A DNA stretch of 64,000 nucleotides. It comes from a virus. Location of the stretch: positions 21,155-85,154 of the IMG/VR virus record IMGVR_UViG_3300009593_000014, one strand, 5' to 3'. Of the stretch, positions 1 through 64,000 are shown piece after piece (position 1 is the stretch's first letter; every line of letters starts with the position of its first letter). The position numbers were made by a program, and so were the translations under genes. The notes under the pieces are model-generated. The model made no database searches and was not told the origin of the DNA. It was given only the letters and a program-made list of their open reading frames with translations.

Positions 1-3000
1 AGAGGATTGATAATGCAACGCGCCACTGCCACCAGAAGCTGAGAATTTAAGGTTCTTTACGTCAGACGCATCATTCACTCCATCAATTATATCAGCGAAG
101 GCATCTATGATTGGGTCAACGATAGCATCTCCCATTCCACTTTCTAATTCGCCTTTTATTTCCGCAAGTTTCGCTTGAAGTATAGGAATTGAGAGAGCCA
201 TATAGGAATCCATCCACTCTAATGCAATTATATCCCATTCAAGAGCGGACTTCCATGTCTCATTTACTTTGTCAAATATGTTTTGGAAGGCGGTGTTTGG
301 ATCAAAGTTTTCTAAGATATTAGTCCAAGTATCAACACTTGTCTGAATAGATGCGCTCACCCCATCCAAGCTTGAGTCAAGAACACCATTCTCACCAAAT
401 GCGCTTTGGAAAGTAGTGTCTGTTATTTGACTTAATGTATCCATCCATGTTTGCCACTCTTCAACAGTTGCAGGAAGTTGTTCTTTTAGTATTTCTACTT
501 GCTCCTGCAATCCTTCACGGATTATTTTTAATCTCTCTGCTTCCAAATCTTTTGCTACATTGATAGCAGCAATAGCCATATCTCTTTCTTTGTTTACTAG
601 ATAATTTTCTCTCTTGTCATCAAGTTTCGTGAGGTTTTCGGCACTTTTTTCTTCATTAATTATGTACTGTACGGATAGGTTCCTAGCGTCTTCAACTCTT
701 CCTTCATATATGGCTAATTGCCTATTGCGTATGAAGTTCTCTTTATCTAAAGCCATTTGGTTAACTATTTCTCTGCGCTTGGACTCATACTGCAGCGTCT
801 TGGTTAGTTCTTCTTCTGCCTTTTTGACTTCTTCTATGGCTTCTATTCGAGCATCGTAAGCGCTTAAGGCAACTTCCGTATACGCATCAAATGCAGCCAT
901 AGCAGCATCAGCTATCCTTGCCAATTCTTCTTTCAATGCGGCTTTCACTTTGTCAACAAATTCATTAACCGCTTGTTGAAAGCCTTTGCCAACGGCATCT
1001 TTTATATCATCAGCAAGCTCTGATTTCTGAGTTTCATTCAAGTCGGTAAACTCGTCAACACCTTCCTCGCCACCTTCACCAACAGCATCAGCAACAGAAT
1101 CAATAAGGTCTGTGCCTCCTATATTCCCCAACAAGCTCCCTACACCTTCGGAAACCGTTCTTGCTAAATCAAAATCCCTTATACCTGACAGAACGTCAGT
1201 TATACTCTTAACCCATCCTGCAGTGGAAACACTCATGTCATCAGCACCTGCTCCGTAATTTTCAACCATCTCAACAAAACCATCAATAAATCCTGTTGCT
1301 GCATCTTTGGCACCGTTTAAAGTGCCTTTTACGTCATCCCCCCAAGATGTCCAATCGAAATCAGGTTTTTCATCTATAAGCCCCACTGCTTCCAAAAGCC
1401 CACCTACGGTTTCAGCAACAACCTCTGCGCCCTTGGCTATCCCTTGACCCATAGTTATAAATGCATCAATTACTTTGAAAGCAAGATCAATGACAAACTT
1501 ATACCATTCACCCAAGACCCTAACCATCAGAACTACGGCCTGCATAATAAGCCTGCCTAGCCAGACAAACGCGTTAGGAATATAATGCCCAACTATCATC
1601 ACTATTTGTTCCGCAATCCAAAGGTGAACATCTACAAATCCCTCAAAGATTGCAGTAATCCAGTAAACTACTGACTGAATCACTCCGGCAAAAGTTTGAA
1701 AATGTTCCTGAACAAAGCCAACAACTTTGCCTATAATCCCGAACACAAACTTCCACATTTTCATAAAGCCCTTCAATATAGGAGGGAGGACTTTGAGTAC
1801 AACATTCATAACTACATCCAAAAAGCCTTCAACAGCGGAAGCTACTTTCTCAAAAATCTCCCCTACAGCATTAATACCAGAGTCTTTGCTTCCATCTCCA
1901 CCTTCCTTCCCAAAGACGGAACCGAATATTTCCATAACCATAGTGCCAATTCTTTTAAAGAAAGCCATAATTTTAGAAAATACTCTCTTAATTATCTCCA
2001 CACCCGGCTTAACAGCCTCACCAAATTGTCCAAGATTGTCTTTAATAACCAGAACAAGGCCAATGATAATAAACAAAATTGAGGTTATACCACCAAACAT
2101 AAAGGCTTTCTTTGCGATTTTACCGGCTACTTTAAAAGCCGTGCCTATAATAAAAGCAGTAGCAACATATGATTTTCTTATTGCATTGTTGGCAAATGAC
2201 ATGCTTCTTAACCAAAACCTACCGGACATGCTTGCTGAGAATCTCTCTACGAGCATTCTCTTAAGAGAACTAATGGTGAACCATTTTTTTATAAACTTAC
2301 TAGCGGCACCAACTTTAGTTAACCATGCCGCACCTGATTTAGTTGCTGCTATTTGCTCTACTACAAATCTCTTCATTGCACTTATGTGGAATACCTTGTT
2401 AATCTTAGCGGCGGCTGCTCTAAATGGACCAATCTTTGGTTTGGGAGGTGCAGGAGGACCATGCATGACTGGTTTAGCAGGACCATGCATTCCCGGTGCC
2501 ATCTCTTCAACCATAACTCCTTGAGCGTTGGTGACGACGTTTGCAGCCGCCCCACCTCTAAATACGGATGTTGATTTTTTTGGAGACTTTGATGCCTCCA
2601 ACAAGCCCGAAGCTTGTTTTTGACCAACTTCACTAAATGCTTTCATTTTCTTAAAAATATTTCCTTGTGTGCCGCTAAGGATCTTGTATTTTGTTGCTAG
2701 ATTGCTAACAAGCCCCCCTTCTTTTATGAGCATCCCCCCAACTTTTCTCATGGGTCCAAGCATCTTGCCTCGGAGAACTGTAGAAACCATCATTGCAGAA
2801 GACATCATTTTCATTTGCGGAACAAAGAAAGCCATAGCACGAGCGACAGTTGCAACAACGATACCCATTTGTGCCAGCATAAATAGCAGTGGGCCCAGTG
2901 CAGCAACAGCGCCAACAATGACTATTATCATTCTCTTAGTTCCTGTATCCATGTTTTGCAACGATGCAACAAAGCGTTGAATTGAAGGTATCAGCCCTTG

Positions 3001-4734
3001 TATTGCTTCATAAAACTGTGCGCCAAATTCTTCCATTAAGTTTCTAAACTGCGACTTAACCTTATCCATCATAGCCGCAGGGCCTGCCAGAACGATCTCA
3101 AGCTCTTGAGCAAAAATCTTTCCAGCCTCAGTAGCGCCCATAGCGTCTATTGCAAGCGCTTTCATTTCTGGAGACAACTTACTGAAAGCCGTGGTCCACA
3201 CTGCGGCATCTGAAGAATTCTCATGCAGCCCTTGACCAAACTTACCCATCGCCTGATCTGCTTTGATAATGTCGGCTCTAAAAGCGTCAATTGAATCTTG
3301 ATCTTTGAAAGCATTCTTAATATCGTTTTGAAAACCATATATATACTCGTTATCTGCTAGTTCTTTACCAAAATCAGCAAATGCACCTTTTCCTCCAAAC
3401 GACATTGCCTGAAAAGCCGTCCCGACACCTTTAATAGAGTCTTCTAAGCTCTCCATCCCCATGACCAATGCAAACAATCTTGAAGCCTGACGTTTACCAA
3501 CTAATTCACCCAAATAAACTAATGCGTCTTTATCGCTAGCGTGCTCAGCAATAAGCTTCATGTTCTCAGCCAATCTGAACATCATCATATTACCTATACC
3601 TAGGTTGGAATGAAATTCCGGCCCTATCATATTTGAAAACTTCTCGGCTGCTTTTGCAGATTTAGTCGTAGGATTGACTAGCCTCTGAATAGAGAATTTT
3701 AATGCGTGAGCAGATTCTGTTGCGTTAAGACCCATCTCTTTCATTCTCGCCAAAAGACCAGTCAAAAAGACTAGCTCTATACCAGCAGCAACAGCGGCAG
3801 GAGATACTTGAGGGAAAGCTTCAGCCAAGTCAGCCATTGACAAGGCTGTCGTGTTTTCCATCATGTTTAACTTAGCAAGCAAACCTCTAACCTTATCTAT
3901 GCGATCACCGGCAGGGTCCATGGCTTTTGTAAGACCAGCAATGTTGGCAATAAAGTCACGACCAACGGATGCTTGAACCTGACCGACTTTTTCGAGTTGG
4001 AGCGTCAATTCAGCATACTCACCAGCCATCTGTTCGATGTTGTTTATACCGTCATTAGAGCCCATCAAGGCAGCGCCCATTTGGGCAAAGTCGGCAGTTA
4101 AACCGGCAACAATAGTTCTACTTACACCAAGCTCTTCCGAAACACGCCGTGTGTTTTCTCTAACCCTATCCATCTCGTCACCGGTTTTACCGAGGATTTT
4201 ACTAGTTCTAACAAGAGCCTTTTCAAAAGAATAAAATGTCTGGATCGCTCTACGCATCCCCATAATAACAGGAAGGCCAAAGCCGACCATCATCTGTCTA
4301 CCTACCCACTGTAGGTTTTTAGCAGTATCCTGTGCTCGCAGAGATACGGAACGAAGGTCTGTGCCCAGTTTTCTCAAAGGCAGAGAAGCCATTTTCACTC
4401 TAGCTACAGCAATCTCTTTGTTAAGGACGCGCCATTCTTTGCTGTTTTTCTTTAGCGCATCACGAGATGCTCTAAGGTCATTGATTTCTACCTTACGAAG
4501 CCCCTTCATGGCTTTCTGATTATTCATCAGATGCTTCATAGTCTTGGCGCTACCCTGCATTATTGCATTTAGACCGCTCTGGATTTCTTTTGAAGACCCC
4601 AAGACCTGATTCAGGGACAGGTTTTGTCTTTTTAAGGTGGCAGTTCCGTTCGAGACCGACAGGAGCAGTTTCTGATACACACCCAACTGGTTCATACCAG
4701 TAATTCTTATATTATGCTCAAAATCTTCTGCCAT
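1..4734 (-). CDS. Tape measure protein (3' part runs off the window)
   Basis: Minus-strand ATG at 4734 reads MAEDFEHNIRITGMNQLGVYQKLL. It is absent from the ORF track, consistent with no stop before the window edge. It follows the tail chaperones, is long and helical, and has hydrophobic segments at ~1500-2950. Confidence 0.9.
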   Translation of the reverse strand, partial: MAEDFEHNIRITGMNQLGVYQKLLLSVSNGTATLKRQNLSLNQVLGSSKEIQSGLNAIMQGSAKTMKHLMNNQKAMKGLRKVEINDLRASRDALKKNSKEWRVLNKEIAVARVKMASLPLRKLGTDLRSVSLRAQDTAKNLQWVGRQMMVGFGLPVIMGMRRAIQTFYSFEKALVRTSKILGKTGDEMDRVRENTRRVSEELGVSRTIVAGLTADFAQMGAALMGSNDGINNIEQMAGEYAELTLQLEKVGQVQASVGRDFIANIAGLTKAMDPAGDRIDKVRGLLAKLNMMENTTALSMADLAEAFPQVSPAAVAAGIELVFLTGLLARMKEMGLNATESAHALKFSIQRLVNPTTKSAKAAEKFSNMIGPEFHSNLGIGNMMMFRLAENMKLIAEHASDKDALVYLGELVGKRQASRLFALVMGMESLEDSIKGVGTAFQAMSFGGKGAFADFGKELADNEYIYGFQNDIKNAFKDQDSIDAFRADIIKADQAMGKFGQGLHENSSDAAVWTTAFSKLSPEMKALAIDAMGATEAGKIFAQELEIVLAGPAAMMDKVKSQFRNLMEEFGAQFYEAIQGLIPSIQRFVASLQNMDTGTKRMIIVIVGAVAALGPLLFMLAQMGIVVATVARAMAFFVPQMKMMSSAMMVSTVLRGKMLGPMRKVGGMLIKEGGLVSNLATKYKILSGTQGNIFKKMKAFSEVGQKQASGLLEASKSPKKSTSVFRGGAAANVVTNAQGVMVEEMAPGMHGPAKPVMHGPPAPPKPKIGPFRAAAAKINKVFHISAMKRFVVEQIAATKSGAAWLTKVGAASKFIKKWFTISSLKRMLVERFSASMSGRFWLRSMSFANNAIRKSYVATAFIIGTAFKVAGKIAKKAFMFGGITSILFIIIGLVLVIKDNLGQFGEAVKPGVEIIKRVFSKIMAFFKRIGTMVMEIFGSVFGKEGGDGSKDSGINAVGEIFEKVASAVEGFLDVVMNVVLKVLPPILKGFMKMWKFVFGIIGKVVGFVQEHFQTFAGVIQSVVYWITAIFEGFVDVHLWIAEQIVMIVGHYIPNAFVWLGRLIMQAVVLMVRVLGEWYKFVIDLAFKVIDAFITMGQGIAKGAEVVAETVGGLLEAVGLIDEKPDFDWTSWGDDVKGTLNGAKDAATGFIDGFVEMVENYGAGADDMSVSTAGWVKSITDVLSGIRDFDLARTVSEGVGSLLGNIGGTDLIDSVADAVGEGGEEGVDEFTDLNETQKSELADDIKDAVGKGFQQAVNEFVDKVKAALKEELARIADAAMAAFDAYTEVALSAYDARIEAIEEVKKAEEELTKTLQYESKRREIVNQMALDKENFIRNRQLAIYEGRVEDARNLSVQYIINEEKSAENLTKLDDKRENYLVNKERDMAIAAINVAKDLEAERLKIIREGLQEQVEILKEQLPATVEEWQTWMDTLSQITDTTFQSAFGENGVLDSSLDGVSASIQTSVDTWTNILENFDPNTAFQNIFDKVNETWKSALEWDIIALEWMDSYMALSIPILQAKLAEIKGELESGMGDAIVDPIIDAFADIIDGVNDASDVKNLKFSASGGSGALHYQSS

Positions 4735-4761
4735 TTTCCCACCTATTATATATTATCTCAC

Positions 4762-5124
4762 CTATTCGCTTTCATAACCAAGTCCAATAGGTAGGTGTGA
4801 AATAGTAAATTCACTATCTAGAGCCATGTCAGCACTGCTTGCTGTACGCTCAGGCGGTACTCTATCTGTTAGGGAATCGTACTCCCCAATAGACTCACCA
4901 CCAATAAGCTGAGCTAGAATATCATAGTCGTTATGACGATTAAACCTAACCGTGTCAACTATGTTAATTAACTCAGGCAGCGATATGTTTCTTTCTATAT
5001 CTTCGATGCTCTTCCATGAGCCAACAGAGACAAAAGCCTCCAAAACTAAGTGATGGAGAGGGAAGGTGTGCCAACTGTCTGACTGTCTGGCAACACCTGT
5101 CCCCTCTCCACCTACTCGTTTGGG
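4762..5124 (-). CDS. Tail assembly chaperone, -1 frameshift extension (G-T type)
   Basis: The -1 frame from slippery C CCA AAC (5124-5118) reads PKRVGGEGTGVARQSDSWHTFPLHHLVLEAFVSVGSW, running into ORF 4762..5043. Confidence 0.85.
   Translation of the reverse strand, partial: PKRVGGEGTGVARQSDSWHTFPLHHLVLEAFVSVGSWKSIEDIERNISLPELINIVDTVRFNRHNDYDILAQLIGGESIGEYDSLTDRVPPERTASSADMALDSEFTISHLPIGLGYESE
5054..5124 (-). promoter_or_regulatory. -1 programmed ribosomal frameshift signal (CCCAAAC plus stem-loop)
   Basis: In-frame X XXY YYZ heptamer, then a long hairpin TGGAGAGGG-ACAGGTGT-TGCCA...TGGCA-CACCT-TCCCTCTCCA. Confidence 0.85.
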
Positions 5125-5435
5125 GCTTCTTCAACCTCGTTACCCATACTTGCGGCCATTAGGCCAGCAAAGCATCGTAGATCCAATGCATCCTCTAGAG
5201 CTTCTTCATCGTTAGCTAAGTCTGGATCAACTTTCTGAAGAGCAATTGCTGCTGCTTTGACCATATTGTCAATATCCTCATCGTTTAATCCTTTAGTTTC
5301 ATCGACGTTAAGTTGGTCTGCAATTTTCATAAAATTACGAAGTTGACGAATGGTAAGAGGATAAACCTTTCTTTCCACTCCATCAGCAAACACTATAACT
5401 TGACCCTCTCGAAGATCTTTGTTTTTTGTAGACAT
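5112..5435 (-). CDS. Tail assembly chaperone
   Basis: 107-aa acidic ORF between the major tail and tape measure genes, ending at a slippery heptamer. Confidence 0.85.
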   Translation of the reverse strand: MSTKNKDLREGQVIVFADGVERKVYPLTIRQLRNFMKIADQLNVDETKGLNDEDIDNMVKAAAIALQKVDPDLANDEEALEDALDLRCFAGLMAASMGNEVEEAPNE

Positions 5436-5521
5436 TTAATTTTCACACCTTTCGTATATTTTCATGTGATATAAATACTATACCATGAATCTACGTTGAT
5501 ACCAACTAATAAACAGTAATT

Positions 5522-6121
5522 TTAACTGTTTGCAGTTACATCAATAATTTTACCATACTCATAATTTGTATCAGAGCTGTTAGGCAAGATCCTGAATTCA
5601 ACAGGGAATGCCACAGCCTCAGCACGCTTCATTGAGTGAGAGCTTGCTGCGTAAGATACGGCTCTTTTAGTTTGGAATATTCTTTTGAGAGTAGTGCTTG
5701 CGGTTGTACCCGGAGCGTTACCAGTAATTTGAAGAACCTTCTCATACGGATATACATTCTCAATACCAAACTTAAATGTTTTTGTTGCGGATGCACCAGA
5801 AACTGTGTCTAAATCAGTCACAATATCTTGTGTAGCCGAGTCTGTTCCCGAAGAAGTAGACTTGTAGTTCCATGCGTGGGCTAGGTTTGTAAGAGTCGCC
5901 TCAGCAAGAGTCGTCTTAACCATAACCTTCACACGAGATTGGATAACTTTAGCAGCGTCACCAAACTGATCAACTTCAATGTCAACCATATCAGGTTCCC
6001 ATGTTAGTTCTACACCTTCCATGGTAGCCCCAACATCAGTTAAAGAACCAAAAGCGGTTCCTGATTCGCCAATCTCTACTGTTGCTTCACCAACAACTAT
6101 ATTTGCAGTAGTAATAGCCAT
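5522..6121 (-). CDS. Major tail (tube) protein
   Basis: 199 aa with siphovirus tube-like motifs (DVGATMEGVEL..VDQF..TTLAEATLTNL), strong SD (GGAGG), position upstream of the chaperones. Confidence 0.88.
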   Translation of the reverse strand: MAITTANIVVGEATVEIGESGTAFGSLTDVGATMEGVELTWEPDMVDIEVDQFGDAAKVIQSRVKVMVKTTLAEATLTNLAHAWNYKSTSSGTDSATQDIVTDLDTVSGASATKTFKFGIENVYPYEKVLQITGNAPGTTASTTLKRIFQTKRAVSYAASSHSMKRAEAVAFPVEFRILPNSSDTNYEYGKIIDVTANS

Positions 6122-6138
6122 TATTTTTTCCTCCTATG

Positions 6139-6339
6139 TTATTCTAGAGTGAACATACGTTTTCCACGTTTGTCCCTCCACCTAGATAATTTTTTAGCGT
6201 GCTCTAGAGGCACCTCGCCTTTTCTTCCCCCTACTCCTCTGGCATTTTGCCACTCAAAGTCATATTGAGCTTTACCAATACGAGCAGAAAAACTAGGCGT
6301 TTTTCCCACATATGTAATAGCAGTATATCCTATATTCAT
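6139..6339 (-). CDS. Small basic hypothetical protein
   Basis: Start trimmed to ATG 6339 (MNIGYTAITY) to avoid overlap with the upstream gene. Confidence 0.6.
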   Translation of the reverse strand: MNIGYTAITYVGKTPSFSARIGKAQYDFEWQNARGVGGRKGEVPLEHAKKLSRWRDKRGKRMFTLE

Positions 6340-6353
6340 TTTTATTGCGAACT

Positions 6354-6812
6354 CTAATCTGCAACATACATGACTGTAAAGTCTAATTGGATAGAGTACC
6401 ATCCCTCCTTTTCAGAAGGCTGAACTGATCTCGATCCAATCAGGCTAGAACTTAGTATACGATTAGTAACATTATTAACATTAACACCTGATTGAACTGT
6501 TGTATCAACGCCCGGACCCCTCGGTCCCCCTCCAACGTCGAACATACTAATAATCTTGTTACTAATCTTAAACAAACGGTCAGCATTAGAATCGTAAATA
6601 ACATACCTTAAACTATCTTGACGTAGTATGTAAGCACTGCTTTCTATATGCCCGGGAATCCAAAAATAAACTAAAAAGGGAGGTTTTGCACTATTTGGTG
6701 CAACCATTGGATATATTTGTAGCTTTTTGCCAGCAACATCTTTTAAACTATAGTTTTCTTTTAATTCATTATTGAAATCATAAACAATAATTTGATCGCT
6801 ATACTCAGGCAC
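6354..6812 (-). CDS. Tail terminator/completion protein
   Basis: IYPMVAP..PPFLVY motif and position before the major tail gene. Probable GTG start overlaps the upstream stop. Confidence 0.7.
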   Translation of the reverse strand: MPEYSDQIIVYDFNNELKENYSLKDVAGKKLQIYPMVAPNSAKPPFLVYFWIPGHIESSAYILRQDSLRYVIYDSNADRLFKISNKIISMFDVGGGPRGPGVDTTVQSGVNVNNVTNRILSSSLIGSRSVQPSEKEGWYSIQLDFTVMYVAD

Positions 6813-7155
6813 TAAAACCACCCCCCTTGCCTTCACTTGTTCTCTTCAAGGCGTTAGACATTTCTTGAAAGCATTCAGAAAAAATGCCGTCAATCTCTGA
6901 GGAGAACTGTTCTTTGGCAAACCTGCCATAATCATCGTTCTCAACTAATTTAGCAGAGAAGTTAAGATTACTAGCGCTGTGCACAACTGTCCAGTGAATA
7001 GACTCTTCTGGAAACCTTGATGCTAACTTAGTTTCTATTCTTTCAGCCGTTGCCTGAGCATTCTGCTGAAATTCAGACATATAGTCCATTTGTTTCCTAA
7101 TCGCCCTCTCTTGGGCTCTTTTGGCAGAAAGAAGTGCTGGATTGCTGTTTAGCAT
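6805..7155 (-). CDS. Head-tail region protein (HK97 gp10-like position)
   Basis: Called from synteny only. Confidence 0.5.
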   Translation of the reverse strand: MLNSNPALLSAKRAQERAIRKQMDYMSEFQQNAQATAERIETKLASRFPEESIHWTVVHSASNLNFSAKLVENDDYGRFAKEQFSSEIDGIFSECFQEMSNALKRTSEGKGGGFSA

Positions 7156-7157
7156 GT

Positions 7158-7535
7158 TTACCCTTTCTCCTCGACTACAACACGAGCAATAATGTATATG
7201 TGATGTGTTCTTCCTGAGTATCCGGGCCTTTTAAGCAAAGACAGAACCTCTAACGGTCCCTCTTCAATAACCTCTCCATGACTATCTCTAACATTATATA
7301 GTCTAGAATTATAACTCACTTTAGACTCAAAATGCCTAGGCACAACTATGCTGTACTGGTTGCTTTCGTTTATATACGGACCCGACTTTCTATCTGTACT
7401 TTTAGGTGAAAGCATACCTTTTATAGTTTCGTGAAAATAAAAGTCAGTAGTTACCTGCCCTGATGGGCTATCTGATTCGTTGTAACTATGAACATCTATT
7501 TGATGTGGGAATCTTAAGAAGGTTTCATTTGCCAT
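7158..7535 (-). CDS. Head-closure/stopper protein
   Basis: 125-aa beta-rich ORF between the adaptor and tail completion genes. Confidence 0.6.
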   Translation of the reverse strand: MANETFLRFPHQIDVHSYNESDSPSGQVTTDFYFHETIKGMLSPKSTDRKSGPYINESNQYSIVVPRHFESKVSYNSRLYNVRDSHGEVIEEGPLEVLSLLKRPGYSGRTHHIYIIARVVVEEKG

Positions 7536-7540
7536 TTAAT

Positions 7541-8488
7541 CTACCCCACATAATCCATTACATATAGTGTGTAATCCATAAGTAATGTATCTGCATCAAC
7601 ATTACCTGTCGATCCATAAAAATCTGAATCAAAGCGATATCTTGTAGTATCCATGTCTACAGAGTGAATTCTGTGGCGGCGATACTCATTATCGTCATTC
7701 ATTAAATCCAATATAAGAAGCTCTGCAGCGTTCTGAACATTGCCGGGAACGAATCTCCACCCGAAAGAACCTGTAACCTTATAGTCGGACTTACTATTAA
7801 ACTTGTTGCTATATGTTCTAGCAACATATGTTTTTCTTGTGTCAGAAACTTTATTCTTAAACCTAACTGAATAAGTCGAACCGAAGTTTCCAACTGAATT
7901 ATATTTTTCTAGATTATTCAATGTTGAATCACTAGAATCGTGTACTGTTTCTGCGTCGCTATCGCCAGAATCAGCAACAACAGTAGTCAAAGTGTCAATA
8001 GGATAAGGCATCCGTAAGTAGCGATTATCAGTGCCGTCCACAATAAAACTTTTTGTACCGTAAAAATCAAAAGACTGTCCACAGTATGTGTCAATAATTC
8101 TCCGAGCTTTTTTCTCAAGTTCATCGAATTTTGCCCCATAAAGTGCTTGTAAATCTGCGTTGTTAGCGAAAAAAGACGCAGAAGTAATATACGGTGTATA
8201 TACATTTAAATAAACCTCACTAGTAAAAGCGGTTCCGCTTTTCTCGTAGGAGAATACAACCTTATGCACTCCGGCTTGAGCCAGAACATAATTATTAGTA
8301 TTAGCTGTAGATTCTCCAAAAGTAACTGAATACTCTCCGGCACTAGCACGAGTACAGGCTGTTGAGGCTTGCACAACACTACTATCGGCAAACTCATGAT
8401 ACAGAGTAGCATTCACTGTATTACTATCAGGATCAGCACCTAAAGATAAAGAAACTGTTTTGCTGGTGTTGATCTTTACATCATCCAT
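7541..8488 (-). CDS. Head-to-tail adaptor with N-terminal Ig-like extension
   Basis: ARRIIDTYCGQSF and GSFGWRFVPGNVQNAAELL motifs typical of gp6/gp15-like adaptors. Confidence 0.75.
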   Translation of the reverse strand: MDDVKINTSKTVSLSLGADPDSNTVNATLYHEFADSSVVQASTACTRASAGEYSVTFGESTANTNNYVLAQAGVHKVVFSYEKSGTAFTSEVYLNVYTPYITSASFFANNADLQALYGAKFDELEKKARRIIDTYCGQSFDFYGTKSFIVDGTDNRYLRMPYPIDTLTTVVADSGDSDAETVHDSSDSTLNNLEKYNSVGNFGSTYSVRFKNKVSDTRKTYVARTYSNKFNSKSDYKVTGSFGWRFVPGNVQNAAELLILDLMNDDNEYRRHRIHSVDMDTTRYRFDSDFYGSTGNVDADTLLMDYTLYVMDYVG

Positions 8489-8575
8489 TTATATTCCTCT
8501 TTTTAAAAACTATACCATTGTGATAATTTTTATTCACAAAGTATGATATAAGAATATAATATCACTAATCAGGTG

Positions 8576-9121
8576 TTAAAACAAACAGTTTTCTTTGGTT
8601 AAAACAGTCCATGCCCTTATAGCATAGCCCATACCAAAAGTAACCCCATATACGTTGACCATTTTTGCTGGCTTTCTTATTACAGGAACCTGAGTGTGGA
8701 GCATGCCAAAAAGACCTCCCGGCTTGAGTAGTCTCATTCCTTCCTTGACTATCTGAGCAGGCCTTGGGTAAAAACCCTCTGTTCCATACAGGTTTTTTGC
8801 ATATTCAGCTGAATATGGTGGATCGACCATTATAAACTCAAAAGATTCATCTTTAAATGGGGTATTTCTGCAGTCAGCTACAACATCAGGACCAGTCTCA
8901 ATTCTGATATCTAGGGTTGTTCCAGAATGCATAGAACCAGCGCAAAGATGCAACACCTTGTCGGGATCATCGCAACCCCAAGCATCAAGAACCCACTCTA
9001 CAAACCTAAGAGGATAGCCTCCACCTTCAGGAAACTCATTAAAATGATCTGTTAATTTTGGGTTGCCGAACATAATGGGATGCCCTTTTCGAGGAGAGGA
9101 AGGATTATGTCTCTTATCCAT
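8576..9121 (-). CDS. SAM-dependent amino-methyltransferase (N6A/N4C-type)
   Basis: VLHLCAG SAM-binding-like motif and catalytic DPPY. Confidence 0.75.
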   Translation of the reverse strand: MDKRHNPSSPRKGHPIMFGNPKLTDHFNEFPEGGGYPLRFVEWVLDAWGCDDPDKVLHLCAGSMHSGTTLDIRIETGPDVVADCRNTPFKDESFEFIMVDPPYSAEYAKNLYGTEGFYPRPAQIVKEGMRLLKPGGLFGMLHTQVPVIRKPAKMVNVYGVTFGMGYAIRAWTVLTKENCLF

Positions 9122-9135
9122 GATTTAAAAACTTT

Positions 9136-9633
9136 CTAAACATTAAACAATCTTTCATGGTCTATAGTTTTTAACTCCGGTTTTGAATCATTTAGTTGTC
9201 GTGACCATCTTTGTTTTCGACCATTCGGCTGATCGTTCCTTCTAGGTCCACTTGTGTGCTTCCATTCTCTACCAAAAGTTAAGGTTTCAAACTTCCATCC
9301 TGAAGCTTTCAGGCTTGAGCCCATTTCTTCTTCTAAAATGTATGTTTGAATACTCTCAAAACCCATTTCTTTAGCAGCCCTAGCTGCTGCTGAGTAGAGT
9401 TGAGAGCAAGCATTTTTACTACCATCAGTAACGAGCCTAGTAACCTCAACTATTTTGTTAGGATCACAACCACGCGCAACCGGTCTGCCAACAATAACAG
9501 CACCAACCAGAACACCTTCGTCATCGACTAAACCCAAACTAAAGCGATGACCGCGAACAGGTTTGTGGTGTCTATGAGCCTTAGTGACCAAATCATTGGC
9601 AACCTTAAGAGTCACAGGTATTATGCTGTGCAT
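9136..9633 (-). CDS. Mom-like GNAT-fold protein (XF1762-like)
   Basis: HRHHKP..GHRFSLG, VGRPVAR, EVTRL..DG..NACSQLY, G.SLKASGW motifs. Confidence 0.7.
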   Translation of the reverse strand: MHSIIPVTLKVANDLVTKAHRHHKPVRGHRFSLGLVDDEGVLVGAVIVGRPVARGCDPNKIVEVTRLVTDGSKNACSQLYSAAARAAKEMGFESIQTYILEEEMGSSLKASGWKFETLTFGREWKHTSGPRRNDQPNGRKQRWSRQLNDSKPELKTIDHERLFNV

Positions 9634-9642
9634 TTTTCTATA

Positions 9643-10353
9643 TTATTCCCAAAGTGCATTCCAAGTAGCAGGACCCACAATGCCATCTCGTGATAGTCTT
9701 GCAGATTTCTGTAGTCTTTTAACTGACCTTAATGTGTTGCGACCAAAAACTCCGTCTGGCACTCCACAATCAAAGCCAACTTCTCCTAAGCGTCTTTGGA
9801 GTACTTTTACTCTTTCTGATCTTTCACGATATCGCATAGGTGTAGAACTTAACTGTTGCTTTATAGCTTCAAGATAAGCGGCTATAGCTTTAAGGTCAAC
9901 CTTAGACTCTTTCTTATCTTCTTTACTCTCAGATAAAGAAGGAGCATCAAACCACCCATCACCATTACGAGGCTGGTGATGCCACCACTCAGAGGCAACC
10001 GTAGGGTGTATTCCATATTCTTTAGCAATATTGTTAACCTCCCAAGTAGATATGCCTGATCCTGTAATCCTAAAGTCTACTGCATAGCAGTACCCATCTT
10101 CTTGTTGCATATGCCATGAGCCACGCCAAAAGTTATTCTTACCGAAGCGTCGATCTGGGTTGGCAGCGAGGTTCCCCCGGCCACTCTTGTATTTTTTATA
10201 TAGGCGCGCCTGAGTCGCATAACTGCGACATCCAGACACAACTTTCACTCTATTTACAATCCTAGCGTCTGCAAAGAAGGCCTCTAGTCTTTTACTAAAG
10301 GTAGGGTGCAGTAAAGACAAGTCAACACTACTACTAGTTACTGGTATAGTCAT
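9643..10353 (-). CDS. Endolysin: M15-type peptidase plus C-terminal peptidoglycan-binding domain
   Basis: SGCRSY..Q, SWH, AVD and EWWH motifs; C-terminal LQRRL..DGVFG..T..DGIVGPATW. Confidence 0.88.
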   Translation of the reverse strand: MTIPVTSSSVDLSLLHPTFSKRLEAFFADARIVNRVKVVSGCRSYATQARLYKKYKSGRGNLAANPDRRFGKNNFWRGSWHMQQEDGYCYAVDFRITGSGISTWEVNNIAKEYGIHPTVASEWWHHQPRNGDGWFDAPSLSESKEDKKESKVDLKAIAAYLEAIKQQLSSTPMRYRERSERVKVLQRRLGEVGFDCGVPDGVFGRNTLRSVKRLQKSARLSRDGIVGPATWNALWE

Positions 10354-10355
10354 TA

Positions 10356-10580
10356 TTAATTATCTCCTTTTTTTGAAACTTTATCCTCATCATTATCAGA
10401 AACCTCAAGTTCATCCTCATCATTATCAGAAACTTCTTCGTCTGATTGTTGTATAAAGCTCTGTTGTTTAGCCACTATGACGCGAAGAGCAGCAAGCTCA
10501 AGTTGATTCTTGCCTTCTGGAGAATTTTGCAACTCTGCAATTACCTCTTCTGCTGTAGGGTTAAAATTATTTGTATCCAT
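10356..10580 (-). CDS. Hypothetical protein with 30-bp internal duplication
   Basis: EVSDNDED occurs twice (tcctcatcattatcagaaac x2 at ~10384-10433). Confidence 0.65.
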   Translation of the reverse strand: MDTNNFNPTAEEVIAELQNSPEGKNQLELAALRVIVAKQQSFIQQSDEEVSDNDEDELEVSDNDEDKVSKKGDN

Positions 10581-10642
10581 TAAAAATCCTTTCGATTACT
10601 ATATAATAGTATCATTATAACAGAAAGAATGCAACTTGCGTA

Positions 10643-13600
10643 CTAATCTGCGGTATCTATAGTTAATTTATACCAACCAGTTGTGTTATTGTTGTATACT
10701 TTTGCCTTAACTGTGTACGTTCCTGCAGTTAATTCTCTTGAGATCCAAGCATCCCAACAATTTCCGTCACTTCCGCAGTCATTACCGCAAGAACAACCGT
10801 CATCATCATCTTTTTCTATTAAATTATTGTTGCTATCGTACAGGTAAATGTAAGGATCTCCGTAATCTGCTTCTCCATTGTTAGCATTCCCTGGCCAGCC
10901 ATCACAAGTAAGCTCAGTTTCAGCCAATATGGTTACAGTTGTTGTTTCTGTAATTGTGAAAGTTACTGAGTCCTCGTTGCTGTTGAAGGTCTCAATGTCT
11001 GCAATACAGAAGTCTCCGAACCCTGTCCAGACGGTGTTATTGCCACCTGTTAGTGCGCAATCATTAGACCACGACGAAGTAGAAGATGATGTAGATGTAA
11101 CACTGTATGGATCAGACTCAGTTACTTGAACGTACCCATCACTCCACACAACCGTAGTTATATCTGTATAAGTTGTTACCGTTGTGTCTGTGGTGGTTAT
11201 ATAATCGTGCCAGTATCCATCGGTATCTTCGCTAGTAACCGTATCCGTAGTAGTAGTCGTATTCGTCCCATCCTGTCTCTGTGTCACTGTCGCAGTCCCC
11301 GGAGTCGCACATCCACTCGGTTTGTCCGGTGCTGTCATCGGAATCATCATATTCATACTCTTCGTAGAGTTCATAGTCCTCCTCTGGGTCATCGTATTCG
11401 GATTCGTCATCGAAGTCCCCATCATCATCGGACTCATCGCTCCACTCCCCCTGTTCGTAATCATCGTCCCAATCTGATTCTCCCTCCAGATGCAATCCCG
11501 ATCCGTCGCTATCAGTTCCGTAAACTCCTCCATGTTCACCCCAGTCGTAGTCACTGTCGTGATCTCCGTCGTGGGTTCCCCCCATGTCGTTTCCGTCGTA
11601 ATCTCCCCATTCGTATTCCATGTCTGGATCAGACCAATCGTATTCTCCTTCTCCGTAAAAGTCGTGTATTCCGTCAGTGTCGTAAATATGGTCGTCATCC
11701 ATATCTCCGTCATTGTCCCCCCATTGTCCGTGAAAGTCAGGGTATTCGTCGTAGAGGTACTCGTCGTATTCGGAGTAGTCGTAGTCCATGATCTCATCAT
11801 CAAACTCCTCTCCGTATTCTCCGTACTCACCAGAATCGGGGTCGTAATAGACCCTCCAGCTAAAGGGTCGTCATCACCCCAGTCGTCCCATTCCTCTTCC
11901 TCTAGGTACCACTCTTCATCGTAATCCACTTCATCCCAATACTCATCTTCCCAATACTCATCATCTATCTCCATAAGGATCTCAGTCAAGGACTCTTCAG
12001 GCTCCCAATATTCTTCTTCTTCATATTCTTCAACCCAAGAATCACCAAGCACTTCTTCTAACCTCCCTTCACTTACGGCAATGAAATACTCGGCATCAGT
12101 AGCAACCCAAGCTTCAATTTCATCTTCCTCCTGTACTATTTCCCCAATTTCTTCATCATAATAAACTTCGATAACGAGAGGAGGTGGTTCAAAATCGTCC
12201 TCACTACCTTCCTCTACAATGTAGTCTGTTAAATCAATTTCTATTTCTGCTAACTCCGTACCGTCTTCATCAATGATTCCAATTTCCATTGTTTCAAGCT
12301 CTTCCTCGTTTGTTTCTACATCATCCTCGGAAAATACAACCTCAATCTCTTGCCCCTCGTCTAGTTCAATTTCAGCCTCCAAAGCATCAATAGCAATAGA
12401 AACAGTGGCTTCTGAAACATCTCCAATCTCAAGTGACTCCTCTGAGAAGTTGATCAGGGAGTCTTCTTCGATTAGGAACGGATCATCTGACTTCTCTTCT
12501 TCAAGAGTAGCTTCTACCTGCAGGGATCGTTCTTCATCAAGTATTAGCAGAGAGAATCGATCATTAGATTCTTCTTCAACAATGTCGCTACCTGAAGTGT
12601 TCAATACACCAACATCAGCCGTAAATGTATCTACTGTTGCAGGCAAAGAAACCAATACAGGATCAGATGTGGATGGACCACTAATGAGGTATCTAAATGT
12701 AGCCCCCGGTATTTCATTTAGAAATTCTCCATCATAATAGCCAAGTCTTTGTCCTGTACTGGTCTGAACTTGTAATGTGGCTTGTTTAGAACCCGAAGAA
12801 GCAACTGTAAGTAGTGTTCCTGACTTTGTATCGCCCTCAGTGGGGCAGAAAGGGCAATTAAACGGCGGCTTGCGTGCAGTCATTGGGGTGAGTTCCATTG
12901 ACCCAGCGCCTCCTGACCACGCTGAGGAGGCTTCTGAGGGGTTTGTAGCGGCAAGGGCGTATGTCCACCCAGAATCCGTAACATCTATCCAGCGTTCGCT
13001 TGTAGGCCAGTTAGAGTCATAAATATATATCCTGTAACCAGAGACCGTCTGTTCCACTCTATATGGAGTTACAGCATGCCCTCCTTCGTCAGAATATATA
13101 CCAATAGTAAAACCTGTTGCAGACCCTCCAATAGCAGACTCTTCAAAATCCTCCAAAAGTATCCTAGCTAAATCCATAGGCTCCATTTGTCTGTATACAG
13201 AGGCTCTTTCTTGAACCTCAGGAGCAAACTGTGTAACATACCAAAAAGCAAGTTCAGACATCAAAGCAGGATCATCTTTTACTAGCTGAGACACCTCTTG
13301 CACTTGTTGAAAAGTCTGAATGCTTGACACATCCCCCGAGAGTCTCAGACTCAAAACTGCTAACCCTTCACACAAACCACCCTTCATAGATCTGTTTGCC
13401 TGAGCGATCAACTGCAATATTACAGGGAACGGAGTACATTGGTTATCAACCACGGTCTGACAGACCTGATCGTCACCATACATTCTACGAGCCATATTTA
13501 CTGTTAAGTCAGCGGGAGGCTCTCCACCGCCAAAGTTTTCAAACGAGAATGAATCATCATCTGGAACAAAGGGGATAGCCCAATCCTCTAAGACAACAGA

Positions 13601-13711
13601 TGGATCAGATGTATCTATAGTTGTTGTTGTAGCTTCAGTAGTGCTACTCTTACCTGAGCACCCTGAAAGAATTACACATGTCGCTAGTAACGCAGATAGG
13701 AGTCTTTTCAC
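10643..13711 (-). CDS. Large lipoprotein: papain-like N-domain, acidic linker, Thr-rich stalk, C-terminal PPC-like domain
   Basis: Lipobox ILSG-C. GLCEG...GHAV...IYDSN is a Cys-His-Asp-like set. C-terminal DPYIYLYD..DDDG..LTAGTYTV. Confidence 0.75.
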   Translation of the reverse strand: MKRLLSALLATCVILSGCSGKSSTTEATTTTIDTSDPSVVLEDWAIPFVPDDDSFSFENFGGGEPPADLTVNMARRMYGDDQVCQTVVDNQCTPFPVILQLIAQANRSMKGGLCEGLAVLSLRLSGDVSSIQTFQQVQEVSQLVKDDPALMSELAFWYVTQFAPEVQERASVYRQMEPMDLARILLEDFEESAIGGSATGFTIGIYSDEGGHAVTPYRVEQTVSGYRIYIYDSNWPTSERWIDVTDSGWTYALAATNPSEASSAWSGGAGSMELTPMTARKPPFNCPFCPTEGDTKSGTLLTVASSGSKQATLQVQTSTGQRLGYYDGEFLNEIPGATFRYLISGPSTSDPVLVSLPATVDTFTADVGVLNTSGSDIVEEESNDRFSLLILDEERSLQVEATLEEEKSDDPFLIEEDSLINFSEESLEIGDVSEATVSIAIDALEAEIELDEGQEIEVVFSEDDVETNEEELETMEIGIIDEDGTELAEIEIDLTDYIVEEGSEDDFEPPPLVIEVYYDEEIGEIVQEEDEIEAWVATDAEYFIAVSEGRLEEVLGDSWVEEYEEEEYWEPEESLTEILMEIDDEYWEDEYWDEVDYDEEWYLEEEEWDDWGDDDPLAGGSITTPILVSTENTERSLMMRSWTTTTPNTTSTSTTNTLTFTDNGGTMTEIWMTTIFTTLTEYTTFTEKENTIGLIQTWNTNGEITTETTWGEPTTEITTVTTTGVNMEEFTELIATDRDCIWRENQIGTMITNRGSGAMSPMMMGTSMTNPNTMTQRRTMNSTKSMNMMIPMTAPDKPSGCATPGTATVTQRQDGTNTTTTTDTVTSEDTDGYWHDYITTTDTTVTTYTDITTVVWSDGYVQVTESDPYSVTSTSSSTSSWSNDCALTGGNNTVWTGFGDFCIADIETFNSNEDSVTFTITETTTVTILAETELTCDGWPGNANNGEADYGDPYIYLYDSNNNLIEKDDDDGCSCGNDCGSDGNCWDAWISRELTAGTYTVKAKVYNNNTTGWYKLTIDTAD
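11232..11867 (-). CDS. Alternative -1 frame acidic C-terminal tail of the lipoprotein (frameshift product)
   Basis: Slippery C CCT TTA at 11867-11861. The -1 frame is open for 209 codons (SWRVYYDPDSGEYGEYGEEFDDEIMDYDY...GYGY*). Confidence 0.65.
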   Translation of the reverse strand, partial: PFSWRVYYDPDSGEYGEYGEEFDDEIMDYDYSEYDEYLYDEYPDFHGQWGDNDGDMDDDHIYDTDGIHDFYGEGEYDWSDPDMEYEWGDYDGNDMGGTHDGDHDSDYDWGEHGGVYGTDSDGSGLHLEGESDWDDDYEQGEWSDESDDDGDFDDESEYDDPEEDYELYEEYEYDDSDDSTGQTEWMCDSGDCDSDTETGWDEYDYYYGYGY

Positions 13712-14145
13712 TACTCATTCCCATAGCGTCCTTTCCGCTTGCGTTGATACAAGAATAGTAGTCCTATAAAAATTACTGCTACTCCTGCTATTATCATCAA
13801 CGTAATTGAACCCGAGGCTGTTGATGGATCAAGACTAAAGTTTTTAGTCCCACCACCCAGTAGGTCACTTCCAACCTGCAGGTCTGCTACGGCAGCTTCT
13901 AACTGGGCTACCTGATCTTTAAGGGCAGCTTCTTCTGCACTGGACTCCCATAGGAACCCAAACGCACCCGAAATAGCTGCTGGCAATCCCAGCACATATG
14001 CGATATTATCTTTAATTTTATCAATAATACCCATGGCTGAACTTGCATCCTTTGTTACTTTTTTTGAGGGCTTATCTCGCCCCTTCTCTAGCATTGCTTC
14101 TTGTAAATGATGCAATGCTTTACCTAAATGTTCTGATTCACTCAT
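13711..14145 (-). CDS. Membrane protein with two hydrophobic segments
   Basis: TM, coiled coil, TM, basic tail; coupled to the lipoprotein gene. Confidence 0.7.
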   Translation of the reverse strand: MSESEHLGKALHHLQEAMLEKGRDKPSKKVTKDASSAMGIIDKIKDNIAYVLGLPAAISGAFGFLWESSAEEAALKDQVAQLEAAVADLQVGSDLLGGGTKNFSLDPSTASGSITLMIIAGVAVIFIGLLFLYQRKRKGRYGNE

Positions 14146-14783
14146 GATCCCTCCATCATTGTTAGTTCTTGCTCTATAAAAGTTGTAATAATTGTTTTAT
14201 GGCCACTCAAAGGAATTTCTCCTCTGTGCGGATACAGCCAATGGACAGGGAAAATCAAAACTCTCCCAGCCTTCGGTTCAACACTTAACCCATGCTTAGT
14301 GAACGTTGTTTCGCCACCAACTTCTACATCATTCAAATACAAAAGAACTGCTAAAAAACGATCCTTTGTTGAATTGAAAGGTCCGCCATCTACATGCTCT
14401 GCATAAAAACCGTGACCTTCTTGATAGCGTTGAAGTTGAAATCCTGTATCACGCAGAGGCCATGCCAGATGAGCCAAACCGTCATATTTACTGACATAGC
14501 AGTTAAGCGCTTTGCTAATACTTTTGTGAAGTTCATCCTCGAACCATCCCAGACTGTATAAACCTTCGCCCAGATTTGCCATAGATAATCCCATATCTGA
14601 AGAATTTTTTATTCTGGTATCTACTCCCATCATAGATTTGCCTTCTGACAAAACATTGGAATCCCACAAGACATCCCAATGCTCAGTCAATGTAGCATCA
14701 ACTTTGCCGCAGATATCAGGATCAACAAACCCATCGCAAACACCTACGCCTGCCCACTTACCTAAAGGAAAATCTATGTTCAT
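14142..14783 (-). CDS. 2OG-Fe(II) oxygenase (prolyl-hydroxylase-like)
   Basis: HVD...YLND..GGET.F...H.G motifs; ATGA overlap start at 14783. Confidence 0.88.
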   Translation of the reverse strand: MNIDFPLGKWAGVGVCDGFVDPDICGKVDATLTEHWDVLWDSNVLSEGKSMMGVDTRIKNSSDMGLSMANLGEGLYSLGWFEDELHKSISKALNCYVSKYDGLAHLAWPLRDTGFQLQRYQEGHGFYAEHVDGGPFNSTKDRFLAVLLYLNDVEVGGETTFTKHGLSVEPKAGRVLIFPVHWLYPHRGEIPLSGHKTIITTFIEQELTMMEGS

Positions 14784-15544
14784 GAGCCTGTCGGCATAAA
14801 CCCAATCAATGCCGTTTTTTGTATTAAAGGAAGCAACCATTCCTCTACTATAGTGCCTGAAATGTCAGGAGGGTCTTCTGCTACCTGAGCATCAGTCTTA
14901 CCTTCCAAATACTTCTGGACCTTATTAGGAGGAACGTTTGTCCAAATCCAATCTCTAACATCATCTGGCATCTCTAACCCTGCAAGCATGTTTCTACAAA
15001 CATCAACCATAGGTTCAGTGGAGCCAAAGTCAGAACCTGCAACTTCCCATTCCATCATTAAGCGTAAAAGTTCCTGTATCGTTCTTGTTCCAGCAGAATG
15101 ACGACCAGCAACCACCCTATTCTCTGCTTCTGAATCAGCCGACTCAATATAAATAACCATTCCACCACATTCTGGGTTACCGAAAACAGCGCCTAGGTAA
15201 GTCAATTCATTAAAAGGTAAATCGTGGTTACCTGTTAAAGAGTATGGTGGAGTATTTGCTCCACAGTTGCATGTTTGAGATGCCTCGTCCCAAAGGTGAA
15301 ATGCCTTAGGGCCGTATTGATTTTGCCCTGAATCGCAACGTCTGTGCATTTCACCATCTGAACCAAGTTCTTCTTGCTCATATATATCAGGTATTAACTG
15401 TACAAAAGCAAAAAAACCTTTAGTGTTATCCACAGTCCAAGTAGAACCGTCTTCAGTAATAGTCCTAGCAGGCAACTTATTGAAGTAACCCACACCACCA
15501 AGATGCTGAGGCTGATCAGCGAACGGAACCATGATCTCTTCCAT
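14780..15544 (-). CDS. Hypothetical protein downstream of tail fibre (possible fibre chaperone)
   Basis: 254-aa ORF coupled to the fibre stop codon. Confidence 0.6.
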   Translation of the reverse strand: MEEIMVPFADQPQHLGGVGYFNKLPARTITEDGSTWTVDNTKGFFAFVQLIPDIYEQEELGSDGEMHRRCDSGQNQYGPKAFHLWDEASQTCNCGANTPPYSLTGNHDLPFNELTYLGAVFGNPECGGMVIYIESADSEAENRVVAGRHSAGTRTIQELLRLMMEWEVAGSDFGSTEPMVDVCRNMLAGLEMPDDVRDWIWTNVPPNKVQKYLEGKTDAQVAEDPPDISGTIVEEWLLPLIQKTALIGFMPTGS

Positions 15545-18500
15545 TAGGTTTTAATAATGAAACCAAATGGTTCCACATCCATAGTTGTATTGACTGTCGC
15601 GGACGACAAAGAGTGGTTATGGTTCGCAGAATTGTTTCCAGTAGTCACATTGTGTGTATGGTTGTGAGTTGGGTCACCAAGAGAAACTGTATGCGAATGA
15701 TTCCCATAACTATTTGTGGTGTGCGTGTGCCAAGAAGAAACATTCCCAGTGGCATTGCTTGTTTGACTACCAGAGTTACTCTTACTGTAATTATGCGAGT
15801 GGTTAGAAGAAGGGTTGCCAGTGTTATGACTATGCGCCCCAGTGTTAGAAGTATTTCCATTATGTGTGTGGTTAGCCGACTGATTACCTGACGTACCATT
15901 ATGAGTATGGTCAGCGGACTGATTACCCAAAGCTAAAGCATCTAAAGAAGAAGAACCAGCCAAAGTAGTAGCAGACGGAGTAGTGCTCAAAGCAATACCC
16001 ATCGCCAACCTATCAACAGGGTTAGGCAAATTAAACGTAGAAGAACCATCACCAGCACCATAACGAGTACCTATAACCGCAAACAAACCAGAATAAGTTG
16101 ATCTTGAAACTGCTGAGCCATCACACTCAAGCCATCCAGTAGGGGCAGAAGACCCAGACCACATGACGACTGCACCTGTAGGGGACCCAGCAGCACCGAT
16201 TCTGTCATCAATAGCAGCGCTAGTCATCAAAGAAGTGTCATTATCAGCAAACGACTCACCAGAAGTCTGAACCGCTGTGATCCCAACCGAATCCATCGTA
16301 ACCGTACCAGACACAGTAAGAGCGCTAAGAGTACCCACACTCGTGAGTGAAGAAGTCACAACATTAGACTTCAACTCCGTACCAGTCAACGTTCCAGCAG
16401 CAGCCGTAACCGTGATATCGCCTGTTCCATCAAAATCAACACCATTAATTGCTCTAGCTGTAGCCAACGCAGTCGCTGTTGCTGCATTCCCTGTTGTGTC
16501 TTGATTAAGCGTTCCAATCACAAAATCTAAAGTATTATCTGCATCCTCATAAGTAACAGCAATGCCTGTCTCAGTATTGCTTGTTACCATTCCGCCTACT
16601 GTGTCAGCAATATATTCGCTTAACGCTGTGCCATTTACAGTTATTGCATCAGCCTCTAGAGTTCCATCAACATCTACATTTCCAGTAACATCTGCATCAC
16701 CCGCAACGCTTAAGCTTGTACCATTAATCAATTGAAGAGTTGTGCTATTCCATCTTCCTGAAATATTTTGAGAACCTGCTTTAACGTGAGCAAATTCTAT
16801 GATGCCATCTTCAGAGCCATCTGATGCGTCTGAAATTTTACCTGTTATTTTCGCATAATTAACTTTTTGATCATTGTCATTTTCACCTTGAAATTTAATT
16901 TGACCAAGATAATCAGCATCGGCTGGTGAAGAACTATTCCTATACAACTCAATTATTGGACCGGCATCACTTCCTGTTTCATAGCTATTTAATGATAAAA
17001 TATCGCCAGCACTGATGTTTCCACCGACACTTAAATTACCAGATGATGGATTGTATGTAAATCCAGCGTCTGACTCTACTCCTTGCGTACCTGAAAATCC
17101 ATCCGCAAATAAAGGATATACAGTCTCATCTGCTGAACTTGACGTAACAGTGATTGATGTCGCCAAAGCCGCTGTACCTGAAGTATCCTGATTAAGGGTG
17201 CCAACAACAAAATCTAAAGTGTTATCGCTATCGTCATAAGTAACAGCAATTCCAGTTTCGGTATTACTTGTGACCATAGCGCCAACAGTATCAGCGATAG
17301 TTTCAGCCAAAGAAGTTCCATCAATAGTTAAAGCATCAGCTTCTAGCGTTCCATCAACATCTACGTTTCCAGATATATCTAACGATGCAGCAACTAATTC
17401 TCCCCCTATAGTAAGATTTCCAGAAGAAGGGTTGTATGTTAATCCAGTGTCAGTCTCTATGTCTTGCGTTCCTGTTGCCGCATCAACAAAGACAGGATAT
17501 ACAGTCTCATCAGTTGAATTATTTGCTGTAACAGTAACTGTAGTAGCCAGAGCCGCTGTACCTGAAGTATCCTGATTACCGGCTGTACTGACTCCCGGAA
17601 GGTCAATATCTGCTGTTCCACTGAAAGAAACTCCACCAATAGTTCTTGGAGTTTCCAGCGCTGTAGCAGTAGCAGCATTTCCAGTAGTATTCTGATTACC
17701 GGCTGAATTAACACCCGGGAGATCAATATTGGAAGTACCATCAAAAGAAACCCCACCAATGCTTCTTGAAGTTTCTAACGCTGTAGCAGTTGCTGCATTA
17801 CCTGTCGCATTGCCTGTCACATTGCCTGTCACATTGCCTGTCACATTGCCTGTAATATTTCCAGCAAAAGAGGTAGATGTTAAAACGTTCGTACTTGGAT
17901 TATAGGTGAGAGTAGAGTCCAACTCTATTCCTTTAGACGACCCAGATCCGTCAACAAAAGCAATGAACACCATTTCGTCTGTAGTTAAATTATTAGTCAC
18001 TGTAACATTAGTAGCAGTTGTAGCAGTTGTAGCCGTAGCAGCGTTGCCCGAAGTGTCTTGGTTACCGGCAGTATTTACACCCGGAAGGTCAATATTTGCT
18101 GTCCCATTGAAAGAAACACCACCAATAGTTCTAGCAGTCTCAAGGGCTGTAGCAGTAGCGGCATTGCCGGTAGTGTCTTGATTGAGAGTGCTCACTACAA
18201 AGTCTAACGTATTGTCAGAATCTTCATAAGTAACTGAAATTCCAGTTTCAGTATTGCTTCCAACCATAGCGCCGATAGTGTCTGCTATATATTCGTTCAA
18301 TGCGGTACCATCTACAGTTATTGCATCTGCTTCTAAAGTACCATCAATATCGGCATTACCAGAAATATTTAAATCAACTATATAGGCTTCTGCCCATTCT
18401 TTTAATGAAGATCCAAGCTTATATCCTTCATCAGCATAAGGCTCAATACCGCTTGAAGTAAATGATACTTCATAGTTACTATTTGCCCTAATATAAATAT

Positions 18501-19422
18501 CACTCTCACATTCAATGAACATATTGCCACCAACAACATGATTTTTGAGATACCAGTTGGAATTATTGTTGTACCCAAAATAACCTAATTCAGTTCCATC
18601 ATCATCTGTAAAAAGAACCTTAGCGCCCTTATTCGTCCCACCTTGATGACCAATCTCAAGCGCCGTGGGATCAGTGTTAGTGGTGCCCCCTCTAACAACC
18701 ACTCTTTTCATTGGGGAAGTTTGGTCAGCAGTAGTGACCCAAAACTCTATATCAGACGGAGTATAGTTATCAGAATAAAAGTTTTCTCCTACTATAGCTT
18801 TAATTGCAGCAGAATGAAAGTACCCACCGCTGGCTGTCTGTCCATAGAAGTCTATTTGCCCATAGACGGAATCGATGTCAAGCCTTGCAGCGCCAGCAGC
18901 CTCAGACTTATAAAAAGCGATGTTACCAGAATGCGCTTCAGTATCACTGGCTACATCTAGTTTAATGCCTGTATTGGCACCACTTTTTGTCATGGTGATT
19001 AAAGAAGAACCATCATAAACAAGATTAGCGTTCCCTCCAAAGCTTCCACTGTTATTAAACTGAATTTGTGTATTTGAACCACCGGGAGAACCACCGCCAC
19101 CAGACTGATTTGCCCACGAAATAGAACCAGAACCATCTGTAACCATTACTTGATCTGCTGAGCCATCAGCAGTTGGCAATGTAAACTCGCCAGTAACTGC
19201 CAAAGAAGCAGCCGTAAAAGCATCGTCAGTTTTAAGAGTGTTTGCGGAGGCTCTGTATAAAGTAGTATCACCTGTAGCAGCACCAGAACTCCAAGTTAAT
19301 TTACCACCAACATCAATAGAAAGTCTAGATTGGCTATCACCAGTAACTTTGGTTCTAATTGCTTCAGAAGCAGCAGATGCTGCATCGTCTATAGAAATTA
19401 CTGTTTTAAATGATTTAGCCAC
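15544..19422 (-). CDS. Long tail fibre with internal repeats, tail-collar domain and HxH needle
   Basis: Repeats MV.SNTETGI.VTY.D.DNTLDF x3 and GNAATATALET.RTIGGVSF. Collar motif PTGWLECDGSAVSRSTY..LFAVIGT.YG. Multiple HTH/HSH motifs. Confidence 0.88.
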   Translation of the reverse strand: MAKSFKTVISIDDAASAASEAIRTKVTGDSQSRLSIDVGGKLTWSSGAATGDTTLYRASANTLKTDDAFTAASLAVTGEFTLPTADGSADQVMVTDGSGSISWANQSGGGGSPGGSNTQIQFNNSGSFGGNANLVYDGSSLITMTKSGANTGIKLDVASDTEAHSGNIAFYKSEAAGAARLDIDSVYGQIDFYGQTASGGYFHSAAIKAIVGENFYSDNYTPSDIEFWVTTADQTSPMKRVVVRGGTTNTDPTALEIGHQGGTNKGAKVLFTDDDGTELGYFGYNNNSNWYLKNHVVGGNMFIECESDIYIRANSNYEVSFTSSGIEPYADEGYKLGSSLKEWAEAYIVDLNISGNADIDGTLEADAITVDGTALNEYIADTIGAMVGSNTETGISVTYEDSDNTLDFVVSTLNQDTTGNAATATALETARTIGGVSFNGTANIDLPGVNTAGNQDTSGNAATATTATTATNVTVTNNLTTDEMVFIAFVDGSGSSKGIELDSTLTYNPSTNVLTSTSFAGNITGNVTGNVTGNVTGNATGNAATATALETSRSIGGVSFDGTSNIDLPGVNSAGNQNTTGNAATATALETPRTIGGVSFSGTADIDLPGVSTAGNQDTSGTAALATTVTVTANNSTDETVYPVFVDAATGTQDIETDTGLTYNPSSGNLTIGGELVAASLDISGNVDVDGTLEADALTIDGTSLAETIADTVGAMVTSNTETGIAVTYDDSDNTLDFVVGTLNQDTSGTAALATSITVTSSSADETVYPLFADGFSGTQGVESDAGFTYNPSSGNLSVGGNISAGDILSLNSYETGSDAGPIIELYRNSSSPADADYLGQIKFQGENDNDQKVNYAKITGKISDASDGSEDGIIEFAHVKAGSQNISGRWNSTTLQLINGTSLSVAGDADVTGNVDVDGTLEADAITVNGTALSEYIADTVGGMVTSNTETGIAVTYEDADNTLDFVIGTLNQDTTGNAATATALATARAINGVDFDGTGDITVTAAAGTLTGTELKSNVVTSSLTSVGTLSALTVSGTVTMDSVGITAVQTSGESFADNDTSLMTSAAIDDRIGAAGSPTGAVVMWSGSSAPTGWLECDGSAVSRSTYSGLFAVIGTRYGAGDGSSTFNLPNPVDRLAMGIALSTTPSATTLAGSSSLDALALGNQSADHTHNGTSGNQSANHTHNGNTSNTGAHSHNTGNPSSNHSHNYSKSNSGSQTSNATGNVSSWHTHTTNSYGNHSHTVSLGDPTHNHTHNVTTGNNSANHNHSLSSATVNTTMDVEPFGFIIKT
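17801..17853. repeat. 12-bp tandem repeat (GNVT codons) in tail fibre
   Basis: cctgtcgcattg-cctgtcacattg x3-cctgt. Confidence 0.85.
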
Positions 19423-19476
19423 GACCTCAACCGTCCTTTATAAATTATATCATCTTTTCCTCAGAAAAAATGTTTA

Positions 19477-21039
19477 TTATCCAATTACCACTACTTCGTA
19501 ATCAGTTCCAGTAGCAGGTGCAGAACCAAAATCTATGGTCAATGCACTAGTACTAGTGTGTTTAATGTCTACCTCAACCTCAGCATATGGGCTAGCAGAA
19601 GCATATACAGAAACTATAACGCTTCTAGTGCCCAAGCTGTGAGTGACGGTGTGACTGGTAGTAGTGTCATCACCGGACAGGGTTGCGGTATATCTTGTCA
19701 TAAAGCCAAGACTTGTTTTTGCCGCAGCAGTTGTGGTAGCGTTTGTACCACCATTAGCTACAGGCAGTGTGCCAGTAATATCAGATGTTACATCAATCGT
19801 ATCACGATTAAGAACACCGCTAGACAAAGTAAGGCCTGTGCCTGCAATGGAAGAAGCAACCTTTAGTCCAGACCCACCCACGGACAAGCCGGGATTGGAA
19901 TCAAGATCTATAGCTAATTCATTTCCACTCTTTGAAAGGCCATTTCCTGCAGAAATAGTTGTTGCAGAAGTAAACTTAGTCCAAGTAAGCGAAGTGGTTC
20001 CTAGAGTTATAGGACCATTAGTTGTTAAAACATATTGTGTATCTCCGTTTGCTGTTCCTTCGTTAATCCAACAGAAAGAACCCGGCACAGAGTCTGCACT
20101 GGCGTTAAAGTCAGCTGATCTTGTACCTGCTCCTGAAGCTACGACATCGTAGATGCCGTTTTCGGAAGCGGTTGACTGATCTTTAAGCAATACACGATCA
20201 CCAGTTGCAAGAGTAACACCATCTATGGTGTCTCCGTTCTGGAGATCGGTTGAAATAGTTATTGCAGCAGTGGTTGCAACACGAACAGGCTCTTTAACAG
20301 TTAGCCCCTCTTTTGTTGAATCTACATAAGATTTTGTTGCTGCGTCAGAATCAGAGGTTGGAGTTCCAACACTTGTGACTCTTTGAGAGTTAAACGATAC
20401 CGCAGAAGTTGGAGCAGCCATCTCATCAAGCCTGCTAGTTACCACCTGAGTATCGAAATCAGATATGGTACTTGCTGTTTGCGTTCCGGTATGGTTTGCT
20501 CTAGCAAGATAGTGCGTTCCTTCCTCTCCGTCTAATTTGTCAGCATCAAGAGCAGAGCTTGCGCCATCAACTCCTGTTAGGAGAGATAGAATCTCCGCTC
20601 CTGTCTGATCTGCTGTGGCTCCGTCTTCAACATTAAGCAATGTTCGGACCTCAGCAAGAGTTTTAGTTACAGGGGTGTCATCCGAGGCTGCATATAAAAA
20701 TGTGCCAGCATCAAAGTCTGACTCCATTACTGCCCCCGCAGCGTTTACGTTTGTTGAGTTAGTCGCATCAGCACTTGATGCAACCCCATCTAGTTTTGTT
20801 TTGTCGCTTGATGACATCAACCCATCTACCGAAGTAGTGGCTGCATCGCGGTTTACATACACCCAAGCGCCATTCGCTCTTAAGTATAGTTTGTTATCTC
20901 CCGAATCGTAGTATATTTGACCATTAGATGGAGACCCGGGCGCTGTGCCTAAGCTTTGCACAACTGCATTTCTAAGTTCATTTTTGTTTAGATCCAAATA
21001 GGACTCTAAATCTATTGGTACTAAAAATTTCTTTGCCAT
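19477..21039 (-). CDS. Minor tail/fibre-like structural protein
   Basis: DAATKSYVD, VRVATTA..DGVTL..GDRVLLKDQ..ENGIY and VTHSLGT motifs. Confidence 0.75.
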   Translation of the reverse strand: MAKKFLVPIDLESYLDLNKNELRNAVVQSLGTAPGSPSNGQIYYDSGDNKLYLRANGAWVYVNRDAATTSVDGLMSSSDKTKLDGVASSADATNSTNVNAAGAVMESDFDAGTFLYAASDDTPVTKTLAEVRTLLNVEDGATADQTGAEILSLLTGVDGASSALDADKLDGEEGTHYLARANHTGTQTASTISDFDTQVVTSRLDEMAAPTSAVSFNSQRVTSVGTPTSDSDAATKSYVDSTKEGLTVKEPVRVATTAAITISTDLQNGDTIDGVTLATGDRVLLKDQSTASENGIYDVVASGAGTRSADFNASADSVPGSFCWINEGTANGDTQYVLTTNGPITLGTTSLTWTKFTSATTISAGNGLSKSGNELAIDLDSNPGLSVGGSGLKVASSIAGTGLTLSSGVLNRDTIDVTSDITGTLPVANGGTNATTTAAAKTSLGFMTRYTATLSGDDTTTSHTVTHSLGTRSVIVSVYASASPYAEVEVDIKHTSTSALTIDFGSAPATGTDYEVVVIG

Positions 21040-21047
21040 TGTTCCTC

Positions 21048-21611
21048 CTAAATAATAATAGCCTTACCAGCGAATGCGTTTTCAAAAGTAACCACAACTT
21101 GATCAAGTGAGGTGTATGATATATCACCGATAACGTGCGTTCCTGCAGAATCTAAAACATCTACAGATGGATATCGCCCCTGATTATGATTAATCGTCCA
21201 TGTTGATGCAGAAGATGACTGATCAAATACTGTTGTAGAATTAGTAGAAGGGCCAGCCTCAAGTTGAAAATTGAGGATAGCTGCTTCAGTCGTACCAGTA
21301 TTTGTGACAGAACTTCCTACACCACTTGCAACGGTAGATGTTGTTCCTATAGTAATAGTCGCAACTTCACCGCGCGGTCCCTGTGGTCCTGTATCAACTG
21401 CTGTTAATACTTCTCTAGGGGCGGTTGACTCTAGATTTTTAGCGCCATCCTCCACAACGAGAGTTTCGCGGACCTCAGTTATTGAGAGAGTGTTATTGTC
21501 TTCAACTATGTTAAGAGTTTTTGCAGGTTCTTCTACAACGACTGTTTTATCATCTGCGATAACGGTCATTGTTTCTGCTATTTCATTAACTACGATACTT
21601 GTATCAGACAT
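21048..21611 (-). CDS. Structural protein with short collagen-like GPQGPRG
   Basis: C-terminal WTINHN.GRYPSV. Confidence 0.65.
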   Translation of the reverse strand: MSDTSIVVNEIAETMTVIADDKTVVVEEPAKTLNIVEDNNTLSITEVRETLVVEDGAKNLESTAPREVLTAVDTGPQGPRGEVATITIGTTSTVASGVGSSVTNTGTTEAAILNFQLEAGPSTNSTTVFDQSSSASTWTINHNQGRYPSVDVLDSAGTHVIGDISYTSLDQVVVTFENAFAGKAIII

Positions 21612-21955
21612 TACTTAGTAACCTCCGGCGTGATACTTACATTACCCTGAAGCAGTCTTGTGACAGTCCCATCAGAAGCAACTATCTCTAAGTCATAAAC
21701 ACCAGAGTTTGGAGCGGCAAGTGCCGCTGTTGCTGTTGCGCTTATCGTAACAACGATAACACCATTGGAAGCTAAAGTAATATCTCCACCAGCACTTGTT
21801 AAACTAACTAAAGTGCTTGAAGCATCATAGCTTGATCGAACCATCATACGCGCAGTATGTGTACTTAAGTCAACAGCATTACCACCGGACTTATAAGTAA
21901 AAGTTTTAGAAAACGTTGCACCCTGATCGATTGTTAGATTATAGTTAAAAGACAT
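21611..21955 (-). CDS. Ig-like/BppU-like structural protein
   Basis: NLTIDQGATF..VYDLE..RLLQG.V..PEVT. Confidence 0.7.
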   Translation of the reverse strand: MSFNYNLTIDQGATFSKTFTYKSGGNAVDLSTHTARMMVRSSYDASSTLVSLTSAGGDITLASNGVIVVTISATATAALAAPNSGVYDLEIVASDGTVTRLLQGNVSITPEVTK

Positions 21956-21998
21956 AATACTGTTATTATACCATTTTGTGGTTTTTTTACCAAAAGAA

Positions 21999-22376
21999 TT
22001 AGTCCAAACTAATTTGCAAATCGTTAGCTTGAATTGTAAACGTATCGCCAGACGTTACTGAAGCGGAGGATGTTAGCGCTCCATGAAACAAAAGATTACC
22101 AGTTGTTGCGTGGTCAAATACCCCCACATGTGAAACAGTAACAGTAGGCATACTGGTAAAAGAAATTGAACCACTATTTGATATAGTTCCTCCTGAAGCA
22201 GCCGAGAATGTTATACTTTGTCTGTCCACATTAATTTCTGTACCGCCACCAGCGTCAGTAGGTGCGGCACTATAAAGCGCTAAGTACACAGTCGTAGGAC
22301 CGGTGTATGCGCCAGATGAACCCCTCAAAACGTGATCGAGAAGTTCATTTTCCAAATAATTCGTGATGCCAGCCAC
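21999..22376 (-). CDS. Conserved phage structural protein
   Basis: NYLENELLDH..VYLALY..GGTE..HVGVFD..GNLLF motif set. Confidence 0.7.
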   Translation of the reverse strand: MAGITNYLENELLDHVLRGSSGAYTGPTTVYLALYSAAPTDAGGGTEINVDRQSITFSAASGGTISNSGSISFTSMPTVTVSHVGVFDHATTGNLLFHGALTSSASVTSGDTFTIQANDLQISLD

Positions 22377-22381
22377 GATAC

Positions 22382-22651
22382 TTACTCTCCGTAAAATTCT
22401 GTAACAGATTTTTTAGAGGCTTTCTCAAATTGCTCAGTAGCAAGTAGCCTTTCTGCGGCTTCAGCGGGTACAAGTTGATAAGGATGATCTCTTGTGAATT
22501 TAACATCCCCAACGCTATACCCTGCACCATGTCTCATAAACAACATGATCTCTTTAGGAGCGGCAGGCTTTGCAGCAGCTTTGGCAGGTGCCTTGGCAGC
22601 AGGTTTAGCAGCAGGCTTTTTGGTCTCTTCTTTTTTACTTTCTTCAGCCAT
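22382..22651 (-). CDS. Small protein with PAAK-rich N-terminus
   Basis: Start trimmed to MAEESKK; directly downstream of the capsid gene. Confidence 0.65.
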   Translation of the reverse strand: MAEESKKEETKKPAAKPAAKAPAKAAAKPAAPKEIMLFMRHGAGYSVGDVKFTRDHPYQLVPAEAAERLLATEQFEKASKKSVTEFYGE

Positions 22652-22698
22652 AATTAAAATGATAGCACAGTAGAACATTAATAGCAACGCAGAAATTG

Positions 22699-22729
22699 AA
22701 AAACCCCCACCTTTCGATGGGGGCCTTTC
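22699..22729 (-). terminator. Intrinsic terminator after capsid gene
   Basis: CCCCCA...TGGGGG hairpin followed by a minus-strand T-run. Confidence 0.75.
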
Positions 22730-22751
22730 GTAAATTATAAACTAGTTACAA

Positions 22752-23777
22752 TTAAGCTGCTCTAATTCCTACGTTCTTAGCGATTACATAAGAATCTGCA
22801 TTTTCAATGTTTGCAGCCATGCGAGTAAACTGTGTAAACTCAATGGTATCTTTCTTTGGCTTGAATTCACGATAAAGTGTGATTTCACGCTGTATACCCA
22901 CAACATGATTGTTGGGGAATGTTAATGAAATATAACCATGGTTACCAGATGCACCTGAGTGATCACCTGTAACAGTTTCAGGCATAAGTGGAATTTCTAC
23001 TAGAGGAATTCCGAATGGAGCGAGACCAGTTGAACCCGGTCCTCCATTTGCGCCTGCTCCGCCTTGCATTAAACGGTCACCATAGGTTGATCCGGGTGAC
23101 GGTGCACCTTCGGCTCCTGCGGTTGTTGCGTTTGGTGCTTGCATTGACCAGATTGTGTCCTGAACAATACCCGGACCAGCAAAGAACCGAAGTTCATTGC
23201 GGCGTTGGAGGTATTTGTTAGGAAGATTCCGAAGAATCCTATCAAATACTGATCTGCTAGAGTTGTCTCCAGCCTCATCTACGGTTGTTCCGCTAGCTTT
23301 TCCAAGTTTCACGAAACCATCAAGTGCTTTAAGCAAAGCATTTGCTGATGTGGTGTCACCATTGATGAGCAAGTCATCTAAGTCGTTTGACGTTTGACGC
23401 GCCATAACTTGAGCGAGATGATCCTCAAGGGAATCACCTTCGATGTTATCCTCAAGGGATTCGGTGCTTACTTCCCAGTCAAGACGTAGCTTAACTGTGG
23501 AAAGAGCAACCTTTGAAAAGGTTACTGCTGCGTTTGCACCAGTGTCGCTTGCTTCAGTTGCCTTTGCAAGTAGACGAGTCCCTACTGATACTTTGTCAAT
23601 CTCCATTGAATCGCTGCGCATACGCACGACTCTAGACTGTTGCATAAGAACAGACTGATCAACAACGAAATCAATAAAGCGGTTAGCTTGTGCTGGTTTT
23701 AATATACCACCTGAAGCATTTCCTACCACGGAGGTAGTTACTTCGTTTGCTTTTTGAAGTAGTTCTTCATTTGCCAT
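22752..23777 (-). CDS. Major capsid protein (HK97 fold)
   Basis: GGIL.P.QA..F, STESLEDNIEG and DLDDLLINGD motifs; strong SD; follows the protease gene. Confidence 0.92.
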   Translation of the reverse strand: MANEELLQKANEVTTSVVGNASGGILKPAQANRFIDFVVDQSVLMQQSRVVRMRSDSMEIDKVSVGTRLLAKATEASDTGANAAVTFSKVALSTVKLRLDWEVSTESLEDNIEGDSLEDHLAQVMARQTSNDLDDLLINGDTTSANALLKALDGFVKLGKASGTTVDEAGDNSSRSVFDRILRNLPNKYLQRRNELRFFAGPGIVQDTIWSMQAPNATTAGAEGAPSPGSTYGDRLMQGGAGANGGPGSTGLAPFGIPLVEIPLMPETVTGDHSGASGNHGYISLTFPNNHVVGIQREITLYREFKPKKDTIEFTQFTRMAANIENADSYVIAKNVGIRAA

Positions 23778-23789
23778 TATTATTTCCTC

Positions 23790-25166
23790 CTATGACCTGT
23801 ATCCAAGAGACTTAATTAGATCTTGAGGGAGGAAGAGGTTACCCCAAAAGGCACTCTCTTCTTCAGCAGCTTTTTCAATAACTGCTTCATCATCATCTAT
23901 TTCACTCTCGTCAACACTTTTTTTAATTGCACCGGCATTTTCGACTGTTTCGACTCGTGAGTCAACGTCCTCGACACGCTCGGTGACTTCTTTTGTTACT
24001 TCTTCGATTTTTTCTTCAATCTCAGTTTGATTCTTGCTTACTGTTTCAGTGACTTCAGCTAGCTTTTCTTCGATCAAAGCCTCTACTTTTTCGTTTGAGG
24101 CTTCTGCGAAACTAGCTAGTTTCTCATCAATGACAGTACCAAGAGCCATAGTAATTTCTTCGATATTCATACTATCTCCTTCATCAATATCGTCTGCTTT
24201 AAGCTCAATTTCATCTTGTACCTCAACAGACTTTTCTACTTCCAATAGAGATTCATCACTTGCGCTGATTAGATCTTCCTCTGGAATATCATTTAGCCAA
24301 GTCATAAACCTCCTCAAAAGTGAGATCTTTTCGTTAGATTGTTCATCTAAACTGTTTTCAGACACAACATCTTCAACTGGGGTATCTTTTGATAGCTCAG
24401 CCTCAGTAGTAGTGTCAGTTTCTACGTTGTCCATGTCTTGAACTGTAGCAGAATTATCATTTAATTGCAACTTTTCTGCAACATTTGACTCATCTTCTTC
24501 TGAACTTTCTGATTTACAGTCGCAACCGCCTTCGCTGTCACACTGACAATCGGACCCACATGAGCAATCTCCACTCACAGGCTCTCCTTCATCAGATTTA
24601 ATATCAGTTACGCATACAGTCGTATCGCCAATCTTATAGCATTCTCCATCCACAACGTCAAGAGCATACTGTAGACCTGTCTCGTCAGATTTAACTAACG
24701 TAATGTTGGCGGCAGGGTTTGCTGGATTGTCAACTAAACTTAGTTCACCTAGTTCATAATCAGTAATAACACTGATGGGTTGTCCACGGAATTCTTTGGT
24801 TTCATCAAACTCCCTTTCTAGAACACGACCACCAATAGAAAAAGAACTTAACGTTCCATCCAATACTTTCTCCCAAGTGCTTTGAGCACCTTTGGAGATA
24901 TAAGCTGAAACTTCAATCCCTTTAAAATTAGCACCATTATGATTTATATCCACAGGGCGATGCCCTACTGCTTTACCAACGGCGAGCGGCTGATGCATTT
25001 CGCGGATATTGCCTTGCCAATTGTCAAAAGCCTTAACGGACGCGTCGAAACCAACAACATCTCCAGACTTATCTATATTGTCAGACGTAGCAATACCCAC
25101 AACTATTCTTTCCTCTTTCTTAATCATAGAAATTGGAAACATTAGTTGTAATTTATTATCATGCAT
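23790..25166 (-). CDS. Prohead protease (XkdF-like) fused to acidic scaffold
   Basis: IREMH, GTLSSFSIGG, ELSLVDNPANP; acidic coiled-coil C-terminus. Confidence 0.88.
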   Translation of the reverse strand: MHDNKLQLMFPISMIKKEERIVVGIATSDNIDKSGDVVGFDASVKAFDNWQGNIREMHQPLAVGKAVGHRPVDINHNGANFKGIEVSAYISKGAQSTWEKVLDGTLSSFSIGGRVLEREFDETKEFRGQPISVITDYELGELSLVDNPANPAANITLVKSDETGLQYALDVVDGECYKIGDTTVCVTDIKSDEGEPVSGDCSCGSDCQCDSEGGCDCKSESSEEDESNVAEKLQLNDNSATVQDMDNVETDTTTEAELSKDTPVEDVVSENSLDEQSNEKISLLRRFMTWLNDIPEEDLISASDESLLEVEKSVEVQDEIELKADDIDEGDSMNIEEITMALGTVIDEKLASFAEASNEKVEALIEEKLAEVTETVSKNQTEIEEKIEEVTKEVTERVEDVDSRVETVENAGAIKKSVDESEIDDDEAVIEKAAEEESAFWGNLFLPQDLIKSLGYRS

Positions 25167-25225
25167 AATTGCCTCCTTATAAAGCTACAATTTTTAGCAT
25201 ACCATAAAAATGGCTTTAATTACAA

Positions 25226-25483
25226 TTATCCCACAGCGTACATGGCTATGGTAACTGATGCTGTTGTAACCTCAAATTTAGTATAATCACCGGGGACGCA
25301 CACATAGGTTGTCCCACCTGCAGGAATCAACACTGATCTGTTACCATTCAGCTTCACGGAAGCTGCGGTAGAAGCATGTGTATTATGGAAATATATTGCG
25401 CTAGTGTGATGAGATAAGCTTACCTCACCATCAGTACTAGCGACTGCTGTGTCTGAATATACTATTGTACTATTTGTGTACAT
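25226..25483 (-). CDS. Hypothetical beta-rich protein
   Basis: 85 aa with SD GGAGG. Confidence 0.65.
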   Translation of the reverse strand: MYTNSTIVYSDTAVASTDGEVSLSHHTSAIYFHNTHASTAASVKLNGNRSVLIPAGGTTYVCVPGDYTKFEVTTASVTIAMYAVG

Positions 25484-25497
25484 ATTCTCCTCCTATA

Positions 25498-27153
25498 TTA
25501 ATCTCTTTCTCGTGGTTGGCTAGATTCTTGACCGGAACCTCGGTCTTCTCTTTCGCCATCACTTGCTGAGTCATCTCCTCTTGGTGGTTCAGAAGCATTA
25601 CTGTTCCCCTCTGGAGCGCCCTCTGGCTTTTTTGGTTCTTTTTCTTCGATGTCTTCTCCTGTAAATGGATCAACGCCAGTTTGCATTAGCAAGTCCATTT
25701 CTTTAAGAACACTTGGGTATGGTAGAACATCATCACCATCTTCCCTGTCTGGTAGTCCGAGAGACTCACGCACCTCGTTGGGTGATATGACAGCAGTGCG
25801 AAGATATCTTTCACGAATCTTTGACTGCACATCTTCGTCTACCAAGTCGATCTGTTCAAATTCAAACTCAACAAGGTCAGTAAATTCCTTAATTATTTGA
25901 TTGATCTTTTTTTCAATAATCTTCTGATCGGGACCCACGACCTGTACCTTGAATGTTTTGTCTGCATCTCTAGATACAGCGAGGTTTGCGTTGTCGTAAA
26001 CCCCCACTTTAGGAGCAGGTACCCTATTAGCTACCAGAATCTCATCACGATTTGATTTTCTAAACTTGTCGAACGAAGCGTCTTGTACGGTATTTTCTAG
26101 CTTTTCAAACCTTAAATCAACGTCACCGCCTAAAGACGCAGGGAGAGGAACAATAAGGGTTCCATGGTTCCTTCCTTTTACTTCTGTTCTAAAATAATTA
26201 ACAAGTTCTTGTTTAGACTTGTTACTTAATTTGGCCCCTTTAAGAATGATAGCATATCTTGGGATAGCTTTATTTTCAAAGTAGTCAATATTGTAATTCT
26301 TGGCGTACTTGTCTCCAAGGATTGCCCCAATAGCAGTGACTGCAGATGGGACTCCGTAGTAGTTGTTTCTTGGAGAGTAGGCTTTGAAATGGATAATTTC
26401 ATTTGGTCTTGCGTCCCCATTTATTGGATCGGCAGTTTCTAGATCCTGAAAGTTCCTAAAGAACACGGACTGTAGCTTTGCATGCTTTGCCATTTGGACG
26501 TAACCATCACGAGTTCTTCTAACTCTGATGTTCAGAGCAGGAACGTGACCTATGTAGCCGATACTTCCAGAGTTAGTTCTGCCAATCTCTAGATACGCAT
26601 TGCCCACTGTTAAGTAGTCAGTCCATAGTTTTATCATCATCTCTACAAAAGTGTCGTCAGAGTTTGACTCATCAAATAAATGATTTAATTTCTTTCTCTC
26701 ACGAGCAATATCTTGACGAACTCTTTCAGATTTTGCGTCAGTGTCTGCTTTTTCAATTCTACGCTTGGTTTTTTCGGAGTTACCAAACCTAAACCCTAAT
26801 GCAACAGTATTTGCTACTCTTGCATTTATAGCCGCATAATGAGATGTATTAGTCTCATACAAGTCAGCTAGTATATTTAAATCATGAGGTGGTTCAACAA
26901 CATCATACAAAGCGTATCCATCAAGAGATTGTGGATCTACATACTTAGAAGAAGAGTCAATACCTGTATTGGCTTTCTTCTCTAGTCTTTGTATTTTTCT
27001 TTTCATCTTTACTGATTGCCTCTTCGGGTCAATCTTTTTAAAAGAGTCTGTTGTTACAACCTCAGACCGAACCTGATGATACGTTACATCATCGATTTCA
27101 ACCTCGGAATCTTCATCATCTTCAATAAAAGAAGTTTTAATCATATCACTCAT
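25498..27153 (-). CDS. Portal protein
   Basis: NEIIHF..YYGVP..YFENKAIP, ANRVP and ISPNEVRE.LGLP motifs. Confidence 0.92.
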   Translation of the reverse strand: MSDMIKTSFIEDDEDSEVEIDDVTYHQVRSEVVTTDSFKKIDPKRQSVKMKRKIQRLEKKANTGIDSSSKYVDPQSLDGYALYDVVEPPHDLNILADLYETNTSHYAAINARVANTVALGFRFGNSEKTKRRIEKADTDAKSERVRQDIARERKKLNHLFDESNSDDTFVEMMIKLWTDYLTVGNAYLEIGRTNSGSIGYIGHVPALNIRVRRTRDGYVQMAKHAKLQSVFFRNFQDLETADPINGDARPNEIIHFKAYSPRNNYYGVPSAVTAIGAILGDKYAKNYNIDYFENKAIPRYAIILKGAKLSNKSKQELVNYFRTEVKGRNHGTLIVPLPASLGGDVDLRFEKLENTVQDASFDKFRKSNRDEILVANRVPAPKVGVYDNANLAVSRDADKTFKVQVVGPDQKIIEKKINQIIKEFTDLVEFEFEQIDLVDEDVQSKIRERYLRTAVISPNEVRESLGLPDREDGDDVLPYPSVLKEMDLLMQTGVDPFTGEDIEEKEPKKPEGAPEGNSNASEPPRGDDSASDGEREDRGSGQESSQPRERD

Positions 27154-27497
27154 CCTGTACCTTTTTTCTTATTAGAAAGTGCTATTATAGTATCCTCAAG
27201 TGGGTCAGGAGTTAGACCTTGATTTAGTCTTTCAACCTGATCGTCACGTTCGGATGCCGAAACTTTTCGAGCGCCATCAATCCACATGACTTGACCGTCT
27301 GTTGATCCAGTCCAGTACCTTGCAGCCTCAGCCACATGTTTTTCTACTTTAGGGTCGTTCATCATGCCTTCAGCACACAAATAATTGCCATCTGCATCTG
27401 CAACAATGCCACCATCGGGCATCTTCCACACACATACGCCAAAAGCTGACTGAGGAACATACAATCTTTTGCCATTTTTTATATATTGGTCACTCAT
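27150..27497 (-). CDS. Hypothetical protein coupled to portal
   Basis: ATGA overlap with the portal start. Confidence 0.7.
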   Translation of the reverse strand: MSDQYIKNGKRLYVPQSAFGVCVWKMPDGGIVADADGNYLCAEGMMNDPKVEKHVAEAARYWTGSTDGQVMWIDGARKVSASERDDQVERLNQGLTPDPLEDTIIALSNKKKGTG

Positions 27498-27729
27498 ATC
27501 AAGATAATCTTACCACAATCAATGCAAAAAACCCAACATAAAAGAACAATTAATCATCAATATCTTCATATTCTTCATAAATCAACACAAAAGTTTCAAA
27601 ATGACCAGAATCGGTGGGCATCATGATACTAGGAGGAGGCTCACAATCAAATGTGAACTCAATTTCCTCTTCAATTCCGCATGAATTTTCGTATATATAT
27701 GTTACTAACTCTTCTTTTTCTTTCATACC

Positions 27730-29787
27730 CTACAGGGCGCAAGTCACACAGTCAGGATCATCAATCCTACAAGCTTCAACTTCTTCTACACCATCTTCAG
27801 TAGAATCCATGTTGTTTAGCACTTGTTCTGATCTGGAGTTATCTCTATATATAGTAACCCCTTTGCACCCAAGATCATAAGCAAGACGATACAAACGATC
27901 AGTCTGTTCGACTGTAAAGTCTGAAGGACAGTTTGTTGTCTTGCTGATAGCAGAATCAACCCATCGCTGAACTGCTGCTTGAACAGCGACATGTTCCTCT
28001 GGCTTGAGGTCCATCGCTGTGACGCAGTAGTCTGGAAGATCATTGATGTCCAGACCCATATCGTCAATGACTGGTACGGTTTCAATTTCTGTACCTAGTC
28101 TAGAAGTTCTGGTGTACTGCCAGTTAAAGTAAGGCTCAACACCAGTTGAAGTTCCTTTCATTGTCCCAGTAGTTCCTGTGGGAGCAACGGTTAGTAAGCA
28201 TACGTTTCTTATTCCATGTTCTAGCACTGCATCTCGTACATGCTCGGGCATTCCCTTCATGTATCCTGATTTTAGATATTGTTTTCTATCAAGAGCGGGG
28301 AATGATCCTTTTACTTTTGCAAGTTCTACAGATGCCATGTATGAGGACTCCGATATTGTTTTGAAAAGCTCATCTACAAAGACAAGACCATCAGCAGACC
28401 CATACCGTAATTTCATTCTGACCAATAGTTCTCCAAGCCCCATGACTCCGAGCCCAATTCGACGGTTGCCTTCATGGTTTTCCTTGATTGATTCAAAGTG
28501 GTATTCATTAATGCTAACCACGTTGTCAAGCATACGCACTGCTGACTCAATTACTGTATTGAGCTTTTTCCATTCAAACTCAGGAACACCAGACGAGTCA
28601 TCTACGAATGTAGACAAGTCAAGAGCACCCAGCGTGCAAACACCATAAGCCTCAAGAGGCTGTTCTCCACAAGGATTTGTTGCCACCAAAGGAGCGAAGT
28701 ACCAAGAGTTACTCATCTTGTTTGATCTTTCTAAAAAGTGAAGACCCGGTTCGGCAGAAGCCCATGCGGAAGACACTATTGAATCCCATATTTCTTTGGC
28801 TTGCACTGTTTTATAAACAATCACATTTTTTCCAAGAATATCTCTCCAGTAGGAAATGTTCCCATCCCAAAGGTCATTGAATTCAGGATCTTTTGTATCT
28901 GGAAAGACGAGATCCCATGATTCATTGTTTTTGAGAGCTTCCATGAATCCGTCTGAGATACAAACGGACATATTAGCATTCTCAAACTCTCCTGCGGAGT
29001 GTTTTGCTGATATGAACTCTTCGACATCAGGATGCCAATCGTCAATCATCAGCATTGTTGCGCCGCGCCGTGAACCCCCTTGTTCAATAAGCCCTGTAGA
29101 AAGGTTGAACATCTTTCCCCAAGACACAGCGCCACTAGAGATACCGTTAACCCCGATAACAGGAGCGTAGCGAGGGCGTAAAGAAGAAAGGTTAACACCA
29201 ACCCCTCCACCTCTTGAATGCGTTTCCGCCATTTCTTTGACACGATCAAAAATCCCTCCTCTAGAATCCTCTGGACATGGTAGCACAAAACAGTTTTGAA
29301 GTGTTAGTCCTTTTACACCAGCGCCAGCAAGAATACGTCCACCGGGAATAAAGTGATCAAAAAGAATATCTTTGAAGCCCTGCTCAACCGCCGGTGCGAT
29401 ATCTTCTGACTCACATTGAGATAGAGCCTTGGCAACTCTTGCTTTAACTTGATCAACAGTTGTCTCTAATGGTTTAGATATCAAATCAAAATCAACTTGG
29501 TGAGTATCTCCTTGATAGGTCTTTACAGTCGCAGTGCGATTGGTTTGAGAAACCTCTTGCACTATGGATAGTTCCTTAACAGGCCATTTGGGATCTAAAA
29601 CTACGATAGCTAAAACAAGATCGCCTACAGACAAGTCTCCTTTTTCTGCCTTCAGCGTGTATCTATCTAAAAATATTTTATATCCTTGATACCCGCTCTT
29701 TCTAAAAAACGATGGGATTTTTATCTCCGCATCGTCTTGTAATTCGGTCTCATTAGAGACAGTTGTTGTATAGCCTGTTATAGTCAT
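27730..29787 (-). CDS. nrdJ: Class II (B12-dependent) ribonucleotide reductase
   Basis: GGGVG, TNPCGEQPL, CTLG, APTGT and C-terminal CxxC; no small subunit nearby. Confidence 0.88.
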   Translation of the reverse strand: MTITGYTTTVSNETELQDDAEIKIPSFFRKSGYQGYKIFLDRYTLKAEKGDLSVGDLVLAIVVLDPKWPVKELSIVQEVSQTNRTATVKTYQGDTHQVDFDLISKPLETTVDQVKARVAKALSQCESEDIAPAVEQGFKDILFDHFIPGGRILAGAGVKGLTLQNCFVLPCPEDSRGGIFDRVKEMAETHSRGGGVGVNLSSLRPRYAPVIGVNGISSGAVSWGKMFNLSTGLIEQGGSRRGATMLMIDDWHPDVEEFISAKHSAGEFENANMSVCISDGFMEALKNNESWDLVFPDTKDPEFNDLWDGNISYWRDILGKNVIVYKTVQAKEIWDSIVSSAWASAEPGLHFLERSNKMSNSWYFAPLVATNPCGEQPLEAYGVCTLGALDLSTFVDDSSGVPEFEWKKLNTVIESAVRMLDNVVSINEYHFESIKENHEGNRRIGLGVMGLGELLVRMKLRYGSADGLVFVDELFKTISESSYMASVELAKVKGSFPALDRKQYLKSGYMKGMPEHVRDAVLEHGIRNVCLLTVAPTGTTGTMKGTSTGVEPYFNWQYTRTSRLGTEIETVPVIDDMGLDINDLPDYCVTAMDLKPEEHVAVQAAVQRWVDSAISKTTNCPSDFTVEQTDRLYRLAYDLGCKGVTIYRDNSRSEQVLNNMDSTEDGVEEVEACRIDDPDCVTCAL

Positions 29788-29897
29788 TATTCCTCCTTAA
29801 CGCATCAGAATGATGCTTTTTCAAAACTCTTGTCGAGTGCAGAACTAATATCATATCACCTATGAATTTTTAATCCAATAGTTTTTGAAAAGATTTA

Positions 29898-30893
29898 TTA
29901 CAAATCTAGATTCTCAACTATGCGTTCCGCAATTGAGTCCCACGAATGCTCATTCTGGATTATTCTAGCACCTCTTAGGGCTTTTGTTTTATGATCTAAA
30001 TAATCATCGGTAACTTCTTCCATCAAGGAAACCAGCATTTCATAGTCTGGCTTTATAGCTTTAGGAGCACCGCTACCGTAAGAGTCGAAATCAAGATCAA
30101 CCTCCGGCATGTAGTCTTCAACACTAACCCACTCTCCACTAAGTGGCATTGACAAATCTGCATACTCTGAGCATCCTGTCTCATTAGTGCAGATTGTTGG
30201 CATGCCTGTGGCTATTGCCTGAAAGGGGATCATTCCGAAGCCCTCTCCGGTTGTGGGGTAGACCATACAATGACAATTGTTATAAAGATTCACCAGAGAC
30301 TCTCTCTCTAGGTAAGTGTCTATAACTGTTATCTGAGGGTGTGGCATAGGCAACTTATTTGCATTACTTACTTTCAATATTAAGTGATAATCATCATTGC
30401 CTTCAAATAGTTCCAAGAATGCCTTAACAACAAGATCAGCATTCTTTCTAGGTAGCTCTCCACCTACATGTAAGAAATAGAACTTTTCACCTATCTCCCT
30501 ATTAACAACCTTCCAGTCTGAATGTATGCCATGAGGAACTACTTTTATAGGGACTTCTATTCCCATACTTTCATACACATCTTTACACCAAGATGATGTA
30601 GCCCATATCTGATCGCACTTCTCCATGTTGTACTTCCAAGTATCAGGTATGCTTGTATATTCCCAAGGAGTATAACCTACATTCTTTTTACCTATCGTCT
30701 GGTAGTAAAATGGAAGGCAGTAGTTAACATGCCAAGCAGTTCCTTCTGCATTCCATATAACTTTCTGACCTAGTTTTTCTAATGCTTCAAATAAGCTTAG
30801 AGACACCTCTGTATAGCCAGAGCTTCTCCATACTGCACCTGACAGGTCTGTATCCTGCGGTGTAAACCATGATATATCTTTTCTTAAACCCAT
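29898..30893 (-). CDS. GT4-family glycosyltransferase
   Basis: VPHG, RKN, GEGFGM.P.QA.A.G.P motifs. Confidence 0.85.
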   Translation of the reverse strand: MGLRKDISWFTPQDTDLSGAVWRSSGYTEVSLSLFEALEKLGQKVIWNAEGTAWHVNYCLPFYYQTIGKKNVGYTPWEYTSIPDTWKYNMEKCDQIWATSSWCKDVYESMGIEVPIKVVPHGIHSDWKVVNREIGEKFYFLHVGGELPRKNADLVVKAFLELFEGNDDYHLILKVSNANKLPMPHPQITVIDTYLERESLVNLYNNCHCMVYPTTGEGFGMIPFQAIATGMPTICTNETGCSEYADLSMPLSGEWVSVEDYMPEVDLDFDSYGSGAPKAIKPDYEMLVSLMEEVTDDYLDHKTKALRGARIIQNEHSWDSIAERIVENLDL

Positions 30894-31090
30894 GTAATAA
30901 TATCTACTCCTAGTTCTTCTAGTATTAAAGCATCCTCTTCAAGCATCCAGTACTGAATAGGTCTTCTGCACCACTGGCATCTAGTAACGCCTAAGTACTC
31001 ATCGTTGATCTCAATTACAGAAATGTAAGTTTCATCAATTACCGGAGTTGGTGGACAATCTACGCATTCAGCTAAGGCTATGTATTTCAT
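30884..31090 (-). CDS. Small zinc-ribbon protein
   Basis: Two CxxC pairs. Confidence 0.6.
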   Translation of the reverse strand: MKYIALAECVDCPPTPVIDETYISVIEINDEYLGVTRCQWCRRPIQYWMLEEDALILEELGVDIITWV

Positions 31091-31282
31091 TCTTCCTCTT
31101 TACTAGTATACTAGTATACTTAGTATATTTAGTAATGAAACAATATTGATTATTATTTTTAATGTTTAATATTGTTGTTTGAGGCAAGCCAGCATGCTAA
31201 GCAATTGATCCTACTAGTGATATTTTGATTTCGTGCAATAAAATTAATATTGTAACATAATTGTAATATTCTATTTTTTATC

Positions 31283-31513
31283 ATGAACGGTTTGAAAACT
31301 AAAATCACATGGTATACTTTTCTCATGGATACAAAAAGAATCGCAATGCTTGTTAGCTTTTGTTGGATGGCAGGACTGTCTTTAGTAGCATGGATAGCTT
31401 TAAAAATAAACGGTACTGTGGTAAACTACTTAAGTATACTGCTTCTAATCAATGTAGCATATATGTTTTGGGCACCTATAGGATTGATGACAGCGAAGCC
31501 TGACAAAAAATAA
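31283..31513 (+). CDS. Small membrane protein
   Basis: Two hydrophobic helices; true start may be the internal MDTKR. Confidence 0.55.
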   Translation: MNGLKTKITWYTFLMDTKRIAMLVSFCWMAGLSLVAWIALKINGTVVNYLSILLLINVAYMFWAPIGLMTAKPDKK

Positions 31514-31521
31514 GGAGTAAC

Positions 31522-31866
31522 ATGAAAATCACACCAGCAACAGGAGAGGATGTCTCGGAAGTTGAAGGTATGTCCCTTACAGTTAAGCTTTTGCCCGATC
31601 TAAATGGAGGCATTGTTCCTGTTTACTATATAGCATCTCCATGTGAAGATTTTGGAATATCTATCGACTCCCTCAGAGCGTTAGTTGCTGGTTTAGAACT
31701 TGCAGCAGACGGTGTGGACTCTATGATAACCAATCTGCTGTCCTCTTTCAGAGAAGCAGCAATGCAAGAATTTCATAACCTAGGACTTCCAGAAGGACCA
31801 GTAGAGATTGATAAAATAATTCAATTCATAGCTCAACTAGAGCATGATGATGAAGATAAAGAATAG
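31522..31866 (+). CDS. Hypothetical protein
   Basis: SD AAGGAG; 114 aa. Confidence 0.7.
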   Translation: MKITPATGEDVSEVEGMSLTVKLLPDLNGGIVPVYYIASPCEDFGISIDSLRALVAGLELAADGVDSMITNLLSSFREAAMQEFHNLGLPEGPVEIDKIIQFIAQLEHDDEDKE

Positions 31867-31878
31867 TCGGTTCAAGAA

Positions 31879-32190
31879 ATGAAAGACCAAGTAGAGTATG
31901 GATCAGGAAGGGTTTTTGGAAGGGTAATAAAAGACTTCCCATATAAAGAAAGAGACTGCGGGCTATGCGACAGAAGAATGCAGTTAGTAAACGCAATCCA
32001 CTCCGATCAAGACATCCACCACTACAAAGCAATCTATGTATGCGGATATGAAAACTGCCCTGCATTCGATTATGAAGGCAGAAAGGCGTTTGTAAAGTTA
32101 TACTATGCCTCAGAAGAGGCTTACAGCGTATTTGAAGATGTCCTGCTTCCGGTCTATGGACGCAGAGAAAAGACGGACGATGAAGACTAG
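31879..32190 (+). CDS. Zinc-ribbon hypothetical protein
   Basis: CxxC...CxxxxC. Confidence 0.65.
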   Translation: MKDQVEYGSGRVFGRVIKDFPYKERDCGLCDRRMQLVNAIHSDQDIHHYKAIYVCGYENCPAFDYEGRKAFVKLYYASEEAYSVFEDVLLPVYGRREKTDDED

Positions 32191-32403
32191 AGATGCGAAT
32201 GAAGATACCTTCAGGGCTTGAGCAGTTGTTTTGGACTTTCGTCCTGATGTTGCCAATCATGGCGTTCACTACCCTATATATGTTATGGGTAAAGTTTGGG
32301 TGTGACGCTTGTTCTTGAAATTACTTTTGGGATAATAAACCAATCAGAGCTATGATGTAATCACACCCTTAATAAAAGATATACAAGATGTCGCACAAGG
32401 GTC

Positions 32404-32655
32404 TTGGGAGTCAAATTGGATATTTTAAATATTTATGGTCTTATAGGGGTTGTAATTGCAAATACTAGTGCTATAATAATAGTGTACTTAAAAAACAAAA
32501 GAGCCAATTCCGAAAACTACGGTATAAAAAACGGTAGAGGAAATCTCTTTCAACAAGTCGGAAAGTTACAGGATGACATGGTAGAAATCAGGGAAGACGT
32601 AGCTGAAGTTAAAGGGGCCATGCGTGTACTGCTCTCCGACAAAGAAGCTAAGTAG
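32404..32655 (+). CDS. Holin-like membrane protein (TM plus coiled coil)
   Basis: N-terminal TM, NG motif, coiled coil IREDVAEVKG. Confidence 0.5.
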   Translation: MGVKLDILNIYGLIGVVIANTSAIIIVYLKNKRANSENYGIKNGRGNLFQQVGKLQDDMVEIREDVAEVKGAMRVLLSDKEAK

Positions 32656-32769
32656 AAATAAAAAAAGTTTATTTTATTGCAGCTGTATCGAGAACTAGCC
32701 GGAACCAGGCAAAAAATACACAATCCAGGTAGCTTTTTAAGATACTTCATGCTATACTTTCTAATAGAA

Positions 32770-32825
32770 AGTCCTGTGGGATATAGTTCAGCTTCGGCTC
32801 TACTGCTTACTCATGGGGCTTTTTG
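32770..32825 (+). terminator. Terminator-like long hairpin
   Basis: AGTCCTGTGGG/CTCATGGGGCT (G-U rich) with an internal C-TTCG-G loop, then a T-run. Confidence 0.55.
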
Positions 32826-32826
32826 C

Positions 32827-32856
32827 TTGACAAGATGTGCCATTTAAAGATATTAT
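32827..32856 (+). promoter_or_regulatory. Sigma70-type promoter
   Basis: TTGACA-N18-TATTAT, 9 nt upstream of the tRNA-like element. Confidence 0.7.
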
Positions 32857-32865
32857 CTATATATA

Positions 32866-32965
32866 GGGAAGTACTGTGTGTATGGGCCTCTTGTCGGTGC
32901 AAACAAGTAAGCAAGGATAGTTGATTCCATCTTAGCCTAGAGAAGTTCGATTCTTCTCCTTCCCA
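32866..32965 (+). tRNA. Atypical tRNA-like RNA (possible GCA anticodon, long variable arm)
   Basis: GGGAAG/CTTCCC acceptor and canonical T-arm GAGAAG-TTCGATT-CTTCTC; D and anticodon arms are irregular. Confidence 0.5.
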
Positions 32966-32969
32966 CAAA

Positions 32970-33263
32970 ATGAAAAAAGAAGATCTAGAAATCAAAGTTT
33001 GGATAGATCAAGACTTGTGCACCGGAGATGGGTTGTGTGCTGAAATAGCACCGGCAGTTTTTCAAATGCATGATGACGGACTAGCTTATGTAAAAGAAAA
33101 AGACTGGCCTACCATCTACGGACCAGACGGAGCGCCCAAAGGCGAACCTGCTCTAAAGATGGCTGAAGGGTTGGCTGTAGTAGAGTCTGAAGATGTAGAG
33201 GCAACCATTGAGTCGGCAGAAGAGTGCCCCGGTGAATGTATCTTTATTGAATTGATGAACTAA
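32970..33263 (+). CDS. fdx: Ferredoxin (actinobacterial 3Fe-4S-type)
   Basis: KVWIDQDLCTGDGLC..AP.VF...CPGECI. Confidence 0.9.
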   Translation: MKKEDLEIKVWIDQDLCTGDGLCAEIAPAVFQMHDDGLAYVKEKDWPTIYGPDGAPKGEPALKMAEGLAVVESEDVEATIESAEECPGECIFIELMN

Positions 33264-33293
33264 GCGCATCAATATTTTGATATACTTAATATT

Positions 33294-34424
33294 ATGTCTA
33301 TCAATGTTTACCCGATGAGGGATGATCTGCTCAAAGCCTTGACCGAAGGTCAGGCAATATATTGGAACTCATCAACCTACTCTCCAAAAGAGGGCTATGG
33401 TTACGCATACTATAAATACACTCAGGCATTAAACAAGTTAGGAATTCACTGCATAACTCAATCAGACTTTGCACCAGAGCTAATAGATCTCTCTCATATT
33501 GTCAAATACGAAATGCTGTACGATGAAGGTCTTGAGCCTCCTTTGATTAACCACTGCCTACCTGAAATGTACTTACACACTAATTCTTACAATATAGGAA
33601 TGACATACTGGGAGACAGACGCTGTTCCAAATCACTGGATAGATTTTATGTACCGAATGGATGAAATATGGACTTCATCAAAGTATGTAAAGGATGTTTA
33701 CCTAAAACAAAATGTAAACGAAAAGATATTTGACTTCAATCAAGGAATTGATCCAGAGATATATAAAGTAAATTTCAATGAACCAGAAAGAGAACAGTTT
33801 ACTTTTTTATCGTTCGGATCTCCCTCGTCTAGAAAGAATGCTCAATACACATACGATGCATTTATGGAACTCTTCGGGGGTGATGAAAGATATCATCTCA
33901 TAATTAAATCATCTGGACCTTCGGATGTCAGGAATATACAAGAAGGAGTAAACCTAGGTGCTGTAAAGAATAGCTCTCAAGTAACAGTAATTGAAGAAAT
34001 GCTGTCGGAAGAAGAAGTTGCTCAGCTATTAAGAAGCGTGCATTGTTTGGTGTACCCAACATCAGGAGAAGGGTGGGGATTGGTTCCCTATTCCGCAATA
34101 GCCAGCGGGACCCCTACAATATGTACCAACGCTACGGCGTGCGAAGAGTATGCCGAGCTATCAATACCAATAGACTACACATGGAAAGAGCCATGGCAGG
34201 CTGCCGGTGTCTATTCTCATGGTGGGAAGTGGGCAATGCCTGACTTAAATCAACTTAGGGAAAAAATGCAAAGCGTTACTGAAAACTACGATGCATACAA
34301 AAGCATGACTATTAGATCAGCACAGACTTTGCAAAATACACATACTTGGGATAGGGTTGCTTTGAAAATGGGAAAACATTTGGTAGACTCTGGAATTATA
34401 AGCCAAATAAAAGTAGGAAAGTAG
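33294..34424 (+). CDS. GT4-family glycosyltransferase
   Basis: RKN and GEGWGL.P..A.A.G.P motifs; paralogue of 29898..30893. Confidence 0.85.
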   Translation: MSINVYPMRDDLLKALTEGQAIYWNSSTYSPKEGYGYAYYKYTQALNKLGIHCITQSDFAPELIDLSHIVKYEMLYDEGLEPPLINHCLPEMYLHTNSYNIGMTYWETDAVPNHWIDFMYRMDEIWTSSKYVKDVYLKQNVNEKIFDFNQGIDPEIYKVNFNEPEREQFTFLSFGSPSSRKNAQYTYDAFMELFGGDERYHLIIKSSGPSDVRNIQEGVNLGAVKNSSQVTVIEEMLSEEEVAQLLRSVHCLVYPTSGEGWGLVPYSAIASGTPTICTNATACEEYAELSIPIDYTWKEPWQAAGVYSHGGKWAMPDLNQLREKMQSVTENYDAYKSMTIRSAQTLQNTHTWDRVALKMGKHLVDSGIISQIKVGK

Positions 34425-34431
34425 AAAAATT

Positions 34432-35613
34432 ATGAGCAACATTAAATGGCCCCTCATAAACAACACAATAGAAGACAATCAAAAGTCTATAATGGCTGAC
34501 TTCATTATGAACTCAGATCGCTTCACTCAGGGCGAAAAGGTTAAAGAGTTTGAAAAAAAATGGTCTAAGTGGCAAGGTGCAAAACATTCTGTATTTGTTA
34601 ATTCTGGAAGCTCAGCAAACTTAATATTACTAGACGCTATAAAAGAACTCTACTTTCCAGAGAGAACTCCAAACATACTAGTACCTGCATGCACATGGTC
34701 AACAACACTTTCGCCTTTAATTACTTTGGGCTACAATCCTGTATTTTGTGATGTAAGCCTTAGTGACTATGGTTTTGACGTTACTGGTCGAAGCAGCCAG
34801 CCGGGACATCGGGTTGTGAGTGAAGACATAGACATTATATTTTTTACCCATCTACTGGGGCTTCCATCAAACGTTTCTTTGATGAAAAGTCTTTTCCCTA
34901 ACGCAATGGTGCTTGAAGATTGTTGCGAGGCTCATGGTGCATTAGTGAATGGCAATAAAGTTGGAAACCATGGTCAAGGCTCTACTTTTAGTTTTTACTA
35001 CGGACACCACATGACAACAATAGAGGGCGGCATGGTGTCAACAAATAACGACATACTATATGATAAGCTACTAGCAAAAAGATCTCATGGACTCGCTCGG
35101 GAAACTGAGCAACTGAAGTCCGTTAGTAAAAATTATTCAGACATTGACCCGAGATTTCTTTTTTTAACAACAGGATACAATGTCAGGAGTACTGAATTAA
35201 ATGCGGTACTTGGAATACACCAGTTAGACGACCTAGATGAATCCATATCAAAAAGACGTTCAAATTTTATAACATTCCGAACCATACTTCAAGATATTGG
35301 TGACATGTTCTTGTTTCCCAAAACAATTGGGAATAGTTCTTTTGCACTACCTTTCATGTGCAAGGACGTAGATAAAAACAAGCTAGAGTCGTATTTGCAA
35401 TCTCAAGGAATTGAGACCAGACCATTCTTGGCTGGCAATATGCTTCGTCAACCTTTTCTACATTATTTAGATAATGATCCAAAAGACTATCCAAATGCGG
35501 AGTTTTTACATAATAATTGTTTCTACATAGGAAACAATCAACACATCGGACTAAAAGAACTAAACTGGCTGAATGGAGTGCTGCGTGAATTTTTTAATAT
35601 GCACAATAGTTAG
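34432..35613 (+). CDS. DegT/DnrJ/EryC1 PLP-dependent nucleotide-sugar enzyme (ColD/RfbH-like)
   Basis: NSGSSANL, EDCCEAHGA and SFYYGHHMTTIEGG (His in place of the PLP Lys, as in dehydratases). Confidence 0.88.
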   Translation: MSNIKWPLINNTIEDNQKSIMADFIMNSDRFTQGEKVKEFEKKWSKWQGAKHSVFVNSGSSANLILLDAIKELYFPERTPNILVPACTWSTTLSPLITLGYNPVFCDVSLSDYGFDVTGRSSQPGHRVVSEDIDIIFFTHLLGLPSNVSLMKSLFPNAMVLEDCCEAHGALVNGNKVGNHGQGSTFSFYYGHHMTTIEGGMVSTNNDILYDKLLAKRSHGLARETEQLKSVSKNYSDIDPRFLFLTTGYNVRSTELNAVLGIHQLDDLDESISKRRSNFITFRTILQDIGDMFLFPKTIGNSSFALPFMCKDVDKNKLESYLQSQGIETRPFLAGNMLRQPFLHYLDNDPKDYPNAEFLHNNCFYIGNNQHIGLKELNWLNGVLREFFNMHNS

Positions 35614-36292
35614 AAATCGTGCCCAACGACTACCTATGTGGGAAAGTCAACTATCAGAACTAACAAAAATGCGACCCGATGACTCTTTTGAGCTATCTGT
35701 TTACGAAAACGACTCAGATGATGATTCCTTGGCTACTTTGATGTCTTTTGGTTATGAAGGATTTGACGCTGTTCGTATAAAAACCGAAACACTTAACACA
35801 CCATATTTTGGAAGCGTTCAGGACTCAGAAAGAGTGCGACTGCTTGCCAATGCAAGAAACCAATGCTTAGACTATCACAATCTAAAGAAATTTGATAAAA
35901 TAATTTTTGTTGAACCCGATGTTGAATATAAGATACCAGAAGTGTTGGAAATAATTAACCTAGATGCTGACATAGCTTCAGGCAAGACAGTGACCTTCGG
36001 TTCAGATATAGTTTACGACACTTGGGCAACCAGACTAAACTGGCTAGATAAGGAATGGGACAACACATACACCGGATCAGGCTGGATAAAAGTATGGTCA
36101 ACATTTAATGGGTTCTGCGTATACAACGCCGAGCCGTTTTATTTACACAATGCAAGATTTTCAGGCGGGGATTGTGATACAGTACAGATATGTAAAGAAT
36201 TTCAAAACTTAGGGTATAGTGATGTTTACTTCAATATGGACATTGAAATACTTCACCATACTGACAGTACTGAATATCAAATAGGAATATAG
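35573..36292 (+). CDS. GT-A fold glycosyltransferase
   Basis: YENDS.D, LANARN, EPD and STFNG motifs. Confidence 0.65.
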   Translation: MECCVNFLICTIVRNRAQRLPMWESQLSELTKMRPDDSFELSVYENDSDDDSLATLMSFGYEGFDAVRIKTETLNTPYFGSVQDSERVRLLANARNQCLDYHNLKKFDKIIFVEPDVEYKIPEVLEIINLDADIASGKTVTFGSDIVYDTWATRLNWLDKEWDNTYTGSGWIKVWSTFNGFCVYNAEPFYLHNARFSGGDCDTVQICKEFQNLGYSDVYFNMDIEILHHTDSTEYQIGI

Positions 36293-36305
36293 AAATGAGG
36301 AGGAA

Positions 36306-37298
36306 ATGATAGATGGGTTGGCTTTACACCCCCGACACTTATCAGTCTGCTCTGGTATCGGGGGAATCGACCTTGGACTTGAAGCAGCACTCGGAATTCG
36401 CACCGTGGGTCACATCGAAAGGGACGCTTTCGCAGCGAGCATTCTCGTGGAGAGGATGGTTGAACAGACCTTGGATTTCGCGCCTATTTGGGACGATATC
36501 AAGACCTTCGATGGCTCAGGATGGAGTGGATGTGTGGACATCCTATCTGCGGGAATCCCATGTCAGTCTTTTTCGCATGCCGGTAACAGGAAGGGAACAG
36601 ATGACCCAAGATGGCTTTGGCCTGACGTTTATAGAATTAGTAAGGACTGCAGGCCGGGCCAGATCTTTATTGAAAACACACCGGGACTTGTCAAAAAAGG
36701 ACTTTATGAAGTTCTCTTCGATCTTGCCGAAATGGGGTACAATGCGGAATGGGGAGTGTTCAACGCAAGTGACGCATCCGCGCCCCATAGAAGACAACGC
36801 TTATTCCTTTTGGCCCACCACAGCGAACTCGACCTACAGCCATGGATTGAACAGGCCAGCGCTTGCACAGAGCTTAGATACAGTGCCATGGGCGACTCCT
36901 ACTGCGAATATCTGGAAAGAGACTGGTCCAAACATAGACTGGGATATGCGAGACCAGAACAGGATAACGAATTTAGCGGTTCAGGCAAAGCTATGGCCTA
37001 CTCCAATCACAGTGGACAGTTTAGGAGGCCATCGTCTGACCGGGAAAAACAAAGACGCAAAAAACATTGGTCTTTCTCTTACGGACGCTTCCCACCTGCA
37101 CGAAACGACGCAGAAGGATGGTCAAGATGGGTCGAACGAGGACTACCTAAACCCATCATTCGTGGAGGCAATGATGGGTCTGCCCATAGGGTGGACAGAC
37201 TTCGGACCCTTGGAAATTCAGTAGTACCACAATGCGTAACATTGGCATATACTGTATTATTAGATAGAATGTCTAGTGAACCACAACCAGTGAGGTAA
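36306..37298 (+). CDS. DNA cytosine-5 methyltransferase (alpha chain)
   Basis: SGIGG (I), GIPCQSFS (IV), ENTPG (VI), HRRQR (VIII) and LGNSV (X). Confidence 0.9.
   Translation: MIDGLALHPRHLSVCSGIGGIDLGLEAALGIRTVGHIERDAFAASILVERMVEQTLDFAPIWDDIKTFDGSGWSGCVDILSAGIPCQSFSHAGNRKGTDDPRWLWPDVYRISKDCRPGQIFIENTPGLVKKGLYEVLFDLAEMGYNAEWGVFNASDASAPHRRQRLFLLAHHSELDLQPWIEQASACTELRYSAMGDSYCEYLERDWSKHRLGYARPEQDNEFSGSGKAMAYSNHSGQFRRPSSDREKQRRKKHWSFSYGRFPPARNDAEGWSRWVERGLPKPIIRGGNDGSAHRVDRLRTLGNSVVPQCVTLAYTVLLDRMSSEPQPVR
36313..37224 (+). CDS. Overlapping +1-frame ORF: C5-MTase beta chain (motif IX)
   Basis: Nested 303-codon ORF with WPTT/WATP/WPTP repeats and LNPSFVEAMMGLPIGWT; true start uncertain. Confidence 0.7.
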   Translation: MGWLYTPDTYQSALVSGESTLDLKQHSEFAPWVTSKGTLSQRAFSWRGWLNRPWISRLFGTISRPSMAQDGVDVWTSYLRESHVSLFRMPVTGREQMTQDGFGLTFIELVRTAGRARSLLKTHRDLSKKDFMKFSSILPKWGTMRNGECSTQVTHPRPIEDNAYSFWPTTANSTYSHGLNRPALAQSLDTVPWATPTANIWKETGPNIDWDMRDQNRITNLAVQAKLWPTPITVDSLGGHRLTGKNKDAKNIGLSLTDASHLHETTQKDGQDGSNEDYLNPSFVEAMMGLPIGWTDFGPLEIQ

Positions 37299-37440
37299 AA
37301 ATGCCAAAAGTAAATACAAAGAAAAAAAAGCCAATCCTTGCACATTGCTTAAGGTGTGGATGGTATATTGGTAGAAAGATACTATCAAGGGACAACAACG
37401 AATGCCCGATATGCGAAGAAGAGATCGAGGAGAATTTTAA

Positions 37441-38085
37441 ATGGATGGAAGAATAGGGGCATACTTTAATTCAAAATTTGTAGAACTTATTGACCCTAGC
37501 CTTGTAAATACCATATTTGAATTAGGAGCAGGAGATGGGCTAGACGCTATTAAGCTGAGTGAGTTTTATGACGCTGATGTTTGTGGCTTTGAATGCAACG
37601 CCAACCTATTAAAAATATGTACAGATAGGATTCTTGATTTCGATAGGGTTCGTCTAGAGCCTCAAGCAGTCTGGAGCGAAACAAAGATAATACCTTACTA
37701 TCCAGTCATTAACGGAAACGACTCTGCTTCGTCTTGCTTCATGGCGGCTGATGCCTATCCATACGAACACTATATACAAGAAGAAACAACAGTTGAGGCA
37801 ATAGCCCTAATGGACTTCATAGATAGTACAGATATCAAACCAGACATGCTGTGCATCGATCTTCAGGGGGCAGAAGAGCATGCGCTCATAGGTATGGGAC
37901 AGTACTTGGAAGATGTAAAGTATATAATAACAGAAGGACAGACCTCCTGCATGTATCACGGAGCATCAACAATCTTTGATATAGGACACCTACTGACTCA
38001 GTGCGGTTTTGTAATGAAACACTCCGAGTCAGTAAACGAATGGTACGGAGATTATTTATTTGTAAACGAAGAGAAAGTGAATTAA
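37441..38085 (+). CDS. FkbM-family methyltransferase
   Basis: ELGA..G, FECN and IDLQGAE motifs. Confidence 0.85.
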   Translation: MDGRIGAYFNSKFVELIDPSLVNTIFELGAGDGLDAIKLSEFYDADVCGFECNANLLKICTDRILDFDRVRLEPQAVWSETKIIPYYPVINGNDSASSCFMAADAYPYEHYIQEETTVEAIALMDFIDSTDIKPDMLCIDLQGAEEHALIGMGQYLEDVKYIITEGQTSCMYHGASTIFDIGHLLTQCGFVMKHSESVNEWYGDYLFVNEEKVN

Positions 38086-38086
38086 C

Positions 38087-38419
38087 ATGGAAGATATAAC
38101 ACACCCAGAAAATAATAACATTTCAAGAAAAGACGGAAGTCAATTCTGGTATGAACTTAGCGAAGCCAATCCTGATGCCATTCTTTTTGATGGACCGGGC
38201 GATGATGATTTTTTTGATTCATGCATCGTAGGTTACGCTTGGAGAATAAATATGGAACCTGTTGTTGTTTATGATGAAGAAAAAATGATAGAAGTAATGA
38301 TGTTTGAAGGAGAGCTATCCTATGAAGAAGCAGTCGAATATTTATCTTTTAATACTTTTGGCAGTTGGTTTGGAGATGGAACTCCTCTTATATTGAGATC
38401 ATCAAAGAATGTACTGTAA
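38087..38419 (+). CDS. Conserved phage hypothetical protein
   Basis: VVYD..YEEAVEY..FN..G.W.G..TP pattern. Confidence 0.7.
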   Translation: MEDITHPENNNISRKDGSQFWYELSEANPDAILFDGPGDDDFFDSCIVGYAWRINMEPVVVYDEEKMIEVMMFEGELSYEEAVEYLSFNTFGSWFGDGTPLILRSSKNVL

Positions 38420-39165
38420 TGAAGGAAGCGGAGTTTTTCTTAGGCTGCCCCGAGCCTTATTGGTTGCGTAGAGATGATGTCACTGGTCCCTTCTTTGTGT
38501 CCAGACCGAGATTAGCAAGGCTTAAGAATCTTCATAAATCCAAACACAAATGGGCACTAGATTCAGGCGGGTTTACGCAGTTACATCAGCATGGGGCTTG
38601 GACAATCTCCTCGCAAGAATATGCCAACTTTGTAAAAAGATGTGACGACGAGATTGGCAATCTAGAATGGGTAGCGCCACAAGACTGGATGTGTGAAGAA
38701 ACAGCACTTCGTAAGAGTGGGTTAACCGTTAAGGAGCATCAAGATCGAACGGTTGATAACTTCTTAGATCTTAGACAAAAACTAGGCTCACTTGTTATTC
38801 CAGTCCTTCAGGGGTGGGATCGTGATGATTATCTAAAGTGCTGTGATTTATACGAGAAAGCCGGTGTGGATCTATCTTTAGAAAATGTTATAGGCTTAGG
38901 AAGCGTCTGCAGAAGGAATGCAGACAAAGAAATATCTGAGATAATCGACACTCTGCAGCCACTTAATCTTCACGGTTTTGGAATTAAAGGAAAATCCTAT
39001 GTAGACAACTACAATAAATTAGTATCTGCAGACTCAATGGCTTGGTCATTTACCGCTAGGCATTCAGATCCATTGCCCAACTGTAGCCATAGGAAATGCA
39101 GTTGGTGCTATGAATATGCAGACCTTTGGAGGGGTCGGATACTGAGTAGACTTGCGCCTGTTTGA
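38419..39165 (+). CDS. TGT/DpdA-like (deazaguanine DNA transglycosylase-like) protein
   Basis: LDSGGF, QDWMCE, PVLQG, GLGSVCRR, LHGFG and SADSMAW; C-terminal Cys/His Zn site. Confidence 0.7.
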   Translation: MKEAEFFLGCPEPYWLRRDDVTGPFFVSRPRLARLKNLHKSKHKWALDSGGFTQLHQHGAWTISSQEYANFVKRCDDEIGNLEWVAPQDWMCEETALRKSGLTVKEHQDRTVDNFLDLRQKLGSLVIPVLQGWDRDDYLKCCDLYEKAGVDLSLENVIGLGSVCRRNADKEISEIIDTLQPLNLHGFGIKGKSYVDNYNKLVSADSMAWSFTARHSDPLPNCSHRKCSWCYEYADLWRGRILSRLAPV

Positions 39166-39211
39166 TATTCGGTGTATCATTGCATAGCAAGAAAAAGGAA
39201 GGAAGTCTATT

Positions 39212-39514
39212 ATGAGTGATATTTGCCCAGAAAGTATGGAAAAACTAGTATTTGCTGGTGAATCAATTACTATCAAGCTTGACTTTTGGTTCGATTCCGA
39301 TCATTTTGATGACCAAGAAGAGGTTGATGAAGCTATAAGCTTCTGTCAGACAGGAGAGTTCGCATTCTGGGTTCAAGAAGCCGCAGATGCTCTGGTAGCC
39401 TCCGCTATGCACGAGTTTACGAGCACATACTCCGACTCTCCAGTTGCGAACTTGGAAAAACCATTAGGCATTACGATGTCTGCAGATATAACTTATGGCG
39501 GACCTCGTGATTAA
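39212..39514 (+). CDS. Acidic hypothetical protein
   Basis: SD present; stop overlaps the next start. Confidence 0.65.
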   Translation: MSDICPESMEKLVFAGESITIKLDFWFDSDHFDDQEEVDEAISFCQTGEFAFWVQEAADALVASAMHEFTSTYSDSPVANLEKPLGITMSADITYGGPRD

Positions 39515-40314
39515 TGAGAACATTTAGCTTCGGTGGCGGTGTCCAATCAACTGCTGTATTGGCATTACAAGCTTTAGGCGAACTACCTAAACCATACGAT
39601 GTGTATTTGTTCTCCAACGTAGGCAACGATAGTGAAGATCCTGAAACTATATCTTACTTTCACAACCACCACCTGCCTTTTGCTGAGAAGCATGGGATAC
39701 GCATAATTGAATTAATCAAGGAAAGCCGGGGCAGAGAGAATGAGACACTATGGGAGCAACTTCACCGAATGGAAGTTAGGTCTATCCAGATACCTGCATA
39801 CAGGGTAGGAAAAGGACCCGGGGGTAGAAAATGCACCAGAGATTACAAGATTCGTGTAGTTAGGAAATGGCAAAGACAAAACGGATCATCTAAAGATAAC
39901 CCTGTAGTGATGGGGTTAGGAATTAGTGTAGATGAGATCCAAAGAGCACGAACCAGTTCCCGACATGAGGACCAGATACTAGAATATCCCTTAATTGACC
40001 TAGGAATGGACCGTGACGACTGCTTTGAAGTCATAAAAAGAGCAGGATTACCCACTCCTCCACGTTCAGCGTGCTTCTTTTGCCCCTTTCACAGTAAAAA
40101 AGCGTGGATAGATCAAAAAGAAAACCGTCCAGAGCTATTCGCTAAGTCAGTAGCGCTGGAGAAAGTCCTATTGGAACGGTGTGAAATACATGGAAAAGAA
40201 CCAGAATACCTTAGCAGATACGGTGTTCCTTTAGATGAAGCCTTCTCCGAATATGGAAACATCCCCGATGATGACGGTCCCGAAGGATGCGAAGAAGCAA
40301 GCTGCTTTACCTAA
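39514..40314 (+). CDS. PAPS-reductase-like PP-loop protein
   Basis: SFGGGVQS, CT...K, GIS.DE..R, YPL and SACFFCPF. Confidence 0.8.
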   Translation: MRTFSFGGGVQSTAVLALQALGELPKPYDVYLFSNVGNDSEDPETISYFHNHHLPFAEKHGIRIIELIKESRGRENETLWEQLHRMEVRSIQIPAYRVGKGPGGRKCTRDYKIRVVRKWQRQNGSSKDNPVVMGLGISVDEIQRARTSSRHEDQILEYPLIDLGMDRDDCFEVIKRAGLPTPPRSACFFCPFHSKKAWIDQKENRPELFAKSVALEKVLLERCEIHGKEPEYLSRYGVPLDEAFSEYGNIPDDDGPEGCEEASCFT

Positions 40315-40970
40315 TCGGCGGCGCGGCGGCCCCCCTTTTCTTTTTTTGAAAAAATTTTTATTTCTAAGTAACAAAACTTATTGCCAATTTTGGGCCGTGA
40401 CTTAGCATTCCCCCCATTCCCCCATCCCCATTGCCTTAAAAAAGCATTAACAACATCTTTTAAACCTTCCAGAAAATCAATAAAAATAATGTAGCGCAGA
40501 CATTATATAGCACCAAAATATTTCCCCACGACCCCTATCCCACAATGCTCTCACAGCCACACACAGCCCCTCTAAGGACATCCTACACACAACAGAGGTA
40601 GACACCCTTGAAGCAAGCCAAGCTAAGCAAAATACTCTGAAAAAATAAAAAAAATAACACCCCGAAAAAGGAGGCCCCGCCCCCGCCCCATAGAAGCATA
40701 ATTCCAAAAAAACAAACAAAGTTTTTCCAAAATTTAGTACATATTTAAGAAGACCTGCATATATAAAAATAAAAAATAGAATTACTGTACAACCAGTACC
40801 CATAACCCCACTACACGTCTACCCCCCTCCTCATAAGCTGTGGTTCGTGGCTCGCTCGCTCGCTTCCTTTAACATCAGGAAGATATAAGTTTGGGCTGGT
40901 AAAAAAATTAGTGTGTATTTATAACAGTTATTATGTTTAAAAATAAATAAAAGAAATTTGTGTTAAAAGG

Positions 40971-40998
40971 TTGACATAGTTGTTTGATGCTATATAAT
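40971..40998 (+). promoter_or_regulatory. Sigma70-type promoter
   Basis: TTGACA-N16-TATAAT preceded by an AT-rich UP-like tract. Confidence 0.7.
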
Positions 40999-41031
40999 GA
41001 ACTTATCAAACAAAAGGCAGAGGAGCCAACA

Positions 41032-41361
41032 ATGCAAAAAGCAATGCGAAATATGACATCAGGAAACAACATAGAATGGTTGTCATTAGGCCGTGAATTC
41101 AACACGGCACAGTTCACAGGAACTCTTACCCATACTAACTTAATGAATGGTCACAGAGACGGAAACATACTAGGTGTAACAACTATAGAAGATAACGTAG
41201 CAATCACTAACTACATACAGTTTCCACATACTGAATCAATCAATGAGTGGATGAACAAAGAGGTTACACTAACTGCCTCAGTCAAGACCAGAAGACTACA
41301 ACACGCAGAAGAAGAAACCTATCTTCACACTGCTAACGCTTGGTCAATACGCTTAGCATAG
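41032..41361 (+). CDS. Cassette cargo: hypothetical protein
   Basis: SD GAGGAG before ATG 41032; followed by a terminator. Confidence 0.75.
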   Translation: MQKAMRNMTSGNNIEWLSLGREFNTAQFTGTLTHTNLMNGHRDGNILGVTTIEDNVAITNYIQFPHTESINEWMNKEVTLTASVKTRRLQHAEEETYLHTANAWSIRLA

Positions 41362-41376
41362 TTAACCAAAGAATAG

Positions 41377-41410
41377 AGACCGGCCCTTATGGGTCGGTCT
41401 TTTTTCTTTT
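41377..41410 (+). terminator. Intrinsic terminator
   Basis: AGACCGGCCC-TTAT-GGGTCGGTCT plus T-run. Confidence 0.85.
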
Positions 41411-41651
41411 GTATAGGGTATTCGATAAGCACTAGATCCAGGAGCTCCGCCTATCTGCCTGTGGTTCGTGGCTCGCTCGCTCGCTTCCTTTAACGTCAGG
41501 AAGATATGAATGGGGCAGTAGCTAGACTTAAGTATGTATTTGTAACTAGATATATGGTTAAAAGAAATAGTTAAAGTTTTTAGTTGCAAGGTTGGTATTG
41601 ACTGTCAAATTTGTAAACTAGATATATCGGCAAGAGTAAAGGATAAAACAA

Positions 41652-41948
41652 ATGCCACTAATAATAATAAACAAGACAGAAGAAATACCGGAAGAATGGA
41701 AGCAGCAAGACGGAAGATACCAAACACCAATGGTAATGGTTGACTTTGGCAACGTGCACAGTAATGGTGGTTTCGGTACTCACTTAACATTGGCCCCAAC
41801 AGTAGAGACCAGCGAATGGCGCAACGCTTATGGAATAGAGTTCCATCATGATGCAGGCGCTTATCGTCAAGTAACATCTGCACCGTGTAAGTTTATCGGC
41901 ATAGCACAAAACGACGGTTCCATCTTCTGGACTTATATTCCACAATAG
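41652..41948 (+). CDS. Cassette cargo: hypothetical protein
   Basis: SD AAGGA; terminator at ~41961-41990. Confidence 0.75.
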   Translation: MPLIIINKTEEIPEEWKQQDGRYQTPMVMVDFGNVHSNGGFGTHLTLAPTVETSEWRNAYGIEFHHDAGAYRQVTSAPCKFIGIAQNDGSIFWTYIPQ

Positions 41949-42186
41949 GACAAAAGAGAGAAGCCGGCCCTTAATAGGGCCGGTTTTTTTCGTTATATAG
42001 GGTGTTCGAGAAGCGTCTATTATTGAAGCTTCCCTGTCTTGCTGTGGTTCTTGGCTCGCTCGCTCGCTTCCTTTAACGTCAGGGGAATAGTAGTTTGGGC
42101 TGGACTAAGATTTAATACATAAATGATTGCAAAACTAGACTTAAGACTATAAGATAAAAATATCAACAAAAATAAAGGATAAAGAT

Positions 42187-42363
42187 ATGACAATAACCAA
42201 TAAACAAGTACAGATATTCAACACGGTGGCTAATCAACCCCGCTGTTGGCACTGCGAGGAGGATCTCTATTCTGACCATGAGACCGCTCATAGAGAGTTC
42301 GTAATAACAATGCATCATGCCTTCCATATCGCGTGCTACTTCGACCACACAAACGATCAATAA
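42187..42363 (+). CDS. Cassette cargo: 58-aa CxxC...HxxC zinc-finger-like peptide (not in ORF track)
   Basis: MTITNKQVQIFNTVANQPRCWHCEED...HAFHIACYFDHTNDQ; SD AAGGA. Confidence 0.7.
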   Translation: MTITNKQVQIFNTVANQPRCWHCEEDLYSDHETAHREFVITMHHAFHIACYFDHTNDQ

Positions 42364-42518
42364 GGCTGTGTTTCGTGGCTCGCTCGCTCTCTCCCTTTAA
42401 CGTCAGGGGAATTTAGGCATATAGATACGGTGTTTTTAATAGGTATTTATTAAATGCTTGACAAGACTATAACTATTAAATTAATCTGTAATTTATAAGC
42501 AACAGATGAGGAGACATC

Positions 42519-42683
42519 ATGGCTAAATATAAAGAAACCAAATGGGATATAAAGCCTAGTTACGACTATGAGGGTAAATGGGAAGTGTTCCATATTGGAC
42601 ATAGTAACTACGTTCGTAGCGTACACGACACACACGCTGAAGCATTAGCAGAAGCGCGGAGACTAGACAGGGAGAATAGATAA
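42519..42683 (+). CDS. Cassette cargo: 54-aa protein (not in ORF track)
   Basis: MAKYKETKWDIK...HDTHAEALAEARRLDRENR; SD GAGGAG; TTGACA upstream at ~42458. Confidence 0.7.
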   Translation: MAKYKETKWDIKPSYDYEGKWEVFHIGHSNYVRSVHDTHAEALAEARRLDRENR

Positions 42684-42790
42684 TGTTAGATCCGATTTAT
42701 AGACGGCGTAGGATCGCTGTCAGCGCTTTATTGGCAGTGTTCGTATTCTGGTTCTCATATCTAGGCGGGGAACTGCTTAGTAGCCTTTAA
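42683..42790 (+). CDS. 35-aa YRRRR-TM membrane peptide (not in ORF track)
   Basis: TAATG coupling; MLDPIYRRRRIAVSALLAVFVFWFSYLGGELLSSL. Confidence 0.65.
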   Translation: MLDPIYRRRRIAVSALLAVFVFWFSYLGGELLSSL

Positions 42791-42989
42791 CCAGCAGGCT
42801 GTGTTTCGTGGCCCGCTCACTCTCTCCCTTTAACGTCAGAGAAACTATATACAAGGACATTATAGCTTTAATACATAATCCCCAACCGCTCGCTGTTGTT
42901 CGTTGGCTCGCTAAACCGCAAGATTGTGCATGCATGCGCAAAGGCTTTTAATAAACATTGGTGAATAGATAGAACTTAAAAATAATGAC

Positions 42990-43019
42990 TTGACTTGATC
43001 TAATCAGTTATGCCATAAT
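42990..43019 (+). promoter_or_regulatory. Sigma70-type promoter with extended -10
   Basis: TTGACT-N18-CATAAT with TG extension. Confidence 0.65.
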
Positions 43020-43040
43020 TTCTTTATGGCGATATCACCA

Positions 43041-43104
43041 CTACCAAACAGCAACGCCCCGCTCATCGTTGCAGCTCCGGTAGCAATTAGTAGAGCAGGA
43101 AGGA
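43041..43104 (+). ncRNA. Candidate 5' leader pseudoknot RNA (type-A copy 1; others at 45854-45916 and 48721-48790)
   Basis: Covarying P1, P2 and loop-to-3' pairing across three copies. Confidence 0.6.
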
Positions 43105-43115
43105 AACGTGATCTT

Positions 43116-43442
43116 ATGGCAACGGATTGGGGTCAAGCAATTGACCTATCCGAGATTGCAAAGTCTCGTCGTGGCGCAACAGCGACCTACGAGCAGGGAC
43201 TACTTGACGCACTTACTGAGGCATTCAGTAACGGTCAAGCACTTGCAGTGTCACCATTGGCAGTTCTTCAAGAGTCTTTTAAGACTGACGAAGAATACGC
43301 CAATGCGAAACAAGCCAACGCTGCAGAGATCAGGAAGCACTTCAACCGCTTGGTTGAATTGGGACTGATCGCTGACGGTTCAAAGGTGTCCATAAATTGG
43401 CACCCAGAGACCGGCGTTCCACAAGTTTCGCTTAAAGGGTGA
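43116..43442 (+). CDS. WHPE-family paralogue A1
   Basis: WGQAIDLSEIAKSRRGAT..INWHPETGVPQVSL; SD AGGAAGG; in-frame upstream ATG at 43026. Confidence 0.85.
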   Translation: MATDWGQAIDLSEIAKSRRGATATYEQGLLDALTEAFSNGQALAVSPLAVLQESFKTDEEYANAKQANAAEIRKHFNRLVELGLIADGSKVSINWHPETGVPQVSLKG

Positions 43443-43454
43443 TTCTCGGTCCAT

Positions 43455-43510
43455 CTGACTCTTAAACGAGGAACCGGAGTGACTAGCAAGCACTTGGCAA
43501 CAGAACAAAC
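43455..43510 (+). ncRNA. Candidate 3' RNA motif of type-A cassettes (others ~46263-46318 and 49156-49212)
   Basis: A 35-nt block is identical in copies 1 and 2; the stem shows compensatory changes in copy 3. Confidence 0.55.
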
Positions 43511-43516
43511 TACTAA

Positions 43517-43550
43517 AGAAGACCGGCTCGGGGGAGCCGGTCTTCTTCTT
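43517..43550 (+). terminator. Intrinsic terminator
   Basis: AGAAGACCGGCTC-GGG-GAGCCGGTCTTCT. Confidence 0.8.
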
Positions 43551-43787
43551 TGTGTGGGTGCATATCAGGAGCTGCAGCTGCAACGAGTTCTGCTGTTGTT
43601 CGTTTGCTCGCTAAACCGCCAGATTGTGCATGCATGCATGGCAATATTTAATACGAATAGTTATGCAGCTAGAACTTAAATAAGGATTATCTACTGTCGT
43701 AAAATTCAAATGTTGTTGTTTGTGTTAATAGTTGGATACGATCAGTTTTGTCATATTAAAAACATTTAACTTTGGAGGTTAAAAATT

Positions 43788-44297
43788 ATGAACGTTTACG
43801 GATCAGGAGGAGGGCTAGTAAATCTAAACGGTTTACATGATGGCGCAATGCCTCTTATGTGGAAATTAGCCTGTATACATATCGGGCTAGATATTGCACC
43901 CCTATTTAGAGGGTTCGCTATTGCTAAGACCCTTAATGATGTTTATTACGTCTACACCATGAATAGCGATAATGGTGTTAATTGGTGTATTGACTCATTT
44001 GTCGTCTATGACGAATATGGCGAGGGAATGCTGAACTGCCTTATGCACGTTCAGGCTGATGTAGCAGACCTACAAGAAGTAATAGATGGTGGCGGCAAAC
44101 GAGCGATATGGCTCGCTGACTACAATCCAGATAGCGGTGTTGACATTGGTTATGTAGATGAGAGGGAAGTAGAGGAAGCAGATATTTCTGTAGAAGATTA
44201 TGCCCGCTTCTATATCGGTCTTACCCAAGCGATCATTCAGCATGGCAATAGAGAAGATGGCGCTATCAGTTTTGATTGGACTAAGACAATTCCATAA
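43788..44297 (+). CDS. Cassette cargo: unrelated 169-aa hypothetical protein
   Basis: SD GGAGG; terminator at 44309-44348. Confidence 0.78.
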   Translation: MNVYGSGGGLVNLNGLHDGAMPLMWKLACIHIGLDIAPLFRGFAIAKTLNDVYYVYTMNSDNGVNWCIDSFVVYDEYGEGMLNCLMHVQADVADLQEVIDGGGKRAIWLADYNPDSGVDIGYVDEREVEEADISVEDYARFYIGLTQAIIQHGNREDGAISFDWTKTIP

Positions 44298-44599
44298 GGC
44301 ACCTAACAAAGACCCTCATGTTGCAGCTGCAGCGTGAGGGTCTTTTTTGCTTTATGGGGTCTTGTCTTGAGTGTTCGAGGAGCCACTATTCCGACCAGCA
44401 GGTGGAAAATAGGGCTGTTGTTCGTTTGCTCGCTAAACCGCAAAATTGTGCATGCGTGCATGGCAATATTTAATGCGAATAGTTATTCAGCTGGAACTTA
44501 AATAAGGATTACCAGGTTCGAGAAAGTTGGATGTTGTTGTTTATATTAAAAATATGTATCCTCGGATATGTCATATTCAACTAAGAGAAAGGTTATGAC

Positions 44600-44929
44600 A
44601 TGGCAACATTAGACAACTGGGGAGAAGCAATAGATCTCTCCGAAATTAAGAAAGCGAAACGGGGTGCGACTGTTCATTTAGAACAGGGGCTTCTTGACTT
44701 CCTTTCTAAAACTTTAAGTGCTGGTCAAGCAGTAGCACTTACTGGTTTCACTATTGACCCTAAAAAATTCCCTGATGAGAAAGACGCAGGCAATGAACGC
44801 CAGCGCATTGGGGCAGTTATTCGTCGGCATGTTAATCATCTTCGTGATGAAGGATTAATCCCTGATGAGAAAGTGTCTATTAATTGGCACCCAGAAGCGG
44901 ACTATCCGCAGATTAGTTTCAAGTCTTAA
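44600..44929 (+). CDS. WHPE-family paralogue B1
   Basis: RIGAVIRRHV..INWHPEADYPQISF; terminator at 44945-44976. Confidence 0.88.
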   Translation: MATLDNWGEAIDLSEIKKAKRGATVHLEQGLLDFLSKTLSAGQAVALTGFTIDPKKFPDEKDAGNERQRIGAVIRRHVNHLRDEGLIPDEKVSINWHPEADYPQISFKS

Positions 44930-45207
44930 CTAATCCACTCGCTTAAGGCCCTCATGCTCCGGCATGAGGGCCTTTTGCGTTTATGGGGTAAGTCCCAGGA
45001 CTAGAACGCTGTTGTTCGTTGGCTCGCTGACCGCCCAATTGTGCATACATGCGCGATGGTTTTTAATACGAATAGTTATGTAGTTAGTACTGAATTAGGA
45101 ACTATCGATAACCGAGAAAGTTAAATCGTTGTGTTTAGTTTAAAAGTTTGGTTACAATCTCAAGAGTAAACATAACCGCCACCAGATGTGGCAGAAAGAG
45201 AAAAACA

Positions 45208-45537
45208 ATGGCAACAATGGATAACTGGGGTGAAGCAATAGACATCTCAGAAATTAAGAAAGCGAAAAGGGGTGCAACCGTTCAGCTTGAGCAGGGGCTC
45301 CTCGATTTTTTGCAAACCACGCTTGGCGCTGGTCAAGCAGTGGCGCTCACTGGATTTCAGATAGACCCTAAAAAGTTTTCTGACGAAAAAGATGCTGGCA
45401 ATGAACGCCAACGTATCGGTGCAGTGATCCGTAGGCACGTTAATTATCTTCGTGATGAGCAACTAATAGCCAACGAAAAAGTGTCAATCAATTGGCACCC
45501 TGAAGAAGACTATCCTCAGATTAGTTTTAAATCTTAA
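45208..45537 (+). CDS. WHPE-family paralogue B2
   Basis: MATMDNWGEAID; promoter TTGTGT-N18-TACAAT; terminator at 45554-45585. Confidence 0.88.
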   Translation: MATMDNWGEAIDISEIKKAKRGATVQLEQGLLDFLQTTLGAGQAVALTGFQIDPKKFSDEKDAGNERQRIGAVIRRHVNYLRDEQLIANEKVSINWHPEEDYPQISFKS

Positions 45538-45928
45538 ATAGTCTCTTTCACTTAAAGCCCTCATGCTCCGGCATGAGGGCTTTTTGCTTTTTCCAACCAG
45601 CAGGTGGAAAAGTTGGGCTGGTAAAAGTTGGGGTTCTCATGGATTAAAGTTTGGAACTTTGCTAGTCCCAGGACTAGAAGCCTGTCGTTCGTTGGCTCGC
45701 TGACCGCAAAATTTAGTATGAACTTATGGCAATTTTTAATAGGAATAGTTCTGTAGCTAGTCCTGAACTAGGAACTATCGAGAACTTAAGAAAATAAAAT
45801 ATGTTTGAAAATATAAATTATGACGATAGGAATAAGGCATGGAGATATCACCACTCAATAGAACTAGCGCCACGCCCATCGCTGACGCTATTGGGCAACC
45901 ACTAGGGCAGGAAGGATACTTGATTGCA

Positions 45929-46258
45929 TTGGCAACTTCATGGGGGTCATCTATTGACCTTAGTGAGATCGTTAAAGCCTCTCGTGGCGCTACGGCGACA
46001 TATGAGGAAGGCTTGCTTGATGCTCTTGCTGAAACACTCGGTAAGGGTCAAGCATTAGCGTGCACACCTATGGCGGTACTTGCTTCTGACTACGCAGAAG
46101 AAGACGATTACCGCAATGCTAAGCAAACTAATGCGGCAGAATTGCGTAAGCACTTTAACCGCTTGGTGGAACTCAAAAAAGTTCCTGCTGGTTCTAAGAT
46201 TTCTATAAATTGGAATCCCGAAACCGGCGTGCCTCAAGTTTCGCTTAACAACAAATAG
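45929..46258 (+). CDS. WHPE-family paralogue A2 (WNPE variant)
   Basis: TTG start aligned to A1; in-frame ATG at 45839; terminator at 46322-46350. Confidence 0.82.
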   Translation: MATSWGSSIDLSEIVKASRGATATYEEGLLDALAETLGKGQALACTPMAVLASDYAEEDDYRNAKQTNAAELRKHFNRLVELKKVPAGSKISINWNPETGVPQVSLNNK

Positions 46259-46664
46259 GCAACTCACAATATGAGCAAGACTCGGAGTGACTAGCAAGCA
46301 CTTGGCAACAGAACAAAACTCAAGCCCCTCGCAGACGCGAGGGGCTTCTTACTTTCTATGGGTTAATAGCCTCGCCTCGAGAACTGTATCGCTGTTCCTG
46401 GATCTAGGGCTGTCGTTCGTTGGCTCGCTTCCTTATAACTTTTAACGGTAGGAAAAATTGTTGTTCTCCCTGGTATGAATTAAGTGGATATTTCAAAACG
46501 ATAGTTAATCGTCCTGGTCTAAGACAAAACACTAACTGATTAAGCAGCAGGAGCTGAATTAGGAACTATTGACTACCGAAAAAATTAAATGTTGTTGTTT
46601 ATCTTAAAAGCCTGTATCTTCATATATTCAATAAACAACTATTAAACCTTAAGGAGGTTTTGTT

Positions 46665-46985
46665 ATTGACAATCAATGGGGCGAGGCCATAGACCCCTCG
46701 GAAATAAAGAAAGCAAAGAGAGGTGCGACTGTTCAACTAGAGCAGGGGCTACTTGACTTTTTGCAGGAAATACTCAACAACGGACAAGCGGCACAAGTCA
46801 CGGCTTACAAGATTGATCATAAAAAGTTCAAGACTGAAGATGCTGTAGCCAATGAGAAACAAAGAATCGGTGCAGTAATTCGCCGTCACGTTTCTCATCT
46901 CCGTGATGAGAAATTAATCGCCAATGCTAAAGTTTCGACTAATTGGCATCCTGAAGAAGATTATCCGCAGGTTTCATTCTCGTAG
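46665..46985 (+). CDS. WHPE-family paralogue B3 with ATT start
   Basis: The frame extends upstream of ORF 46761 as IDNQWGEAIDPSEIKKAKRG; AAGGAGG lies 7 nt before the ATT; in-frame stop at 46650. Confidence 0.78.
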   Translation: MDNQWGEAIDPSEIKKAKRGATVQLEQGLLDFLQEILNNGQAAQVTAYKIDHKKFKTEDAVANEKQRIGAVIRRHVSHLRDEKLIANAKVSTNWHPEEDYPQVSFS

Positions 46986-47068
46986 ATAATCTTCTCCCTT
47001 AAAGCCCCCTCATAGGTTCCTGTCAGCACTAGATCCTTTCTGAGGGGGCTTTTTGGCGTTTATGGGGG

Positions 47069-47120
47069 AAGTTGGGGATCTCGTCTGTTTTTGGAAGTTG
47101 GGGATCTCGTCTGTTTTTGG
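47069..47120 (+). repeat. Perfect 26-bp tandem duplication
   Basis: aagttggggatctcgtctgtttttgg x2, just before header copy 12. Confidence 0.9.
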
Positions 47121-47325
47121 ATCTTGGGCTGTCGTTCGTTGGCTCGCTGACCACAAAATTGTGCATGCATGCATGACAATGTTTAATATGAATATTTCTG
47201 TAGCTAGTACTGAATTATGAACTATCGACTACCGAGAAACTTAATTAGTTGCATTTAGTTTAAAAGTTTGATTACAATGTCAAGAGTAAACACAACCGCC
47301 ACTATGTGGCAGAAGGATAAAGACA

Positions 47326-47655
47326 ATGGCAACAATGGATAACTGGGGAGAGGCAATAGACATCTCCGAAGTTAAAAAGGCAAAAAGGGGTGCGACTGTT
47401 CAACTAGAGCAGGGGCTACTTGACTTTTTGCAAACCACGCTTGGCAATGGTCAAGCAGTAGCACTTACTGGATTTCAGATAGACCCTAAGAAGTTTTCTG
47501 ATGAAAAAGATGCAGGCAACGAACGTCAGCGCATCGGTGCAGTAATTCGCAGGCACGTCAATCATCTTCGTGATGAGCAACTGATTGCTAACGAGAAGGT
47601 ATCCATCAACTGGCACCCAGAAGAGGATTACCCACAGATCAGCTTTAAATCTTAA
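47326..47655 (+). CDS. WHPE-family paralogue B4
   Basis: Protein near-identical to B2; promoter TTGCAT-N18-TACAAT; terminator at 47671-47702. Confidence 0.88.
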   Translation: MATMDNWGEAIDISEVKKAKRGATVQLEQGLLDFLQTTLGNGQAVALTGFQIDPKKFSDEKDAGNERQRIGAVIRRHVNHLRDEQLIANEKVSINWHPEEDYPQISFKS

Positions 47656-47972
47656 CTGGTCCCCTCGCTTAAGACCCTCACGCTACGGCGTGGGGGTTTT
47701 TTGCGTTTATGGGGTAAGTTTTGGAAAGCTGGTGGAATACCAGTCCCTCGAACACTATAAGCCTTGTCCCAGGACTAGAACGCTGTCGTTCGTTGGCTCG
47801 CTTCCCGCGAAAATTGTGTGCACATATGCACACATTGAGTACATATTTATAGTTAAAAATATATCTATTCCTGGTACTAGAAGTTTGGTAGTTGCGTTTG
47901 GCTTTGAACTATGTTTATAATTTAAAGAGTAAACACAACCGCCACCTTTGTGGCAGAAAGTAGAGTAAAAAC

Positions 47973-48302
47973 ATGAGTACCAATTGGGGGAGCGTTATAG
48001 ACGTTTCCGAAGTTCAGAAGGCAAGCAGGGGGGCGACTGTTCAACTAGATCAAAGCCTCCTTGACTTCCTTTGTGAAGCCTTAAGCGCCGGGCAAGCAGC
48101 CGCGCTTACTGCCTACCGAGTAGATCCTAAAATATTCTCTAGCGAGAAGGATATGGCAAACGAGAAACAACGGATAGGCGCGGTAATCCGTAGGCATGTC
48201 AACAACCTTCGTCATGATGGTTTGATAGCCGAAGGCAAAGTATCAATTCATTGGCACCCAGAAGGCGGATACCCGCAAGTACAACTGCTTAGTTATTCCT
48301 AA
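47973..48302 (+). CDS. WHPE-family paralogue B5
   Basis: IHWHPEGGYPQV; promoter TTGCGT-N18-TATAAT; terminator at 48320-48350. Confidence 0.88.
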   Translation: MSTNWGSVIDVSEVQKASRGATVQLDQSLLDFLCEALSAGQAAALTAYRVDPKIFSSEKDMANEKQRIGAVIRRHVNNLRHDGLIAEGKVSIHWHPEGGYPQVQLLSYS

Positions 48303-48801
48303 GCAGATCCCTTCACTCGAAGCCCTCACGCTACGGCGTGGGGGCTTCTTGGCGTTTATGGGTAAGTTTTCGGAAGCTGGTGGAAGACAAACGCTGTCGT
48401 TCGTGGCTCGCTTCCTTATAACTTTTTGCGGTAGGAAAATTTGTTATAGCTATTGCCTGACTTTAATGCATGCCCCGGAAAGTGTTTTGAAAGAATAATG
48501 CTCCCCCTGGTGGTTAAAACTTTTTAGATGGTGTATTAGTCCACCGAAGTTCAATTTTGTTTCAATGGTGGCTTCTCAGAACCGACTTTTTTGCATTAAA
48601 TGTCTTAATTGAAAGTATTTCAAATAAATAGACCTTCCTCGAATATTAAAGAATTTGAAAAAAAGTGTGTTAATTCTTGATTATGAAGGTAACTTATTTC
48701 ATATGGATATAACTTATTCACTTAGCAATCCGAGAAGCCCTATGATGACCGGCGCTCAAATAGCTATGCAACCAAATAGGTCTGTGGAGCATAATTCTTT
48801 T

Positions 48802-49143
48802 ATGGGAAATCCTATATCTGATGAGTGGGGCGAAATAATTGACCTCGGTGCCATTGCGAAATCTCGCAGGGGTGCCGTTGCTAGTTATGAGCAAGGCTTG
48901 CTAGATGCTTTGACCAAGGCTTTTAAAGCCGGTCAAGCTTTGAGTGTTACTCCGTTCACGGTTCTTGAGTCTGACTATAAGTCAGAAGAAGAATTTAAGA
49001 ACGCTAAGCAATCCTATGCAGCCGAAATCCGCAAACACTTCCGCCACCTAGTGGTTACTGAAGTAGTTGCGGAAGGTTCCAAGGTTGCCATTAATTGGCA
49101 CCCTGAAACCGGCGTGCCTCAAGTTTCGCTTAGAAGCTCTTAG
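48802..49143 (+). CDS. WHPE-family paralogue A3
   Basis: EWGEIIDLGAIAKSRRG..INWHPETGVPQVSL; in-frame upstream ATG at 48703; terminator at 49234-49262. Confidence 0.82.
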   Translation: MGNPISDEWGEIIDLGAIAKSRRGAVASYEQGLLDALTKAFKAGQALSVTPFTVLESDYKSEEEFKNAKQSYAAEIRKHFRHLVVTEVVAEGSKVAINWHPETGVPQVSLRSS

Positions 49144-49474
49144 ACTCATCAAAAACTGAACCCCTTGAGGGTGAACGGAGTCGCCACTAGCGACTTGGCA
49201 CCAGAACCAAACTAGTAAAGCGTAATATCCACCAAGCCCCTCGCAGATGCGAGGGGCTTCTTACTTTATAAATGTCTCAGCTGCAATTTTTATGTGGCAC
49301 CTCTCAAGGCTCAAGGGCTGTCGTTCGTGGCTCGCCCAATGACGGTGTTGAATACTAATGAAAATTAATATAACTATAGATTATATTGAGTAGACATATC
49401 CCTAGCGTAGCTTCGCTATCGTGCCGGAGTCACGATAGCAAAAATCTTTAATATATATTTATTATATAGAGTGC

Positions 49475-49790
49475 ATATTTTTCCCCACACACACCTTTTA
49501 TATGTTTTATACATAATTGGCCGGGTATTCCGAAGGAACCTGAAAGGCAAACTTGTGCCCGCAAAATATTATTAATCCTTAAGCATTATATTGTGTATAT
49601 ATTTTTCCCCACAAATAGCTTTTAGTTTGGCGGGTATTCCGAAGGAACCCGAAGGGCAAACTTGTACCCGCAAAATATTATTAATACTTAACCATTATAT
49701 TGTATGTATATTTTTCCCCACGAATTACTATTAATCTTTGCGGGTATTCGACGAAGGAGAAGGCGCAGCCCTTGTACCCGAAAAATTATT
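49475..49790. repeat. Three ~110-bp tandem units with branched GNA-triloop hairpins
   Basis: TTTTCCCCAC...CGGGTA-TTCCGAAGGAA-CCYGAARGG-...-TRCCCG; structured cores at 49522, 49631 and 49741. Confidence 0.85.
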
Positions 49791-50811
49791 GTTAATTATT
49801 TCCGTTAATTTAATGCGCTATTTCCTAACACTTTTTGTTATTAATAATTATTATTAAAAAGTATTATCTTTAATGGTTTGGCATTATAGGGTGGGTATAT
49901 ATTTCCCCACAAATATAAACTTTTTTTATATGTTCCAAGATGAACGGAATTAGTTATAGATAAGTGTGGGCGATATATATTACAAGTTACACCTATGTAA
50001 TTTTAAAGATAAGTATTGGAAGCTATTGTTAGAGATATAAGTTGGCGATTAGGTTGGCTGATAATATATAAAAGATATTTATATAGATATCCCTACACGA
50101 TAAATCTACTCTTTATTCCTTATCTGTTTTTATCAAAGGTATCTGTAATTAGTATAAATGTAGGTCTGAAATGTTAGAGTTATTTTCCCCCATTATTTTT
50201 ACGGTCCAAAGTTAAAGCAATTGAAACGGAATAAGTTTATTGCAATCTCTAAACGATATCTATCAGAGGAAGAAATGAAAGATAAAAAATATTAATAATA
50301 AATACTATTAACTAGAATTATTTTTATAACGGAGACATTATACGGCCCACATTTAATTCCCCGGCCAACCCTAATATAAATAAATAAAATATATATATAA
50401 TCGGACCTAAGTGTCTATTCTCTATAGAGAGAGTAACAATAAATACCCTCCCAGAACCTACATAAAAGCTTTAATAAATACAAAAAGAAATAAATAAAGT
50501 TTATTTAATTACAATACATCTGTGAAAACCTATTAAAATAGGTAATATTATAAGTGTTTGTTTTATATGACCAGTCAGATGCTATCGTTATTTTAATCTG
50601 AGAGGCTATTTAAGTGCTCTGTGGGGGGTTTTGAGATAGTTTTTATGTTTAATATCATCTAGGGAGAAACAATCTTCTCTATGGATTACTCTATGGGTTA
50701 TAACTATTCTTATCCCCCGATTTCGTTGTCGCACTTAATTTTAATAATTAGCAATTTGAATGCATGCCCGCGTTAGCTTTAATTTCTAATTCAGAATAAT
50801 AATTTTGGGCA

Positions 50812-50851
50812 TAAAAAATCCCGACTACAATTTCTCATAGTCGGGACTTTT
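50812..50851. terminator. Bidirectional terminator ending the minus-strand gene block
   Basis: AAAAAA-TCCCGACTA...TAGTCGGGA-CTTTT. Confidence 0.8.
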
Positions 50852-50934
50852 ATCTAATCTTATTCAGTTATATTTATTCAGGGACCGTGAATATATTTTT
50901 ATGTGATACAACTGATAAGTTAGAGCTTTAAATA

Positions 50935-51162
50935 TTATTCTTCGTCGTCAAAATAATTGAGTTGTTCTATCTCCCCCATATATCCATCAACACATCTCCA
51001 ACCCTTATACAAATAAGTAAAATTACCTTCACTATCTATTTCATCAAAATCCGGTAATTCTATTTTATCTATATCAGTTTCTTTTCCAAAATATTGATAT
51101 GTAAATGATACTTGATATTGAAATACAGGTTCATCTCTATATAGTTTTGCTACTCCAACCAT
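50935..51162 (-). CDS. Hypothetical protein
   Basis: Tightly coupled minus-strand operon. Confidence 0.65.
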   Translation of the reverse strand: MVGVAKLYRDEPVFQYQVSFTYQYFGKETDIDKIELPDFDEIDSEGNFTYLYKGWRCVDGYMGEIEQLNYFDDEE

Positions 51163-51482
51163 TATTCTACCTTATCACTTAATTTGTAAACATTACTTTT
51201 AGTTAATAATTCAGATTCAATACCCCACTCTACAGGTTTATCTATATCGCCTAGTTGATTTTTTCTATCATCAGATATGTCTATATCTACAAGACATTTT
51301 ACATGATCAAACATTAATTTAAACATTAGTTCATCTGGAATGTCTATGTTATATTCCACACATATCCTAAAGAAGTTCTTAGTTTTTTCTGGTAATGTGT
51401 ACCATAAATATTCATAAGATTCTTCATCTACTTCTCCACCTTCAAGAAAATTTATTGCTGCTTCGTGTATATTCATTTTCAT
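51162..51482 (-). CDS. Hypothetical protein
   Basis: Coupled ORF. Confidence 0.65.
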   Translation of the reverse strand: MKMNIHEAAINFLEGGEVDEESYEYLWYTLPEKTKNFFRICVEYNIDIPDELMFKLMFDHVKCLVDIDISDDRKNQLGDIDKPVEWGIESELLTKSNVYKLSDKVE

Positions 51483-51484
51483 AA

Positions 51485-51760
51485 TTATTCATCCTCATTA
51501 TTGTTATTAATAGCTTCATTTAATTCTCTTACCCCAGCAATAAAACCTGGTCCATTACCTTCTGGATCTTGTAATATATCTAATCTAGCAACAAAGGTTG
51601 TATCTTTATCTTCAACCTCTACTTCTATATAAGGATAAACATCATCATATTCTATTACTGCTTCTGCTTTACTTATTTTTGCACCAAACAAAACGTCTAA
51701 CTCTTTATTCATCATGTCTGATTGTGCTTTTAATAACTCGTGGTAACTTTCAAAATTCAT
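51485..51760 (-). CDS. Hypothetical protein
   Basis: DPEGNGPGF motif; coupled ORF. Confidence 0.7.
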   Translation of the reverse strand: MNFESYHELLKAQSDMMNKELDVLFGAKISKAEAVIEYDDVYPYIEVEVEDKDTTFVARLDILQDPEGNGPGFIAGVRELNEAINNNNEDE

Positions 51761-51761
51761 C

Positions 51762-52469
51762 TTAAGCCTTCCTTTCGGGCTTTACTATATCTATTACTTG
51801 ATTTACTGTTGCATCTTTAAAATTGCTTCTCATATCTTGATACCTTTTTATTCTTGATACATTTACGTTAACATGATCTATAACGTGATTAATAAAATCA
51901 GTATCATTTTTGACACCTTCATCTATATCTTCAGTTATTATCTTAGTGGCAAGATCTAAATCTTGATCTTCATCAACTATAGTTTCATTTCTAACAATAG
52001 GTTCAAATGTTTCTATTACATTATAATTTATAGGTAAATAATTACCATATTCAATCATCCATTTATCACCATCTTCTCCACACCAAACAATATATCCTTC
52101 TATTAATTCTGATACGAATTCAAAGAATAAATCTTCTGCACCTATTTTAGAATGATAACTAAAATTAACTAAACTTCCATCTAAGTCATGATCAAATTCA
52201 AAACCTAAATGATTAAGAACATATTCAACAAATGCTGGATTATCATCTAATAATTCTTTATCATAATCTTCTGGCATCCATGAATACCAATAAGTACTTT
52301 CTCCTTTAATAGGACTAAAACTACCACCTTCTTTTAAACAATTAAACATAGGTGCATTCATTGCCCTCCATCTAATTGCAATCTTATCAAAATTTTCTGC
52401 TGGTATTCTTAAGGTTTCTTCTTGTACTTCAACATAGTAACCCATATTATCTACCCTTTCTCCAACCAT
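51762..52469 (-). CDS. Hypothetical protein
   Basis: GGS..WYSWMP..GEDG..W pattern; probable start at MGYY. Confidence 0.7.
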   Translation of the reverse strand: MVGERVDNMGYYVEVQEETLRIPAENFDKIAIRWRAMNAPMFNCLKEGGSFSPIKGESTYWYSWMPEDYDKELLDDNPAFVEYVLNHLGFEFDHDLDGSLVNFSYHSKIGAEDLFFEFVSELIEGYIVWCGEDGDKWMIEYGNYLPINYNVIETFEPIVRNETIVDEDQDLDLATKIITEDIDEGVKNDTDFINHVIDHVNVNVSRIKRYQDMRSNFKDATVNQVIDIVKPERKA

Positions 52470-52710
52470 TTTTTAAATGAGGTTGGCAATTAGCTTTGCT
52501 TAAAAGTATTTCTTTTAAGGCTTCTACTGATTTCTTTTTATTAATAAAAGATCTTCCATAAGTTTGAGAATCACCTAATTCTTTTTCATCTTCCCATAGG
52601 TCATTCATAACTTCAATTCTATCTTCAACAGCATTCATTAATGCATACCATTGAACTTCTGTTAACTCTAAATCTAATTTCACCCTTCTAGGTGATTGTT
52701 TTGTTTTCAT
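52447..52710 (-). CDS. Hypothetical protein
   Basis: Start trimmed to MKTKQSPRR. Confidence 0.6.
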   Translation of the reverse strand: MKTKQSPRRVKLDLELTEVQWYALMNAVEDRIEVMNDLWEDEKELGDSQTYGRSFINKKKSVEALKEILLSKANCQPHLKNGWRKGR

Positions 52711-52800
52711 AAAAATATAACTTTCTAAATAAATAAAATATGTATTCCAATATAATATTATTGTAACAACAATAAATAATTTAACTTCCAATAATAAAAA

Positions 52801-53340
52801 CTATTTACAAACCCAATGTCTAGGTCCACCTCCTTCATAAAATAACCAACTAGCAACTCCAACATTAGCAATAGGATCTAATATATCAAAACCTTCAAAG
52901 CCTGCTTTAATAGATCTCTCTTCCCAAAATTTAGGTAAATGTTGAAACCAACCAGAAGCATTTGATGTTATATGAATAGCATCACTATAAGTATCATCTT
53001 TATGTGCACTAGACTCACAAAAAGTAATTCTAAATGCCCACTCCCAATCTTCTTCTAAAAAATACTCATGTATTAATTCTTCTAAAGTAGGTTCAGAAAT
53101 ATCTTCAACTGTGGTTGTAGTTATAGTTTCTAGAATACTTAAATCTAATCCTTCATAAATAGTTGTACTCGTAGTCGTACTAGTAGTCGTACTAGTAGTT
53201 TCAACACTATAAGATATATTTTGCGTTAACACTTCTGGAGAAGTTAATTCTTTACGATCATTTTCACATTTACTCAAAGCAAATATTCCCAGAACTAAAG
53301 CAACAACTAATATCCAAGTTATTTTCTTATACTCTTCCAT
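52801..53340 (-). CDS. Membrane-anchored lysozyme-like/lytic transglycosylase (SLT-like)
   Basis: N-terminal TM, Thr-rich linker, CES..ASGWFQ..W..DP.AN...HW.C. Confidence 0.75.
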   Translation of the reverse strand: MEEYKKITWILVVALVLGIFALSKCENDRKELTSPEVLTQNISYSVETTSTTTSTTTSTTIYEGLDLSILETITTTTVEDISEPTLEELIHEYFLEEDWEWAFRITFCESSAHKDDTYSDAIHITSNASGWFQHLPKFWEERSIKAGFEGFDILDPIANVGVASWLFYEGGGPRHWVCK

Positions 53341-53347
53341 TACTTAC

Positions 53348-53701
53348 CTACCTATAAAAACCTTCACCAGAAAATGGTACTAATTGTTCATCATCTAATC
53401 TAGACATATCAACTCCAATTAACTCTATTATCTCGCTGAGAGACATATTGTCAACATTAGGATTATCTTCTTGCTTCCACTTTATACTTCTAATCCTTCT
53501 TCTTTGATTTTCAGATAATCCACCCCATATTCCAAATTTAGAACTATTTCTTAAAGAATATTCTAAACAAGGTTTAGATACAGGGCAATTTTGACAAACA
53601 TATTTTACTTCTAATGTTCCTCCACGATCAGGAAAAAACTTATCTGTAGGGATATTCTCTTCTTTACATTTAGCTTTATCAAACCACCTGTTCATAACCA
53701 T
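53348..53701 (-). CDS. whiB: WhiB-family transcription regulator
   Basis: W...AKC..FFP..CxxCPV...C..GIWGG.SE.QRR. Confidence 0.92.
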   Translation of the reverse strand: MVMNRWFDKAKCKEENIPTDKFFPDRGGTLEVKYVCQNCPVSKPCLEYSLRNSSKFGIWGGLSENQRRRIRSIKWKQEDNPNVDNMSLSEIIELIGVDMSRLDDEQLVPFSGEGFYR

Positions 53702-53930
53702 AATTAATACCTGTTCTCTTTTGTAACCACATATAATCTCTTTCAACATTGAGTAAATAGTTATTAGCAGCAATTAAAGCTTTATTTCTACTTGGATAAG
53801 AACACGAACGCATACTGCATTGTTGTTCTATATCTTTATCTTTTTCTCCCAAGCAAAAATCAATCTCATAAAAATAAACTGTCTTACCATCATCATAAGT
53901 TACTTCAGTAATTTCAAAACTTTCTATCAT
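53679..53930 (-). CDS. Hypothetical protein
   Basis: SD AAGGA. Confidence 0.6.
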   Translation of the reverse strand: MIESFEITEVTYDDGKTVYFYEIDFCLGEKDKDIEQQCSMRSCSYPSRNKALIAANNYLLNVERDYMWLQKRTGINYGYEQVV

Positions 53931-54113
53931 AATATATTCCTTTTTATATCAAAAAACTTACAATATCTTACAAATATCTACCAGAATCGGTAATATTTGA
54001 TTTAATTCCTGCAGAAGTTTTCTTATTCTTCATTTCTTTTATTCTCTCTTCTTGAATTCTAAGATATTCTTCTCTAGTCATTGCTTCATTATTTAACGGT
54101 TGAATTGTACTCA

Positions 54114-54839
54114 TTATTCTATTCCTTCCAATTTAATTTGTCCTGTACATTCTTTTTTCTTCTCTTCAAAGAGAATTAAATCATCAACTATAAGTTCACC
54201 ATTATTTATTTGTTCTTCAATATACTCAGGGTAAATTTCTAAAACTTCTTCATCAGTTAAACATAACTGCTCTTCAATTTCATATAAAAATGTACTTACA
54301 ATATCTAAACGATCATCAATAAAACGATCTTCTTTTATATCAAAATAGTTAAGGATTTCTTCAGCCTTTTCTAATTTCATTTCGGTTAACTCTTCCCAAT
54401 ATTCATCTTCATTGAAAATAGGATAATCTTCTAAACAATTATGAAACCAACAAATTATTCTAAAGGAGTCAGCAATATTATCTATTACTAAACCTCTATC
54501 TAAATCTTTTAATACCTTAACAATTACTCTGTCAATTTCACCAACAGCCCAATGTTTATAATTTTCTGTATCAAGATCATCTTTATCTATATCAAAAATA
54601 TCATCTTTAATGATACCTAAAGAGTCAGCTTTAAATATTCTTATTAAAGCGTTCCAATTATGTTTATCATAAAGTCTTGACTGAGAATGATAATCTATTC
54701 CACCAAAACCCCAAGTATTAAACATATCCGATCTTCCCCAATGACCAAAATCTTCAGGTTTAGTTATAGATTGACGAGCCATTTTTAATAATTGCTCATC
54801 TTCTATAACATCAATATCTTCTCTAGTTAATTTATCCAT
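54114..54839 (-). CDS. Hypothetical protein
   Basis: HWAVG..LEDYPIFNE pattern; 241 aa. Confidence 0.7.
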   Translation of the reverse strand: MDKLTREDIDVIEDEQLLKMARQSITKPEDFGHWGRSDMFNTWGFGGIDYHSQSRLYDKHNWNALIRIFKADSLGIIKDDIFDIDKDDLDTENYKHWAVGEIDRVIVKVLKDLDRGLVIDNIADSFRIICWFHNCLEDYPIFNEDEYWEELTEMKLEKAEEILNYFDIKEDRFIDDRLDIVSTFLYEIEEQLCLTDEEVLEIYPEYIEEQINNGELIVDDLILFEEKKKECTGQIKLEGIE

Positions 54840-54949
54840 TTTTTTCTAGCCACTCCCAGCCTGTATTAAATTTATTTTGTAAAGTTTGACAACTATTATC
54901 CCAATGGTCAGGGTCAAATTCTTCTTCATCTTCAAATTCTTTTTCATCT

Positions 54950-55387
54950 TCACTCATTATTTTCTTCCTCCACTTTACTAGTGTCTATATTAAAAACGCT
55001 ATCTAATCCTGTATCTCTTATTAACTCCATAACTTGATCGTAACTTTTACTATCAAGATCTGATCCAAAAAGTGATTCAATATCTGGTAATACATTTGCA
55101 TAAAAATGATAAGCATAATGTTGCATCATTTCGTTTTCCTCTAATCCCATAGATTCTGCACAAATATCTATTAAAAATTTACAATGACTTAATACAGAAC
55201 CTATAACTAGTTGAGGATTTTTAGCAATTTCTCCATACGATGCAATATAGTCAATCATATTATTAGAAGAATTATTACCTTTTGCTACAAAAGATTGTAT
55301 TAATCCCAAAGAAAGTAAATATGAATCTTTAACTACTTCACCAAACTCTCGAAATTCATCTATCTTATCTTTATTATTATCTTCCAT
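54950..55387 (-). CDS. Hypothetical protein
   Basis: Coupled ORF. Confidence 0.65.
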   Translation of the reverse strand: MEDNNKDKIDEFREFGEVVKDSYLLSLGLIQSFVAKGNNSSNNMIDYIASYGEIAKNPQLVIGSVLSHCKFLIDICAESMGLEENEMMQHYAYHFYANVLPDIESLFGSDLDSKSYDQVMELIRDTGLDSVFNIDTSKVEEENNE

Positions 55388-55590
55388 TAGTATATATCCT
55401 TAATCTTTGCTGTTTCTATTTCCTGTATAAAACCTTCACTCATGTTTCTCCAGTTAATACTTCCATCAGAATGTTTAATATTTGCATAAAATATTTCTGC
55501 TGCTTCTTCTTCACTTTCTGCTTCAACTGTTATTTCAAATTCAGCTAATACTTCAAAGCATATAGAATATTCTGTACTTTCGTTACTCAT
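55387..55590 (-). CDS. Small acidic protein (VEAESEEEA motif)
   Basis: Common small phage protein motif. Confidence 0.65.
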   Translation of the reverse strand: MSNESTEYSICFEVLAEFEITVEAESEEEAAEIFYANIKHSDGSINWRNMSEGFIQEIETAKIKDIY

Positions 55591-55726
55591 TATGGTTTAC
55601 CTTGTCCTTTATATTTTTTCTTATATAATTTTGAACTTTTCATTTTAGAACTACCCTTTTTCGCATGGACACCGGGTCTCTTAACTTTTTTTCTAATAAT
55701 ATGTTCATATGTTTTTCTTCTCATAA

Positions 55727-56422
55727 TTATTCATCTCCAAATCTTGATTCAACAATCCATTCTAAATTACCCATTCTATTATCTACAGTTTCAATCATAT
55801 CTACAGTATCAGTACCTAAACATTCTCCATTTTGATATTCATCAAAACCCATAAAATTCATTCCTGGTTCAGAAAAATAAAGATAAAAATTAATATCACG
55901 AAATACACTACTAATAAATTGTATTCCATTTGAAGGCGGACTCCATGCACTTTGAAAATCTATAACTGCATATTTAAATTGTTGATCTAATGCAACAGAA
56001 GGGTCCAAAATAACTTTATTACCATTATCATAGTCTAAAGTATAAAGTTTATTTGACTTCAAGTAATCATTTAAAATATAATCACTATCAGTTAATCTTC
56101 CTTCATAGTCACCCCATTTAGTGCCCCAATTATCATTACACCAACTATACCAATCTGCATGACCATAAAGTTTTACATTTAATGCCTTCGCTTTACCTTC
56201 ATCATCATCTTCTTCAGGTGACAAAAAATTAGCTTTAACATTTTTTAATTCCTCTGGACAAGGATAAAGGTTTTCTAATATCTTTACTGGATGAATATCA
56301 CCATAAAAAGATTCCATTTGCTTAATTGCTTCTTCATCTCTAACAGTAATTTGAGATATAAAATCATCTATAGCACTAGCATATCCAACAATTAATAATT
56401 CATTTTCGCAATGGTTTGGCAT
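55727..56422 (-). CDS. DUF1281/YubB-like ferredoxin-fold protein
   Basis: MPNHC.N, WY.W...NWGTKW, F.SAWSPP and EPG..F.G motifs. Confidence 0.75.
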   Translation of the reverse strand: MPNHCENELLIVGYASAIDDFISQITVRDEEAIKQMESFYGDIHPVKILENLYPCPEELKNVKANFLSPEEDDDEGKAKALNVKLYGHADWYSWCNDNWGTKWGDYEGRLTDSDYILNDYLKSNKLYTLDYDNGNKVILDPSVALDQQFKYAVIDFQSAWSPPSNGIQFISSVFRDINFYLYFSEPGMNFMGFDEYQNGECLGTDTVDMIETVDNRMGNLEWIVESRFGDE

Positions 56423-56424
56423 TT

Positions 56425-56628
56425 TTATTTCTCCTCTATAATTTCATACATATCGCCTTCTGCTGTTATTAATGATAAATTAGAACCACTGTCCCATTTT
56501 ATACTAACAACTTCATCTCCAATATGATCTGTTCTAATTTTTGTAATAATACCCTCATCACCTCTTTTTAATTGAGTGTAAGGGTCACTTGTAAACATTA
56601 ATTTTACTCTTTTTCCTACTTCGGACAT
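56425..56628 (-). CDS. DUF4314-like protein
   Basis: G.RV.L...DPY..L..G..G..WDSGS.L.L....D. Confidence 0.75.
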   Translation of the reverse strand: MSEVGKRVKLMFTSDPYTQLKRGDEGIITKIRTDHIGDEVVSIKWDSGSNLSLITAEGDMYEIIEEK

Positions 56629-56755
56629 TTAAATTTTCTCCTTAATATATTCCGTTGCGCATTCGTCATGAAAATCTCTACCACTTACTTTTCTATTTTC
56701 AGAATCTAATAAATATTCTTCACATAGAAAGCAATTGAGATAATCCATTAAATTA

Positions 56756-57100
56756 TCATTCATCATTTGATTCATATTCACACCATTCCTTTAATGCTTT
56801 AACAATACCTTGTGCTTGAAAGCCTCTTCCACTAAATGAACGATATTCTATATTTAAGTCATATGCTAATCGTTCAAGAAAAGTCAAATTATAAACTCCA
56901 TCAATATATTCTACTGGTTCGCCAGTAACATTATCAAATAAAGTATATTTACCTTCACCAGAATATTGTCTATTAGTAATACTTTCTACATCAAAATAAT
57001 CTTTATAGAATTCTGGAGCAAATATAGTATGCCCATCTCCTACAATTATTTCGTCATCAATTGCTTTTCTTATATGTTCTTTGGAATATTTTGTTTCCAT
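56756..57100 (-). CDS. Hypothetical protein
   Basis: GRGFQA motif; coupled ORF. Confidence 0.65.
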   Translation of the reverse strand: METKYSKEHIRKAIDDEIIVGDGHTIFAPEFYKDYFDVESITNRQYSGEGKYTLFDNVTGEPVEYIDGVYNLTFLERLAYDLNIEYRSFSGRGFQAQGIVKALKEWCEYESNDE

Positions 57101-57101
57101 T

Positions 57102-57743
57102 TTATTTTTCCTCTTCTGTTGTTGTATTTTCTTTAAGTTTTTCTTCTAATGCTCTTTCTAAAAGAACCATTCTATTTTCTGTAATTACTTCATCTACATT
57201 TATATGTTTAGTAAGTAATGTTATTAAAGCTGATTTAGCAGACTCACCAACATTACATAAACCATTAGGATTATCTGGTACTGTTTCTAATAAATCTGAT
57301 ACTTGTTCTCTAACAACTAATTCAATACTATTACTAGTTATAGTATCTGTATTTTCATAGGAATCTTCAAACCAACCATTAAAATAATCTTGAAAGTATT
57401 CTTGAATTTTATCTTCAAAATCATAGTCGCGTAGATAATCTTCAATTTTATCTCTAGTATCTTCTTTATCATAATACTTTGATGCTATAACTTCTTCAAA
57501 TTCTTCAAAGCTTTGATCTAGTTTATCTTTAATCTTATCTTCAATTTCTCTATTTAATATACTTGCTAAAGTATCATCTAAAGTAGATTGATTATTATTT
57601 AAATAATGATCTATTCTTTGATTAATTATTTTAGTAAAAGCTGGTGATATTAATAACCTTGCCAGCAATACTTCATAATCAACTTTAATGGCTTCTTCAT
57701 TTATAGCCTCTCCAAATGTCTTATCTATTTCACTCATTTTCAT
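57102..57743 (-). CDS. Helical acidic hypothetical protein
   Basis: Coupled ORF. Confidence 0.65.
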   Translation of the reverse strand: MKMSEIDKTFGEAINEEAIKVDYEVLLARLLISPAFTKIINQRIDHYLNNNQSTLDDTLASILNREIEDKIKDKLDQSFEEFEEVIASKYYDKEDTRDKIEDYLRDYDFEDKIQEYFQDYFNGWFEDSYENTDTITSNSIELVVREQVSDLLETVPDNPNGLCNVGESAKSALITLLTKHINVDEVITENRMVLLERALEEKLKENTTTEEEK

Positions 57744-58062
57744 TTTCCTTTTCTAGGTTGTTTTTTATTATTTCTTCGTGATCTAACCAATTAGCATCAA
57801 CTTCTCTTATAGTAACTCCATGAGGGTTATAAAAATATTCTTTATCTACTCCTGGAACTCCATCTTTACTGCTATATTTAAAAACACGAGCAAACCAATT
57901 ATTAGGTCTAAATCCATGTGTTCTTTCACAAATATTATTTGCAGTAGAAACTGCTAACATTGGTGTATTTTTATTACTACTGTTAGCTGGAACTTTAACG
58001 GCATATCTATATTCAACTATATAATAATCTTCATATGATGCCATTAAAATATCCAGATCCAT
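57730..58062 (-). CDS. Hypothetical protein
   Basis: 110-aa ORF. Confidence 0.65.
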   Translation of the reverse strand: MDLDILMASYEDYYIVEYRYAVKVPANSSNKNTPMLAVSTANNICERTHGFRPNNWFARVFKYSSKDGVPGVDKEYFYNPHGVTIREVDANWLDHEEIIKNNLEKENENE

Positions 58063-58310
58063 GTATGATAACCTATATAACCTACACTTAACAATATTAT
58101 CAAATAAGCCAAACTTATATATATACTATCTTGTCTATTTTTAATTAATTTAAACATAATTCTTCCTTTCATCTTTTAAAAACTCAATAATAACAATACC
58201 CATAAAAAACCCATTATTAAAATAACAGGTAAAATCATTACTATAATTGGCGAAAATAGAAATAATACAATCAGCCATCTAAATACTACCCATATAAAAT
58301 CTCCCATATC

Positions 58311-58760
58311 TTACTCCAATATCTTATTCCAATAGGGTACAGATGAGTCATGACGATTAATTAACTTTCTCCATAACTTTCTATATCTAGCTTTAAAATG
58401 TTTTTGCCAAGAAGGTTTAATCCCACCTAAATCTATATCTTCATCCATGCAATATAAAAGTTTTACTGCTTCAACAAAAGGATTAGGTTTTTCTTCAAAC
58501 AAAACATCTTGAATTTCTATTTCATAATCACTTAAATAATCTACAGCACCACCAACTACTTCTTCTAATTCTGTATAAATAACATGAATTAGATACCATA
58601 ATAAATGAAACCCAGCATCGTCAGAATAACCTAAAAGGTTTAATTTTCTTAAAACGTCCTGAGAATTGTAATTATTTAAGTCCCCAAACATATGAGAAAT
58701 GATATGTAAAGCATTTAATGCCTCATTAACATCTTTCATACCTTCTGGTACTTTTTTCAT
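58311..58760 (-). CDS. Hypothetical protein
   Basis: SD AAAGGA. Confidence 0.65.
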   Translation of the reverse strand: MKKVPEGMKDVNEALNALHIISHMFGDLNNYNSQDVLRKLNLLGYSDDAGFHLLWYLIHVIYTELEEVVGGAVDYLSDYEIEIQDVLFEEKPNPFVEAVKLLYCMDEDIDLGGIKPSWQKHFKARYRKLWRKLINRHDSSVPYWNKILE

Positions 58761-58772
58761 TTAGTTCCTTTC

Positions 58773-59111
58773 TTAATCAAAACGGTTATACCATCTCTTT
58801 CTAGTTTCTACCCAATCTACCCACCAACCTTCACAAACATGATTAGGTTTATCATTAGGATCTTTATCTTCTAATGGTGTAGGTATTTTAATTTGATCTA
58901 AACAATTAGAATTACAATAAGGACAACCTATTTCTTTAGGATAATAATAAAGATCCCTATAAGTTTTAACTATTGCTCTTGGTCCATCTGTATGTCCCCA
59001 TTTTTCATTTAAAGCGTCAATGATTTTTTTAGCTTTAACATAAGGTTCATTGTCAACAATACTTTGAGCCCTACTTTCTAATTCTTCTTGTTCGCTTGAA
59101 AAACTAGTCAT
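58773..59111 (-). CDS. Hypothetical protein with CPYC
   Basis: Coupled ORF. Confidence 0.6.
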   Translation of the reverse strand: MTSFSSEQEELESRAQSIVDNEPYVKAKKIIDALNEKWGHTDGPRAIVKTYRDLYYYPKEIGCPYCNSNCLDQIKIPTPLEDKDPNDKPNHVCEGWWVDWVETRKRWYNRFD

Positions 59112-59412
59112 CTAATTCATCTTCATCATAAATAAATTTAATTTCAAGTGACTCTACTCTGTTAGTGCTATCATTAAAATTAACATAAACAGGATAATAA
59201 CCATCACCGTAACCAGTACTTGTAACTATTGCTAAATTATTCATAATAGGTCCAAAATTATCTTTTATTGAAACCTCACAAATCTCTTCATATAGTTTTA
59301 TCATACTTAATGATTTACTTGGACTATCTTCTCTAACATAACATGGATCTATTAATATTAATTGACCTGAATCAACTGCACAATGACCCGCTAATTTTCT
59401 TTTTATACTCAT
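59104..59412 (-). CDS. DUF4241-like protein
   Basis: VDSGQ...DPCY and TGYGDG.YPVY motifs. Confidence 0.72.
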   Translation of the reverse strand: MSIKRKLAGHCAVDSGQLILIDPCYVREDSPSKSLSMIKLYEEICEVSIKDNFGPIMNNLAIVTSTGYGDGYYPVYVNFNDSTNRVESLEIKFIYDEDELDD

Positions 59413-59597
59413 TTCATTATCCTATTCTTTTTGTGTGGTAATAATTTTGTTGGTTGACAATGCTTTTGACAAATACAGAAATATTCATCTTTATGGCAAT
59501 TACATTTGCTATTCTTAATTCCCCTGCATGGACAACCAACAAGGTTTTCTTCTAACAATTTTTTCATAACTTATCCTATTCTATGTCTTTTAGATAT

Positions 59598-59655
59598 ATA
59601 ATTAAGGGTGGTGGGGAAAGACAAAAACATAAAAAACCCACCACCCTTAATATAT
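59598..59655. other. Long intergenic inverted repeat
   Basis: ATTAAGGGTGGTGGG...CCCACCACCCTTAAT. Confidence 0.75.
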
Positions 59656-60050
59656 TGCGATAGTATCTATATCGCCCATTACTTTAATGTAATACTATAG
59701 ATACAATCAACAATTAATTTTAACTTTTGAACGCCCCTGAAACTTTTTTATTCTTAACGTACATTTTTAGTAGATATTTTGGAACCACTATCACTAAAAT
59801 CCTGGACCTTAACTTTATAAGTATCTTTCATATTTTTCAATATCTTCTCACATGCAGCATTAGCTTTACGAGAATTGTTATAGTTTCTTATAATAGATGC
59901 TATATTTTTAGTCATGACGTTCTCCATAAATGATCAACTAGTCTTTTATATTCAATATATCTAATATAATCTTCTGTAGATTTACATTGTTTACTTTCAA
60001 GATCTTGCAAAAATAATCTCATTCGCATTCTTTCTTTATTACTTAATGGT

Positions 60051-60494
60051 TCAAGATAGGACATATAATTTCGCCTCCATAATAGGTTCTATTTGTAATT
60101 CTGCATATCTTTTCCAAATATCATAAAATGCATCACCTTCTTCAATAGGTATTTCTTTTCTATCATACCAAGGCAAATAAATAAAAGTAAGGCTTTTAAT
60201 ACTCCATTCATCTAATGCACCCATTTCGTTATAATGTAAATAACATTCTACTTCTAAAGACTCTTGTGGTCCTCCAGTAGAAAAAACTATATTAAATGTT
60301 TGAGTCATATCTATACATAAAACTTCATATAATTTGTTAAATGTATCTTCCGATTTTTCATCATCATCTTCAAGTAATCCTAAATAACTTTCATCTAAAT
60401 CATTAAAGAGATCGTTATATCTAATAGAAAATCTTTCAAAAGACTCTATTGCTTCTAAATCGTTTTTTTCTTTACCTAAATGTTGTATTCCCAT
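60051..60494 (-). CDS. Hypothetical protein (STGGP motif)
   Basis: 147-aa ORF with SD. Confidence 0.65.
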   Translation of the reverse strand: MGIQHLGKEKNDLEAIESFERFSIRYNDLFNDLDESYLGLLEDDDEKSEDTFNKLYEVLCIDMTQTFNIVFSTGGPQESLEVECYLHYNEMGALDEWSIKSLTFIYLPWYDRKEIPIEEGDAFYDIWKRYAELQIEPIMEAKLYVLS

Positions 60495-60496
60495 TT

Positions 60497-60823
60497 TTAA
60501 CCTTCCTTACAAAGAGCATATCTTTGTCCTGTTTTTTTATATAAATCTACATATGATCTTAATGGTTTAATCCAACCATCAATATCTTTATGAACTTCTT
60601 TATGACATTTATCGCATAAAGTAATTAAATTATTTTCTCTATCTCTACCACCAATACTTACTGGTCTAATATGATGAACTTGTAGTTTAGAATTAAGTTC
60701 AAACGATTTCTTTAAACAAATCCTACACCTATACTCATCTCTTCTTCTAATTTTATCTTTAAAAGCTGGATCTACAAACCTTCTAGGTTTACCAGATCTA
60801 CTATTACTATTTTCTATTCTCAC
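60497..60823 (-). CDS. HNH endonuclease
   Basis: RD.Y.CxxC..VHHI..GG...NL..LCxxCH...H. Confidence 0.88.
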   Translation of the reverse strand: MRIENSNSRSGKPRRFVDPAFKDKIRRRDEYRCRICLKKSFELNSKLQVHHIRPVSIGGRDRENNLITLCDKCHKEVHKDIDGWIKPLRSYVDLYKKTGQRYALCKEG

Positions 60824-60829
60824 AAAACA

Positions 60830-61114
60830 TCACACTACCTTTACATAGTTTATATTCTTATTGTTTCCTATAAGCCTATTAAAAGCTGAACCTATAGAAT
60901 TACTAAACAATATTTCACTAATAGTATTATTAGGAACGTTTGGATAGAAATACTCTGTGCCAATTTTAAATAAAACAGTCATACTTGAAGAATTATCTCC
61001 AACAGATCTTACATTATTTTCTACAGGATTAGGTCTAACTCTAATCGTAATTTTTTCTAGAACAGAACTGTCTCTAGCATCAACAATTATTTCTCTTAAA
61101 TCATCGTCGTACAT
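60830..61114 (-). CDS. KTSC-like protein
   Basis: V.FK.G.EY.Y..VP....S.S.GS.FN..I pattern. Confidence 0.6.
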   Translation of the reverse strand: MYDDDLREIIVDARDSSVLEKITIRVRPNPVENNVRSVGDNSSSMTVLFKIGTEYFYPNVPNNTISEILFSNSIGSAFNRLIGNNKNINYVKVV

Positions 61115-61336
61115 TTATTTCTCCATTTCAAAATCAAGTTCGCTATGATTTAATCCACTACATTGTTTCATAGCCTCTTTTGCATTATTATATGTAAACC
61201 TTATTTTAGTTTTTTCATCATCTTGATGTGTGTCTATAATACAAAATTTACTATTAATAACTTTAACAATATATCTACGTTTTCTTGATCGTCTTATTTC
61301 GCTACGATCTATATCTTTATCATTAAAATAACTCAT
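61115..61336 (-). CDS. Hypothetical protein
   Basis: Coupled ORF. Confidence 0.6.
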   Translation of the reverse strand: MSYFNDKDIDRSEIRRSRKRRYIVKVINSKFCIIDTHQDDEKTKIRFTYNNAKEAMKQCSGLNHSELDFEMEK

Positions 61337-63117
61337 TACACTTCCTCTCTTGATTTAGCTATTTCTTTATCTATTTCTTTTCTCTCATTTTCATATGATA
61401 CTTGATATTTTTGGCTAACTAAATCACCAATTCTTGTATCTGCAACATCTCTAAATTCTCTCGAATAATCTCCCGCACCAGAAATATGATGATCCAATTC
61501 ATGAATTAAAGTAGCAATTAAAGCGTTAATTTCATCCTCTTTTATTATGCTTTCGTTAATTAAAATAGTAGGCTTAAATTCATCATCAAGTTGATCAATA
61601 TAATCTTCTAAATCTTCTGGATCAAATAAATCACGACGACTAATGCTTAATCTTGTCATAGCATCTAAATTAATTGCTTTTCCTCTAATGTTTGCATTCT
61701 TTTCAGTAGTCTTCATTACTTCTACTTTTACTTTTTTAATTCTGGGATCATAGTCACAAACTATATTCAATGCATAATCAAAAATCTTTTTAGTAACACC
61801 AGTTACTTCTTTAATTGGATAATTAATTTTTTCACTAAGCATATTTTTATTTAGATAGTTCTTACCACCGCTATGTTCAATTAAATTAGCAACAGCACCA
61901 CTAACAACTATTGGTAATGCACCAATTTCAGTTAATGCTGTAAATAAATCTTGACCTAAATCGTTATTAACATCTTCATTAACAAAACAAATCCTATATA
62001 GACCATCTTCATCTTGATCGTCATCTATATATTTATCTTTCATCGTATTGTAAAATTCAATAGCAAAACTATTAGGCATTTCACCTTCTGGATATTCATC
62101 TGATTTATCTATATCTACTTCTATAATATCATCATTATCATAACTCCAAGGATATACTGTAAAGTAATTGTTATTACCCCATTCATAAATATCAGTAATC
62201 TCAGGATCGGAATTACAGAAATAATTTAAACTATCAAATCTCTCAGGATCGACATAATTCATATTAAATTTTGATGTAAATCCTTTTGTCTCTATAATAT
62301 ACTGAATAACATTGTTAGAGAAATCTGAATTATAATGTCCATTATGTAAAAACATATTACAAACTTGTCTTAATTCAGTATTTAAAGGATTAACTAATCT
62401 TCTATCTTCACCCATTTCGACATATGGTAAATCATAATCAAACAATGAATAAAAAATATCATCTTCATCATGTTCTGATACATCACCATTAAGTAATTCA
62501 AGACCATAAACTAAAACACCTTTATGATATATACGAAGATTTTTATCATCATTATCTAATTTATGATAAATCTTACCACCTTTATTACTGGTGAATATTG
62601 GTTCTCTATTAAAAGAAAAATACTTATCAAAATTATATACAATTTCTAATAATTCTGGTGCCGCTGTTAAATAAACAGAAAACTTACCTTCTACTGGTTC
62701 TCCAATTTCATTAACTATTTCTATACTATAATCTTCACCAAATTCTAAATGTGCATCTATAGCATTAGCAAAAGCTTCACGAAATACCATAAAAGGATTT
62801 TGCCAACCTATTGCTCCAGCATTTATTGAAAAAGAAGATGGCTTTAAATACTCATCTTTATAGTCAAAATTAACTATATCTATATCTGAATTTTCATCTC
62901 TTACAATTTTATAAGACATTGTATAACTACCGTTAGCATCATTGCCAACATTTATCCATTCCCAACCTTTTCTTAATGCAAAAATAGGAGCAAATTTTGA
63001 ACCTGAACCAAATTGTCCAATTGTTTTTTCATTATCTGCTTTAGTGGATACTCCTAATACTTCTAAATATAATCTTGGCACACTTTCTGCCGTATTTGTA
63101 ATCTTAATATATTTCAT
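61336..63117 (-). CDS. GHKL-like ATPase with C-terminal HExxH metallopeptidase-like motif
   Basis: GVSTK..IGQFGSGSK, REAFANAIDA and C-terminal TLIHELDH..GA.D.SR.F. Confidence 0.7.
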   Translation of the reverse strand: MKYIKITNTAESVPRLYLEVLGVSTKADNEKTIGQFGSGSKFAPIFALRKGWEWINVGNDANGSYTMSYKIVRDENSDIDIVNFDYKDEYLKPSSFSINAGAIGWQNPFMVFREAFANAIDAHLEFGEDYSIEIVNEIGEPVEGKFSVYLTAAPELLEIVYNFDKYFSFNREPIFTSNKGGKIYHKLDNDDKNLRIYHKGVLVYGLELLNGDVSEHDEDDIFYSLFDYDLPYVEMGEDRRLVNPLNTELRQVCNMFLHNGHYNSDFSNNVIQYIIETKGFTSKFNMNYVDPERFDSLNYFCNSDPEITDIYEWGNNNYFTVYPWSYDNDDIIEVDIDKSDEYPEGEMPNSFAIEFYNTMKDKYIDDDQDEDGLYRICFVNEDVNNDLGQDLFTALTEIGALPIVVSGAVANLIEHSGGKNYLNKNMLSEKINYPIKEVTGVTKKIFDYALNIVCDYDPRIKKVKVEVMKTTEKNANIRGKAINLDAMTRLSISRRDLFDPEDLEDYIDQLDDEFKPTILINESIIKEDEINALIATLIHELDHHISGAGDYSREFRDVADTRIGDLVSQKYQVSYENERKEIDKEIAKSREEV

Positions 63118-63141
63118 TGTCTTTATTCCTATCTGTTGTTT

Positions 63142-63351
63142 TTATTTATTGTTTCTTATTTCTTTTAATTTTTCTTCTGAATCTAAATCCCTGCCTGCTT
63201 CGTAATGCCATTTATTGAATTTTAATTCATCTTTGAATAATTCGCCTAATTTCTCTAATAAAAATCTAGCTTCAAATTCATCATCTACCTCTAAGAGTAA
63301 ATTTACTCTCCAAAGTTCTTTATCTCCAAATTTATTTGAATCAATTATCAT
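63142..63351 (-). CDS. Hypothetical protein
   Basis: Coupled ORF. Confidence 0.6.
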   Translation of the reverse strand: MIIDSNKFGDKELWRVNLLLEVDDEFEARFLLEKLGELFKDELKFNKWHYEAGRDLDSEEKLKEIRNNK

Positions 63352-63628
63352 TATTTTCCATTTCTCTTGTTTTATCTTTTAGTAAAAGACAATCTATAAA
63401 GTTATATGTTAGGTTAACTAAATCTTTTAATACATTTTGAAGTCCACCGTAATCAGTAGTTTTTACTACTGGTCCCATAAACATTCTTGCATTTATACCT
63501 TTACTTTCATCTTCAACTATTATTGAATAGGCTTCTAGTGATCCTATTATGTCTTGTAAATATATATCAAAACCTCTATATCGAGTCTTAATACATTCAC
63601 TATAATCTACTGGTTCTAATTCTTCCAT
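63341..63628 (-). CDS. Hypothetical protein
   Basis: SD GGAG. Confidence 0.65.
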   Translation of the reverse strand: MEELEPVDYSECIKTRYRGFDIYLQDIIGSLEAYSIIVEDESKGINARMFMGPVVKTTDYGGLQNVLKDLVNLTYNFIDCLLLKDKTREMENNDN

Positions 63629-63674
63629 TTTTTCTCCAATACTTTATTTTTAATAAGCTGGTAATATCTATACT

Positions 63675-63917
63675 TTAAAATAACACTACTGAACATGATA
63701 AACATTTTTTACGACCATTATGTGTAGTAAATATTCTATCACTATTTACTGCAAATGTATCTCCACAAAAGTTACAAATAATATTAACATTTTGTTCATG
63801 TTTACAATTTAATAATCTATCTTTACTAGCTAGATCCCAGATCTTTTTATCTGCATCATATATAATATAATTATTACAATGCACACACTGTACATTATCT
63901 TCAGCTTTAATTACCAT
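63675..63917 (-). CDS. Cys-rich zinc-finger-like protein
   Basis: Three CxxC-type pairs; SD AAGGAG. Confidence 0.65.
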   Translation of the reverse strand: MVIKAEDNVQCVHCNNYIIYDADKKIWDLASKDRLLNCKHEQNVNIICNFCGDTFAVNSDRIFTTHNGRKKCLSCSVVLF

Positions 63918-64000
63918 GTCATTTGCTCTCCTTTAATCTCTCGAATAAATTCCATTGCATCTGCTTCATCTATTTGTTTAACATATTGAACAGCAGATAC

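Follow-up and report, generated by a model that had tools for sequence, protein, structure and literature searches.

A motif-headed, co-oriented cassette array in uncultured marine phages, possibly akin to the PeSL elements of T4-type phages

In the 64,000-nucleotide window analysed here, part of an 85,154-bp virus record, about 14 small genes are kept as separate cassettes with the same 20-base motif at the head of each. The motif is the 5′ boundary mark of every cassette. What kind of system is this, and what is the motif for? The explanation proposed here, to which we give about an even chance, is a mobile, PeSL-like array of regulatory cassettes in a new phage lineage, with the motif as a predicted protein-binding site for a private promoter class. 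The initial annotation, which described an undescribed cassette system with the motif as a recombination, nicking or protein-loading site, is partly supported: the cassette system is real, and the motif heads every unit.

The motif has a 19-nt form (7 matches) and a 20-nt form with one extra T (8 matches), confirming the 15 co-oriented copies first counted; all lie on the forward strand between 40837 and 49335 with at most 2 mismatches, against an expectation of 0 in 100 shuffles. A fuzzy search of both strands of the whole record returned the same 15 forward copies, 0 reverse copies and none outside the array, so the motif, noted as absent elsewhere in the window, is confined to the array and to one strand rather than spread at similar density over the genome in both orientations. 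Its 14-mer core gave 8 forward and 0 reverse matches (control, 0 and 0). Successive copies are 621, 583, 324, 433, 94, 700, 822, 594, 673, 728, 719, 654, 611 and 924 bp apart, with 12 of 14 intervals in the 300-900 bp range given initially. The motif had no match in Rfam, and when one genome from each of 185,579 species was scanned, several copies turned up in no cellular genome. Its 5′ edge is sharp: pairwise identity is 0.33 at positions -12 to -1 and 0.89 at +1 to +12 in the window, with corresponding values of 0.30 and 0.89 in the relative L035 and 0.36 and 0.94 in L037.

Copies 1 to 4 (40837-40855, 41458-41476, 42041-42059 and 42365-42383, on the forward strand like all array features below) belong to the 19-nt subtype A. 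Behind them lie the genes of cassette 1 (41032-41361), cassette 2 (41652-41948), cassette 3 (42187-42363) and cassette 4 (42519-42683 and 42683-42790), and a promoter-like box, present as a box-like heptamer at offset 71 in cassette 1 and located at 41528, 42111 and 42435 in the next three. Copy 5, its box and ATCCCCAAC make up an ‘empty’ 94-bp cassette 5 (42798-42891) at the boundary between subtypes A and B. Copies 4 and 5 do start 1 and 7 nt past a stop codon, that of cassette 3 in the case of copy 4, with no terminator between. Copy 6 (42892-42911; box 42947), of the 20-nt subtype B, heads a long gene of the WHPE family (43026-43442), and copy 7 (43592-43611; box 43647) an unrelated 169-aa gene (43788-44297). 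WHPE genes follow again behind copies 8 (44414-44433; box 44469; gene 44600-44929), 9 (45008-45027; box 45062; gene 45208-45537), 10 (45681-45700; box 45735; long gene 45839-46258), 11 (46409-46428; box 46480; gene at about 46665-46985, without a canonical start codon), 12 (47128-47147; box 47182; gene 47326-47655), 13 (47782-47801; box TTGAGTA at 47835; gene 47973-48302) and 14 (48393-48411; box 48462; long gene 48655-49143). Copy 15 opens a terminal module (49317-49400; box TTGAGTA at 49386) with no gene behind it. The subtypes are positional, and neighbouring copies are most alike.

The eight genes of cassettes 6 and 8-14 form one paralogous family, for which a fold search gave no informative match and comparison with HTH_62 a match below threshold. 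Cassettes 1-4 and 7 carry unrelated genes; among 27 cargo proteins, 17 resembled none of the rest at E ≤ 0.01. There is an excess of terminator-like sites (26 against 8.5 ± 3.3 expected), and such hairpins follow most cargo genes (41375-41402, 43516-43547, 44308-44345, 44945-44974, 45554-45583, 46322-46347, 47671-47700 and 49234-49259). The tail TTTATGGG, initially assigned to the usual unit, follows the terminator at 5 of 14 junctions (6 with one variant), all behind WHPE-type genes.

The motif does not stand alone: it forms the 5′ end of a composite module of 75-90 bp, and the earlier picture of a recombination or nicking site set by itself in inert DNA gives way to that of the upstream block of a conserved promoter-like module. 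Behind the motif come a run of GCTS tetranucleotides, an A-tract with a TTG-like -35 and, after about 17 nt, a -10-like box (TTGAGT, TAGAGT or TTTAAT, then RCATAT). Block I of the module reads GCnGTnGTnCG, and the GCTS run after it varies in length. Of 62 curated modules, 37 have the box at offset 50-82, where random anchors gave 4.5 ± 2.1 (maximum 13), and the box-anchored consensus has an A-tract and T.G about 19 nt upstream of TTGAGT. Twelve of the 18 forward matches to the extended box in the 85-kb record fall within the array or next to it. Module types A, B and C have little in common except motif and box, with the motif kept at 17 or more of 19 positions.

Is the module a promoter? In several relatives the start codon, with an SD, lies 35-53 nt past the box (6/12 cassettes in L035, 5/6 in L036, 2/5 in L037 and 2/2 in L014, counting only those with a called ORF), and on this geometry we read the module as a promoter-like unit, the putative promoter of its cassette. 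Window cassettes have long leaders, with 70-155 nt between box and start codon, and in two of them a consensus sigma70 promoter stands apart from the box; here the chief promoter may therefore be something other than the box. Those two promoters (40971 and 42990) were the only strong ones placed before a cassette by a simple sigma70 scan, which found no overall enrichment of promoter-like sites (12 against 21.9 expected); the sigma70 promoter initially given for the usual unit needs correction to that extent. The second position of the box is T rather than A in most copies, which makes it poor as a standard -10. Block I and the box are 54 to 73 nt apart, with no helical phasing in this variation, a misfit to a classical face-of-helix activator. 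The linker has no conserved structure (mean z = +0.16; z < -2 in 2 of 56 modules), which argues against hairpin models and attC-like ones.

The module is conserved, with lineage-specific variants, in relatives from marine metagenomes. A loose motif expression gave 156 forward and 14 reverse matches over the window segment and 39 loci, and in the relatives diverged copies of the motif form arrays that run in the same direction as the genes; 26 of the 29 loci of at least 2.5 kb contain direct 11-mer families that lack any reverse copy. The motif survives, in variant forms, in lineages that share only 40-46% identity in their WHPE proteins. ‘Empty’ units sit at subtype boundaries in Rel1, L018, L035 and L014 as well, gene-less terminal copies end the arrays of L018, L014, L036 and L037, and in L035 the motif follows stop codons directly (gap of 0 nt). 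Motif orientation tracks the direction of the array, not the nearest gene. To the left, the array is preceded by DpdA (38365-39165) and two unknown genes (together 38365-40314, forward strand), with DpdA upstream of the array in L014 too, and by a box-like element with TTTCCCCAC (40505-40533, forward). Past the array, a gene-poor spacer (49460-49910, forward) contains repeated units of box, TTTCCCCAC and branched hairpin, with homologues in L018 and L030. A converging low-GC arm (50935-63917, reverse strand, 28% GC) with WhiB (53348-53773) and HNH (60497-60823) genes is a conserved right-hand neighbour. The phage encodes an HK97-type capsid, DnaE and WhiB, and its host is probably actinobacterial.

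How do the cassettes move? Compared with Rel1, a relative about 90% identical, and with a population variant at least 99% identical, the window differs in cassette order and content; the order is not fixed. In Rel1, cassettes 1 and 2 are swapped with their tails unmoved at 94% identity, and the first motif base has kept its position and has not travelled with the body. Cassette 3 is absent, the junction falling within the first 6 nt of the motif, and in R6, R7 and R9 leaders and genes are recombined. In the population variant, contig X3 fuses the left flank to cassette 2 with the joint at the motif edge, and between L047 and L048 homology sets in again precisely where the motif starts. Motif position 12 is T in 8/8 B-type copies of the window and C in 7/7 Rel1 copies, a concerted change. 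Recombination by way of the motif, as first proposed, holds in that crossovers occur at its edge; they also occur 80-130 nt inside leaders and in terminators, and the record has no integrase or resolvase. Such crossovers beyond the motif, together with the fine mosaic of leaders 1 and 2 in the Rel1 comparison, are a signature of homology-driven exchange.

Several known systems invite comparison. Integron attC arrays are built from single-gene units bounded by a repeated element, with some genes ending at the next repeat and cargo mutually unrelated, all of which is found here. Unlike them, the array has no IntI-type recombinase, its repeat is unfolded and lies upstream of its gene with a promoter-like unit, and crossovers fall at several points. 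In the MotA-dependent middle promoters of T4, a phage promoter class is set by an upstream factor site; here too a conserved asymmetric element upstream of the -10 would mark one co-regulated set of phage promoters, although it lies farther upstream, at about -75 to -45, and its distance is not phased.

The system was initially called undescribed, yet PeSL (promoter-early stem-loop) elements, the mobile regulatory cassettes of T4-type phages, are a precedent (Arbiol et al. 2010, PMC2839356; Comeau et al. 2014, PMC4122927). In both systems, composite regulatory modules of about 100 bp recur in a hyperplastic region, between small ORFan genes that are non-essential. Close relatives differ in that whole cassettes have been inserted, deleted or replaced, and the crossovers lie at varying points within the modules. 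Transcription of each cassette is apparently self-contained and, with no dedicated recombinase, the phage's general recombination machinery is invoked. In contrast to PeSL elements, the present array belongs to an unrelated phage lineage, all its copies lie strictly co-oriented in one 8.5-kb array, its module opens with a 20-nt G/T/C-rich motif and tetranucleotide run outside the sigma70 promoter, the stem-loop terminator is outside the module (separately upstream or absent), and one expanded family dominates the cargo. Stoperators of cluster A mycobacteriophages are 13-mers found genome-wide in temperate phages and bound by the immunity repressor (PMC9283540). They likewise are short asymmetric sites in many copies in short intergenic spaces, oriented with transcription, and the hosts are probably actinobacterial in both cases; here, in contrast, the site is 19-20 nt long, is confined to one array and invariably has a promoter-like box behind it, and neither a repressor nor an integrase was found.

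In the PeSL-like reading, a sequence-specific protein, phage- or host-encoded, would read the motif as duplex DNA and switch on, off or insulate a private promoter class, giving joint control of the cassettes. No candidate motif-binding protein and no sigma70 gene was identified in the phage record. General homologous recombination would use the repeated module and the shared terminators as a portable crossover region, a role suggested by the direct orientation of the repeats and the RecA-like gene of the phage. Crossovers there would shuffle self-contained cassettes without breaking genes, as with T4-type PeSL elements.

The sharp 5′ edge and the junctions at it would also fit a site-specific event, in which the edge is the crossover or nick point of a putative phage enzyme and cassettes are inserted and excised integron-like without a known integrase. 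The abrupt start of conservation at motif position 1, the cassette 3, X3 and L047/L048 junctions, the stop codons of L035, the unrelated genes behind one module and the HNH endonuclease conserved in the neighbouring arm all speak for such an event; we nonetheless consider it improbable, as the record (82% complete) lacks a tyrosine or serine recombinase, other crossovers lie in terminators and well inside mosaic leaders, the 1/2 swap leaves the first motif base behind, the module has no attC-like folding and each cassette has its own promoter-like module. Could the uniformity of the motif instead be that of a functionless passenger, the part of a tandem duplication that is best preserved and that gene conversion keeps uniform? 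Adjacent copies are indeed most alike, subtypes are positional, one sub-array shows the concerted T/C change and eight cargo genes are paralogous. This is the least probable of the readings, because the motif persists in modules alike in little else and, with variants, across lineages with diverged WHPE proteins, many unrelated genes stand behind it, and conversion of a 20-nt tract without 5′ flanking homology is unlikely to hold a sharp edge.

Two further readings keep the motif as a signal. A bound protein might halt upstream RNA polymerase in an orientation-dependent manner and so isolate the cassettes, as a stoperator-like roadblock or insulator. An asymmetric motif strictly co-oriented with transcription, its position right behind the previous gene or at the stop codon where the terminator is missing (copies 4 and 5; L035), and the flexible distance to the downstream box suit this, as do the two sub-blocks with a 1-nt spacing variant, expected for a monomer with two DNA-binding domains (PMC9283540). 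Against it, the sites are in the array only, no repressor or integrase is found in the record and strong intrinsic terminators already lie upstream of the motif in most window cassettes; we regard it as unlikely. An RNA-level signal on read-through transcripts, either antitermination (nut- or ops-like) or processing, appears equally doubtful. It would be loaded as polymerase from a strong upstream promoter, for example that of an ‘empty’ unit, crosses the motif, and would let that polymerase pass the many terminators. ‘Empty’ units place a strong box about 25 nt ahead of the motif that opens the next sub-array, terminators are abundant, read-through must carry transcription across motifs 4 and 5 and the L035 motifs, orientation follows the array rather than the nearest gene, and the motif presumably resembles boxA and ops. 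Set against this, there is no conserved hairpin beside the motif, no Rfam match and no phage gene recognised as NusG-like or N-like, and in most window cassettes the cassette's own transcript would lack the motif, because it lies behind a strong terminator and upstream of the promoter-like box.

Judged from the sequence comparisons, the array is conserved across a family of uncultured, WhiB-encoding marine phages, and related phages have lost, swapped and replaced cassettes through crossovers in the repeated units.

The asymmetric 19-20 nt motif was first annotated as recurring 15 times on one strand, and a both-strand fuzzy search of the entire 85,154-bp virus record (classed linear, 82% complete) returned the same 15 copies, all within one 8.5-kb array and none beyond it. 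The window takes up bases 21155-85154 of this record. The 19-nt form has 7 matches and the 20-nt form 8, each of them on the + strand and within 40837-49335 of the window, with 0 expected from 100 shuffles. The placing of copies 4 and 5 at 1 and 7 nt past a stop codon was correct, and the terminators described for the array were borne out by an enrichment of terminator-like hairpins (26 vs 8.5 ± 3.3). These sit apart from the promoter-like module that starts with the motif, in the variable tails; copies 4 and 5 lack them, as does L035, one of the marine-metagenome loci of relatives. Other parts of the described cassette held at some junctions only: the TTTATGGG tail precedes the next motif at 5 of 14 junctions (6 with a variant) and is missing at the others, and a simple sigma70 scan found consensus promoters at cassettes 1 and 6, not one in each cassette. 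The cassette array itself is real. Does the motif occur elsewhere? An exact scan of viral_contigs gave four single matches in unrelated contigs of 56-73% GC, which we take as chance. The same scan of genome_contigs gave at least 120 stretches with one match each, in scattered genomes that are mostly high-GC judged from their names, and no stretch with several copies among the matches listed; as only single-copy matches appear among those listed, neither a host regulon nor prophage relatives are indicated. We dropped an nhmmer model of the motif for lack of sensitivity, as it gave 31 matches and missed known copies. Compared by eye with consensus sequences, a sigma54 promoter, an ECF promoter, a LexA half-site, a PhoP repeat and a DnaA box did not fit; Rfam gave four sub-threshold matches only, all to terminator-like families, and no tRNA was found. 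The E. coli Chi octamer lies on the + strand at 47728 and 48376, in tails between terminator and motif, and the Chi-related CAGGTGGAA occupies such terminator-motif tails at 44399 and 45601 (+ strand); with two occurrences each, these are too few to interpret.

What follows the motif? A register alignment of the 15 window copies, plus 62 modules from six genomes, gave a consensus order of block I (GCnGTnGTnCG, at the 5' end of the module), a GCTS tetranucleotide run of variable length, TACGnCCGCGAAAT, 20-25 variable bases and TTGAGT. Of 62 modules, 37 have the -10-like box in its strict form at offset 50-82, where random anchors give 4.5 ± 2.1, and in 14 of the 15 window copies the offset is 54-56 or 70-72. 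In the box-anchored alignment the A-tract and T.G end about 19 nt upstream of the box. This arrangement of UP-like tract, -35, 17-nt spacer and -10 is promoter-like in its sequence geometry, the box being an imperfect -10. In four relatives (L035, L036, L037 and L014) SD and start codon come just 35-53 nt past the box, which leaves no space for a second promoter, so that the module must be the predicted promoter of the cassette. Window leaders are longer (70-155 nt), with an extra consensus promoter in two cassettes. Of 18 forward matches to the extended box in 85 kb, 12 fall in the array or its flanks; given this near confinement, motif and box define a private class of predicted promoter. 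The copy number of the tetranucleotide run (GCTC or GCTG) varies at 40855-40870, 41476-41490 and 42059-42075 of the window and in relatives, so that the distance from motif to box changes by steps of 4 nt, much as with a microsatellite. Conserved hairpins or palindromes after the motif were first assumed and turned out not to be general across modules. Between block I and the box the sequence has no unusual tendency to fold (mean z +0.16; 2 of 56 modules below -2), and this unfolded linker rules out attC-like, N4-hairpin-like and boxB-like readings and points to a motif probably recognised as duplex DNA. We put at about even the chance that the motif is a factor-binding site within the promoter module; a roadblock, an RNA signal or a crossover site are the alternative candidate roles.

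Relatives of the array were recovered through WHPE, the paralogous protein family among its cargo. Searching the phage collection with the array by megablast gave no match, and WHPE relatives were absent from viral_contigs and genome_contigs and present in metagenome_contigs only, where the WHPE-based search yielded 39 marine-metagenome loci. In nearly all the larger loci the motif copies are arrayed in one orientation, and both block I and the tetranucleotide run take forms specific to the lineage. Within a genome, conservation begins abruptly at motif position 1, and the subtypes of motif and module are positional along the array. 'Empty' units of 94-104 bp, made of motif, box and then ATCCCCAC, are found where subtypes meet, both in the window and in the closest relative (Rel1), L018, L035 and L014. 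The orientation of the module tracks the array rather than the nearest gene; in L030 and L024 the module adjoining an opposite-strand, TTGACA-driven WHPE gene points away from that gene. The cassettes of L035 (L035:250-2292) are compact, 281-392 bp with unrelated genes of 60-77 aa, and their stop codon, often in CTAG, either directly adjoins the following motif or overlaps its first base.

The array is a hyperplastic region of small genes without known function. Eight WHPE paralogues of 109-162 aa, in two subfamilies, occupy cassettes 6 and 8-14, and unrelated small genes fill cassettes 1-4 and 7. For nine of 10 scanned cargo proteins Pfam has nothing above its curated cut-off, which the cassette 4 protein barely passes (DUF2188, 22.6 vs 22 bits), and one of the 10 matches a PHROG family, itself of unknown function. 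Non-WHPE cargo was recovered in the closest relative only, and 17 of 27 cargo proteins are singletons, the same module standing before many mutually unrelated genes. WHPE is the largest cargo family, a ranking that is all we retain from a loosened cassette regex that over-called (419 cassettes), and is small: it has 8 proteins in 90% clusters, and a search among 1.84 billion gave 32 representatives at E <= 0.001. Its AlphaFold model (pLDDT 83.8) matches no PDB fold at E <= 0.001; a sequence profile found nothing in PDB, and the protein atlas held no usable match. BFVD gave one convincing match to the model, an uncharacterised phage protein. A sub-threshold HTH_62 match and weak matches to winged-helix-like folds are no more than hints. 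Several details of the WHPE genes may be added. The cassette 11 gene (46650-46985) has no in-frame ATG, GTG or TTG after the upstream stop; a good SD is followed 7 nt on by ATT at 46665, and the gene either uses this rare start or is a decaying copy. The three long-type WHPE genes, and no others, share a conserved element of about 30 nt between stop and terminator, at 43478-43510, 46285-46315 and 49180-49215, and Logan unitigs break there. Just upstream of the SD of WHPE cassettes 9, 12 and 13 is a small hairpin (GCCAC, variable loop, GTGGC) at 45176-45194, 47296-47312 and 47939-47956, listed on the - strand by the terminator scan. Several relatives carry one extra opposite-strand WHPE gene just past the array end, with its own TTGACA promoter (L030:4139-4543 on the - strand, L024:9914-10318 and L022:1541-1870); the window has no such gene.

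Are the cassettes shuffled, as the initial annotation proposed? Relatives have no fixed cassette order, and the breakpoints include the motif. In Rel1 (L021 joined to L013, 99.96% identical across their overlap) the body of cassette 2 comes first and that of cassette 1 second, with both tails unmoved at 94% identity and the first motif base staying with its position. Rel1 also lacks cassette 3, the junction falling within motif positions 1-6, has a leader resembling that of cassette 6 in front of the cassette 7 gene, and carries a WHPE paralogue without window orthologue as well as other leader/gene recombinants; leaders 1 and 2 are finely mosaic between window and Rel1. L022 and L024 differ by one extra cassette, and L047 and L048 by a tail indel ending exactly at the motif. 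Sequencing runs were compared as assembled contigs, with parts of the window uncovered by contigs in X2-X4. In run X3, where 27 of 32 contigs placed on the window are at least 99% like it, one contig runs from 40826 straight into 41459 and so links the left flank, at the motif, to cassette 2; it is a population variant, at least 99% identical, with one cassette lacking or moved. X3 also shows a loose contig end at 42094. A contig of run X1 matches cassette 2 from 41492 on; the 255 or more bases before that point are unlike, with no motif in the last 30 of them, and the contig may show this cassette in a variant setting. At motif position 12 all 8 B-type copies of the window have T and all 7 copies of Rel1 have C, a split that is concerted evolution. 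What drives the exchange? The tyrosine recombinase family PF00589 has 0 matches in the 85-kb, 82%-complete record (its control matched in 14 of 14 genomes), and no serine recombinase was found in the 85-kb record. Cassette shuffling by homology-driven exchange would fit the spread of crossovers over several conserved places, the mosaic tracts and the presence of a RecA-like gene. No sigma70-family gene was found in the record, and a search for T7-type RNAP gave no match, its control being silent as well.

By Pfam the record belongs to a tailed phage (portal, S78 protease, HK97-type capsid, tail tape measure) with RecA-like, Pol III alpha, DnaG-type primase and DnaB genes; it further matches ribonucleotide reductase, glycosyltransferases, C5 methylase and DpdA, and no T4-type core gene was found among the proteins scanned. 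A longer contig with the same proteins, of 100,040 bp, also exists. From about 50 kb GC drops from 42% to 28%, and this low-GC arm, read on the - strand, encodes WhiB (PF02467, E = 4.3e-18), which suggests an actinobacterial host, and an HNH endonuclease. The small - strand genes at 50000-64000 include WhiB, an HNH + KTSC pair and DUF4241, and a weakly Sie-like protein of the arm is 70% identical to its L014 and L017 relatives. A conserved protein of 179 aa is encoded at 52801-53340. Could the GC step be an assembly artefact? Five relatives (L014, L017, L024, L025 and L030) have a homologous arm in synteny; in L014 DpdA lies upstream of the array and the GC step recurs (array 54-60%, arm 39-41%); and a Logan contig of run X1, possibly the source sample, covers 47403-53000. 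The architecture is therefore conserved and not an assembly chimera, with DpdA module, array, gene-poor spacer and converging WhiB arm as the conserved order. Repeated units without an ORF, at 49460-49910, 40505-40533 and about 50180, consist of a -10-like box (e.g. TAGAGTGCATAT), TTTCCCCAC, a branched hairpin of about 42 nt and an A-run. TTTCCCCAC occurs 5 times forward and once in reverse in 85 kb, and homologues of these units stand after the array in both L018 and L030; small RNA genes and a DNA signal are possible readings of the units.

Which known system does the array resemble? PeSLs (promoter-early stem-loops), as the cited accounts present them, are modules of about 100 bp, promoter plus stem-loop, in hyperplastic regions of T4-type phages, where homologous recombination deletes, inserts and replaces ORFan cassettes, with variable crossover points and a recombinase given there as not known (PMC2839356, PMC4122927). 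Here too, relatives differ by cassette indels and replacements with crossovers in repeated modules (Rel1, X3, L022/L024, L047/L048). The repeated module is composite and of promoter-like geometry, its promoter predicted from sequence and its box an imperfect -10. The present system differs in that the stem-loop or terminator is separate from the module instead of integral to it, that the copies form one co-oriented array, that the module adds a non-promoter motif and a tetranucleotide run, and that the phage has an HK97-type capsid, Pol III alpha and WhiB and is not a T4-type myovirus. The account in PMC2839356 describes PeSL-type shuffling for T4-type phages only, and its authors asked about occurrence elsewhere. 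The array works like a PeSL system, as a variant thereof.

Other systems fit less of what was found. The placing of copies 4 and 5 after stop codons had been likened to that of integron attC sites. The integron features looked for are not those of the array: PF00589, the IntI-type family, is unmatched in the incomplete record, the repeat does not fold into an attC-like imperfect hairpin, and each cassette has its own promoter-like module and mostly a terminator, whereas integron cassettes are promoterless and depend on a single shared promoter. Stoperators are described in PMC9283540 as genome-wide repressor sites, asymmetric and ruled by orientation, and the array shares with them an asymmetric site co-oriented with transcription; it departs from them in number and spread, with 15 copies in one 8.5-kb array vs more than 20 sites genome-wide, also within promoters. 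Stoperators go with a temperate phage and its cognate two-domain immunity repressor; here no integrase was found in the incomplete record and no repressor was recognised among the proteins scanned, many small ORFs lying outside that scan. A lambda-type nut site differs again, the array having no conserved transcript hairpin after the box and no Rfam match. A more specific proposal is that the motif would be the site of a dedicated phage protein that cuts, nicks or pairs DNA exactly at its 5' edge, giving integrase-free capture and exchange of gene cassettes while the same site insulates the transcription of each cassette. We regard this as improbable; the protein acting on the motif would possibly be the conserved HNH enzyme or an expanded WHPE paralogue. 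Any protein specific to the motif, should there be one, could be a transcription insulator or recombination factor of a new type.

The array extends PeSL-like logic, with a different repeated module, to unrelated uncultured marine phages of a probable actinobacterial host, and the population variant at least 99% identical to the window catches the shuffling in the act. It offers a cis element that is defined and open to test, namely the 20-nt motif and its lineage-specific variants, and in WHPE a new expanded protein family whose function is not known. Motif and WHPE together are entry points to the regulation and renewal of accessory genes in phages of abundant uncultured marine bacteria.

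Follow-up and report, generated by a model that had tools for sequence, protein, structure and literature searches.

The window analysed here, 64,000 nucleotides of viral DNA, contains three type-A cassettes, A1, A2 and A3, each consisting of a structured leader, a proximal start preceded by an SD, and a core gene (Table 1). A terminator-like hairpin stands behind each of the three genes, which gives every cassette the look of a separate transcription unit; terminator-like sites numbered 22, versus 6.4 expected. Promoter-like sites were not enriched in 42400-49400 (7 found versus 11.7 expected), so the site before A1 counts as weak evidence; it would put the transcript start near 43026, on the first base of the distal ATG, and a promoter making the type-A distal ATG 5'-terminal was convincing for A1 only. 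Library searches with the A-gene protein returned no recognisable family, no assignable nucleic-acid-binding family, no SSB or OB-fold match and no metabolic or transport gene; HTH_62 gave weak matches below threshold (E 0.005 and 0.01, 17 bits versus a cut-off of 27).

Table 1. Features of the three type-A cassettes, in coordinates of the window.
Feature	Position	Strand	Remarks
Promoter-like site, A1	42990..43019	+	TTGACT-18-CATAAT, TG before second hexamer; 10/12, best in 42400-49400
Leader A1 (type A)	43026..43115	+	90 nt; starts at distal ATG 43026
A1 P1	43041-45 / 43079-83	+	CTACC / GGTAG
A1 P2	43051-56 / 43067-72	+	GCAACG / CGTTGC
A1 pseudoknot	43061-64 / 43093-96	+	GCTC / GAGC
A1 linker	43084-92	+	A/C-rich
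A1 SD	43097-43104	+	AGGAAGGA; then ATG 43116
Core gene A1	43116..43442	+	108 aa, ...INWHPETGVPQVSLKG; proximal ATG; long form from 43026, 138 aa
Terminator-like hairpin behind A1	43516..43547	+	
Leader A2 (type A)	45839..45928	+	90 nt; starts at distal ATG 45839
A2 P1	45854-61 / 45888-95	+	CTCAATAG / CTATTGGG; one G-U
A2 P2	45865-69 / 45880-84	+	(T)AGCG / CGCT(G)
A2 pseudoknot	45874-77 / 45905-08	+	GCCC / GGGC
A2 linker	45896-45904	+	
A2 SD	45909-16	+	AGGAAGGA; then TTG 45929
Core gene A2	45929..46258	+	proximal TTG; long form from 45839, 139 aa
Terminator-like hairpin behind A2	46322-46347		equivalent of that behind A1
Leader A3 (type A)	48703..48801	+	99 nt; starts at distal ATG 48703
A3 P1	48721-26 / 48763-68	+	CTTAGC / GCTATG; T-T mismatch, 5/6 pairs
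A3 P2, bulged	48732-39 / 48751-57	+	GAG-AA-GCC / GGC-G-CTC
A3 pseudoknot	48747-50 / 48779-82	+	GACC / GGTC
A3 linker	48769-78	+	
A3 SD	48786-89	+	GGAG; then ATG 48802
Core gene A3	48802..49143	+	proximal ATG
Terminator-like hairpin behind A3	49234-49259		equivalent of that behind A1

In the type-A fold, P2 lies inside P1 and has a C-rich apical loop that pairs with 4-6 bases directly 5' of the SD. An A/C-rich linker of 8-14 nt precedes the 3' strand of this pseudoknot, and about 15 unpaired nt lie 5' of P1. Direct reading of the sequence recovered the pairings of a first-pass annotation at the same positions in all three copies, although A3 is the weaker case, its P1 being mismatched and its P2 bulged. 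The CA before P1 and the CAA after it, described there as constant, occur in 3/3 window copies, but in a fourth variant (L009:1889-1981) the CAA is replaced by CCG. The pseudoknot 4-mers form four sets (GCTC/GAGC, GCCC/GGGC, GTCC/GGAC and GACC/GGTC), and in every lineage the last base of the 3' strand is the one that precedes AGGAAGGA, GGAG or GAAGGA.

A proximal start with an SD-like run 3-16 nt upstream could be assigned in 74 of the 75 copies, the run reaching -4.0 kcal/mol or better in 70. Since many copies have in-frame stops no more than 15 codons upstream of this start, no other start is available there, and we regard the proximal start as real. A natural variant of A1 has TTG at 43116. 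The spacer between SD and start was longer in the lineages with the pseudoknot (9.5 versus 6.5 nt, p 1e-4).

Homologous genes on marine metagenome contigs are preceded by the same architecture, with unrelated sequences. Compensatory changes were found in all three helices and in three separate alignments, which bears out the earlier proposal of a covarying P1-P2-pseudoknot fold adjoining the SD. The type-A alignment (five distinct rows) had 77.5 % of its cells paired, versus 65.2 % after shuffling (0/500 as high) and 26-42 % in slid controls, over which structures drawn from the same aligned sequences have an advantage; both sides had changed in 7 of 16 pairs. In clusters 13 and 23 together (four rows), 96.7 % of cells paired versus 84.4 % (0/500), with both sides changed in 6/15 pairs, two per helix, and in cluster 14 (five distinct rows) 97.5 % versus 90.8 % (1/500), with three P2 pairs compensated. 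All 13 copies of the 133-aa family form 5-6 of the 7 P2 pairs and 4-5 of the 5 pseudoknot pairs, using three different pseudoknot sequences. The fold is kept across these alignments of relatives, which are small (4-13 rows) and composed of related rows.

Of 74 copies, 19 reached an architecture score that no more than 5 in 100 shuffles attained, versus 3.7 expected. Over 39 clusters, the loop of a copy paired better with its own pre-SD stretch than with exchanged ones (Wilcoxon p 0.006 and 0.011), an effect that is modest because every loop is C-rich and every pre-SD stretch G-rich. The fraction of dinucleotide shuffles (n = 100) reaching the observed score was 0.01 for A1, 0.01 for A2 and 0.00 for L009:1979; A3 (0.57) was missed by the strict search rule, under which bulges are forbidden. 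Of 101 further ORF starts in the window, six reach the score of A1 and one that of A2. Any single copy lies in the 1-6 % tail, and the weight rests on covariation. In none of the 10 leaders did folding stability exceed that of shuffles (z +0.09 to +0.86), and the nested minimum-energy fold of A1 and A2 differs from P1/P2. Overall, we consider the pseudoknot very probably real.

G-U exceeded A-C at paired cells (14 versus 7, and 8 versus 2 in the two well-aligned sets), which supports RNA of the sense strand. It argues against the pairings belonging to a DNA-level element of the cassette array, such as a recombination or folded single-strand site comparable to integron attC. An attI/aminoglycoside leader match in Rfam would suit such an element, but it is at chance level (19.1 bits, E 2.4) and on the minus strand; a loop-to-tail pseudoknot in constant register with the sense-strand SD suits an mRNA, and the fold is also found in metagenome contigs where neighbouring copies lie on opposite strands. 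A DNA-level role is therefore extremely improbable.

The first-pass annotation had recognised no known RNA family, and the Rfam 15 covariance-model search agrees, with 0 matches at gathering score in the whole window. At E up to 10, the 13 matches in 42500-49500 (best E 0.49) included none that fell on a leader in sense orientation and none to a riboswitch family. A covariance model built for type A scored 96.7 bits for A1, 94.8 bits for A2 and 56.6 bits for A3; against 187,893 bases of related loci it found type-A copies only and no other lineage. Loop, stem and junction sequences are completely different between lineages, and no unpaired bases are common to them. A candidate role as a -1 frameshift stimulator was rejected: the three leaders have 0 slippery X XXY YYZ heptamers, and both starts are in one frame.

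These results bear on two points of the first-pass annotation, control of access to the SD and ligand sensing. Because the P2 loop pairs with the bases immediately 5' of the SD, the pseudoknot helix in the proposed fold ends before AGGAAGGA and the SD core is single-stranded, which speaks against control of SD access by pairing. In a small-molecule riboswitch, ligand binding would form or melt the pseudoknot and so gate the SD. A compact H-type pseudoknot adjoining the ribosome-binding site resembles the SAM-II, preQ1-II, fluoride and guanidine-III classes, and the A/C-rich linker is a typical pseudoknot loop trait. However, the leaders have no covariance-model match to these classes and no core nucleotides conserved between lineages, and the downstream gene matches no metabolic or transport family in any library. 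With the SD core outside any helix, no unpaired bases shared by the lineages and stability no better than that of shuffles, a ligand riboswitch is highly improbable. The pseudoknot riboswitch classes, ZTP included, did not fit: the lineages have in common no conserved unpaired nucleotides of the kind that form a ligand pocket in all members of such a class, and the SD is not enclosed in a helix.

From the distal ATG to the proximal start, the frame of the gene is open in the three window copies and has a stop in 0/30 copies from ten lineages, whereas the other two frames have stops in 14/30 and 22/30 copies; by cluster, the frame of the gene is stop-free in 10/10, the others in 3/10 and 1/10. 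With an open frame from an ATG in phase with the gene, the stretch may be translated as an N-terminal extension, and the term leader, as used in the first-pass annotation, does not hold in the sense of a plain untranslated one. The distal ATG, located in 28/30 copies once A2 and its twin L009:2716 were added by coordinates, lies at a constant distance within each lineage. It has its own SD in 17 of the 26 copies located by search (the 133-aa family, clusters 13 and 23); the type-A distal ATG has none. Indels of +/-1 between the two starts are compensated.

Substitutions in the open frame follow no codon periodicity. Differences fall on the three codon positions at 32/34/33 % in the extension versus 23/15/62 % in the core, and the ratio of synonymous to non-synonymous changes is 131:248 versus 1837:355; the extensions of clusters 13, 14 and 23 likewise lack codon periodicity. 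Between A1 and A2, the leaders share a nucleotide identity of 0.71 and an amino-acid identity of 0.30, compared with 0.70 and 0.65 in the core, and 39 of the 88 nucleotides in the leader alignment stand in shifted frames. As judged from these sequence comparisons, the extension peptide appears to be free of amino-acid constraint. A plain N-terminal coding extension, with the distal ATG as the sole start of the gene and the pairings as a by-product or chance, would account for the open frame and conserved distal ATG, for the 133-139-aa proteins given by gene callers and for the ordinary folding energies. Nevertheless, compensatory changes in three helices of three independent alignments, the collapse of amino-acid identity while nucleotide identity holds, nucleotide blocks conserved across shifted frames, and the SD and ATG/TTG kept at the proximal site (74/75 copies) make it very unlikely. 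Moreover, cluster 21 retains the fold despite in-frame stops in 5 of 7 copies, so the fold does not require read-through.

Taken together, we lean towards a structured translation-initiation region within a dual-start mRNA. A fold conserved in shape, not in sequence, before the SD probably tunes translation, though the stretch is also readable as protein. The folded domain would act in cis at the conserved proximal start, as part of its translation-initiation region, and would set the efficiency of the 30S subunit at a moderate SD with an unusually long spacer, as either a gate or an enhancer. A second initiation may take place at the distal AUG, which in type A lacks an SD and may be 5'-terminal on the transcript, and whose counterpart in other lineages has an SD of its own. 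Since the folded stretch is stop-free in the frame of the gene, ribosomes from the distal AUG would read through and unwind the fold. Distal initiation would yield a long isoform with 22-33 extra residues free of sequence constraint, and the fold would thereby balance distal against proximal initiation.

Alternatively, the 5' fold might block 5'-end-dependent nucleases or mark a cleavage site, as an element of mRNA stability or processing with no role in initiation. Its position close to the 5' end predicted for a short transcript that carries a single gene and a terminator, and the conservation of structure but not sequence, are consistent with such a role. A protective hairpin, however, needs no fixed register, whereas in every lineage the pseudoknot has its 3' strand fixed right in front of the SD, and in type A the unpaired nucleotides precede P1; we regard this explanation as distinctly improbable.

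Within the dual-start reading, a bolder proposal, possible but on balance doubtful, is that of a translated riboregulator: a pseudoknot gate between two in-frame starts, in a stretch kept readable so that ribosomes from the distal AUG can melt the gate, and assembled anew from different sequences in at least seven marine phage lineages. If so, one short mRNA would set the ratio of long to short isoform of a multi-copy phage protein, and readability (no stops, compensated frameshifts) would be kept for the transit of ribosomes, not for the peptide.

By analogy with S15/rpsO and T4 gp32, the pseudoknot near the SD could also be an autogenous operator, bound by the product of about 109 aa, or by another phage protein, which would repress its own translation. 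Every paralogue has its own version of the fold and HTH_62 matches the protein weakly, but the protein matches no nucleic-acid-binding family, and one common protein would find no unpaired bases conserved across lineages to read; we therefore consider this unlikely. In gene 32, the pseudoknot is far upstream and serves to nucleate cooperative binding to an A/U-rich stretch free of structure. The pseudoknot described here abuts the SD without such a stretch, and the gene product lacks a recognisable ssDNA-binding family and any SSB or OB-fold match, so an operator of the gene 32 type was rejected. The likeness to gene 32 is that there, too, a 5' pseudoknot precedes the start on a phage mRNA; it is used for autogenous control of translation (PMC10690425; PMC535899). 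In the rpsO operator, a hairpin loop pairs downstream within the translation-initiation region, the SD is left free and not simply buried, and the control acts on initiation (PMC8470358). A covariation-supported pseudoknot within the translation-initiation region is likewise present here; unlike rpsO, the leaders match no Rfam family, the gene encodes an unknown phage protein, the pseudoknot ends 5' of the SD, short of the coding start, and the region can also be read as an open frame, in phase with the gene, that begins at a distal AUG.

Dual starts have precedents of their own, lambda S being a dual-start phage gene. In E. coli mRNAs with a 5'-terminal AUG and a downstream SD-led start, both sites are usable (PMC4965119). 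These mRNAs resemble the reading proposed here in that one mRNA has two initiation sites, of which one may be leaderless, and RNA structure in the interval; a downstream SD-led start is also found here. What differs is that the two starts described here share a frame, at a distance of 22-33 codons, and that the intervening sequence contains a covarying pseudoknot and evolves without codon periodicity.

According to our analysis, each of the three type-A cassettes (A1, A2, and A3) carries a leader of ~90–99 nt between a distal ATG and the proximal, Shine-Dalgarno (SD)-led start of the core gene; in this leader an outer helix (P1) encloses a nested helix (P2), and the P2 loop pairs with the bases just 5' of the SD to form a pseudoknot. 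The first-pass annotation had proposed that these pairings covary and that their architecture is common to all three copies. When the sequence was read directly, every pairing was found where it had been placed; the common architecture holds as far as the pairings are concerned, but A3 is weaker, with a T-T mismatch in P1 and a 2x1 internal loop in P2. A fourth type-A variant was found at a metagenome locus, and thus the pseudoknot 4-mer exists in four mutually complementary versions. In the type-A alignment (five distinct rows, in which P1 of A1 and both P2 and the pseudoknot of A3 lie one column off-register and were counted as unpaired), 77.5% of the cells were paired, versus 65.2% after shuffling (0/500 as high) and 26–42% with slid partners, and changes on both sides were seen in 7 of 16 pairs.

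The arrangement of P1 around P2, with pairing of the loop to the pre-SD bases, was also found in other leader lineages with unrelated sequences (see the table below). Compensatory changes occur in the alignments of type A, of clusters 13 and 23, and of cluster 14, which bears out the covariation, in alignments that are small and with structures derived from the same sequences. Since in some rows of the MAFFT alignment of the 133-aa family the two pseudoknot strands are offset by one column, pairs in this lineage were counted by a script anchored on AAGG. Among paired cells, G-U (14) exceeded A-C (7), as expected for sense RNA. Pre-SD stretches swapped between clusters gave a poorer match (p = 0.006 and 0.011), and the architecture score placed 19 of 74 copies in the top 5% (100 dinucleotide shuffles each).

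Against the fold weighs the thermodynamic analysis, in which none of ten leaders folded better than its own shuffles (z from +0.09 to +0.86); furthermore, the architecture score of A1 is equalled or exceeded at 6 of 101 unrelated ORF starts of the window. We consider the pseudoknot very probably real. In cluster 14, the 3' strand of P1 (CGTGG) has two possible partners, the upstream CCACG of P1 and another CCACG downstream, and the minimum-energy fold takes the latter; the two pairings may represent mutually exclusive folds.

Leader elements and neighboring features (positions in the window, unless a locus is named)
Feature	Position	Description
Distal ATG and proximal start, A1	43026; 43116	proximal ATG
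Distal ATG and proximal start, A2	45839; 45929	proximal TTG; 30 codons apart by coordinates
Distal ATG and proximal start, A3	48703; 48802	proximal ATG
Fourth type-A variant	L009:1889-1981	P1 CTTAAT/ATTAAG; P2 TTAACG/CGTTAA; pseudoknot GTCC/GGAC
Clusters 13 and 23		paired 96.7% vs 84.4% shuffled (0/500); 6/15 pairs compensated, two per helix
Cluster 14	L018:1160-1254 and relatives	paired 97.5% vs 90.8% shuffled (1/500); P2 GATGGT/ACCATC, GCCCG/CGGGC or GAGGGT/ACCCTC
Cluster 21		P1 TGGCC/GGCTA; P2 TCAAG/CTTGA; pseudoknot CTCACC/GGTGAG
133-aa family		P2 and pseudoknot in 13/13 copies; CTCGC/GCGGG, CTCTC/GAGGG or ATCAT/ATGAG
Promoter-like site of A1	42990-43019	TTGACT-18-CATAAT
GCTGGCTCGCT-like motif before A1	42903-42915	recurs 100–150 nt upstream of many copies in L046–L057 (distant metagenome contigs)
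12-bp palindrome GGnGATATCnCC	43028-43039; 45841-45852; L009:341-352; L009:1891-1902	directly 3' of distal ATG
Type-B hairpin	45176-45194; 47296-47312; 47939-47956	GCCAC-N3-5-GTGGC; ends one base before SD
Unrelated ORF	43788-44297	169 aa, between A1 and first type-B copy; no family match
Paralogue with aligned codon ATT	46677-46985	SD AAGGAGG; no in-frame ATG/GTG/TTG nearby

A search of 5.8 billion proteins returned 58 relatives, called at 133–139 aa or 109–112 aa, and a metagenome scan gave 49 loci. Using tblastn with the core, 121 copies were obtained, often arranged in tandem; of these, 114 begin within 8 residues of the core start, and 79 are unique when the upstream sequence is included. 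Grouping by leader similarity placed the 74 copies that have ≥110 nt of upstream sequence in 39 clusters. No match to the family was found in the phage and plasmid collections. In the viral_contigs collection, none of the 38 stretches from a peptide-pattern scan was confirmed as a relative, and two DNA-motif scans gave at least 119 stretches each, with the family encoded by none of the 238 loci retrieved; these matches were rejected as relatives, being chance matches of 14-mers. The covariance model R1, built on the type-A leader, recovered eight true matches among the related loci, all of type A, together with two chance matches (E 1.4 and 4.6), three copies in the whole 85-kb record, and no lineages beyond type A. 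Contigs from four runs contained a single natural variant, that of A1 (runs X5 and X12; also present at L009:429), in which A43116T converts the proximal ATG to TTG and distal codon 2 is also altered; all three helices are intact, and the sole change near them is A43073G, just 3' of P2. In line with the initial impression that the element belongs to no recognized family, cmscan of the window against Rfam gave no matches at the gathering score, and only chance-level matches were found in 42500–49500 (best E 0.49), with no leader matched on its sense strand.

The window corresponds to bases 21155–85154 of the 85-kb IMG/VR virus record and belongs to a tailed phage encoding an HK97-type capsid, portal, prohead protease, and ribonucleotide reductase. 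Runs containing the stretch are marine metagenomes, with no RNA runs among those listed. Eight paralogues of a ~109-aa protein with the C-terminus ...INWHPETGVPQVSL lie between 43.0 and 49.2 kb, and the leader under study is that of the three type-A copies. Each paralogue is followed by a terminator-like hairpin (22 such sites versus 6.4 expected). Searches against Pfam, PHROGs, NCBIfam, a PDB sequence profile, and Atlas yielded no usable information on the family or function of the protein, and all cluster names for it read "hypothetical protein." The paralogue aligned on ATT has either a rare start codon or is a decaying copy.

In 74 of 75 copies, the proximal start (ATG or TTG) is preceded at 3–16 nt by an SD-like run, and in-frame stops lie just upstream of this start in many copies; the proximal start is therefore the conserved start of the family. 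Between the distal ATG and the proximal start, 0/30 copies (ten clusters, including three of type A) have a stop in frame 0, compared to 14/30 and 22/30 in the other frames; among the 73 copies for which 150 nt of upstream sequence was available, the mean length of the open run is 29.8 codons in frame 0 versus 14.4 and 11.8 in the others. In the stop counts, the proximal TTGs of A2 and its twin L009:2716 were placed 3 nt too far 5', an offset that preserves the frame and hence the counts; the survey of distal ATGs for SDs missed the ATG in both copies. The distance from the distal ATG to the proximal start is 22 codons in the 133-aa family, 25–26 in clusters 13 and 23, and 30 or 33 in type A. 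In the first three of these lineages (17 copies in all) the distal ATG is preceded by an SD of its own; type A and cluster 14 have none there. One-base indels in the leaders are compensated: the A1 and A2 leaders are both 90 nt long, yet 39 of 88 aligned bases are frame-shifted, including the shared block GCAGGAAGGA. In the 133-aa family, the 66 nt between the two ATGs is constant, while the spacer from AAGGA to ATG is 10 or 11. Inspection by eye also led us to reject an upstream ORF terminating at the conserved TAG that precedes the pseudoknot strand, as that frame is not opened by any start codon. No other stretch of the leader is as well conserved in nucleotide sequence as the palindrome GGnGATATCnCC, which A3 carries in degenerate form; rather than an RNA element, it may be a DNA operator covering the predicted transcript start.

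The open frame is maintained with no sign of amino-acid constraint. Leader differences fall on the codon positions in proportions of 32/34/33%, versus 23/15/62% in the core (12 ungapped sequences), and the synonymous:non-synonymous counts are 131:248 in the leader versus 1837:355 in the core. Between A1 and A2, nucleotide and amino-acid identities are 0.71 and 0.30 for the leader, versus 0.70 and 0.65 for the core. The leaders of clusters 13, 14, and 23 evolve alike, in a manner that is not protein-like. Cluster 21 keeps the fold despite in-frame stops in five of its seven copies, which indicates that the fold can be retained without being translated.

The last base of the pseudoknot's 3' strand lies immediately 5' of the SD, whose core is unpaired in the proposed fold; the lineages have no unpaired bases in common, and ligand sensing, one of the mechanisms initially suggested, is therefore a poor fit. 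The SDs of pseudoknot lineages are of moderate strength (-5.6 to -7.5 kcal/mol), and their SD-to-start spacer is long, at 9.5 nt versus 6.5 nt (p = 1e-4). A role as a programmed frameshift stimulator was rejected. We suggest that the fold belongs to the initiation region as a structural component and would set the use of the proximal start, possibly alone or together with a protein. The distal ATG and the open frame suggest a second, upstream initiation, whose ribosomes would read through the fold. In A1, transcription from the well-matched promoter-like site would begin at the A of the distal ATG, giving a 5'-terminal AUG; by eye, A2 has this geometry only with weak hexamers, and A3 lacks it. 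A 5'-terminal AUG has been shown to initiate in E. coli mRNAs that also carry an SD-led start (PMC4965119). The fold may either gate or help the proximal start, and a long isoform may be made from the distal one.

In the short, type-B paralogues, the 3' strand of the hairpin before the SD aligns with that of the A2 pseudoknot; an SD-abutting helix is thus common to both types, and only its partner differs. Several distant members (L051:213, L053:2819, L046:3976, L049:245, L052:844, L055:760, and L048:894) keep CCACTAG before the SD and have a small hairpin whose loop contains the SD (e.g., GGCC-CAAGGA-GGCC), strong GGAGG-type SDs, and 5–6-nt spacers.

Overall, the leader represents a class of structured RNA that occurs in uncultured marine phages and is absent from Rfam. 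As gene callers annotate the stretch as coding (the 133–139-aa calls), it is probably missed by intergenic surveys; an IMG/VR-based catalogue that lists 8,495 candidates for structured RNAs was mined from regions between predicted genes (PMC10690425). This catalogue could contain the motif, and the leader is usually called as coding. Start codons in this gene family are annotated inconsistently and should be treated with caution. The leader offers a clean natural case of RNA-structure and reading-frame constraint acting together without amino-acid constraint, and may serve as a useful test case for methods separating structural from coding selection. If both starts are used, it would constitute a compact, portable module for isoform ratios.

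Within the search terms used, no description of this arrangement was found in the literature. The nearest known systems are the pseudoknot operators of rpsO (PMC8470358) and T4 gene 32 (PMC10690425), and the dual-function 5'-uAUG mRNAs. The leader element lies at a different position from the two operators and lacks a known binding protein; from the 5'-uAUG mRNAs it differs in that its two starts are in-frame, with a covarying pseudoknot between them.

Follow-up and report, generated by a model that had tools for sequence, protein, structure and literature searches.

The takeover module of the Bacillus phage SPO1 (genes 37-60) clusters small genes near one end of a genome arm and equips them with the kind of promoters and ribosome-binding sites that give high early expression (PMC6873191). 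In T4-type phages, the repeated composite terminator/promoter sequences known as PeSL surround variable small genes, and close relatives differ in which whole cassettes have been inserted, lost, replaced or reordered (PMC4122927). Here, we describe a cassette array in a 64,000-nucleotide stretch of viral DNA (the window), part of a virus record of 85,154 bases, in which one family of small proteins occupies 8 of about 13 cassettes. The array is placed at the end of the genome's higher-GC arm. The virus is an uncultured marine siphovirus, and its host is probably a low-GC actinobacterium; its portal is 47% identical to portals of Streptomyces phages, and it carries a WhiB gene at 53348-53773 (E 4e-18).

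Eight paralogues of the family, which we call WHPE, had been predicted at 43116-49143, and all eight are present there on the + strand. Three are of type A, namely A1 (43116..43442, short form 108 aa), A2 (45929..46258, short form 109 aa with a TTG start) and A3 (48802..49143, short form 113 aa). Five are of type B: B1 (44600..44929), B2 (45208..45537), B4 (47326..47655) and B5 (47973..48302), each of 109 aa, and B3 (46665..46985), of 106 aa with an ATT start. A profile built from these copies recovered 8/8 of them in the whole record (E 9e-60 to 6e-51) and no further copy outside 43116-49143. Alignment of the eight upheld the proposed division into two types and the motifs quoted for each: identity to A1 is 67% for A2, 65% for A3 and 46-50% for the B copies, and 27 columns are invariant, including W-G..I-D, K..R-G-A, L-L-D.L, G-Q-A and W.P-E...P-Q. 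Strong differences between types A and B fall on the same helix. Basic residues occur only in an arm and one helix, and all eight proteins are net acidic (pI 5.1-6.5).

The eight paralogues are genuine and functional genes, and the domain that they encode, of about 85-110 aa, is uncharacterised. B2 and B4, singled out in the original prediction as lying about three residues apart under purifying selection, differ at 3 residues and 46 bases (pS 0.60, pN 0.016; dN/dS about 0.013). In every non-saturated pair of copies dN/dS is 0.013-0.25, far below 1, and for B3 against B4 it is 0.07. The idea that the copies are an assembly artefact, or decaying duplicates without function, is already largely refuted and deserves almost no weight. 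It could appeal to a repeat-rich region assembled from a short-read metagenome, and to B3, which has no canonical start and carries unusual residues at two conserved places; however, B3 too is under purifying selection, and pairs of copies differ at 46-175 bases, which excludes collapsed or duplicated reads. The probable source run has contigs that extend over 43480-46312 and 47403-49400, covering several copies at even depth and without joints, and no alternative joints were seen among contigs, a data type that drops rare forms. Pieces at 99% identity occur in runs from two other studies, so that independent marine runs carry the same DNA with no contradicting joints, and the same architecture recurs at 23 of 27 related loci.

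The starts of several copies are unusual. The B3 frame has no ATG, GTG or TTG start and begins at ATT, 7 bases after AAGGAGG, the strongest Shine-Dalgarno sequence among the WHPE set. The type-A frames open about 30 codons further upstream, to ATGs at 43026, 45839 and 48703 for A1, A2 and A3, and the type-A proteins are thus either 108-113 aa or 138-146 aa long (long forms of 138, 139 and 146 aa, respectively). ATG 43026 sits 6 bases past a TTGACT-18-CATAAT site at 42990 with a TG extension, and the internal ATG of A1 has a AGGAAGGA stretch 11 bases upstream. The A1 upstream segment (43026..43115, + strand) is an in-frame N-terminal extension or a 5' leader. A1 has a 95% identical orthologue at the related locus L034, from which its upstream 30 codons differ at 3/90 bases and its domain at 23/324; the corresponding counts for A2 are 0/90 and 25/327. 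As judged from base comparisons, the A1 segment is under base-level constraint.

Each copy was also predicted to form its own transcription unit, a claim that stands for the 3' ends and has weaker promoter support. As read from its sequence, the array (40839..49335, + strand) is a series of single-gene cassettes that each end in their own terminator hairpin, most with a promoter-like site as well, and that encode products of 54-169 aa. A terminator scan placed hairpins 3' of six of the eight copies, after A1 (43516..43547, + strand; 14 pairs, 8 of them G-C), B1 (44945-44974), B2 (45554-45583), A2 (46322-46347), B4 (47671-47700) and A3 (49234-49259), and folding added strong hairpins after B3 (47001-47052; -30.5 kcal/mol, z -4.9) and B5 (48319-48348; -27.7 kcal/mol, z -4.5), giving a hairpin 3' of all eight. 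Terminator-like sites number 26 against 8.5 expected. A consensus promoter scan was not enriched, giving 12 promoter-like sites where shuffles predict 21.9; a perfect TTGACA-16-TATAAT site lies at 40971, and the conserved upstream blocks common to the cassettes contain -10-like hexamers (TACAAT, TATAAT or TGTCATATT). A small 5'UTR hairpin precedes B2 at about 45178-45192. Between A1 and B1, a similar cassette holds a 169-aa gene unrelated to WHPE (43788..44297, + strand), which is followed by a scanned terminator (44308-44345), has 82% base identity to L034 and gave no Pfam or PHROG match.

The array further contains 15 co-oriented copies of a header motif, TGTNGTTCGT(T)GGCTCGC, of 17-20 bases. 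All of these 8 + 7 sites lie on the + strand, and chance alone would yield 0.24 and 0.15, respectively; a stricter pattern found 11 sites in the whole record, all on the + strand and within 40839..49335. Headers also flank cassettes of unrelated genes, at 40839-42816 and 43598, and repeat families D2, D3, D6-D8 and D10-D13 flank array genes. Degenerate forms of the header are present in distant relatives.

The array thus shares with the SPO1 module a cluster of small genes, here one-gene cassettes with terminators and promoter-like sites. It differs in that one family fills most cassettes, whereas the SPO1 genes are mostly mutually unrelated. There is no sequence relation between the two, and the host here is probably an actinobacterium rather than Bacillus. 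As with PeSL, repeated terminator/promoter units border indels and replacements between close relatives; the repeat sequence, the added co-oriented header, the phage group and the host are all different. At L034, an extra A copy occupies the place of the window's B1-B2, and a further locus, L035, has two upstream cassettes in reversed order and is without the cassette at 42187. Turnover affects whole cassettes, in phages that are about 77-90% identical in DNA across the cassettes they share, a pattern from which we infer recombination at the repeats.

The family is rare: 41 of 1.84 billion representatives match, whereas Pfam, PHROG and PDB gave no match and GenBank phages no hit. The domain is so far known only from marine metagenomes and one predicted viral protein. 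Copy number in related phages follows the pattern of the window, with arrays of 2-8 copies at 23 of the 27 related metagenome loci, and at 5/5 long loci examined the array adjoins the same GC step, which is conserved at 14-20 points. A tree of 45 unique copies indicates that types A and B are old subfamilies, with lineage-specific expansions in addition. In longer homologues the domain is joined to matches that fall below Pfam cut-offs, to a zinc ribbon in P0019 and to sigma-70 region 4 or a GcrA-like helix-turn-helix in P0014 and P0033; other long homologues have fn3 or dockerin parts.

An AlphaFold2 model of B1 (pLDDT 90.4) has the element order beta-alpha-beta-alpha-beta-beta, bearing out the alpha/beta layout that had been proposed. 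Comparison of the model with known structures gave no fold match above the tool's noise level of Z 8 (best Z 6.2, rmsd 5.0). The weak neighbours are nucleic-acid binders: the IF3 C-domain, R3H, KhpB, Stn1 and winged helix-turn-helix proteins. The Stn1 winged helix aligned over 67-72 residues at Z 6.0-6.2 (rmsd 4.5-5.1 A) and the IF3 C-domain over 62-72 residues at Z 4.3-5.0 (rmsd 2.9-4.1; 13-16% identity), both below the noise mark of Z 8, and Foldseek matches to eS25, SqrR, MarR and CodY were weak (E at least 0.09). Winged-helix domains (the Stn1 C-terminal domain, ArsR/MarR, eS25) share the core order helix-strand-helix-helix-hairpin, but the putative recognition helix of WHPE is 24 residues long. 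Two-layer alpha/beta modules of the IF3 C-terminal or R3H type, which recur most often among the fold neighbours, have the same element order as the model, with about 60-72 residues aligned; they differ in that Z reaches only 4.2-5.0, sequence signal is absent, and the family's long cellular forms are missing the first strand. At the structure level a single relative emerged, BFVD A0A6J5QIK7 (E 5e-5, TM 0.61/0.72, 27% identity), a 91-aa, also uncharacterised protein of an uncultured Caudovirales phage, which widens the range of the family but gives no clue to function.

Profile searches were likewise negative. No winged or other helix-turn-helix Pfam family reached its cut-off, the best being HTH_62 (E 0.003, 17.9 bits against 27), a match seen in 2 out of 34 scanned members of the family. 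Lsr2 (PF11774) and the T4 RegA translational repressor (PF01818, Translat_reg) gave no matches at E <= 1 in the record, and Lsr2 was absent from the Pfam scans. The IF3_C profile (PF00707) had no match in six frames of the whole record, nor in the Pfam scans, and matched 10 of 14 control genomes. A surface of the domain is conserved: R21 and G22 are invariant in 25/25 sequences, N65, Q68 and R75 are kept in 23/25 and A72 in 21/25, and N65, Q68, A72 and R75 occupy wheel angles of 300-20 degrees, opposite the hydrophobic face.

Our best guess, a tentative one somewhat short of an even chance, is that WHPE proteins bind nucleic acid at high early dosage. The host RNA polymerase would transcribe the cassettes early, and the protein would be needed in stoichiometric amounts, a need that would account for the several near-identical B copies. 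The exposed Asn-Gln-Ala-Arg stripe of the long helix may contact nucleic acid, with a second contact made by the invariant Arg-Gly of the flexible N-terminal arm, and types A and B presumably recognise different targets. Early timing is suggested only by the promoter-like sequences and by analogy, and we infer dosage as the reason for the amplification. Net acidity is unusual for bulk nucleic-acid coating proteins and speaks against nucleic-acid binding, as do the lack of any sequence-family match over its threshold or fold match over noise and the unenriched promoter scan, the fn3 and dockerin parts of other long homologues do not suggest nucleic acids, and cassette gain and loss between near-identical phages would fit an arms-race protein equally well. 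Nearly as likely is that these are small acidic protein-binding factors of host takeover or anti-defence, each blocking or decoying a host protein, with paralogues that would cover target variants or escape host sensors. Their pI of 5.1-6.5 would suit such a role, as would small genes in single-gene cassettes amid other orphan small genes, whole-cassette turnover with lineage-specific expansions, and the strong synonymous divergence of near-identical copies, which could lessen recombination or nucleic-acid-guided targeting; the layout also parallels the SPO1 host takeover module (PMC6873191). Selection, however, is purifying rather than diversifying wherever measurable, the exposed positions with the highest conservation (Asn, Gln, Arg and the Arg-Gly arm) are classic nucleic-acid contact types, and no known anti-defence family appears among the Pfam or PHROG scan matches.

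Two narrower roles take up particular features of the array. WHPE proteins might bind the header itself, as DNA or RNA, and serve as insulators, roadblocks or organisers of the array, for which the stoperators of mycobacteriophages and their repressor provide a model; we consider this unlikely. The 15 sites are on the + strand only and confined to the array, and the motif core is kept in relatives whose proteins are about 40-55% identical, across which the Asn/Gln/Arg stripe is likewise invariant, but headers also stand beside the unrelated-gene cassettes at 40839-42816 and 43598, and types A and B diverge strongly on that very helix although the header does not vary. In its fullest form, which we hold to be just as much a long shot, protein and header would be one self-contained system, a new fold family putatively binding the header (DNA or transcript) at every cassette border, insulating units and guiding shuffling. 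More improbable again are modulators of translation initiation resembling the IF3 C-terminal domain, which would bind the small ribosomal subunit and favour phage messages with unusual starts. The recurrence of the IF3 C-domain among fold neighbours, the ATT start of B3 behind the set's strongest Shine-Dalgarno sequence, and the A1 upstream ATG at the position expected of a leaderless message start are consistent with such a role, and phage translation repressors are the nearest named clusters in a language-model search, at a score of 0.77, lower than a value (0.8) attained by shuffled proteins in a third of cases. Against it, none of these scores rises above the noise level stated for its tool, and the IF3_C and Translat_reg profiles found nothing in the record.

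Small early phage genes of uncertain role are common, but seldom are 2-8 copies of one retained throughout a phage group, which argues that the WHPE family matters for the infection cycle in marine actinophages. A confident model, no fold match above noise and a defined conserved surface recommend it for structural and binding work. The array itself is a clean natural case of cassettes turning over as modules in phages other than those of the T4 group, and it adjoins a conserved 14-20-point GC step. Were protein and header indeed one system, they would be a protein-plus-site module for the upkeep of the hyper-variable tip of the high-GC arm, in a group of actinophages whose genomes fall into two parts by GC content. 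The bacteria infected by these phages are probably uncultured, and learning what WHPE targets, be it a nucleic acid, the ribosome or a protein of the host, would offer a first way into the takeover of streamlined marine actinobacteria.

Eight genes in the window encode ~110-aa paralogues of the WHPE family, as the original prediction had it, and they fall correctly into type A (A1-A3, at 43116, 45929 and 48802) and type B (B1-B5, at 44600, 45208, 46665, 47326 and 47973). Their open frames align over ~108 residues with 27 invariant columns, and a profile of the eight copies recovers exactly the same eight from the whole record (E 9e-60 to 6e-51). B2 and B4, from which selection had been proposed, are 3 residues and 46 bases apart (pS 0.60, pN 0.016, dN/dS 0.013); dN/dS is 0.03-0.04 for B1-B2 and B1-B4 and 0.17-0.25 for A1-A2 and A2-A3, and synonymous sites are saturated in most A-B pairs. 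These dN/dS values bear out purifying selection on old copies. An assembly artefact is excluded for the array by 99%-identical pieces in runs of two other studies, with even depth and zero joints, these runs having been seen as contigs, not as long reads. The probable source run has contigs across 43480-46312 (from the end of A1 to A2) and across 47403-49400 (B4 to past A3). Among the runs listed as holding this DNA, none is an RNA run.

The family is rare, with 41 of 1,835,955,588 representatives matching at E <= 0.001; a second protein homologue search returned 37 clusters, of which not one bears a descriptive name. Scanning of metagenome contigs yielded 27 marine loci, many of which are the same phage in different samples, and their 87 full-length copies represent 45 distinct sequences. 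Multiplicity in related phages was found by profile search of six-frame ORFs in 23 of the 27 loci, which hold 2-8 copies; in the four single-copy loci the match lies close to a contig end. Two loci, L034 and L035, are close to the window phage (A1 protein 95% identical; DNA of shared cassettes ~77-90%). In the family tree the window's B copies cluster with two L034 copies (support 100/99), and the nearest relatives of this group are single B-like copies of other lineages; the window's A copies cluster with three L034 copies. Separate expansions mark other lineages, for instance a five-copy clade of locus L031 (99/97). L034 carries an additional A copy in place of the window's B1-B2. In L035, positions 155-1405, aligned with window 40838-42093, hold two non-WHPE cassettes (genes 40984 and 41652) in reversed order, and the 42187 cassette is absent. 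Judged from these sequence comparisons, gain, loss and relocation affect entire cassettes among close relatives. Three more distant members have source coordinates of 902-1264, 1481-1837 and 2399-2746 and share one value for the length of their longest contig, which suggests another array. Among longer homologues, three have sub-threshold matches to zinc ribbons or to sigma-70 region 4 / GcrA-like parts, one an fn3 domain, one a dockerin and about fifteen a 130-aa tail of unknown nature, so that the fusion partners give no single direction; the longer cellular-looking homologues lack the N-terminal arm and the first strand.

Searches for a known family were negative throughout. Nothing exceeded threshold in Pfam and PHROGs for four copies or in Pfam for all 34 family members, and the best PDB sequence-profile hit (E 0.11) was to a designed protein. 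GenBank phages gave no match by blastn of the region or by tblastn with B1 and the database homologues P0041 and P0004. IMG/VR scans with two alignments returned pattern matches, none confirmed as a relative, in a scan that may omit near records. The long forms had no match in species genomes; the sole match of the short forms, in Micromonospora, was rejected because it lies antisense, in high-GC DNA, within the frame of a 1212-aa polyketide synthase. In the ESM Atlas B1 had no usable match, and A1 matches to translation repressors, at 0.77, were below noise and were discarded. The literature offered analogies but no description of the family, which is weak evidence of absence, since a nameless family is hard to search for.

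The AlphaFold2 model of B1, built on an alignment of 25 sequences, has a pLDDT of 90.4 and a pTM of 0.72. It comprises, in order, short strands at residues 4-9, a helix at 29-40, a strand at 45-46, two helical turns, a 24-residue helix at 60-83 and a hairpin of strands 92-96 and 103-107. Foldseek against the PDB with both models gave nothing at E <= 0.09. An independent structural aligner placed Stn1 winged-helix domains (rmsd 4.5-5.1) and the Pus7 insert (rmsd 2.1 over 58 residues) highest, at Z 6.0-6.2, with the IF3 C-domain, R3H and KhpB recurring at Z 4.2-5.0; by the aligner's own caveat, Z below 8 may reflect merely a common arrangement. BFVD contributed one real relative, itself uncharacterised. 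Profiles of IF3_C, RegA and Lsr2 had no match in the record, and the domain is therefore placed in no known family. The predicted B1 homodimer scored 0.21 against a mark of 0.42, which is evidence neither of binding nor against it. R21-G22 of the arm are invariant (25/25 sequences); N65, Q68 and R75 (each 23/25) and A72 (21/25) line up as a single stripe along the long helix, on the side away from its hydrophobic face, and the hairpin is marked by W96, P98, P103 and Q104.

The proposal that each gene is its own transcription unit held for the terminators. Hairpins follow all eight copies: the terminator scan located them 3' of A1, B1, B2, A2, B4 and A3 (26 sites in the region, 8.5 expected), and folding gave strong ones for B3 (-30.5 kcal/mol, z -4.9) and B5 (-27.7 kcal/mol, z -4.5). 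A promoter for each cassette is no more than plausible, because the consensus promoter scan was not enriched overall (12 sites, 21.9 expected). Classes of upstream block cut across types A and B. One, TTGNNT-18-TAYAAT, is common to B2, B4 and B5, together with a small 5' hairpin of the same stem and different loops; another is common to B1, B3 and an unrelated 169-aa gene, and carries TGTCATATT in B1 and the 169-aa gene. A1 is preceded by TTGACT-18-CATAAT. In the 3' flanks, 35 bases lying between the stop codon and the terminator (repeat family D17) are 100% identical after A1 (43475-43509) and A2 (46283-46317), despite proteins just 67% identical; the A3 copy, at 49176, matches at 71%.

Fifteen co-oriented copies of the header motif, a repeat at the cassette borders, punctuate 40839-49335. 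A stricter header pattern occurs 11 times in the whole record, always inside the array, and a 15-base pattern had at least 117 single, chance-like matches in IMG/VR and no multi-site locus. Across L019, L026, L031 and L034 the header persists, in degenerate form in relatives whose WHPE proteins are only ~40-55% identical, with a common core of roughly TGT.G...CG...CTGGCTCGCT; the header is therefore under selection of its own. As read by eye at 41469-41500, 42376-42407, 42809-42840, 46421-46462 and 48404-48445, headers of one type are followed by a short stem whose sides covary (TTCCT/AGGAA, TCCCT/AGGGA, TCTCT/AGAGA) and which in three of them encloses a kept TTTAACGTC loop; those of the other type precede a TTGTGCATGCATGCGCAA-like palindrome. 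Among the cassette genes a single one matches any family, the 54-aa gene at 42519-42683, whose DUF2188 hit lies just over the cut-off (22.6 bits, cut-off 22).

Two features bear on the start codons. The B3 frame has no ATG, GTG or TTG after the preceding stop, and has an ATT start 7 bases 3' of AAGGAGG; its dN/dS against B4 and B1 is 0.07-0.10. All three type-A frames extend upstream without a stop for at least 30 codons, as far as the ATGs at 43026, 45839 and 48703, and public gene calls (homologues P0002 and P0003) use these long forms. Compared with L034, the upstream 30 codons differ at 3/90 bases in A1 and 0/90 in A2, and the domains at 23/324 and 25/327, mostly in third positions; the lower divergence upstream indicates constraint at the base level. 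The apparently conserved basic patch there, 'GRKR/RGR', corresponds in the DNA to a purine-rich sequence resembling a Shine-Dalgarno site, 11-12 bases 5' of the internal start. On these two grounds we no longer regard the N-terminal extensions as certain, and the upstream ATG and the internal start appear about evenly balanced.

The parent record (85,154 bases, of which the window is 21155-85154) is classed as linear and 82% complete, and its annotated genes are those of a tailed phage. Tape-measure protein, tail fibre, head decoration protein, protease, capsid and portal genes occupy 1-27153 on the minus strand, and a ribonucleotide reductase is present in the record. At 33294-40314 lies a run of likely DNA- or sugar-modification genes, for a GT4 glycosyltransferase, DegT aminotransferase, mannosyltransferase-like protein, C5 methylase, methyltransferase, DpdA-like transglycosylase and PAPS-reductase-like protein; the record's glycosyltransferase, DegT, C5 methylase, DpdA-like and PAPS-reductase-like genes are on the plus strand. 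A DpdA-like gene (57% identity) also lies upstream of the L026 array. The low-GC arm encodes a WhiB-family transcription factor (53348-53773; Pfam E 4e-18), and WhiB is in use as a marker specific to actinobacteria when phage hosts are assigned (PMC7771536). Since this marker is present and the portal is 47% identical to Streptomyces phage portals, the host is likely an actinobacterium, and from GC content probably a low-GC marine one.

Just after the array, at 49300-50000, GC falls abruptly, over a few hundred bases, from ~0.42 to 0.28. The same step, of 14-20 points, lies 3' of the array in all five long relatives examined (L031, L026, L019, L015 and L023), with falls from 0.55 to 0.40 in two and from 0.60 to 0.39, 0.57 to 0.40 and 0.57 to 0.39 in one each; in these relatives the genes of the low-GC arm are homologous and in the same order. 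This recurrence rules out a chimera and points to a conserved two-part composition; our literature search found no paper on such a step. At 49440-49930 four plus-strand copies of a motif ending TTTCCCCAC form tandem units of ~110 bases, with hairpin-rich DNA behind each copy at the GC boundary. The motif recurs in L026 at 5092, 6806, 7780, 7853 and 8622, including upstream of WHPE genes. The units had no Rfam match; candidate identities are a class of promoter, an origin and small RNA genes.

What the WHPE proteins do mechanistically we infer. A nucleic acid is the target towards which the Asn/Gln/Arg stripe together with the Arg-Gly arm, and the model's weak fold neighbours, would lean, and the nucleic-acid binding guessed in the original prediction is a tentative reading to which we give somewhat less than an even chance. 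More specific and more novel versions, in which the proteins would bind the header or control translation initiation, are improbable and very improbable, respectively. The acidic net charge of all eight proteins (pI 5.1-6.5) and the arms-race-like turnover of the cassettes lean instead towards a host protein as the target, a reading to which we give a somewhat lower chance than to nucleic-acid binding.

In layout the array is like the SPO1 host takeover module (PMC6873191), and in cassette turnover like the PeSL cassettes of T4-type phages (PMC4122927); neither is a sequence relative. We conclude firmly that WHPE is a functional, phage-restricted protein family. Its several copies reside in one-gene cassettes, each subject to turnover as a whole, and its genomic position is constant. 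The near-identical, strongly constrained B copies suggest that the proteins may be needed in quantity, and the old A/B split suggests that they may have two targets.

Follow-up and report, generated by a model that had tools for sequence, protein, structure and literature searches.

A structured RNA element behind phage stop codons resembles the 3′-terminal pseudoknot of two-piece tmRNA

The window analysed here, a 64,000-nucleotide stretch of an 85,154-base viral genome, carries on its plus strand three type-A paralogues of the 'WHPE' family, recognized from the list of open reading frames, a paralogue alignment and matches to a family HMM. Paralogue 1 (43026–43442) encodes 138 amino acids, paralogue 2 (45839–46258) encodes 139, and paralogue 3 (48703–49143) encodes 146 when counted from the ATG at 48703, its frame being open already from 48655 in the ORF list. 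Searches of Pfam and PHROG with paralogue 1 returned nothing above cut-off. All cassettes in the region have a common 5′ header, irrespective of their cargo. Behind the three type-A stop codons (TGA at 43440–43442, TAG at 46256–46258 and TAG at 49141–49143) lie plus-strand copies of a structured motif, each followed by a terminator-like hairpin. Copy 1 (43455–43512) opens with CUGA (43455–43458) and an inner CUC/GAG hairpin, continues through CCGG (43474–43477) into a stem, S1, which pairs GAGUG (43477–43481) with CACUU (43491–43495) and is lengthened by CU/AG, and reaches the tail UGGCAACAGAAC at 43495–43506; the intrinsic-terminator-like hairpin behind it (43516–43547) has 14 pairs, 8 of them GC, and a T-rich tail. 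Copy 2 (46263–46318) comprises an upstream CUCA/UGAG hairpin (46263–46275), CGG (46283–46285), the S1 hairpin (46285–46303) and the tail (46303–46314), with its terminator-like hairpin at 46322–46347. Copy 3 (49156–49216) comprises CUGA (49156–49159), an ACCC/GGGU hairpin (49160–49172), GAA, CGG (49176–49178), an S1 of GAGUCG (49178–49183) with CGACUU (49191–49196) and the tail UGGCACCAGAAC (49196–49207). Its second helix, S2, would join ACUAG (49186–49190) to CUAGU (49212–49216) in 5 bp, and its terminator-like hairpin lies at 49234–49259. The tail follows the stop codon at 52, 44 and 52 nt in copies 1, 2 and 3.

An earlier note on this DNA had described a 35-nt block identical at 43475 and 46283, a third copy that keeps the stem with changes, and variable hairpins with CUGA upstream, all of which we found again. 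Allowing up to three mismatches, a search with the 35-mer returned two exact sites, both on the plus strand (43475–43509 and 46283–46317), a recurrence seen in 0 of 100 shuffles. The stem reads GAGUG-A-CU-AGCA-AG-CACUU in copies 1 and 2 and GAGUCG..CGACUU in copy 3. Exactly three mismatch-free sites of the tail TTGGCA[A/C]CAGAAC exist in the whole genome, at window positions 43494, 46302 and 49195. The block was found behind none of the five type-B paralogues, as had been stated, and a 169-residue cassette gene unrelated to type-A (43788–44297) also lacks it. With filters off, a covariance model built from metagenomic copies only (R1) ranked the window copies as the top three matches of the whole window: copy 2 at 22.6 bits (E = 4.8e-5), copy 1 at 15.9 bits (E = 0.0083) and copy 3 at 7.6 bits (E = 5). 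Copy 3 alone falls below significance in this search and counts as a family member by its architecture and its orthologue, not by its score. From its base complementarity, copy 3 can form a full pseudoknot. Copies 1 and 2 are predicted to be hairpin-only variants with a lengthened S1 and no S2; they have no S2 partner of at least 4 bp, the best reaching at most 3 bp.

An orthologous locus (L028) bears on the identity of copies 1 and 2. Between copy 1 and its orthologue the protein is 95% identical and the flanks are nearly identical; the S1 hairpins are wholly different, both are still paired, and the window version is that of copy 2. The orthologue of copy 1 has the compensatory pairs CGAG/CUCG and CC/GG. 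The motif of copy 2 is identical to that of its L028 orthologue, and the orthologue of copy 3 (L028:2319–2382) keeps S2 as GCUAG/CUAGU, with an A-U pair changed to G.U. Read from these sequences, the 35-nt identity is a short recent conversion tract. The earlier note had weighed gene conversion devoid of structural conservation as an origin of the identity; the conversion stands, the structure is nevertheless conserved, and so the tract does not refute a function.

The block belongs to an uncatalogued family of small, structured RNA elements that is widespread in phage transcripts, and we are highly confident that this family is a real structured RNA. Its members consist of a variable hairpin, P0 (often CUGA...UCGG), followed by CGG, S1 and the nearly invariant 12-nt strand UGGCAACAGAAC. 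S1 is a stem of 4–8 bp closed by an invariant G.U and, in most members, its loop pairs with the bases directly behind UGGCAACAGAAC to give S2. Together, S1 and S2 make an H-type pseudoknot, with the conserved strand as its long crossing loop. In a gap-free structure alignment of 27 distinct 62-nt copies, pairing reached 100% in S1 and 84% in S2, with changes on both sides in 3 of 4 and 5 of 6 pairs, respectively, and in 8 of 10 overall. Paired cells amounted to 90.4%, compared with 61.5% in shuffles (0 of 500 as high) and 21–45% when the partner strand was slid. One additional, perfect covariation links the middle G of CGG to the C of UGGCA (G-C in 19 copies, C-G in 8). G.U pairs are present in both S1 and S2; because these work on sense-strand RNA only, the pairing favours an RNA over a DNA-level site. 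The proposal of a functional-looking, structured sense-strand RNA between stop codon and terminator is thereby supported, and we infer its co-transcription with the gene.

Beyond window copies 2 and 1, R1 matched free-standing copies on contigs from IMG/VR and from MAGs as well as the 3′ ends of phage tmRNAs (L012, L016 and L008). S1 was 100% paired in the 28 distinct non-seed matches, and the closing G.U was present in 28 of 28, in an alignment fitted to the model. When the loop was matched with the downstream strand of its own copy, at least five contiguous pairs were possible in 60% of 80 distinct copies, compared with 19% for mismatched partners. No S2 was detectable in 16 of the 80, window copies 1 and 2 included, so the knot itself is not indispensable.

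A metagenome scan for homologues of the type-A proteins yielded 39 loci. Among 60 distinct WHPE gene/3′ UTR pairs from marine metagenomes and the window, each with 100 nt or more of downstream sequence, the tail is present in 48, at 42–62 nt behind the stop codon (median 51.5), a range that includes the three window distances. This disposes of the possibility, raised previously, that the block might be absent behind type-A homologues in other genomes. The 12 pairs without it make up one type-B clade and two small losses on the protein tree, where 3 changes account for presence and absence; shuffles averaged 11, and 0 of 500 came out as low. The element is kept behind homologues of 43–95% protein identity, and a terminator lies 3′ of it in 38 of 43 metagenomic copies.

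The element is not specific to the type-A protein. A pattern of P0 plus tail matched 50 IMG/VR contigs (37 distinct sequences), in which the upstream ORFs are mutually unrelated small genes, none of them WHPE, and ARAGORN called no tmRNA at the 49 new IMG/VR loci. Of 42 contexts, 30 have an upstream ORF, and in these P0 starts a median of 15 nt (7–66) behind the stop codon. Other loci (L001, L003, L004, L007 and L021–L023) likewise hold free-standing copies behind non-WHPE ORFs. In a second IMG/VR set only 3 of 20 copies have a terminator, so the downstream context is not uniform. Since the same element stands behind unrelated small ORFs and also ends tmRNA genes, the dedicated type-A protein–RNA system that had been suggested is unlikely.

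At gathering score, the search of the window against Rfam assigned the block to no family. On 42800–49600, Rfam 15 at E ≤ 10 gave 14 weak matches (E 0.48–9.6), none of them a ribozyme or riboswitch family (hammerhead, pistol, twister, HDV-like, preQ1, SAM-II and others). The sole match touching a motif copy was ClpQY_promoter on the minus strand (46301–46344, 16.9 bits, E = 3.8), which overlaps the tail and terminator of copy 2. The resemblance to manA RNA mentioned in the earlier note did not hold up: manA is likewise a structured, phage- and marine-associated RNA, and it lies upstream of genes; it gave no match at gathering score in the whole window or at E ≤ 10 on 42800–49600.

The family very probably shares a module with the 3′-terminal pseudoknot of alphaproteobacterial-type two-piece tmRNA. 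The common core is CG, S1, S2 and the loop GGCAACAGAA, which in tmRNA stands behind the stop codon of the tag frame. All three window copies have this crossing loop preceded by CG and S1, in copy 3 as GGCACCAGAA. The consensus of Rfam family RF01849, to which a phage tmRNA (L002) aligns, has the 3′ end GGUUC.GGAGgcACCuGGCAACAGAAacCucC.ACU, and CG-CGGU..GGGGGGC-ACC(G/U)GGCAACAGAA-GCCCCCC-ACUU ends the gene in 21 of 30 bacterial alpha-type tmRNA loci. Over the last ~40 positions of RF01849 the arrangement is that of the phage element: CG, then an S1 of 4–5 bp whose loop pairs behind the crossing loop, directly after the stop codon closing a translated frame and close to the RNA 3′ end or at it. 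One model of the Caulobacter tmRNA gives the 3′ end of the coding chain as 'pk3 and ACCU tail' (PMC1168896). The two-piece tmRNAs of Pelagibacter phage Mosig and Methylophilales phage Melnitz, marine phages as well (PMC9004378), have the knot variants CUGAGU..ACUUGGAAACAGAAAC.. and ..ACUUGUAAACAGAAAC..; these are complete tmRNA genes, whereas the window has none. The glutamine riboswitch RF01739, reported to adjoin the Melnitz tmRNA, is a separate element: it is absent from the Rfam matches of the window, and it matches L067 at 1126–1174, downstream of the knot at ~1079–1118.

Several features set the element apart from alpha-type tmRNA. A tRNA-like domain, a tag frame and a tmRNA gene are all missing here; the element follows ordinary protein genes, and it possesses the extra 5′ hairpin P0, a longer crossing loop (...GAACAA) and usually a separate terminator. 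S2 is missing from window copies 1 and 2. ARAGORN called no tmRNA in the window or the whole 85-kb genome, where RF01849 gave only a 12-bit minus-strand match (cut-off 50). Neither permuted-tmRNA family (RF01849, RF04321) was among the Rfam matches of the window, and the 85-kb record revealed neither a tmRNA nor an SmpB-like gene. Model-based support for the link comes from R1 matches to phage tmRNAs only. In 61 genomes, 0 of 15 R1 matches fell at a tmRNA, so the model does not reach the bacterial variant, and the bacterial link is drawn from the loop, the CG and the topology, compared by eye, and from the Rfam consensus. In tmRNAs and in part of the free-standing copies, ACCA or ACC directly adjoins the second S2 strand on its 3′ side (..UCCCCCC-ACCACC, CCCUCCC-ACCA), as in 8 of 20 copies of the second IMG/VR set. 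The pseudoknotted acceptor arms of plant-virus tRNA-like structures share this feature, a likeness that we take to be an analogy; the window copies differ from them in having no ACCA behind S2.

Our preferred reading as a whole, to which we assign a probability of roughly 45%, is a portable tmRNA-type terminal knot module behind phage protein genes, acting in cis. The element is a stop-codon-proximal 3′ module that may well serve as a stabiliser or as a host-factor site shared with tmRNA; the function itself, exerted in cis at the RNA 3′ end, is proposed tentatively. Phages very probably use a terminal knot of the tmRNA type behind ordinary protein genes. Judging from its position, the element would be transcribed as the start of the 3′ UTR, between stop codon and terminator, and we infer its transcription, its 3′ end and any processing in the same way; no RNA run was found to contain the stretch. 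The compact knot would then sit just beyond the region covered by the terminating ribosome, where it may shield the message from 3′-to-5′ decay, bind a host factor or ribosome surface that reads the same loop on tmRNA, or both. If the knot were a plain exonuclease barrier, an invariant loop of 12 nt would be superfluous, and a strong terminator is already in place behind most copies. We found no role assigned to this tmRNA knot in the literature.

An alternative that we consider unlikely overlaps with this cis-acting module; the sole difference is whether a host system is the target of the effect. The element would mimic the tmRNA knot as a decoy and bring phage messages into contact with a partner of tmRNA, such as ribosomal protein S1, SmpB, RNase R or a ribosome surface; the messages would thereby be spared tmRNA-linked decay, or a host factor would be titrated. 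The conserved loop and topology, and the placement directly behind a translated frame, are as in tmRNA. Two-piece tmRNAs of this type are frequent in marine phages (PMC9004378), and Caulobacter two-piece tmRNA is degraded by RNase R, according to a review (PMC12320835). Against this, the literature yielded no binding partner of the knot, and the 85-kb record has no visible tmRNA or SmpB-like gene.

It is quite improbable that the ~20 invariant bases form the pocket or active site of a putative ligand-sensing (riboswitch-like) or self-cleaving RNA. An invariant junction and crossing loop with an extra, tertiary-looking covariation are typical of such cores, and some free-standing copies (L003, L004, L007, L022 and L001) lie directly ahead of a Shine–Dalgarno sequence and ATG. 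However, S2 overlaps neither terminator nor ribosome-binding site in most copies, which leaves no visible switch; the pocket-forming helix is lost from the hairpin-only variants although their loop persists; and Rfam offered no such family at E ≤ 10 on 42800–49600. The Caulobacter knot belongs to the mature tmRNA chain (PMC1168896), which argues against cleavage upstream of the knot.

We likewise give little chance to a 3′ UTR-derived small RNA, a released transcript of knot and terminator that would target some conserved host RNA, with the invariant strand as its seed. A structured 5′ part, a conserved single strand and a terminator with a U-run do resemble such RNAs, most clearly in copies 1 and 2, and most metagenomic copies have the terminator. 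But many other copies lack it, the conserved strand in the knot form is a crossing loop and not free, and tmRNA conserves this strand too, in a setting where a seed would hardly be of use. We identified no target, and the 7-nt complementarity to 16S rRNA is presumably at chance level.

Scarcely credible, and disfavoured, is a DNA-level site (attachment in a tmRNA gene or cassette recombination) or a functionless duplication or conversion remnant: integration into tmRNA genes is common among mobile elements, which carry the 3′ ends of these genes (PMC11915505, PMC9004378), the element sits in an array of swappable cassettes and copies 1 and 2 share a conversion tract, but the 85-kb record (82% complete) has no tyrosine or serine recombinase (PF00589, PF00239), the exact pattern found 10 matches in species-representative genomes, about chance level, with 0 inside a called tmRNA, the three copies differ in S1/S2 sequence, covariation keeps the pairing through G.U pairs workable on one RNA strand only, and the element persists behind both diverged homologues and unrelated genes.

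The virus record whose bases 21155–85154 make up the window (linear class, estimated completeness 82%, length 85,154 bases) belongs to a tailed phage encoding a portal protein, a head maturation protease, a capsid-like protein and a ribonucleotide reductase. Single-gene cassettes are arrayed at about 40.8–49.3 kb, and eight of them carry paralogues of one small protein, a family labelled WHPE after its conserved INWHPE: three longer, type-A genes (43026–43442, 45839–46258 and 48703–49143) and five type-B genes. One copy of a motif lies 44–52 nt behind each type-A stop codon (copies 1, 2 and 3 at 43475, 46283 and 49176), with a strong terminator-like hairpin 10–27 nt downstream of each copy. 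A 35-mer shared by copies 1 and 2 occurs exactly twice in the window (0 of 100 shuffles), the tail TTGGCA[A/C]CAGAAC has exactly three occurrences genome-wide, copy 3 preserves its stem despite changed bases, and a small variable hairpin stands upstream of every copy. The block was not found behind the five type-B genes or the unrelated 169-aa cassette gene. The positions of the 35-mer, tail, stop codons and terminators confirm what the earlier note had observed, namely a 35-nt repeat with a stem, a tail and a variable hairpin placed behind type-A genes.

To follow the motif into other genomes, we scanned metagenome contigs with a WHPE-family alignment, which gave 39 loci; the WHPE HMM identified 99 ORFs over these loci and the window. 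After exclusion of ORFs that were cut by a contig end, were shorter than 95 aa or had less than 100 nt downstream, and after removal of duplicates, 60 distinct gene/3′ UTR pairs remained. The pattern TGG[C/G]A.CAG.A was present at 42–62 nt past the stop (median 51.5) in 48 of these pairs and absent in 12. On a protein tree that rests on few columns and has several long branches, the motif-less pairs formed one clade with all five type-B genes of the window, plus two small losses, so that presence and absence amounted to three changes compared with a mean of 11 after shuffling. The difference between type A and type B, which had been proposed from the window, therefore recurs in other genomes. 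The earlier note had staked its reading of a functional RNA on the block being present behind homologues elsewhere, and this reading survives because 48 of the 60 pairs carry the motif. Behind motif-less WHPE genes at L061 and L063, a different conserved, structured-looking 3′ UTR, GTCCGAGCCGGCCAATAGGCCGGTGACTAACTCCTAAGGC..., replaces the pseudoknot.

The fold was analysed in a gap-free alignment of 27 distinct 62-nt copies from the metagenomic loci. The first stem, S1, comprises 4 bp, or 5 bp counting an invariant closing G·U, and the second, S2, is formed by the 7-nt S1 loop pairing with six bases behind UGGCAACAG.ACAA. S1 was paired in 100% of cells, with changes on both sides in three of four pairs, and S2 in 84%, with changes on both sides in five of six. 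Over all cells, 90.4% were paired, compared with 61.5% in shuffles (none of 500 reached the observed value) and 21–45% when the partner was slid. Several pairs alternate with G·U, which indicates that the fold is that of the sense-strand RNA rather than of DNA or the antisense strand. Outside S1 and S2, the central G of CGG and the C in UGGCA covary perfectly (G–C in 19 copies, C–G in 8; columns 20 and 40 of alignment A4, L030–L059); their window equivalents are G43476/C43498, G46284/C46306 and G49177/C49199. As judged by eye, this covariation is present in two separate sub-lineages, and we read it as a candidate tertiary or helix-extending pair. The upstream hairpin, P0, is variable, often CUGA-N7-UCGG and sometimes a longer hairpin instead.

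A covariance model built from the 27 metagenomic copies with S1 only (R1) matched copies 2 and 1 of the window, a large number of free-standing copies and, in three contigs (L012, L016 and L008), the ends of phage tmRNAs. With filters off, the three best matches in the window were the three copies, but copy 3 only at E = 5. Among 28 distinct matches outside the seed, S1 was 100% paired and the closing G·U invariant, in an alignment that was itself fitted to the model. In 60% of 80 distinct copies the loop formed five or more contiguous pairs with its own downstream strand, compared with 19% for mismatched partners; 16 of the 80 had three pairs or fewer.

Within the window, copy 3 fits the full architecture, with a predicted 6-bp S1 (GAGUCG/CGACUU), a 2-nt loop 1 (CC), a 5-bp S2 (ACUAG/CUAGU) and a 15-nt crossing loop (GGCACCAGAACCAAA). 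Its orthologue in the metagenomic locus L028 carries an A-to-G change that preserves S2 as G·U. Copies 1 and 2 form a hairpin-only class, in which S1 is extended by CU/AG beyond a bulged A and the S2 partner is absent. The copy-1 gene and its L028 orthologue encode proteins that are 95% identical, and their P0 and terminator are nearly identical, whereas S1 differs throughout and still pairs (CGAG/CUCG plus CC/GG in L028, AGUG/CACU plus CU/AG in the window). The window hairpin of copy 1 is the same as that of copy 2 and of the L028 orthologue of copy 2. Because copy 1 matches copy 2 and not its own orthologue, the 35-nt identity marks a short stretch of copy 1 that was converted from copy 2, and it shows that the hairpin is swapped as a working unit. 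Gene conversion without structural conservation had been raised in the earlier note as a competing explanation of the identity; the conversion is real, but the hairpin remains paired in the diverged L028 version.

The closest known structure is the terminal pseudoknot of permuted (two-piece), alpha-type tmRNA. An exact-pattern scan of IMG/VR returned 16 contigs, and Rfam, run on nine of the 16 loci, located the block to the 3′ end of such a tmRNA, directly past the tag stop, in six (L002, L006, L008, L011, L012 and L016). ARAGORN called a permuted tmRNA spanning the motif in L005, L008, L011, L013, L015 and L016; the same tag-plus-motif sequence occurs in L009, L010 and L014, where no tmRNA was called, and the copies in L001, L003, L004 and L007 are free-standing. 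One of these phage contigs, L008, carries 19 tRNA genes along with its motif-ending tmRNA. The consensus 3′ end of the Rfam family RF01849 is ...GGUUC.GGAGgcACCuGGCAACAGAAacCucC.ACU. In a sample of 61 bacterial genomes from the class of the alphaproteobacterial MAG G001, RF01849 matched 60, a tally that includes the unpublished G045. The tmRNA 3′ end CG-CGGU-UC-GGGGGGC-ACC(G/U)-GGCAACAGAA-GCCCCCC-ACUU was found in 21 of the 30 best RF01849 loci; of the other nine, two gave just a loose match at another position and seven gave no match. R1 gave 15 matches at E ≤ 0.1 in 13 of the 61 genomes, none at a tmRNA, and the nine that were read look like chance matches without S1 or S2. This bacterial test is weak because R1 misses the bacterial tmRNA variant too.

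Variants of the motif are also present in two cultured phages, Mosig, which infects Pelagibacter, and Melnitz, which infects OM43. One report places a glutamine riboswitch beside Melnitz ssrA (PMC9004378); we rejected this riboswitch as the identity of the element, since it is separate and lies further downstream of the Melnitz knot. For Caulobacter tmRNA, the modelling paper PMC1168896 describes a 213-nt coding chain with 'pk3 and ACCU tail' at its 3′ end, from which we infer that the knot occupies this position and is the same structure. The loop, CG and S1 of the tmRNA knot are common to the window copies, and copy 3 has a predicted S2 as well. The window copies are nevertheless not tmRNAs, as neither the window nor the genome contains a tRNA-like domain or tag frame.

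A second IMG/VR scan, using P0 and the tail, returned 50 contigs, whose motifs comprise 37 distinct sequences and show loop/downstream complementarity by eye; ARAGORN called no tmRNA at the 49 new loci. In 30 of 42 contexts, P0 was preceded at 7–66 nt (median 15) by the end of an ORF of 35 aa or longer. The ORFs are of many unrelated kinds, and the WHPE HMM matched none of them, as was also the case for the earlier free-standing copies. Two to six copies stand behind successive small genes in L113 (three), L004 (three) and L059 (six), and also in L132, L142, L107 and L109, so arrays of motif-tagged cassettes are not unique to the phage studied here. A terminator followed 38 of 43 metagenomic copies versus 3 of 20 in a stricter IMG/VR subset, and ACCA stood directly behind S2 in 8 of these 20. 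A pattern scan of a genome collection yielded ten matches, about the chance number by rough estimate; we retained four as real-looking (L021, L022, L023 and L027) and dropped six from the counts (L018, L019, L020, L024, L025 and L026), which by eye were coding or lacked S2. The family comprises at least 80 distinct members, spread over more than 100 contigs.

In many free-standing copies (L099, L103, L106, L108, L114, L120, L138 and others) ACCA(C) comes directly after the second S2 strand, a pattern shared with phage tmRNAs (L002 and relatives) and not with the window copies. Together with a stacked S1 and S2 of about 11–12 bp, this arrangement recalls a tRNA acceptor end.

These contexts bear on the protein–RNA system suggested in the earlier note. 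A structured RNA predicted to be co-transcribed with the gene is upheld, and a specific partnership with the type-A protein is not, given copies behind so many unrelated ORFs, none of them WHPE. The type-A protein itself scored below threshold in Pfam (HTH_62, 16.5–17.3 bits; EspG, 13 bits; cut-off 27 for each), matched no PHROGs family, and gave an AlphaFold model (mean pLDDT 74.5) with no Foldseek match in the PDB at E ≤ 0.001; an RNA-binding role is therefore unsupported. The suggested likeness to manA RNA also fell away: no Rfam family matched the window at gathering score, and a search of 42800–49600 at E ≤ 10 returned nothing relevant, and on these scans manA RNA and the other Rfam families were rejected. 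Pistol, HDV-like and hammerhead ribozymes, a sigma-54 promoter and integron attC were set aside by reasoning from their consensus sequences, with Rfam as the test applied. A literature search of listings and abstract openings found no description of the free-standing element, although the tmRNA-alignment supplements of PMC1168896 and PMC11915505 may already mark the knot; among the matches listed for the loop letters as a full-text query were only unrelated ones, apparently primers or microRNAs. We rate as new the apparent use of a known tmRNA domain as a free-standing 3′ UTR element in phages, which no separate Rfam 15 family covers.

What might the element do? Its distance from the stop codon is short and constant, its invariant crossing loop is common to the terminal knot of two-piece tmRNA, and the identity of the upstream protein is irrelevant. 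It would act in cis on the 3′ part of the transcript. A terminating ribosome grips mRNA to about 15 nt past the stop, and because the element begins a median of 15 nt past the stop, the fold could persist during translation. Loop invariance across Alphaproteobacteria and phages argues for a conserved partner or a fixed tertiary fold rather than mere stability. The cis position, stop spacing and loop invariance lead us to favour a 3′-end module that would shield the message, dock a factor that also reads tmRNA, or both. A more specific proposal, to which we give a probability of roughly 0.2, is that phages append the element to ordinary messages as a portable tmRNA piece and thereby make them tmRNA-like to the cell, its loop docking a ribosome-associated or trans-translation factor; RNase R, S1, SmpB and the 30S entry site are candidates. 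Phage mRNAs might then be spared rescue-linked decay, or terminating ribosomes might be held on them. On a bolder version of this proposal, copies with ACCA behind S2 may serve as tRNA-acceptor-like ends, open to trimming or tagging by tRNA 3′-end enzymes. If the portable-piece proposal is true, it would give the terminal pseudoknot of two-piece tmRNA its first specific function.

Among the rivals, the element could instead hijack trans-translation factors, or could give rise to a 3′ UTR-derived small RNA. A ligand sensor or ribozyme has against it that the element has no Rfam match and that, by eye, S2 overlaps no terminator or ribosome-binding site as a switch would. The weakest is a DNA site, against which stand the reliance of the pairing on G·U pairs, the differences between stems among the three copies, and the failure to find a recombinase in the 85-kb record (82% complete). 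The strongly covarying pseudoknot defines a widespread phage RNA family tied to a conserved, functionally unexplained tmRNA domain, and it offers a handle both on the purpose of the alphaproteobacterial tmRNA terminal knot and on the means by which marine phages control what becomes of their many small-gene transcripts. With a length of about 60 nt, the element is modular and can be swapped from gene to gene, and hence is readily testable in reporters.

Searches of GenBank phages found no match to the motif region as a DNA query or, by tblastn, to the type-A protein, and viral contigs searched with the type-A protein and the paralogue alignment gave no relatives, a search from which the phage's own record may have been excluded. 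G+C content falls from about 41–43% to about 28% at around 49500–50000 and stays low through 50–64 kb, the end of the window, so that either the phage genome is mosaic or the assembly is chimeric. The third type-B paralogue (46652–46985) lacks ATG, GTG and TTG at the start position of its relatives; its frame starts at an ATT at 46665, 7 nt behind AAGGAGG, and it either uses this ATT start or is a decaying copy. Between its terminator and the next cassette header, a unit of roughly 27 nt is repeated in tandem at 47066–47125 (GGAAGTTGGGGATCTCGTCTGTTTTTG twice). A short word, GCGTTTATGGGG, with GCGTTGTAGGGG and GCGTTATGGGG among its variants, is conserved behind many cassette terminators, at 44975–44990, 47045–47060, 47702–47716 and 48344–48358 and also in the metagenomic relatives.
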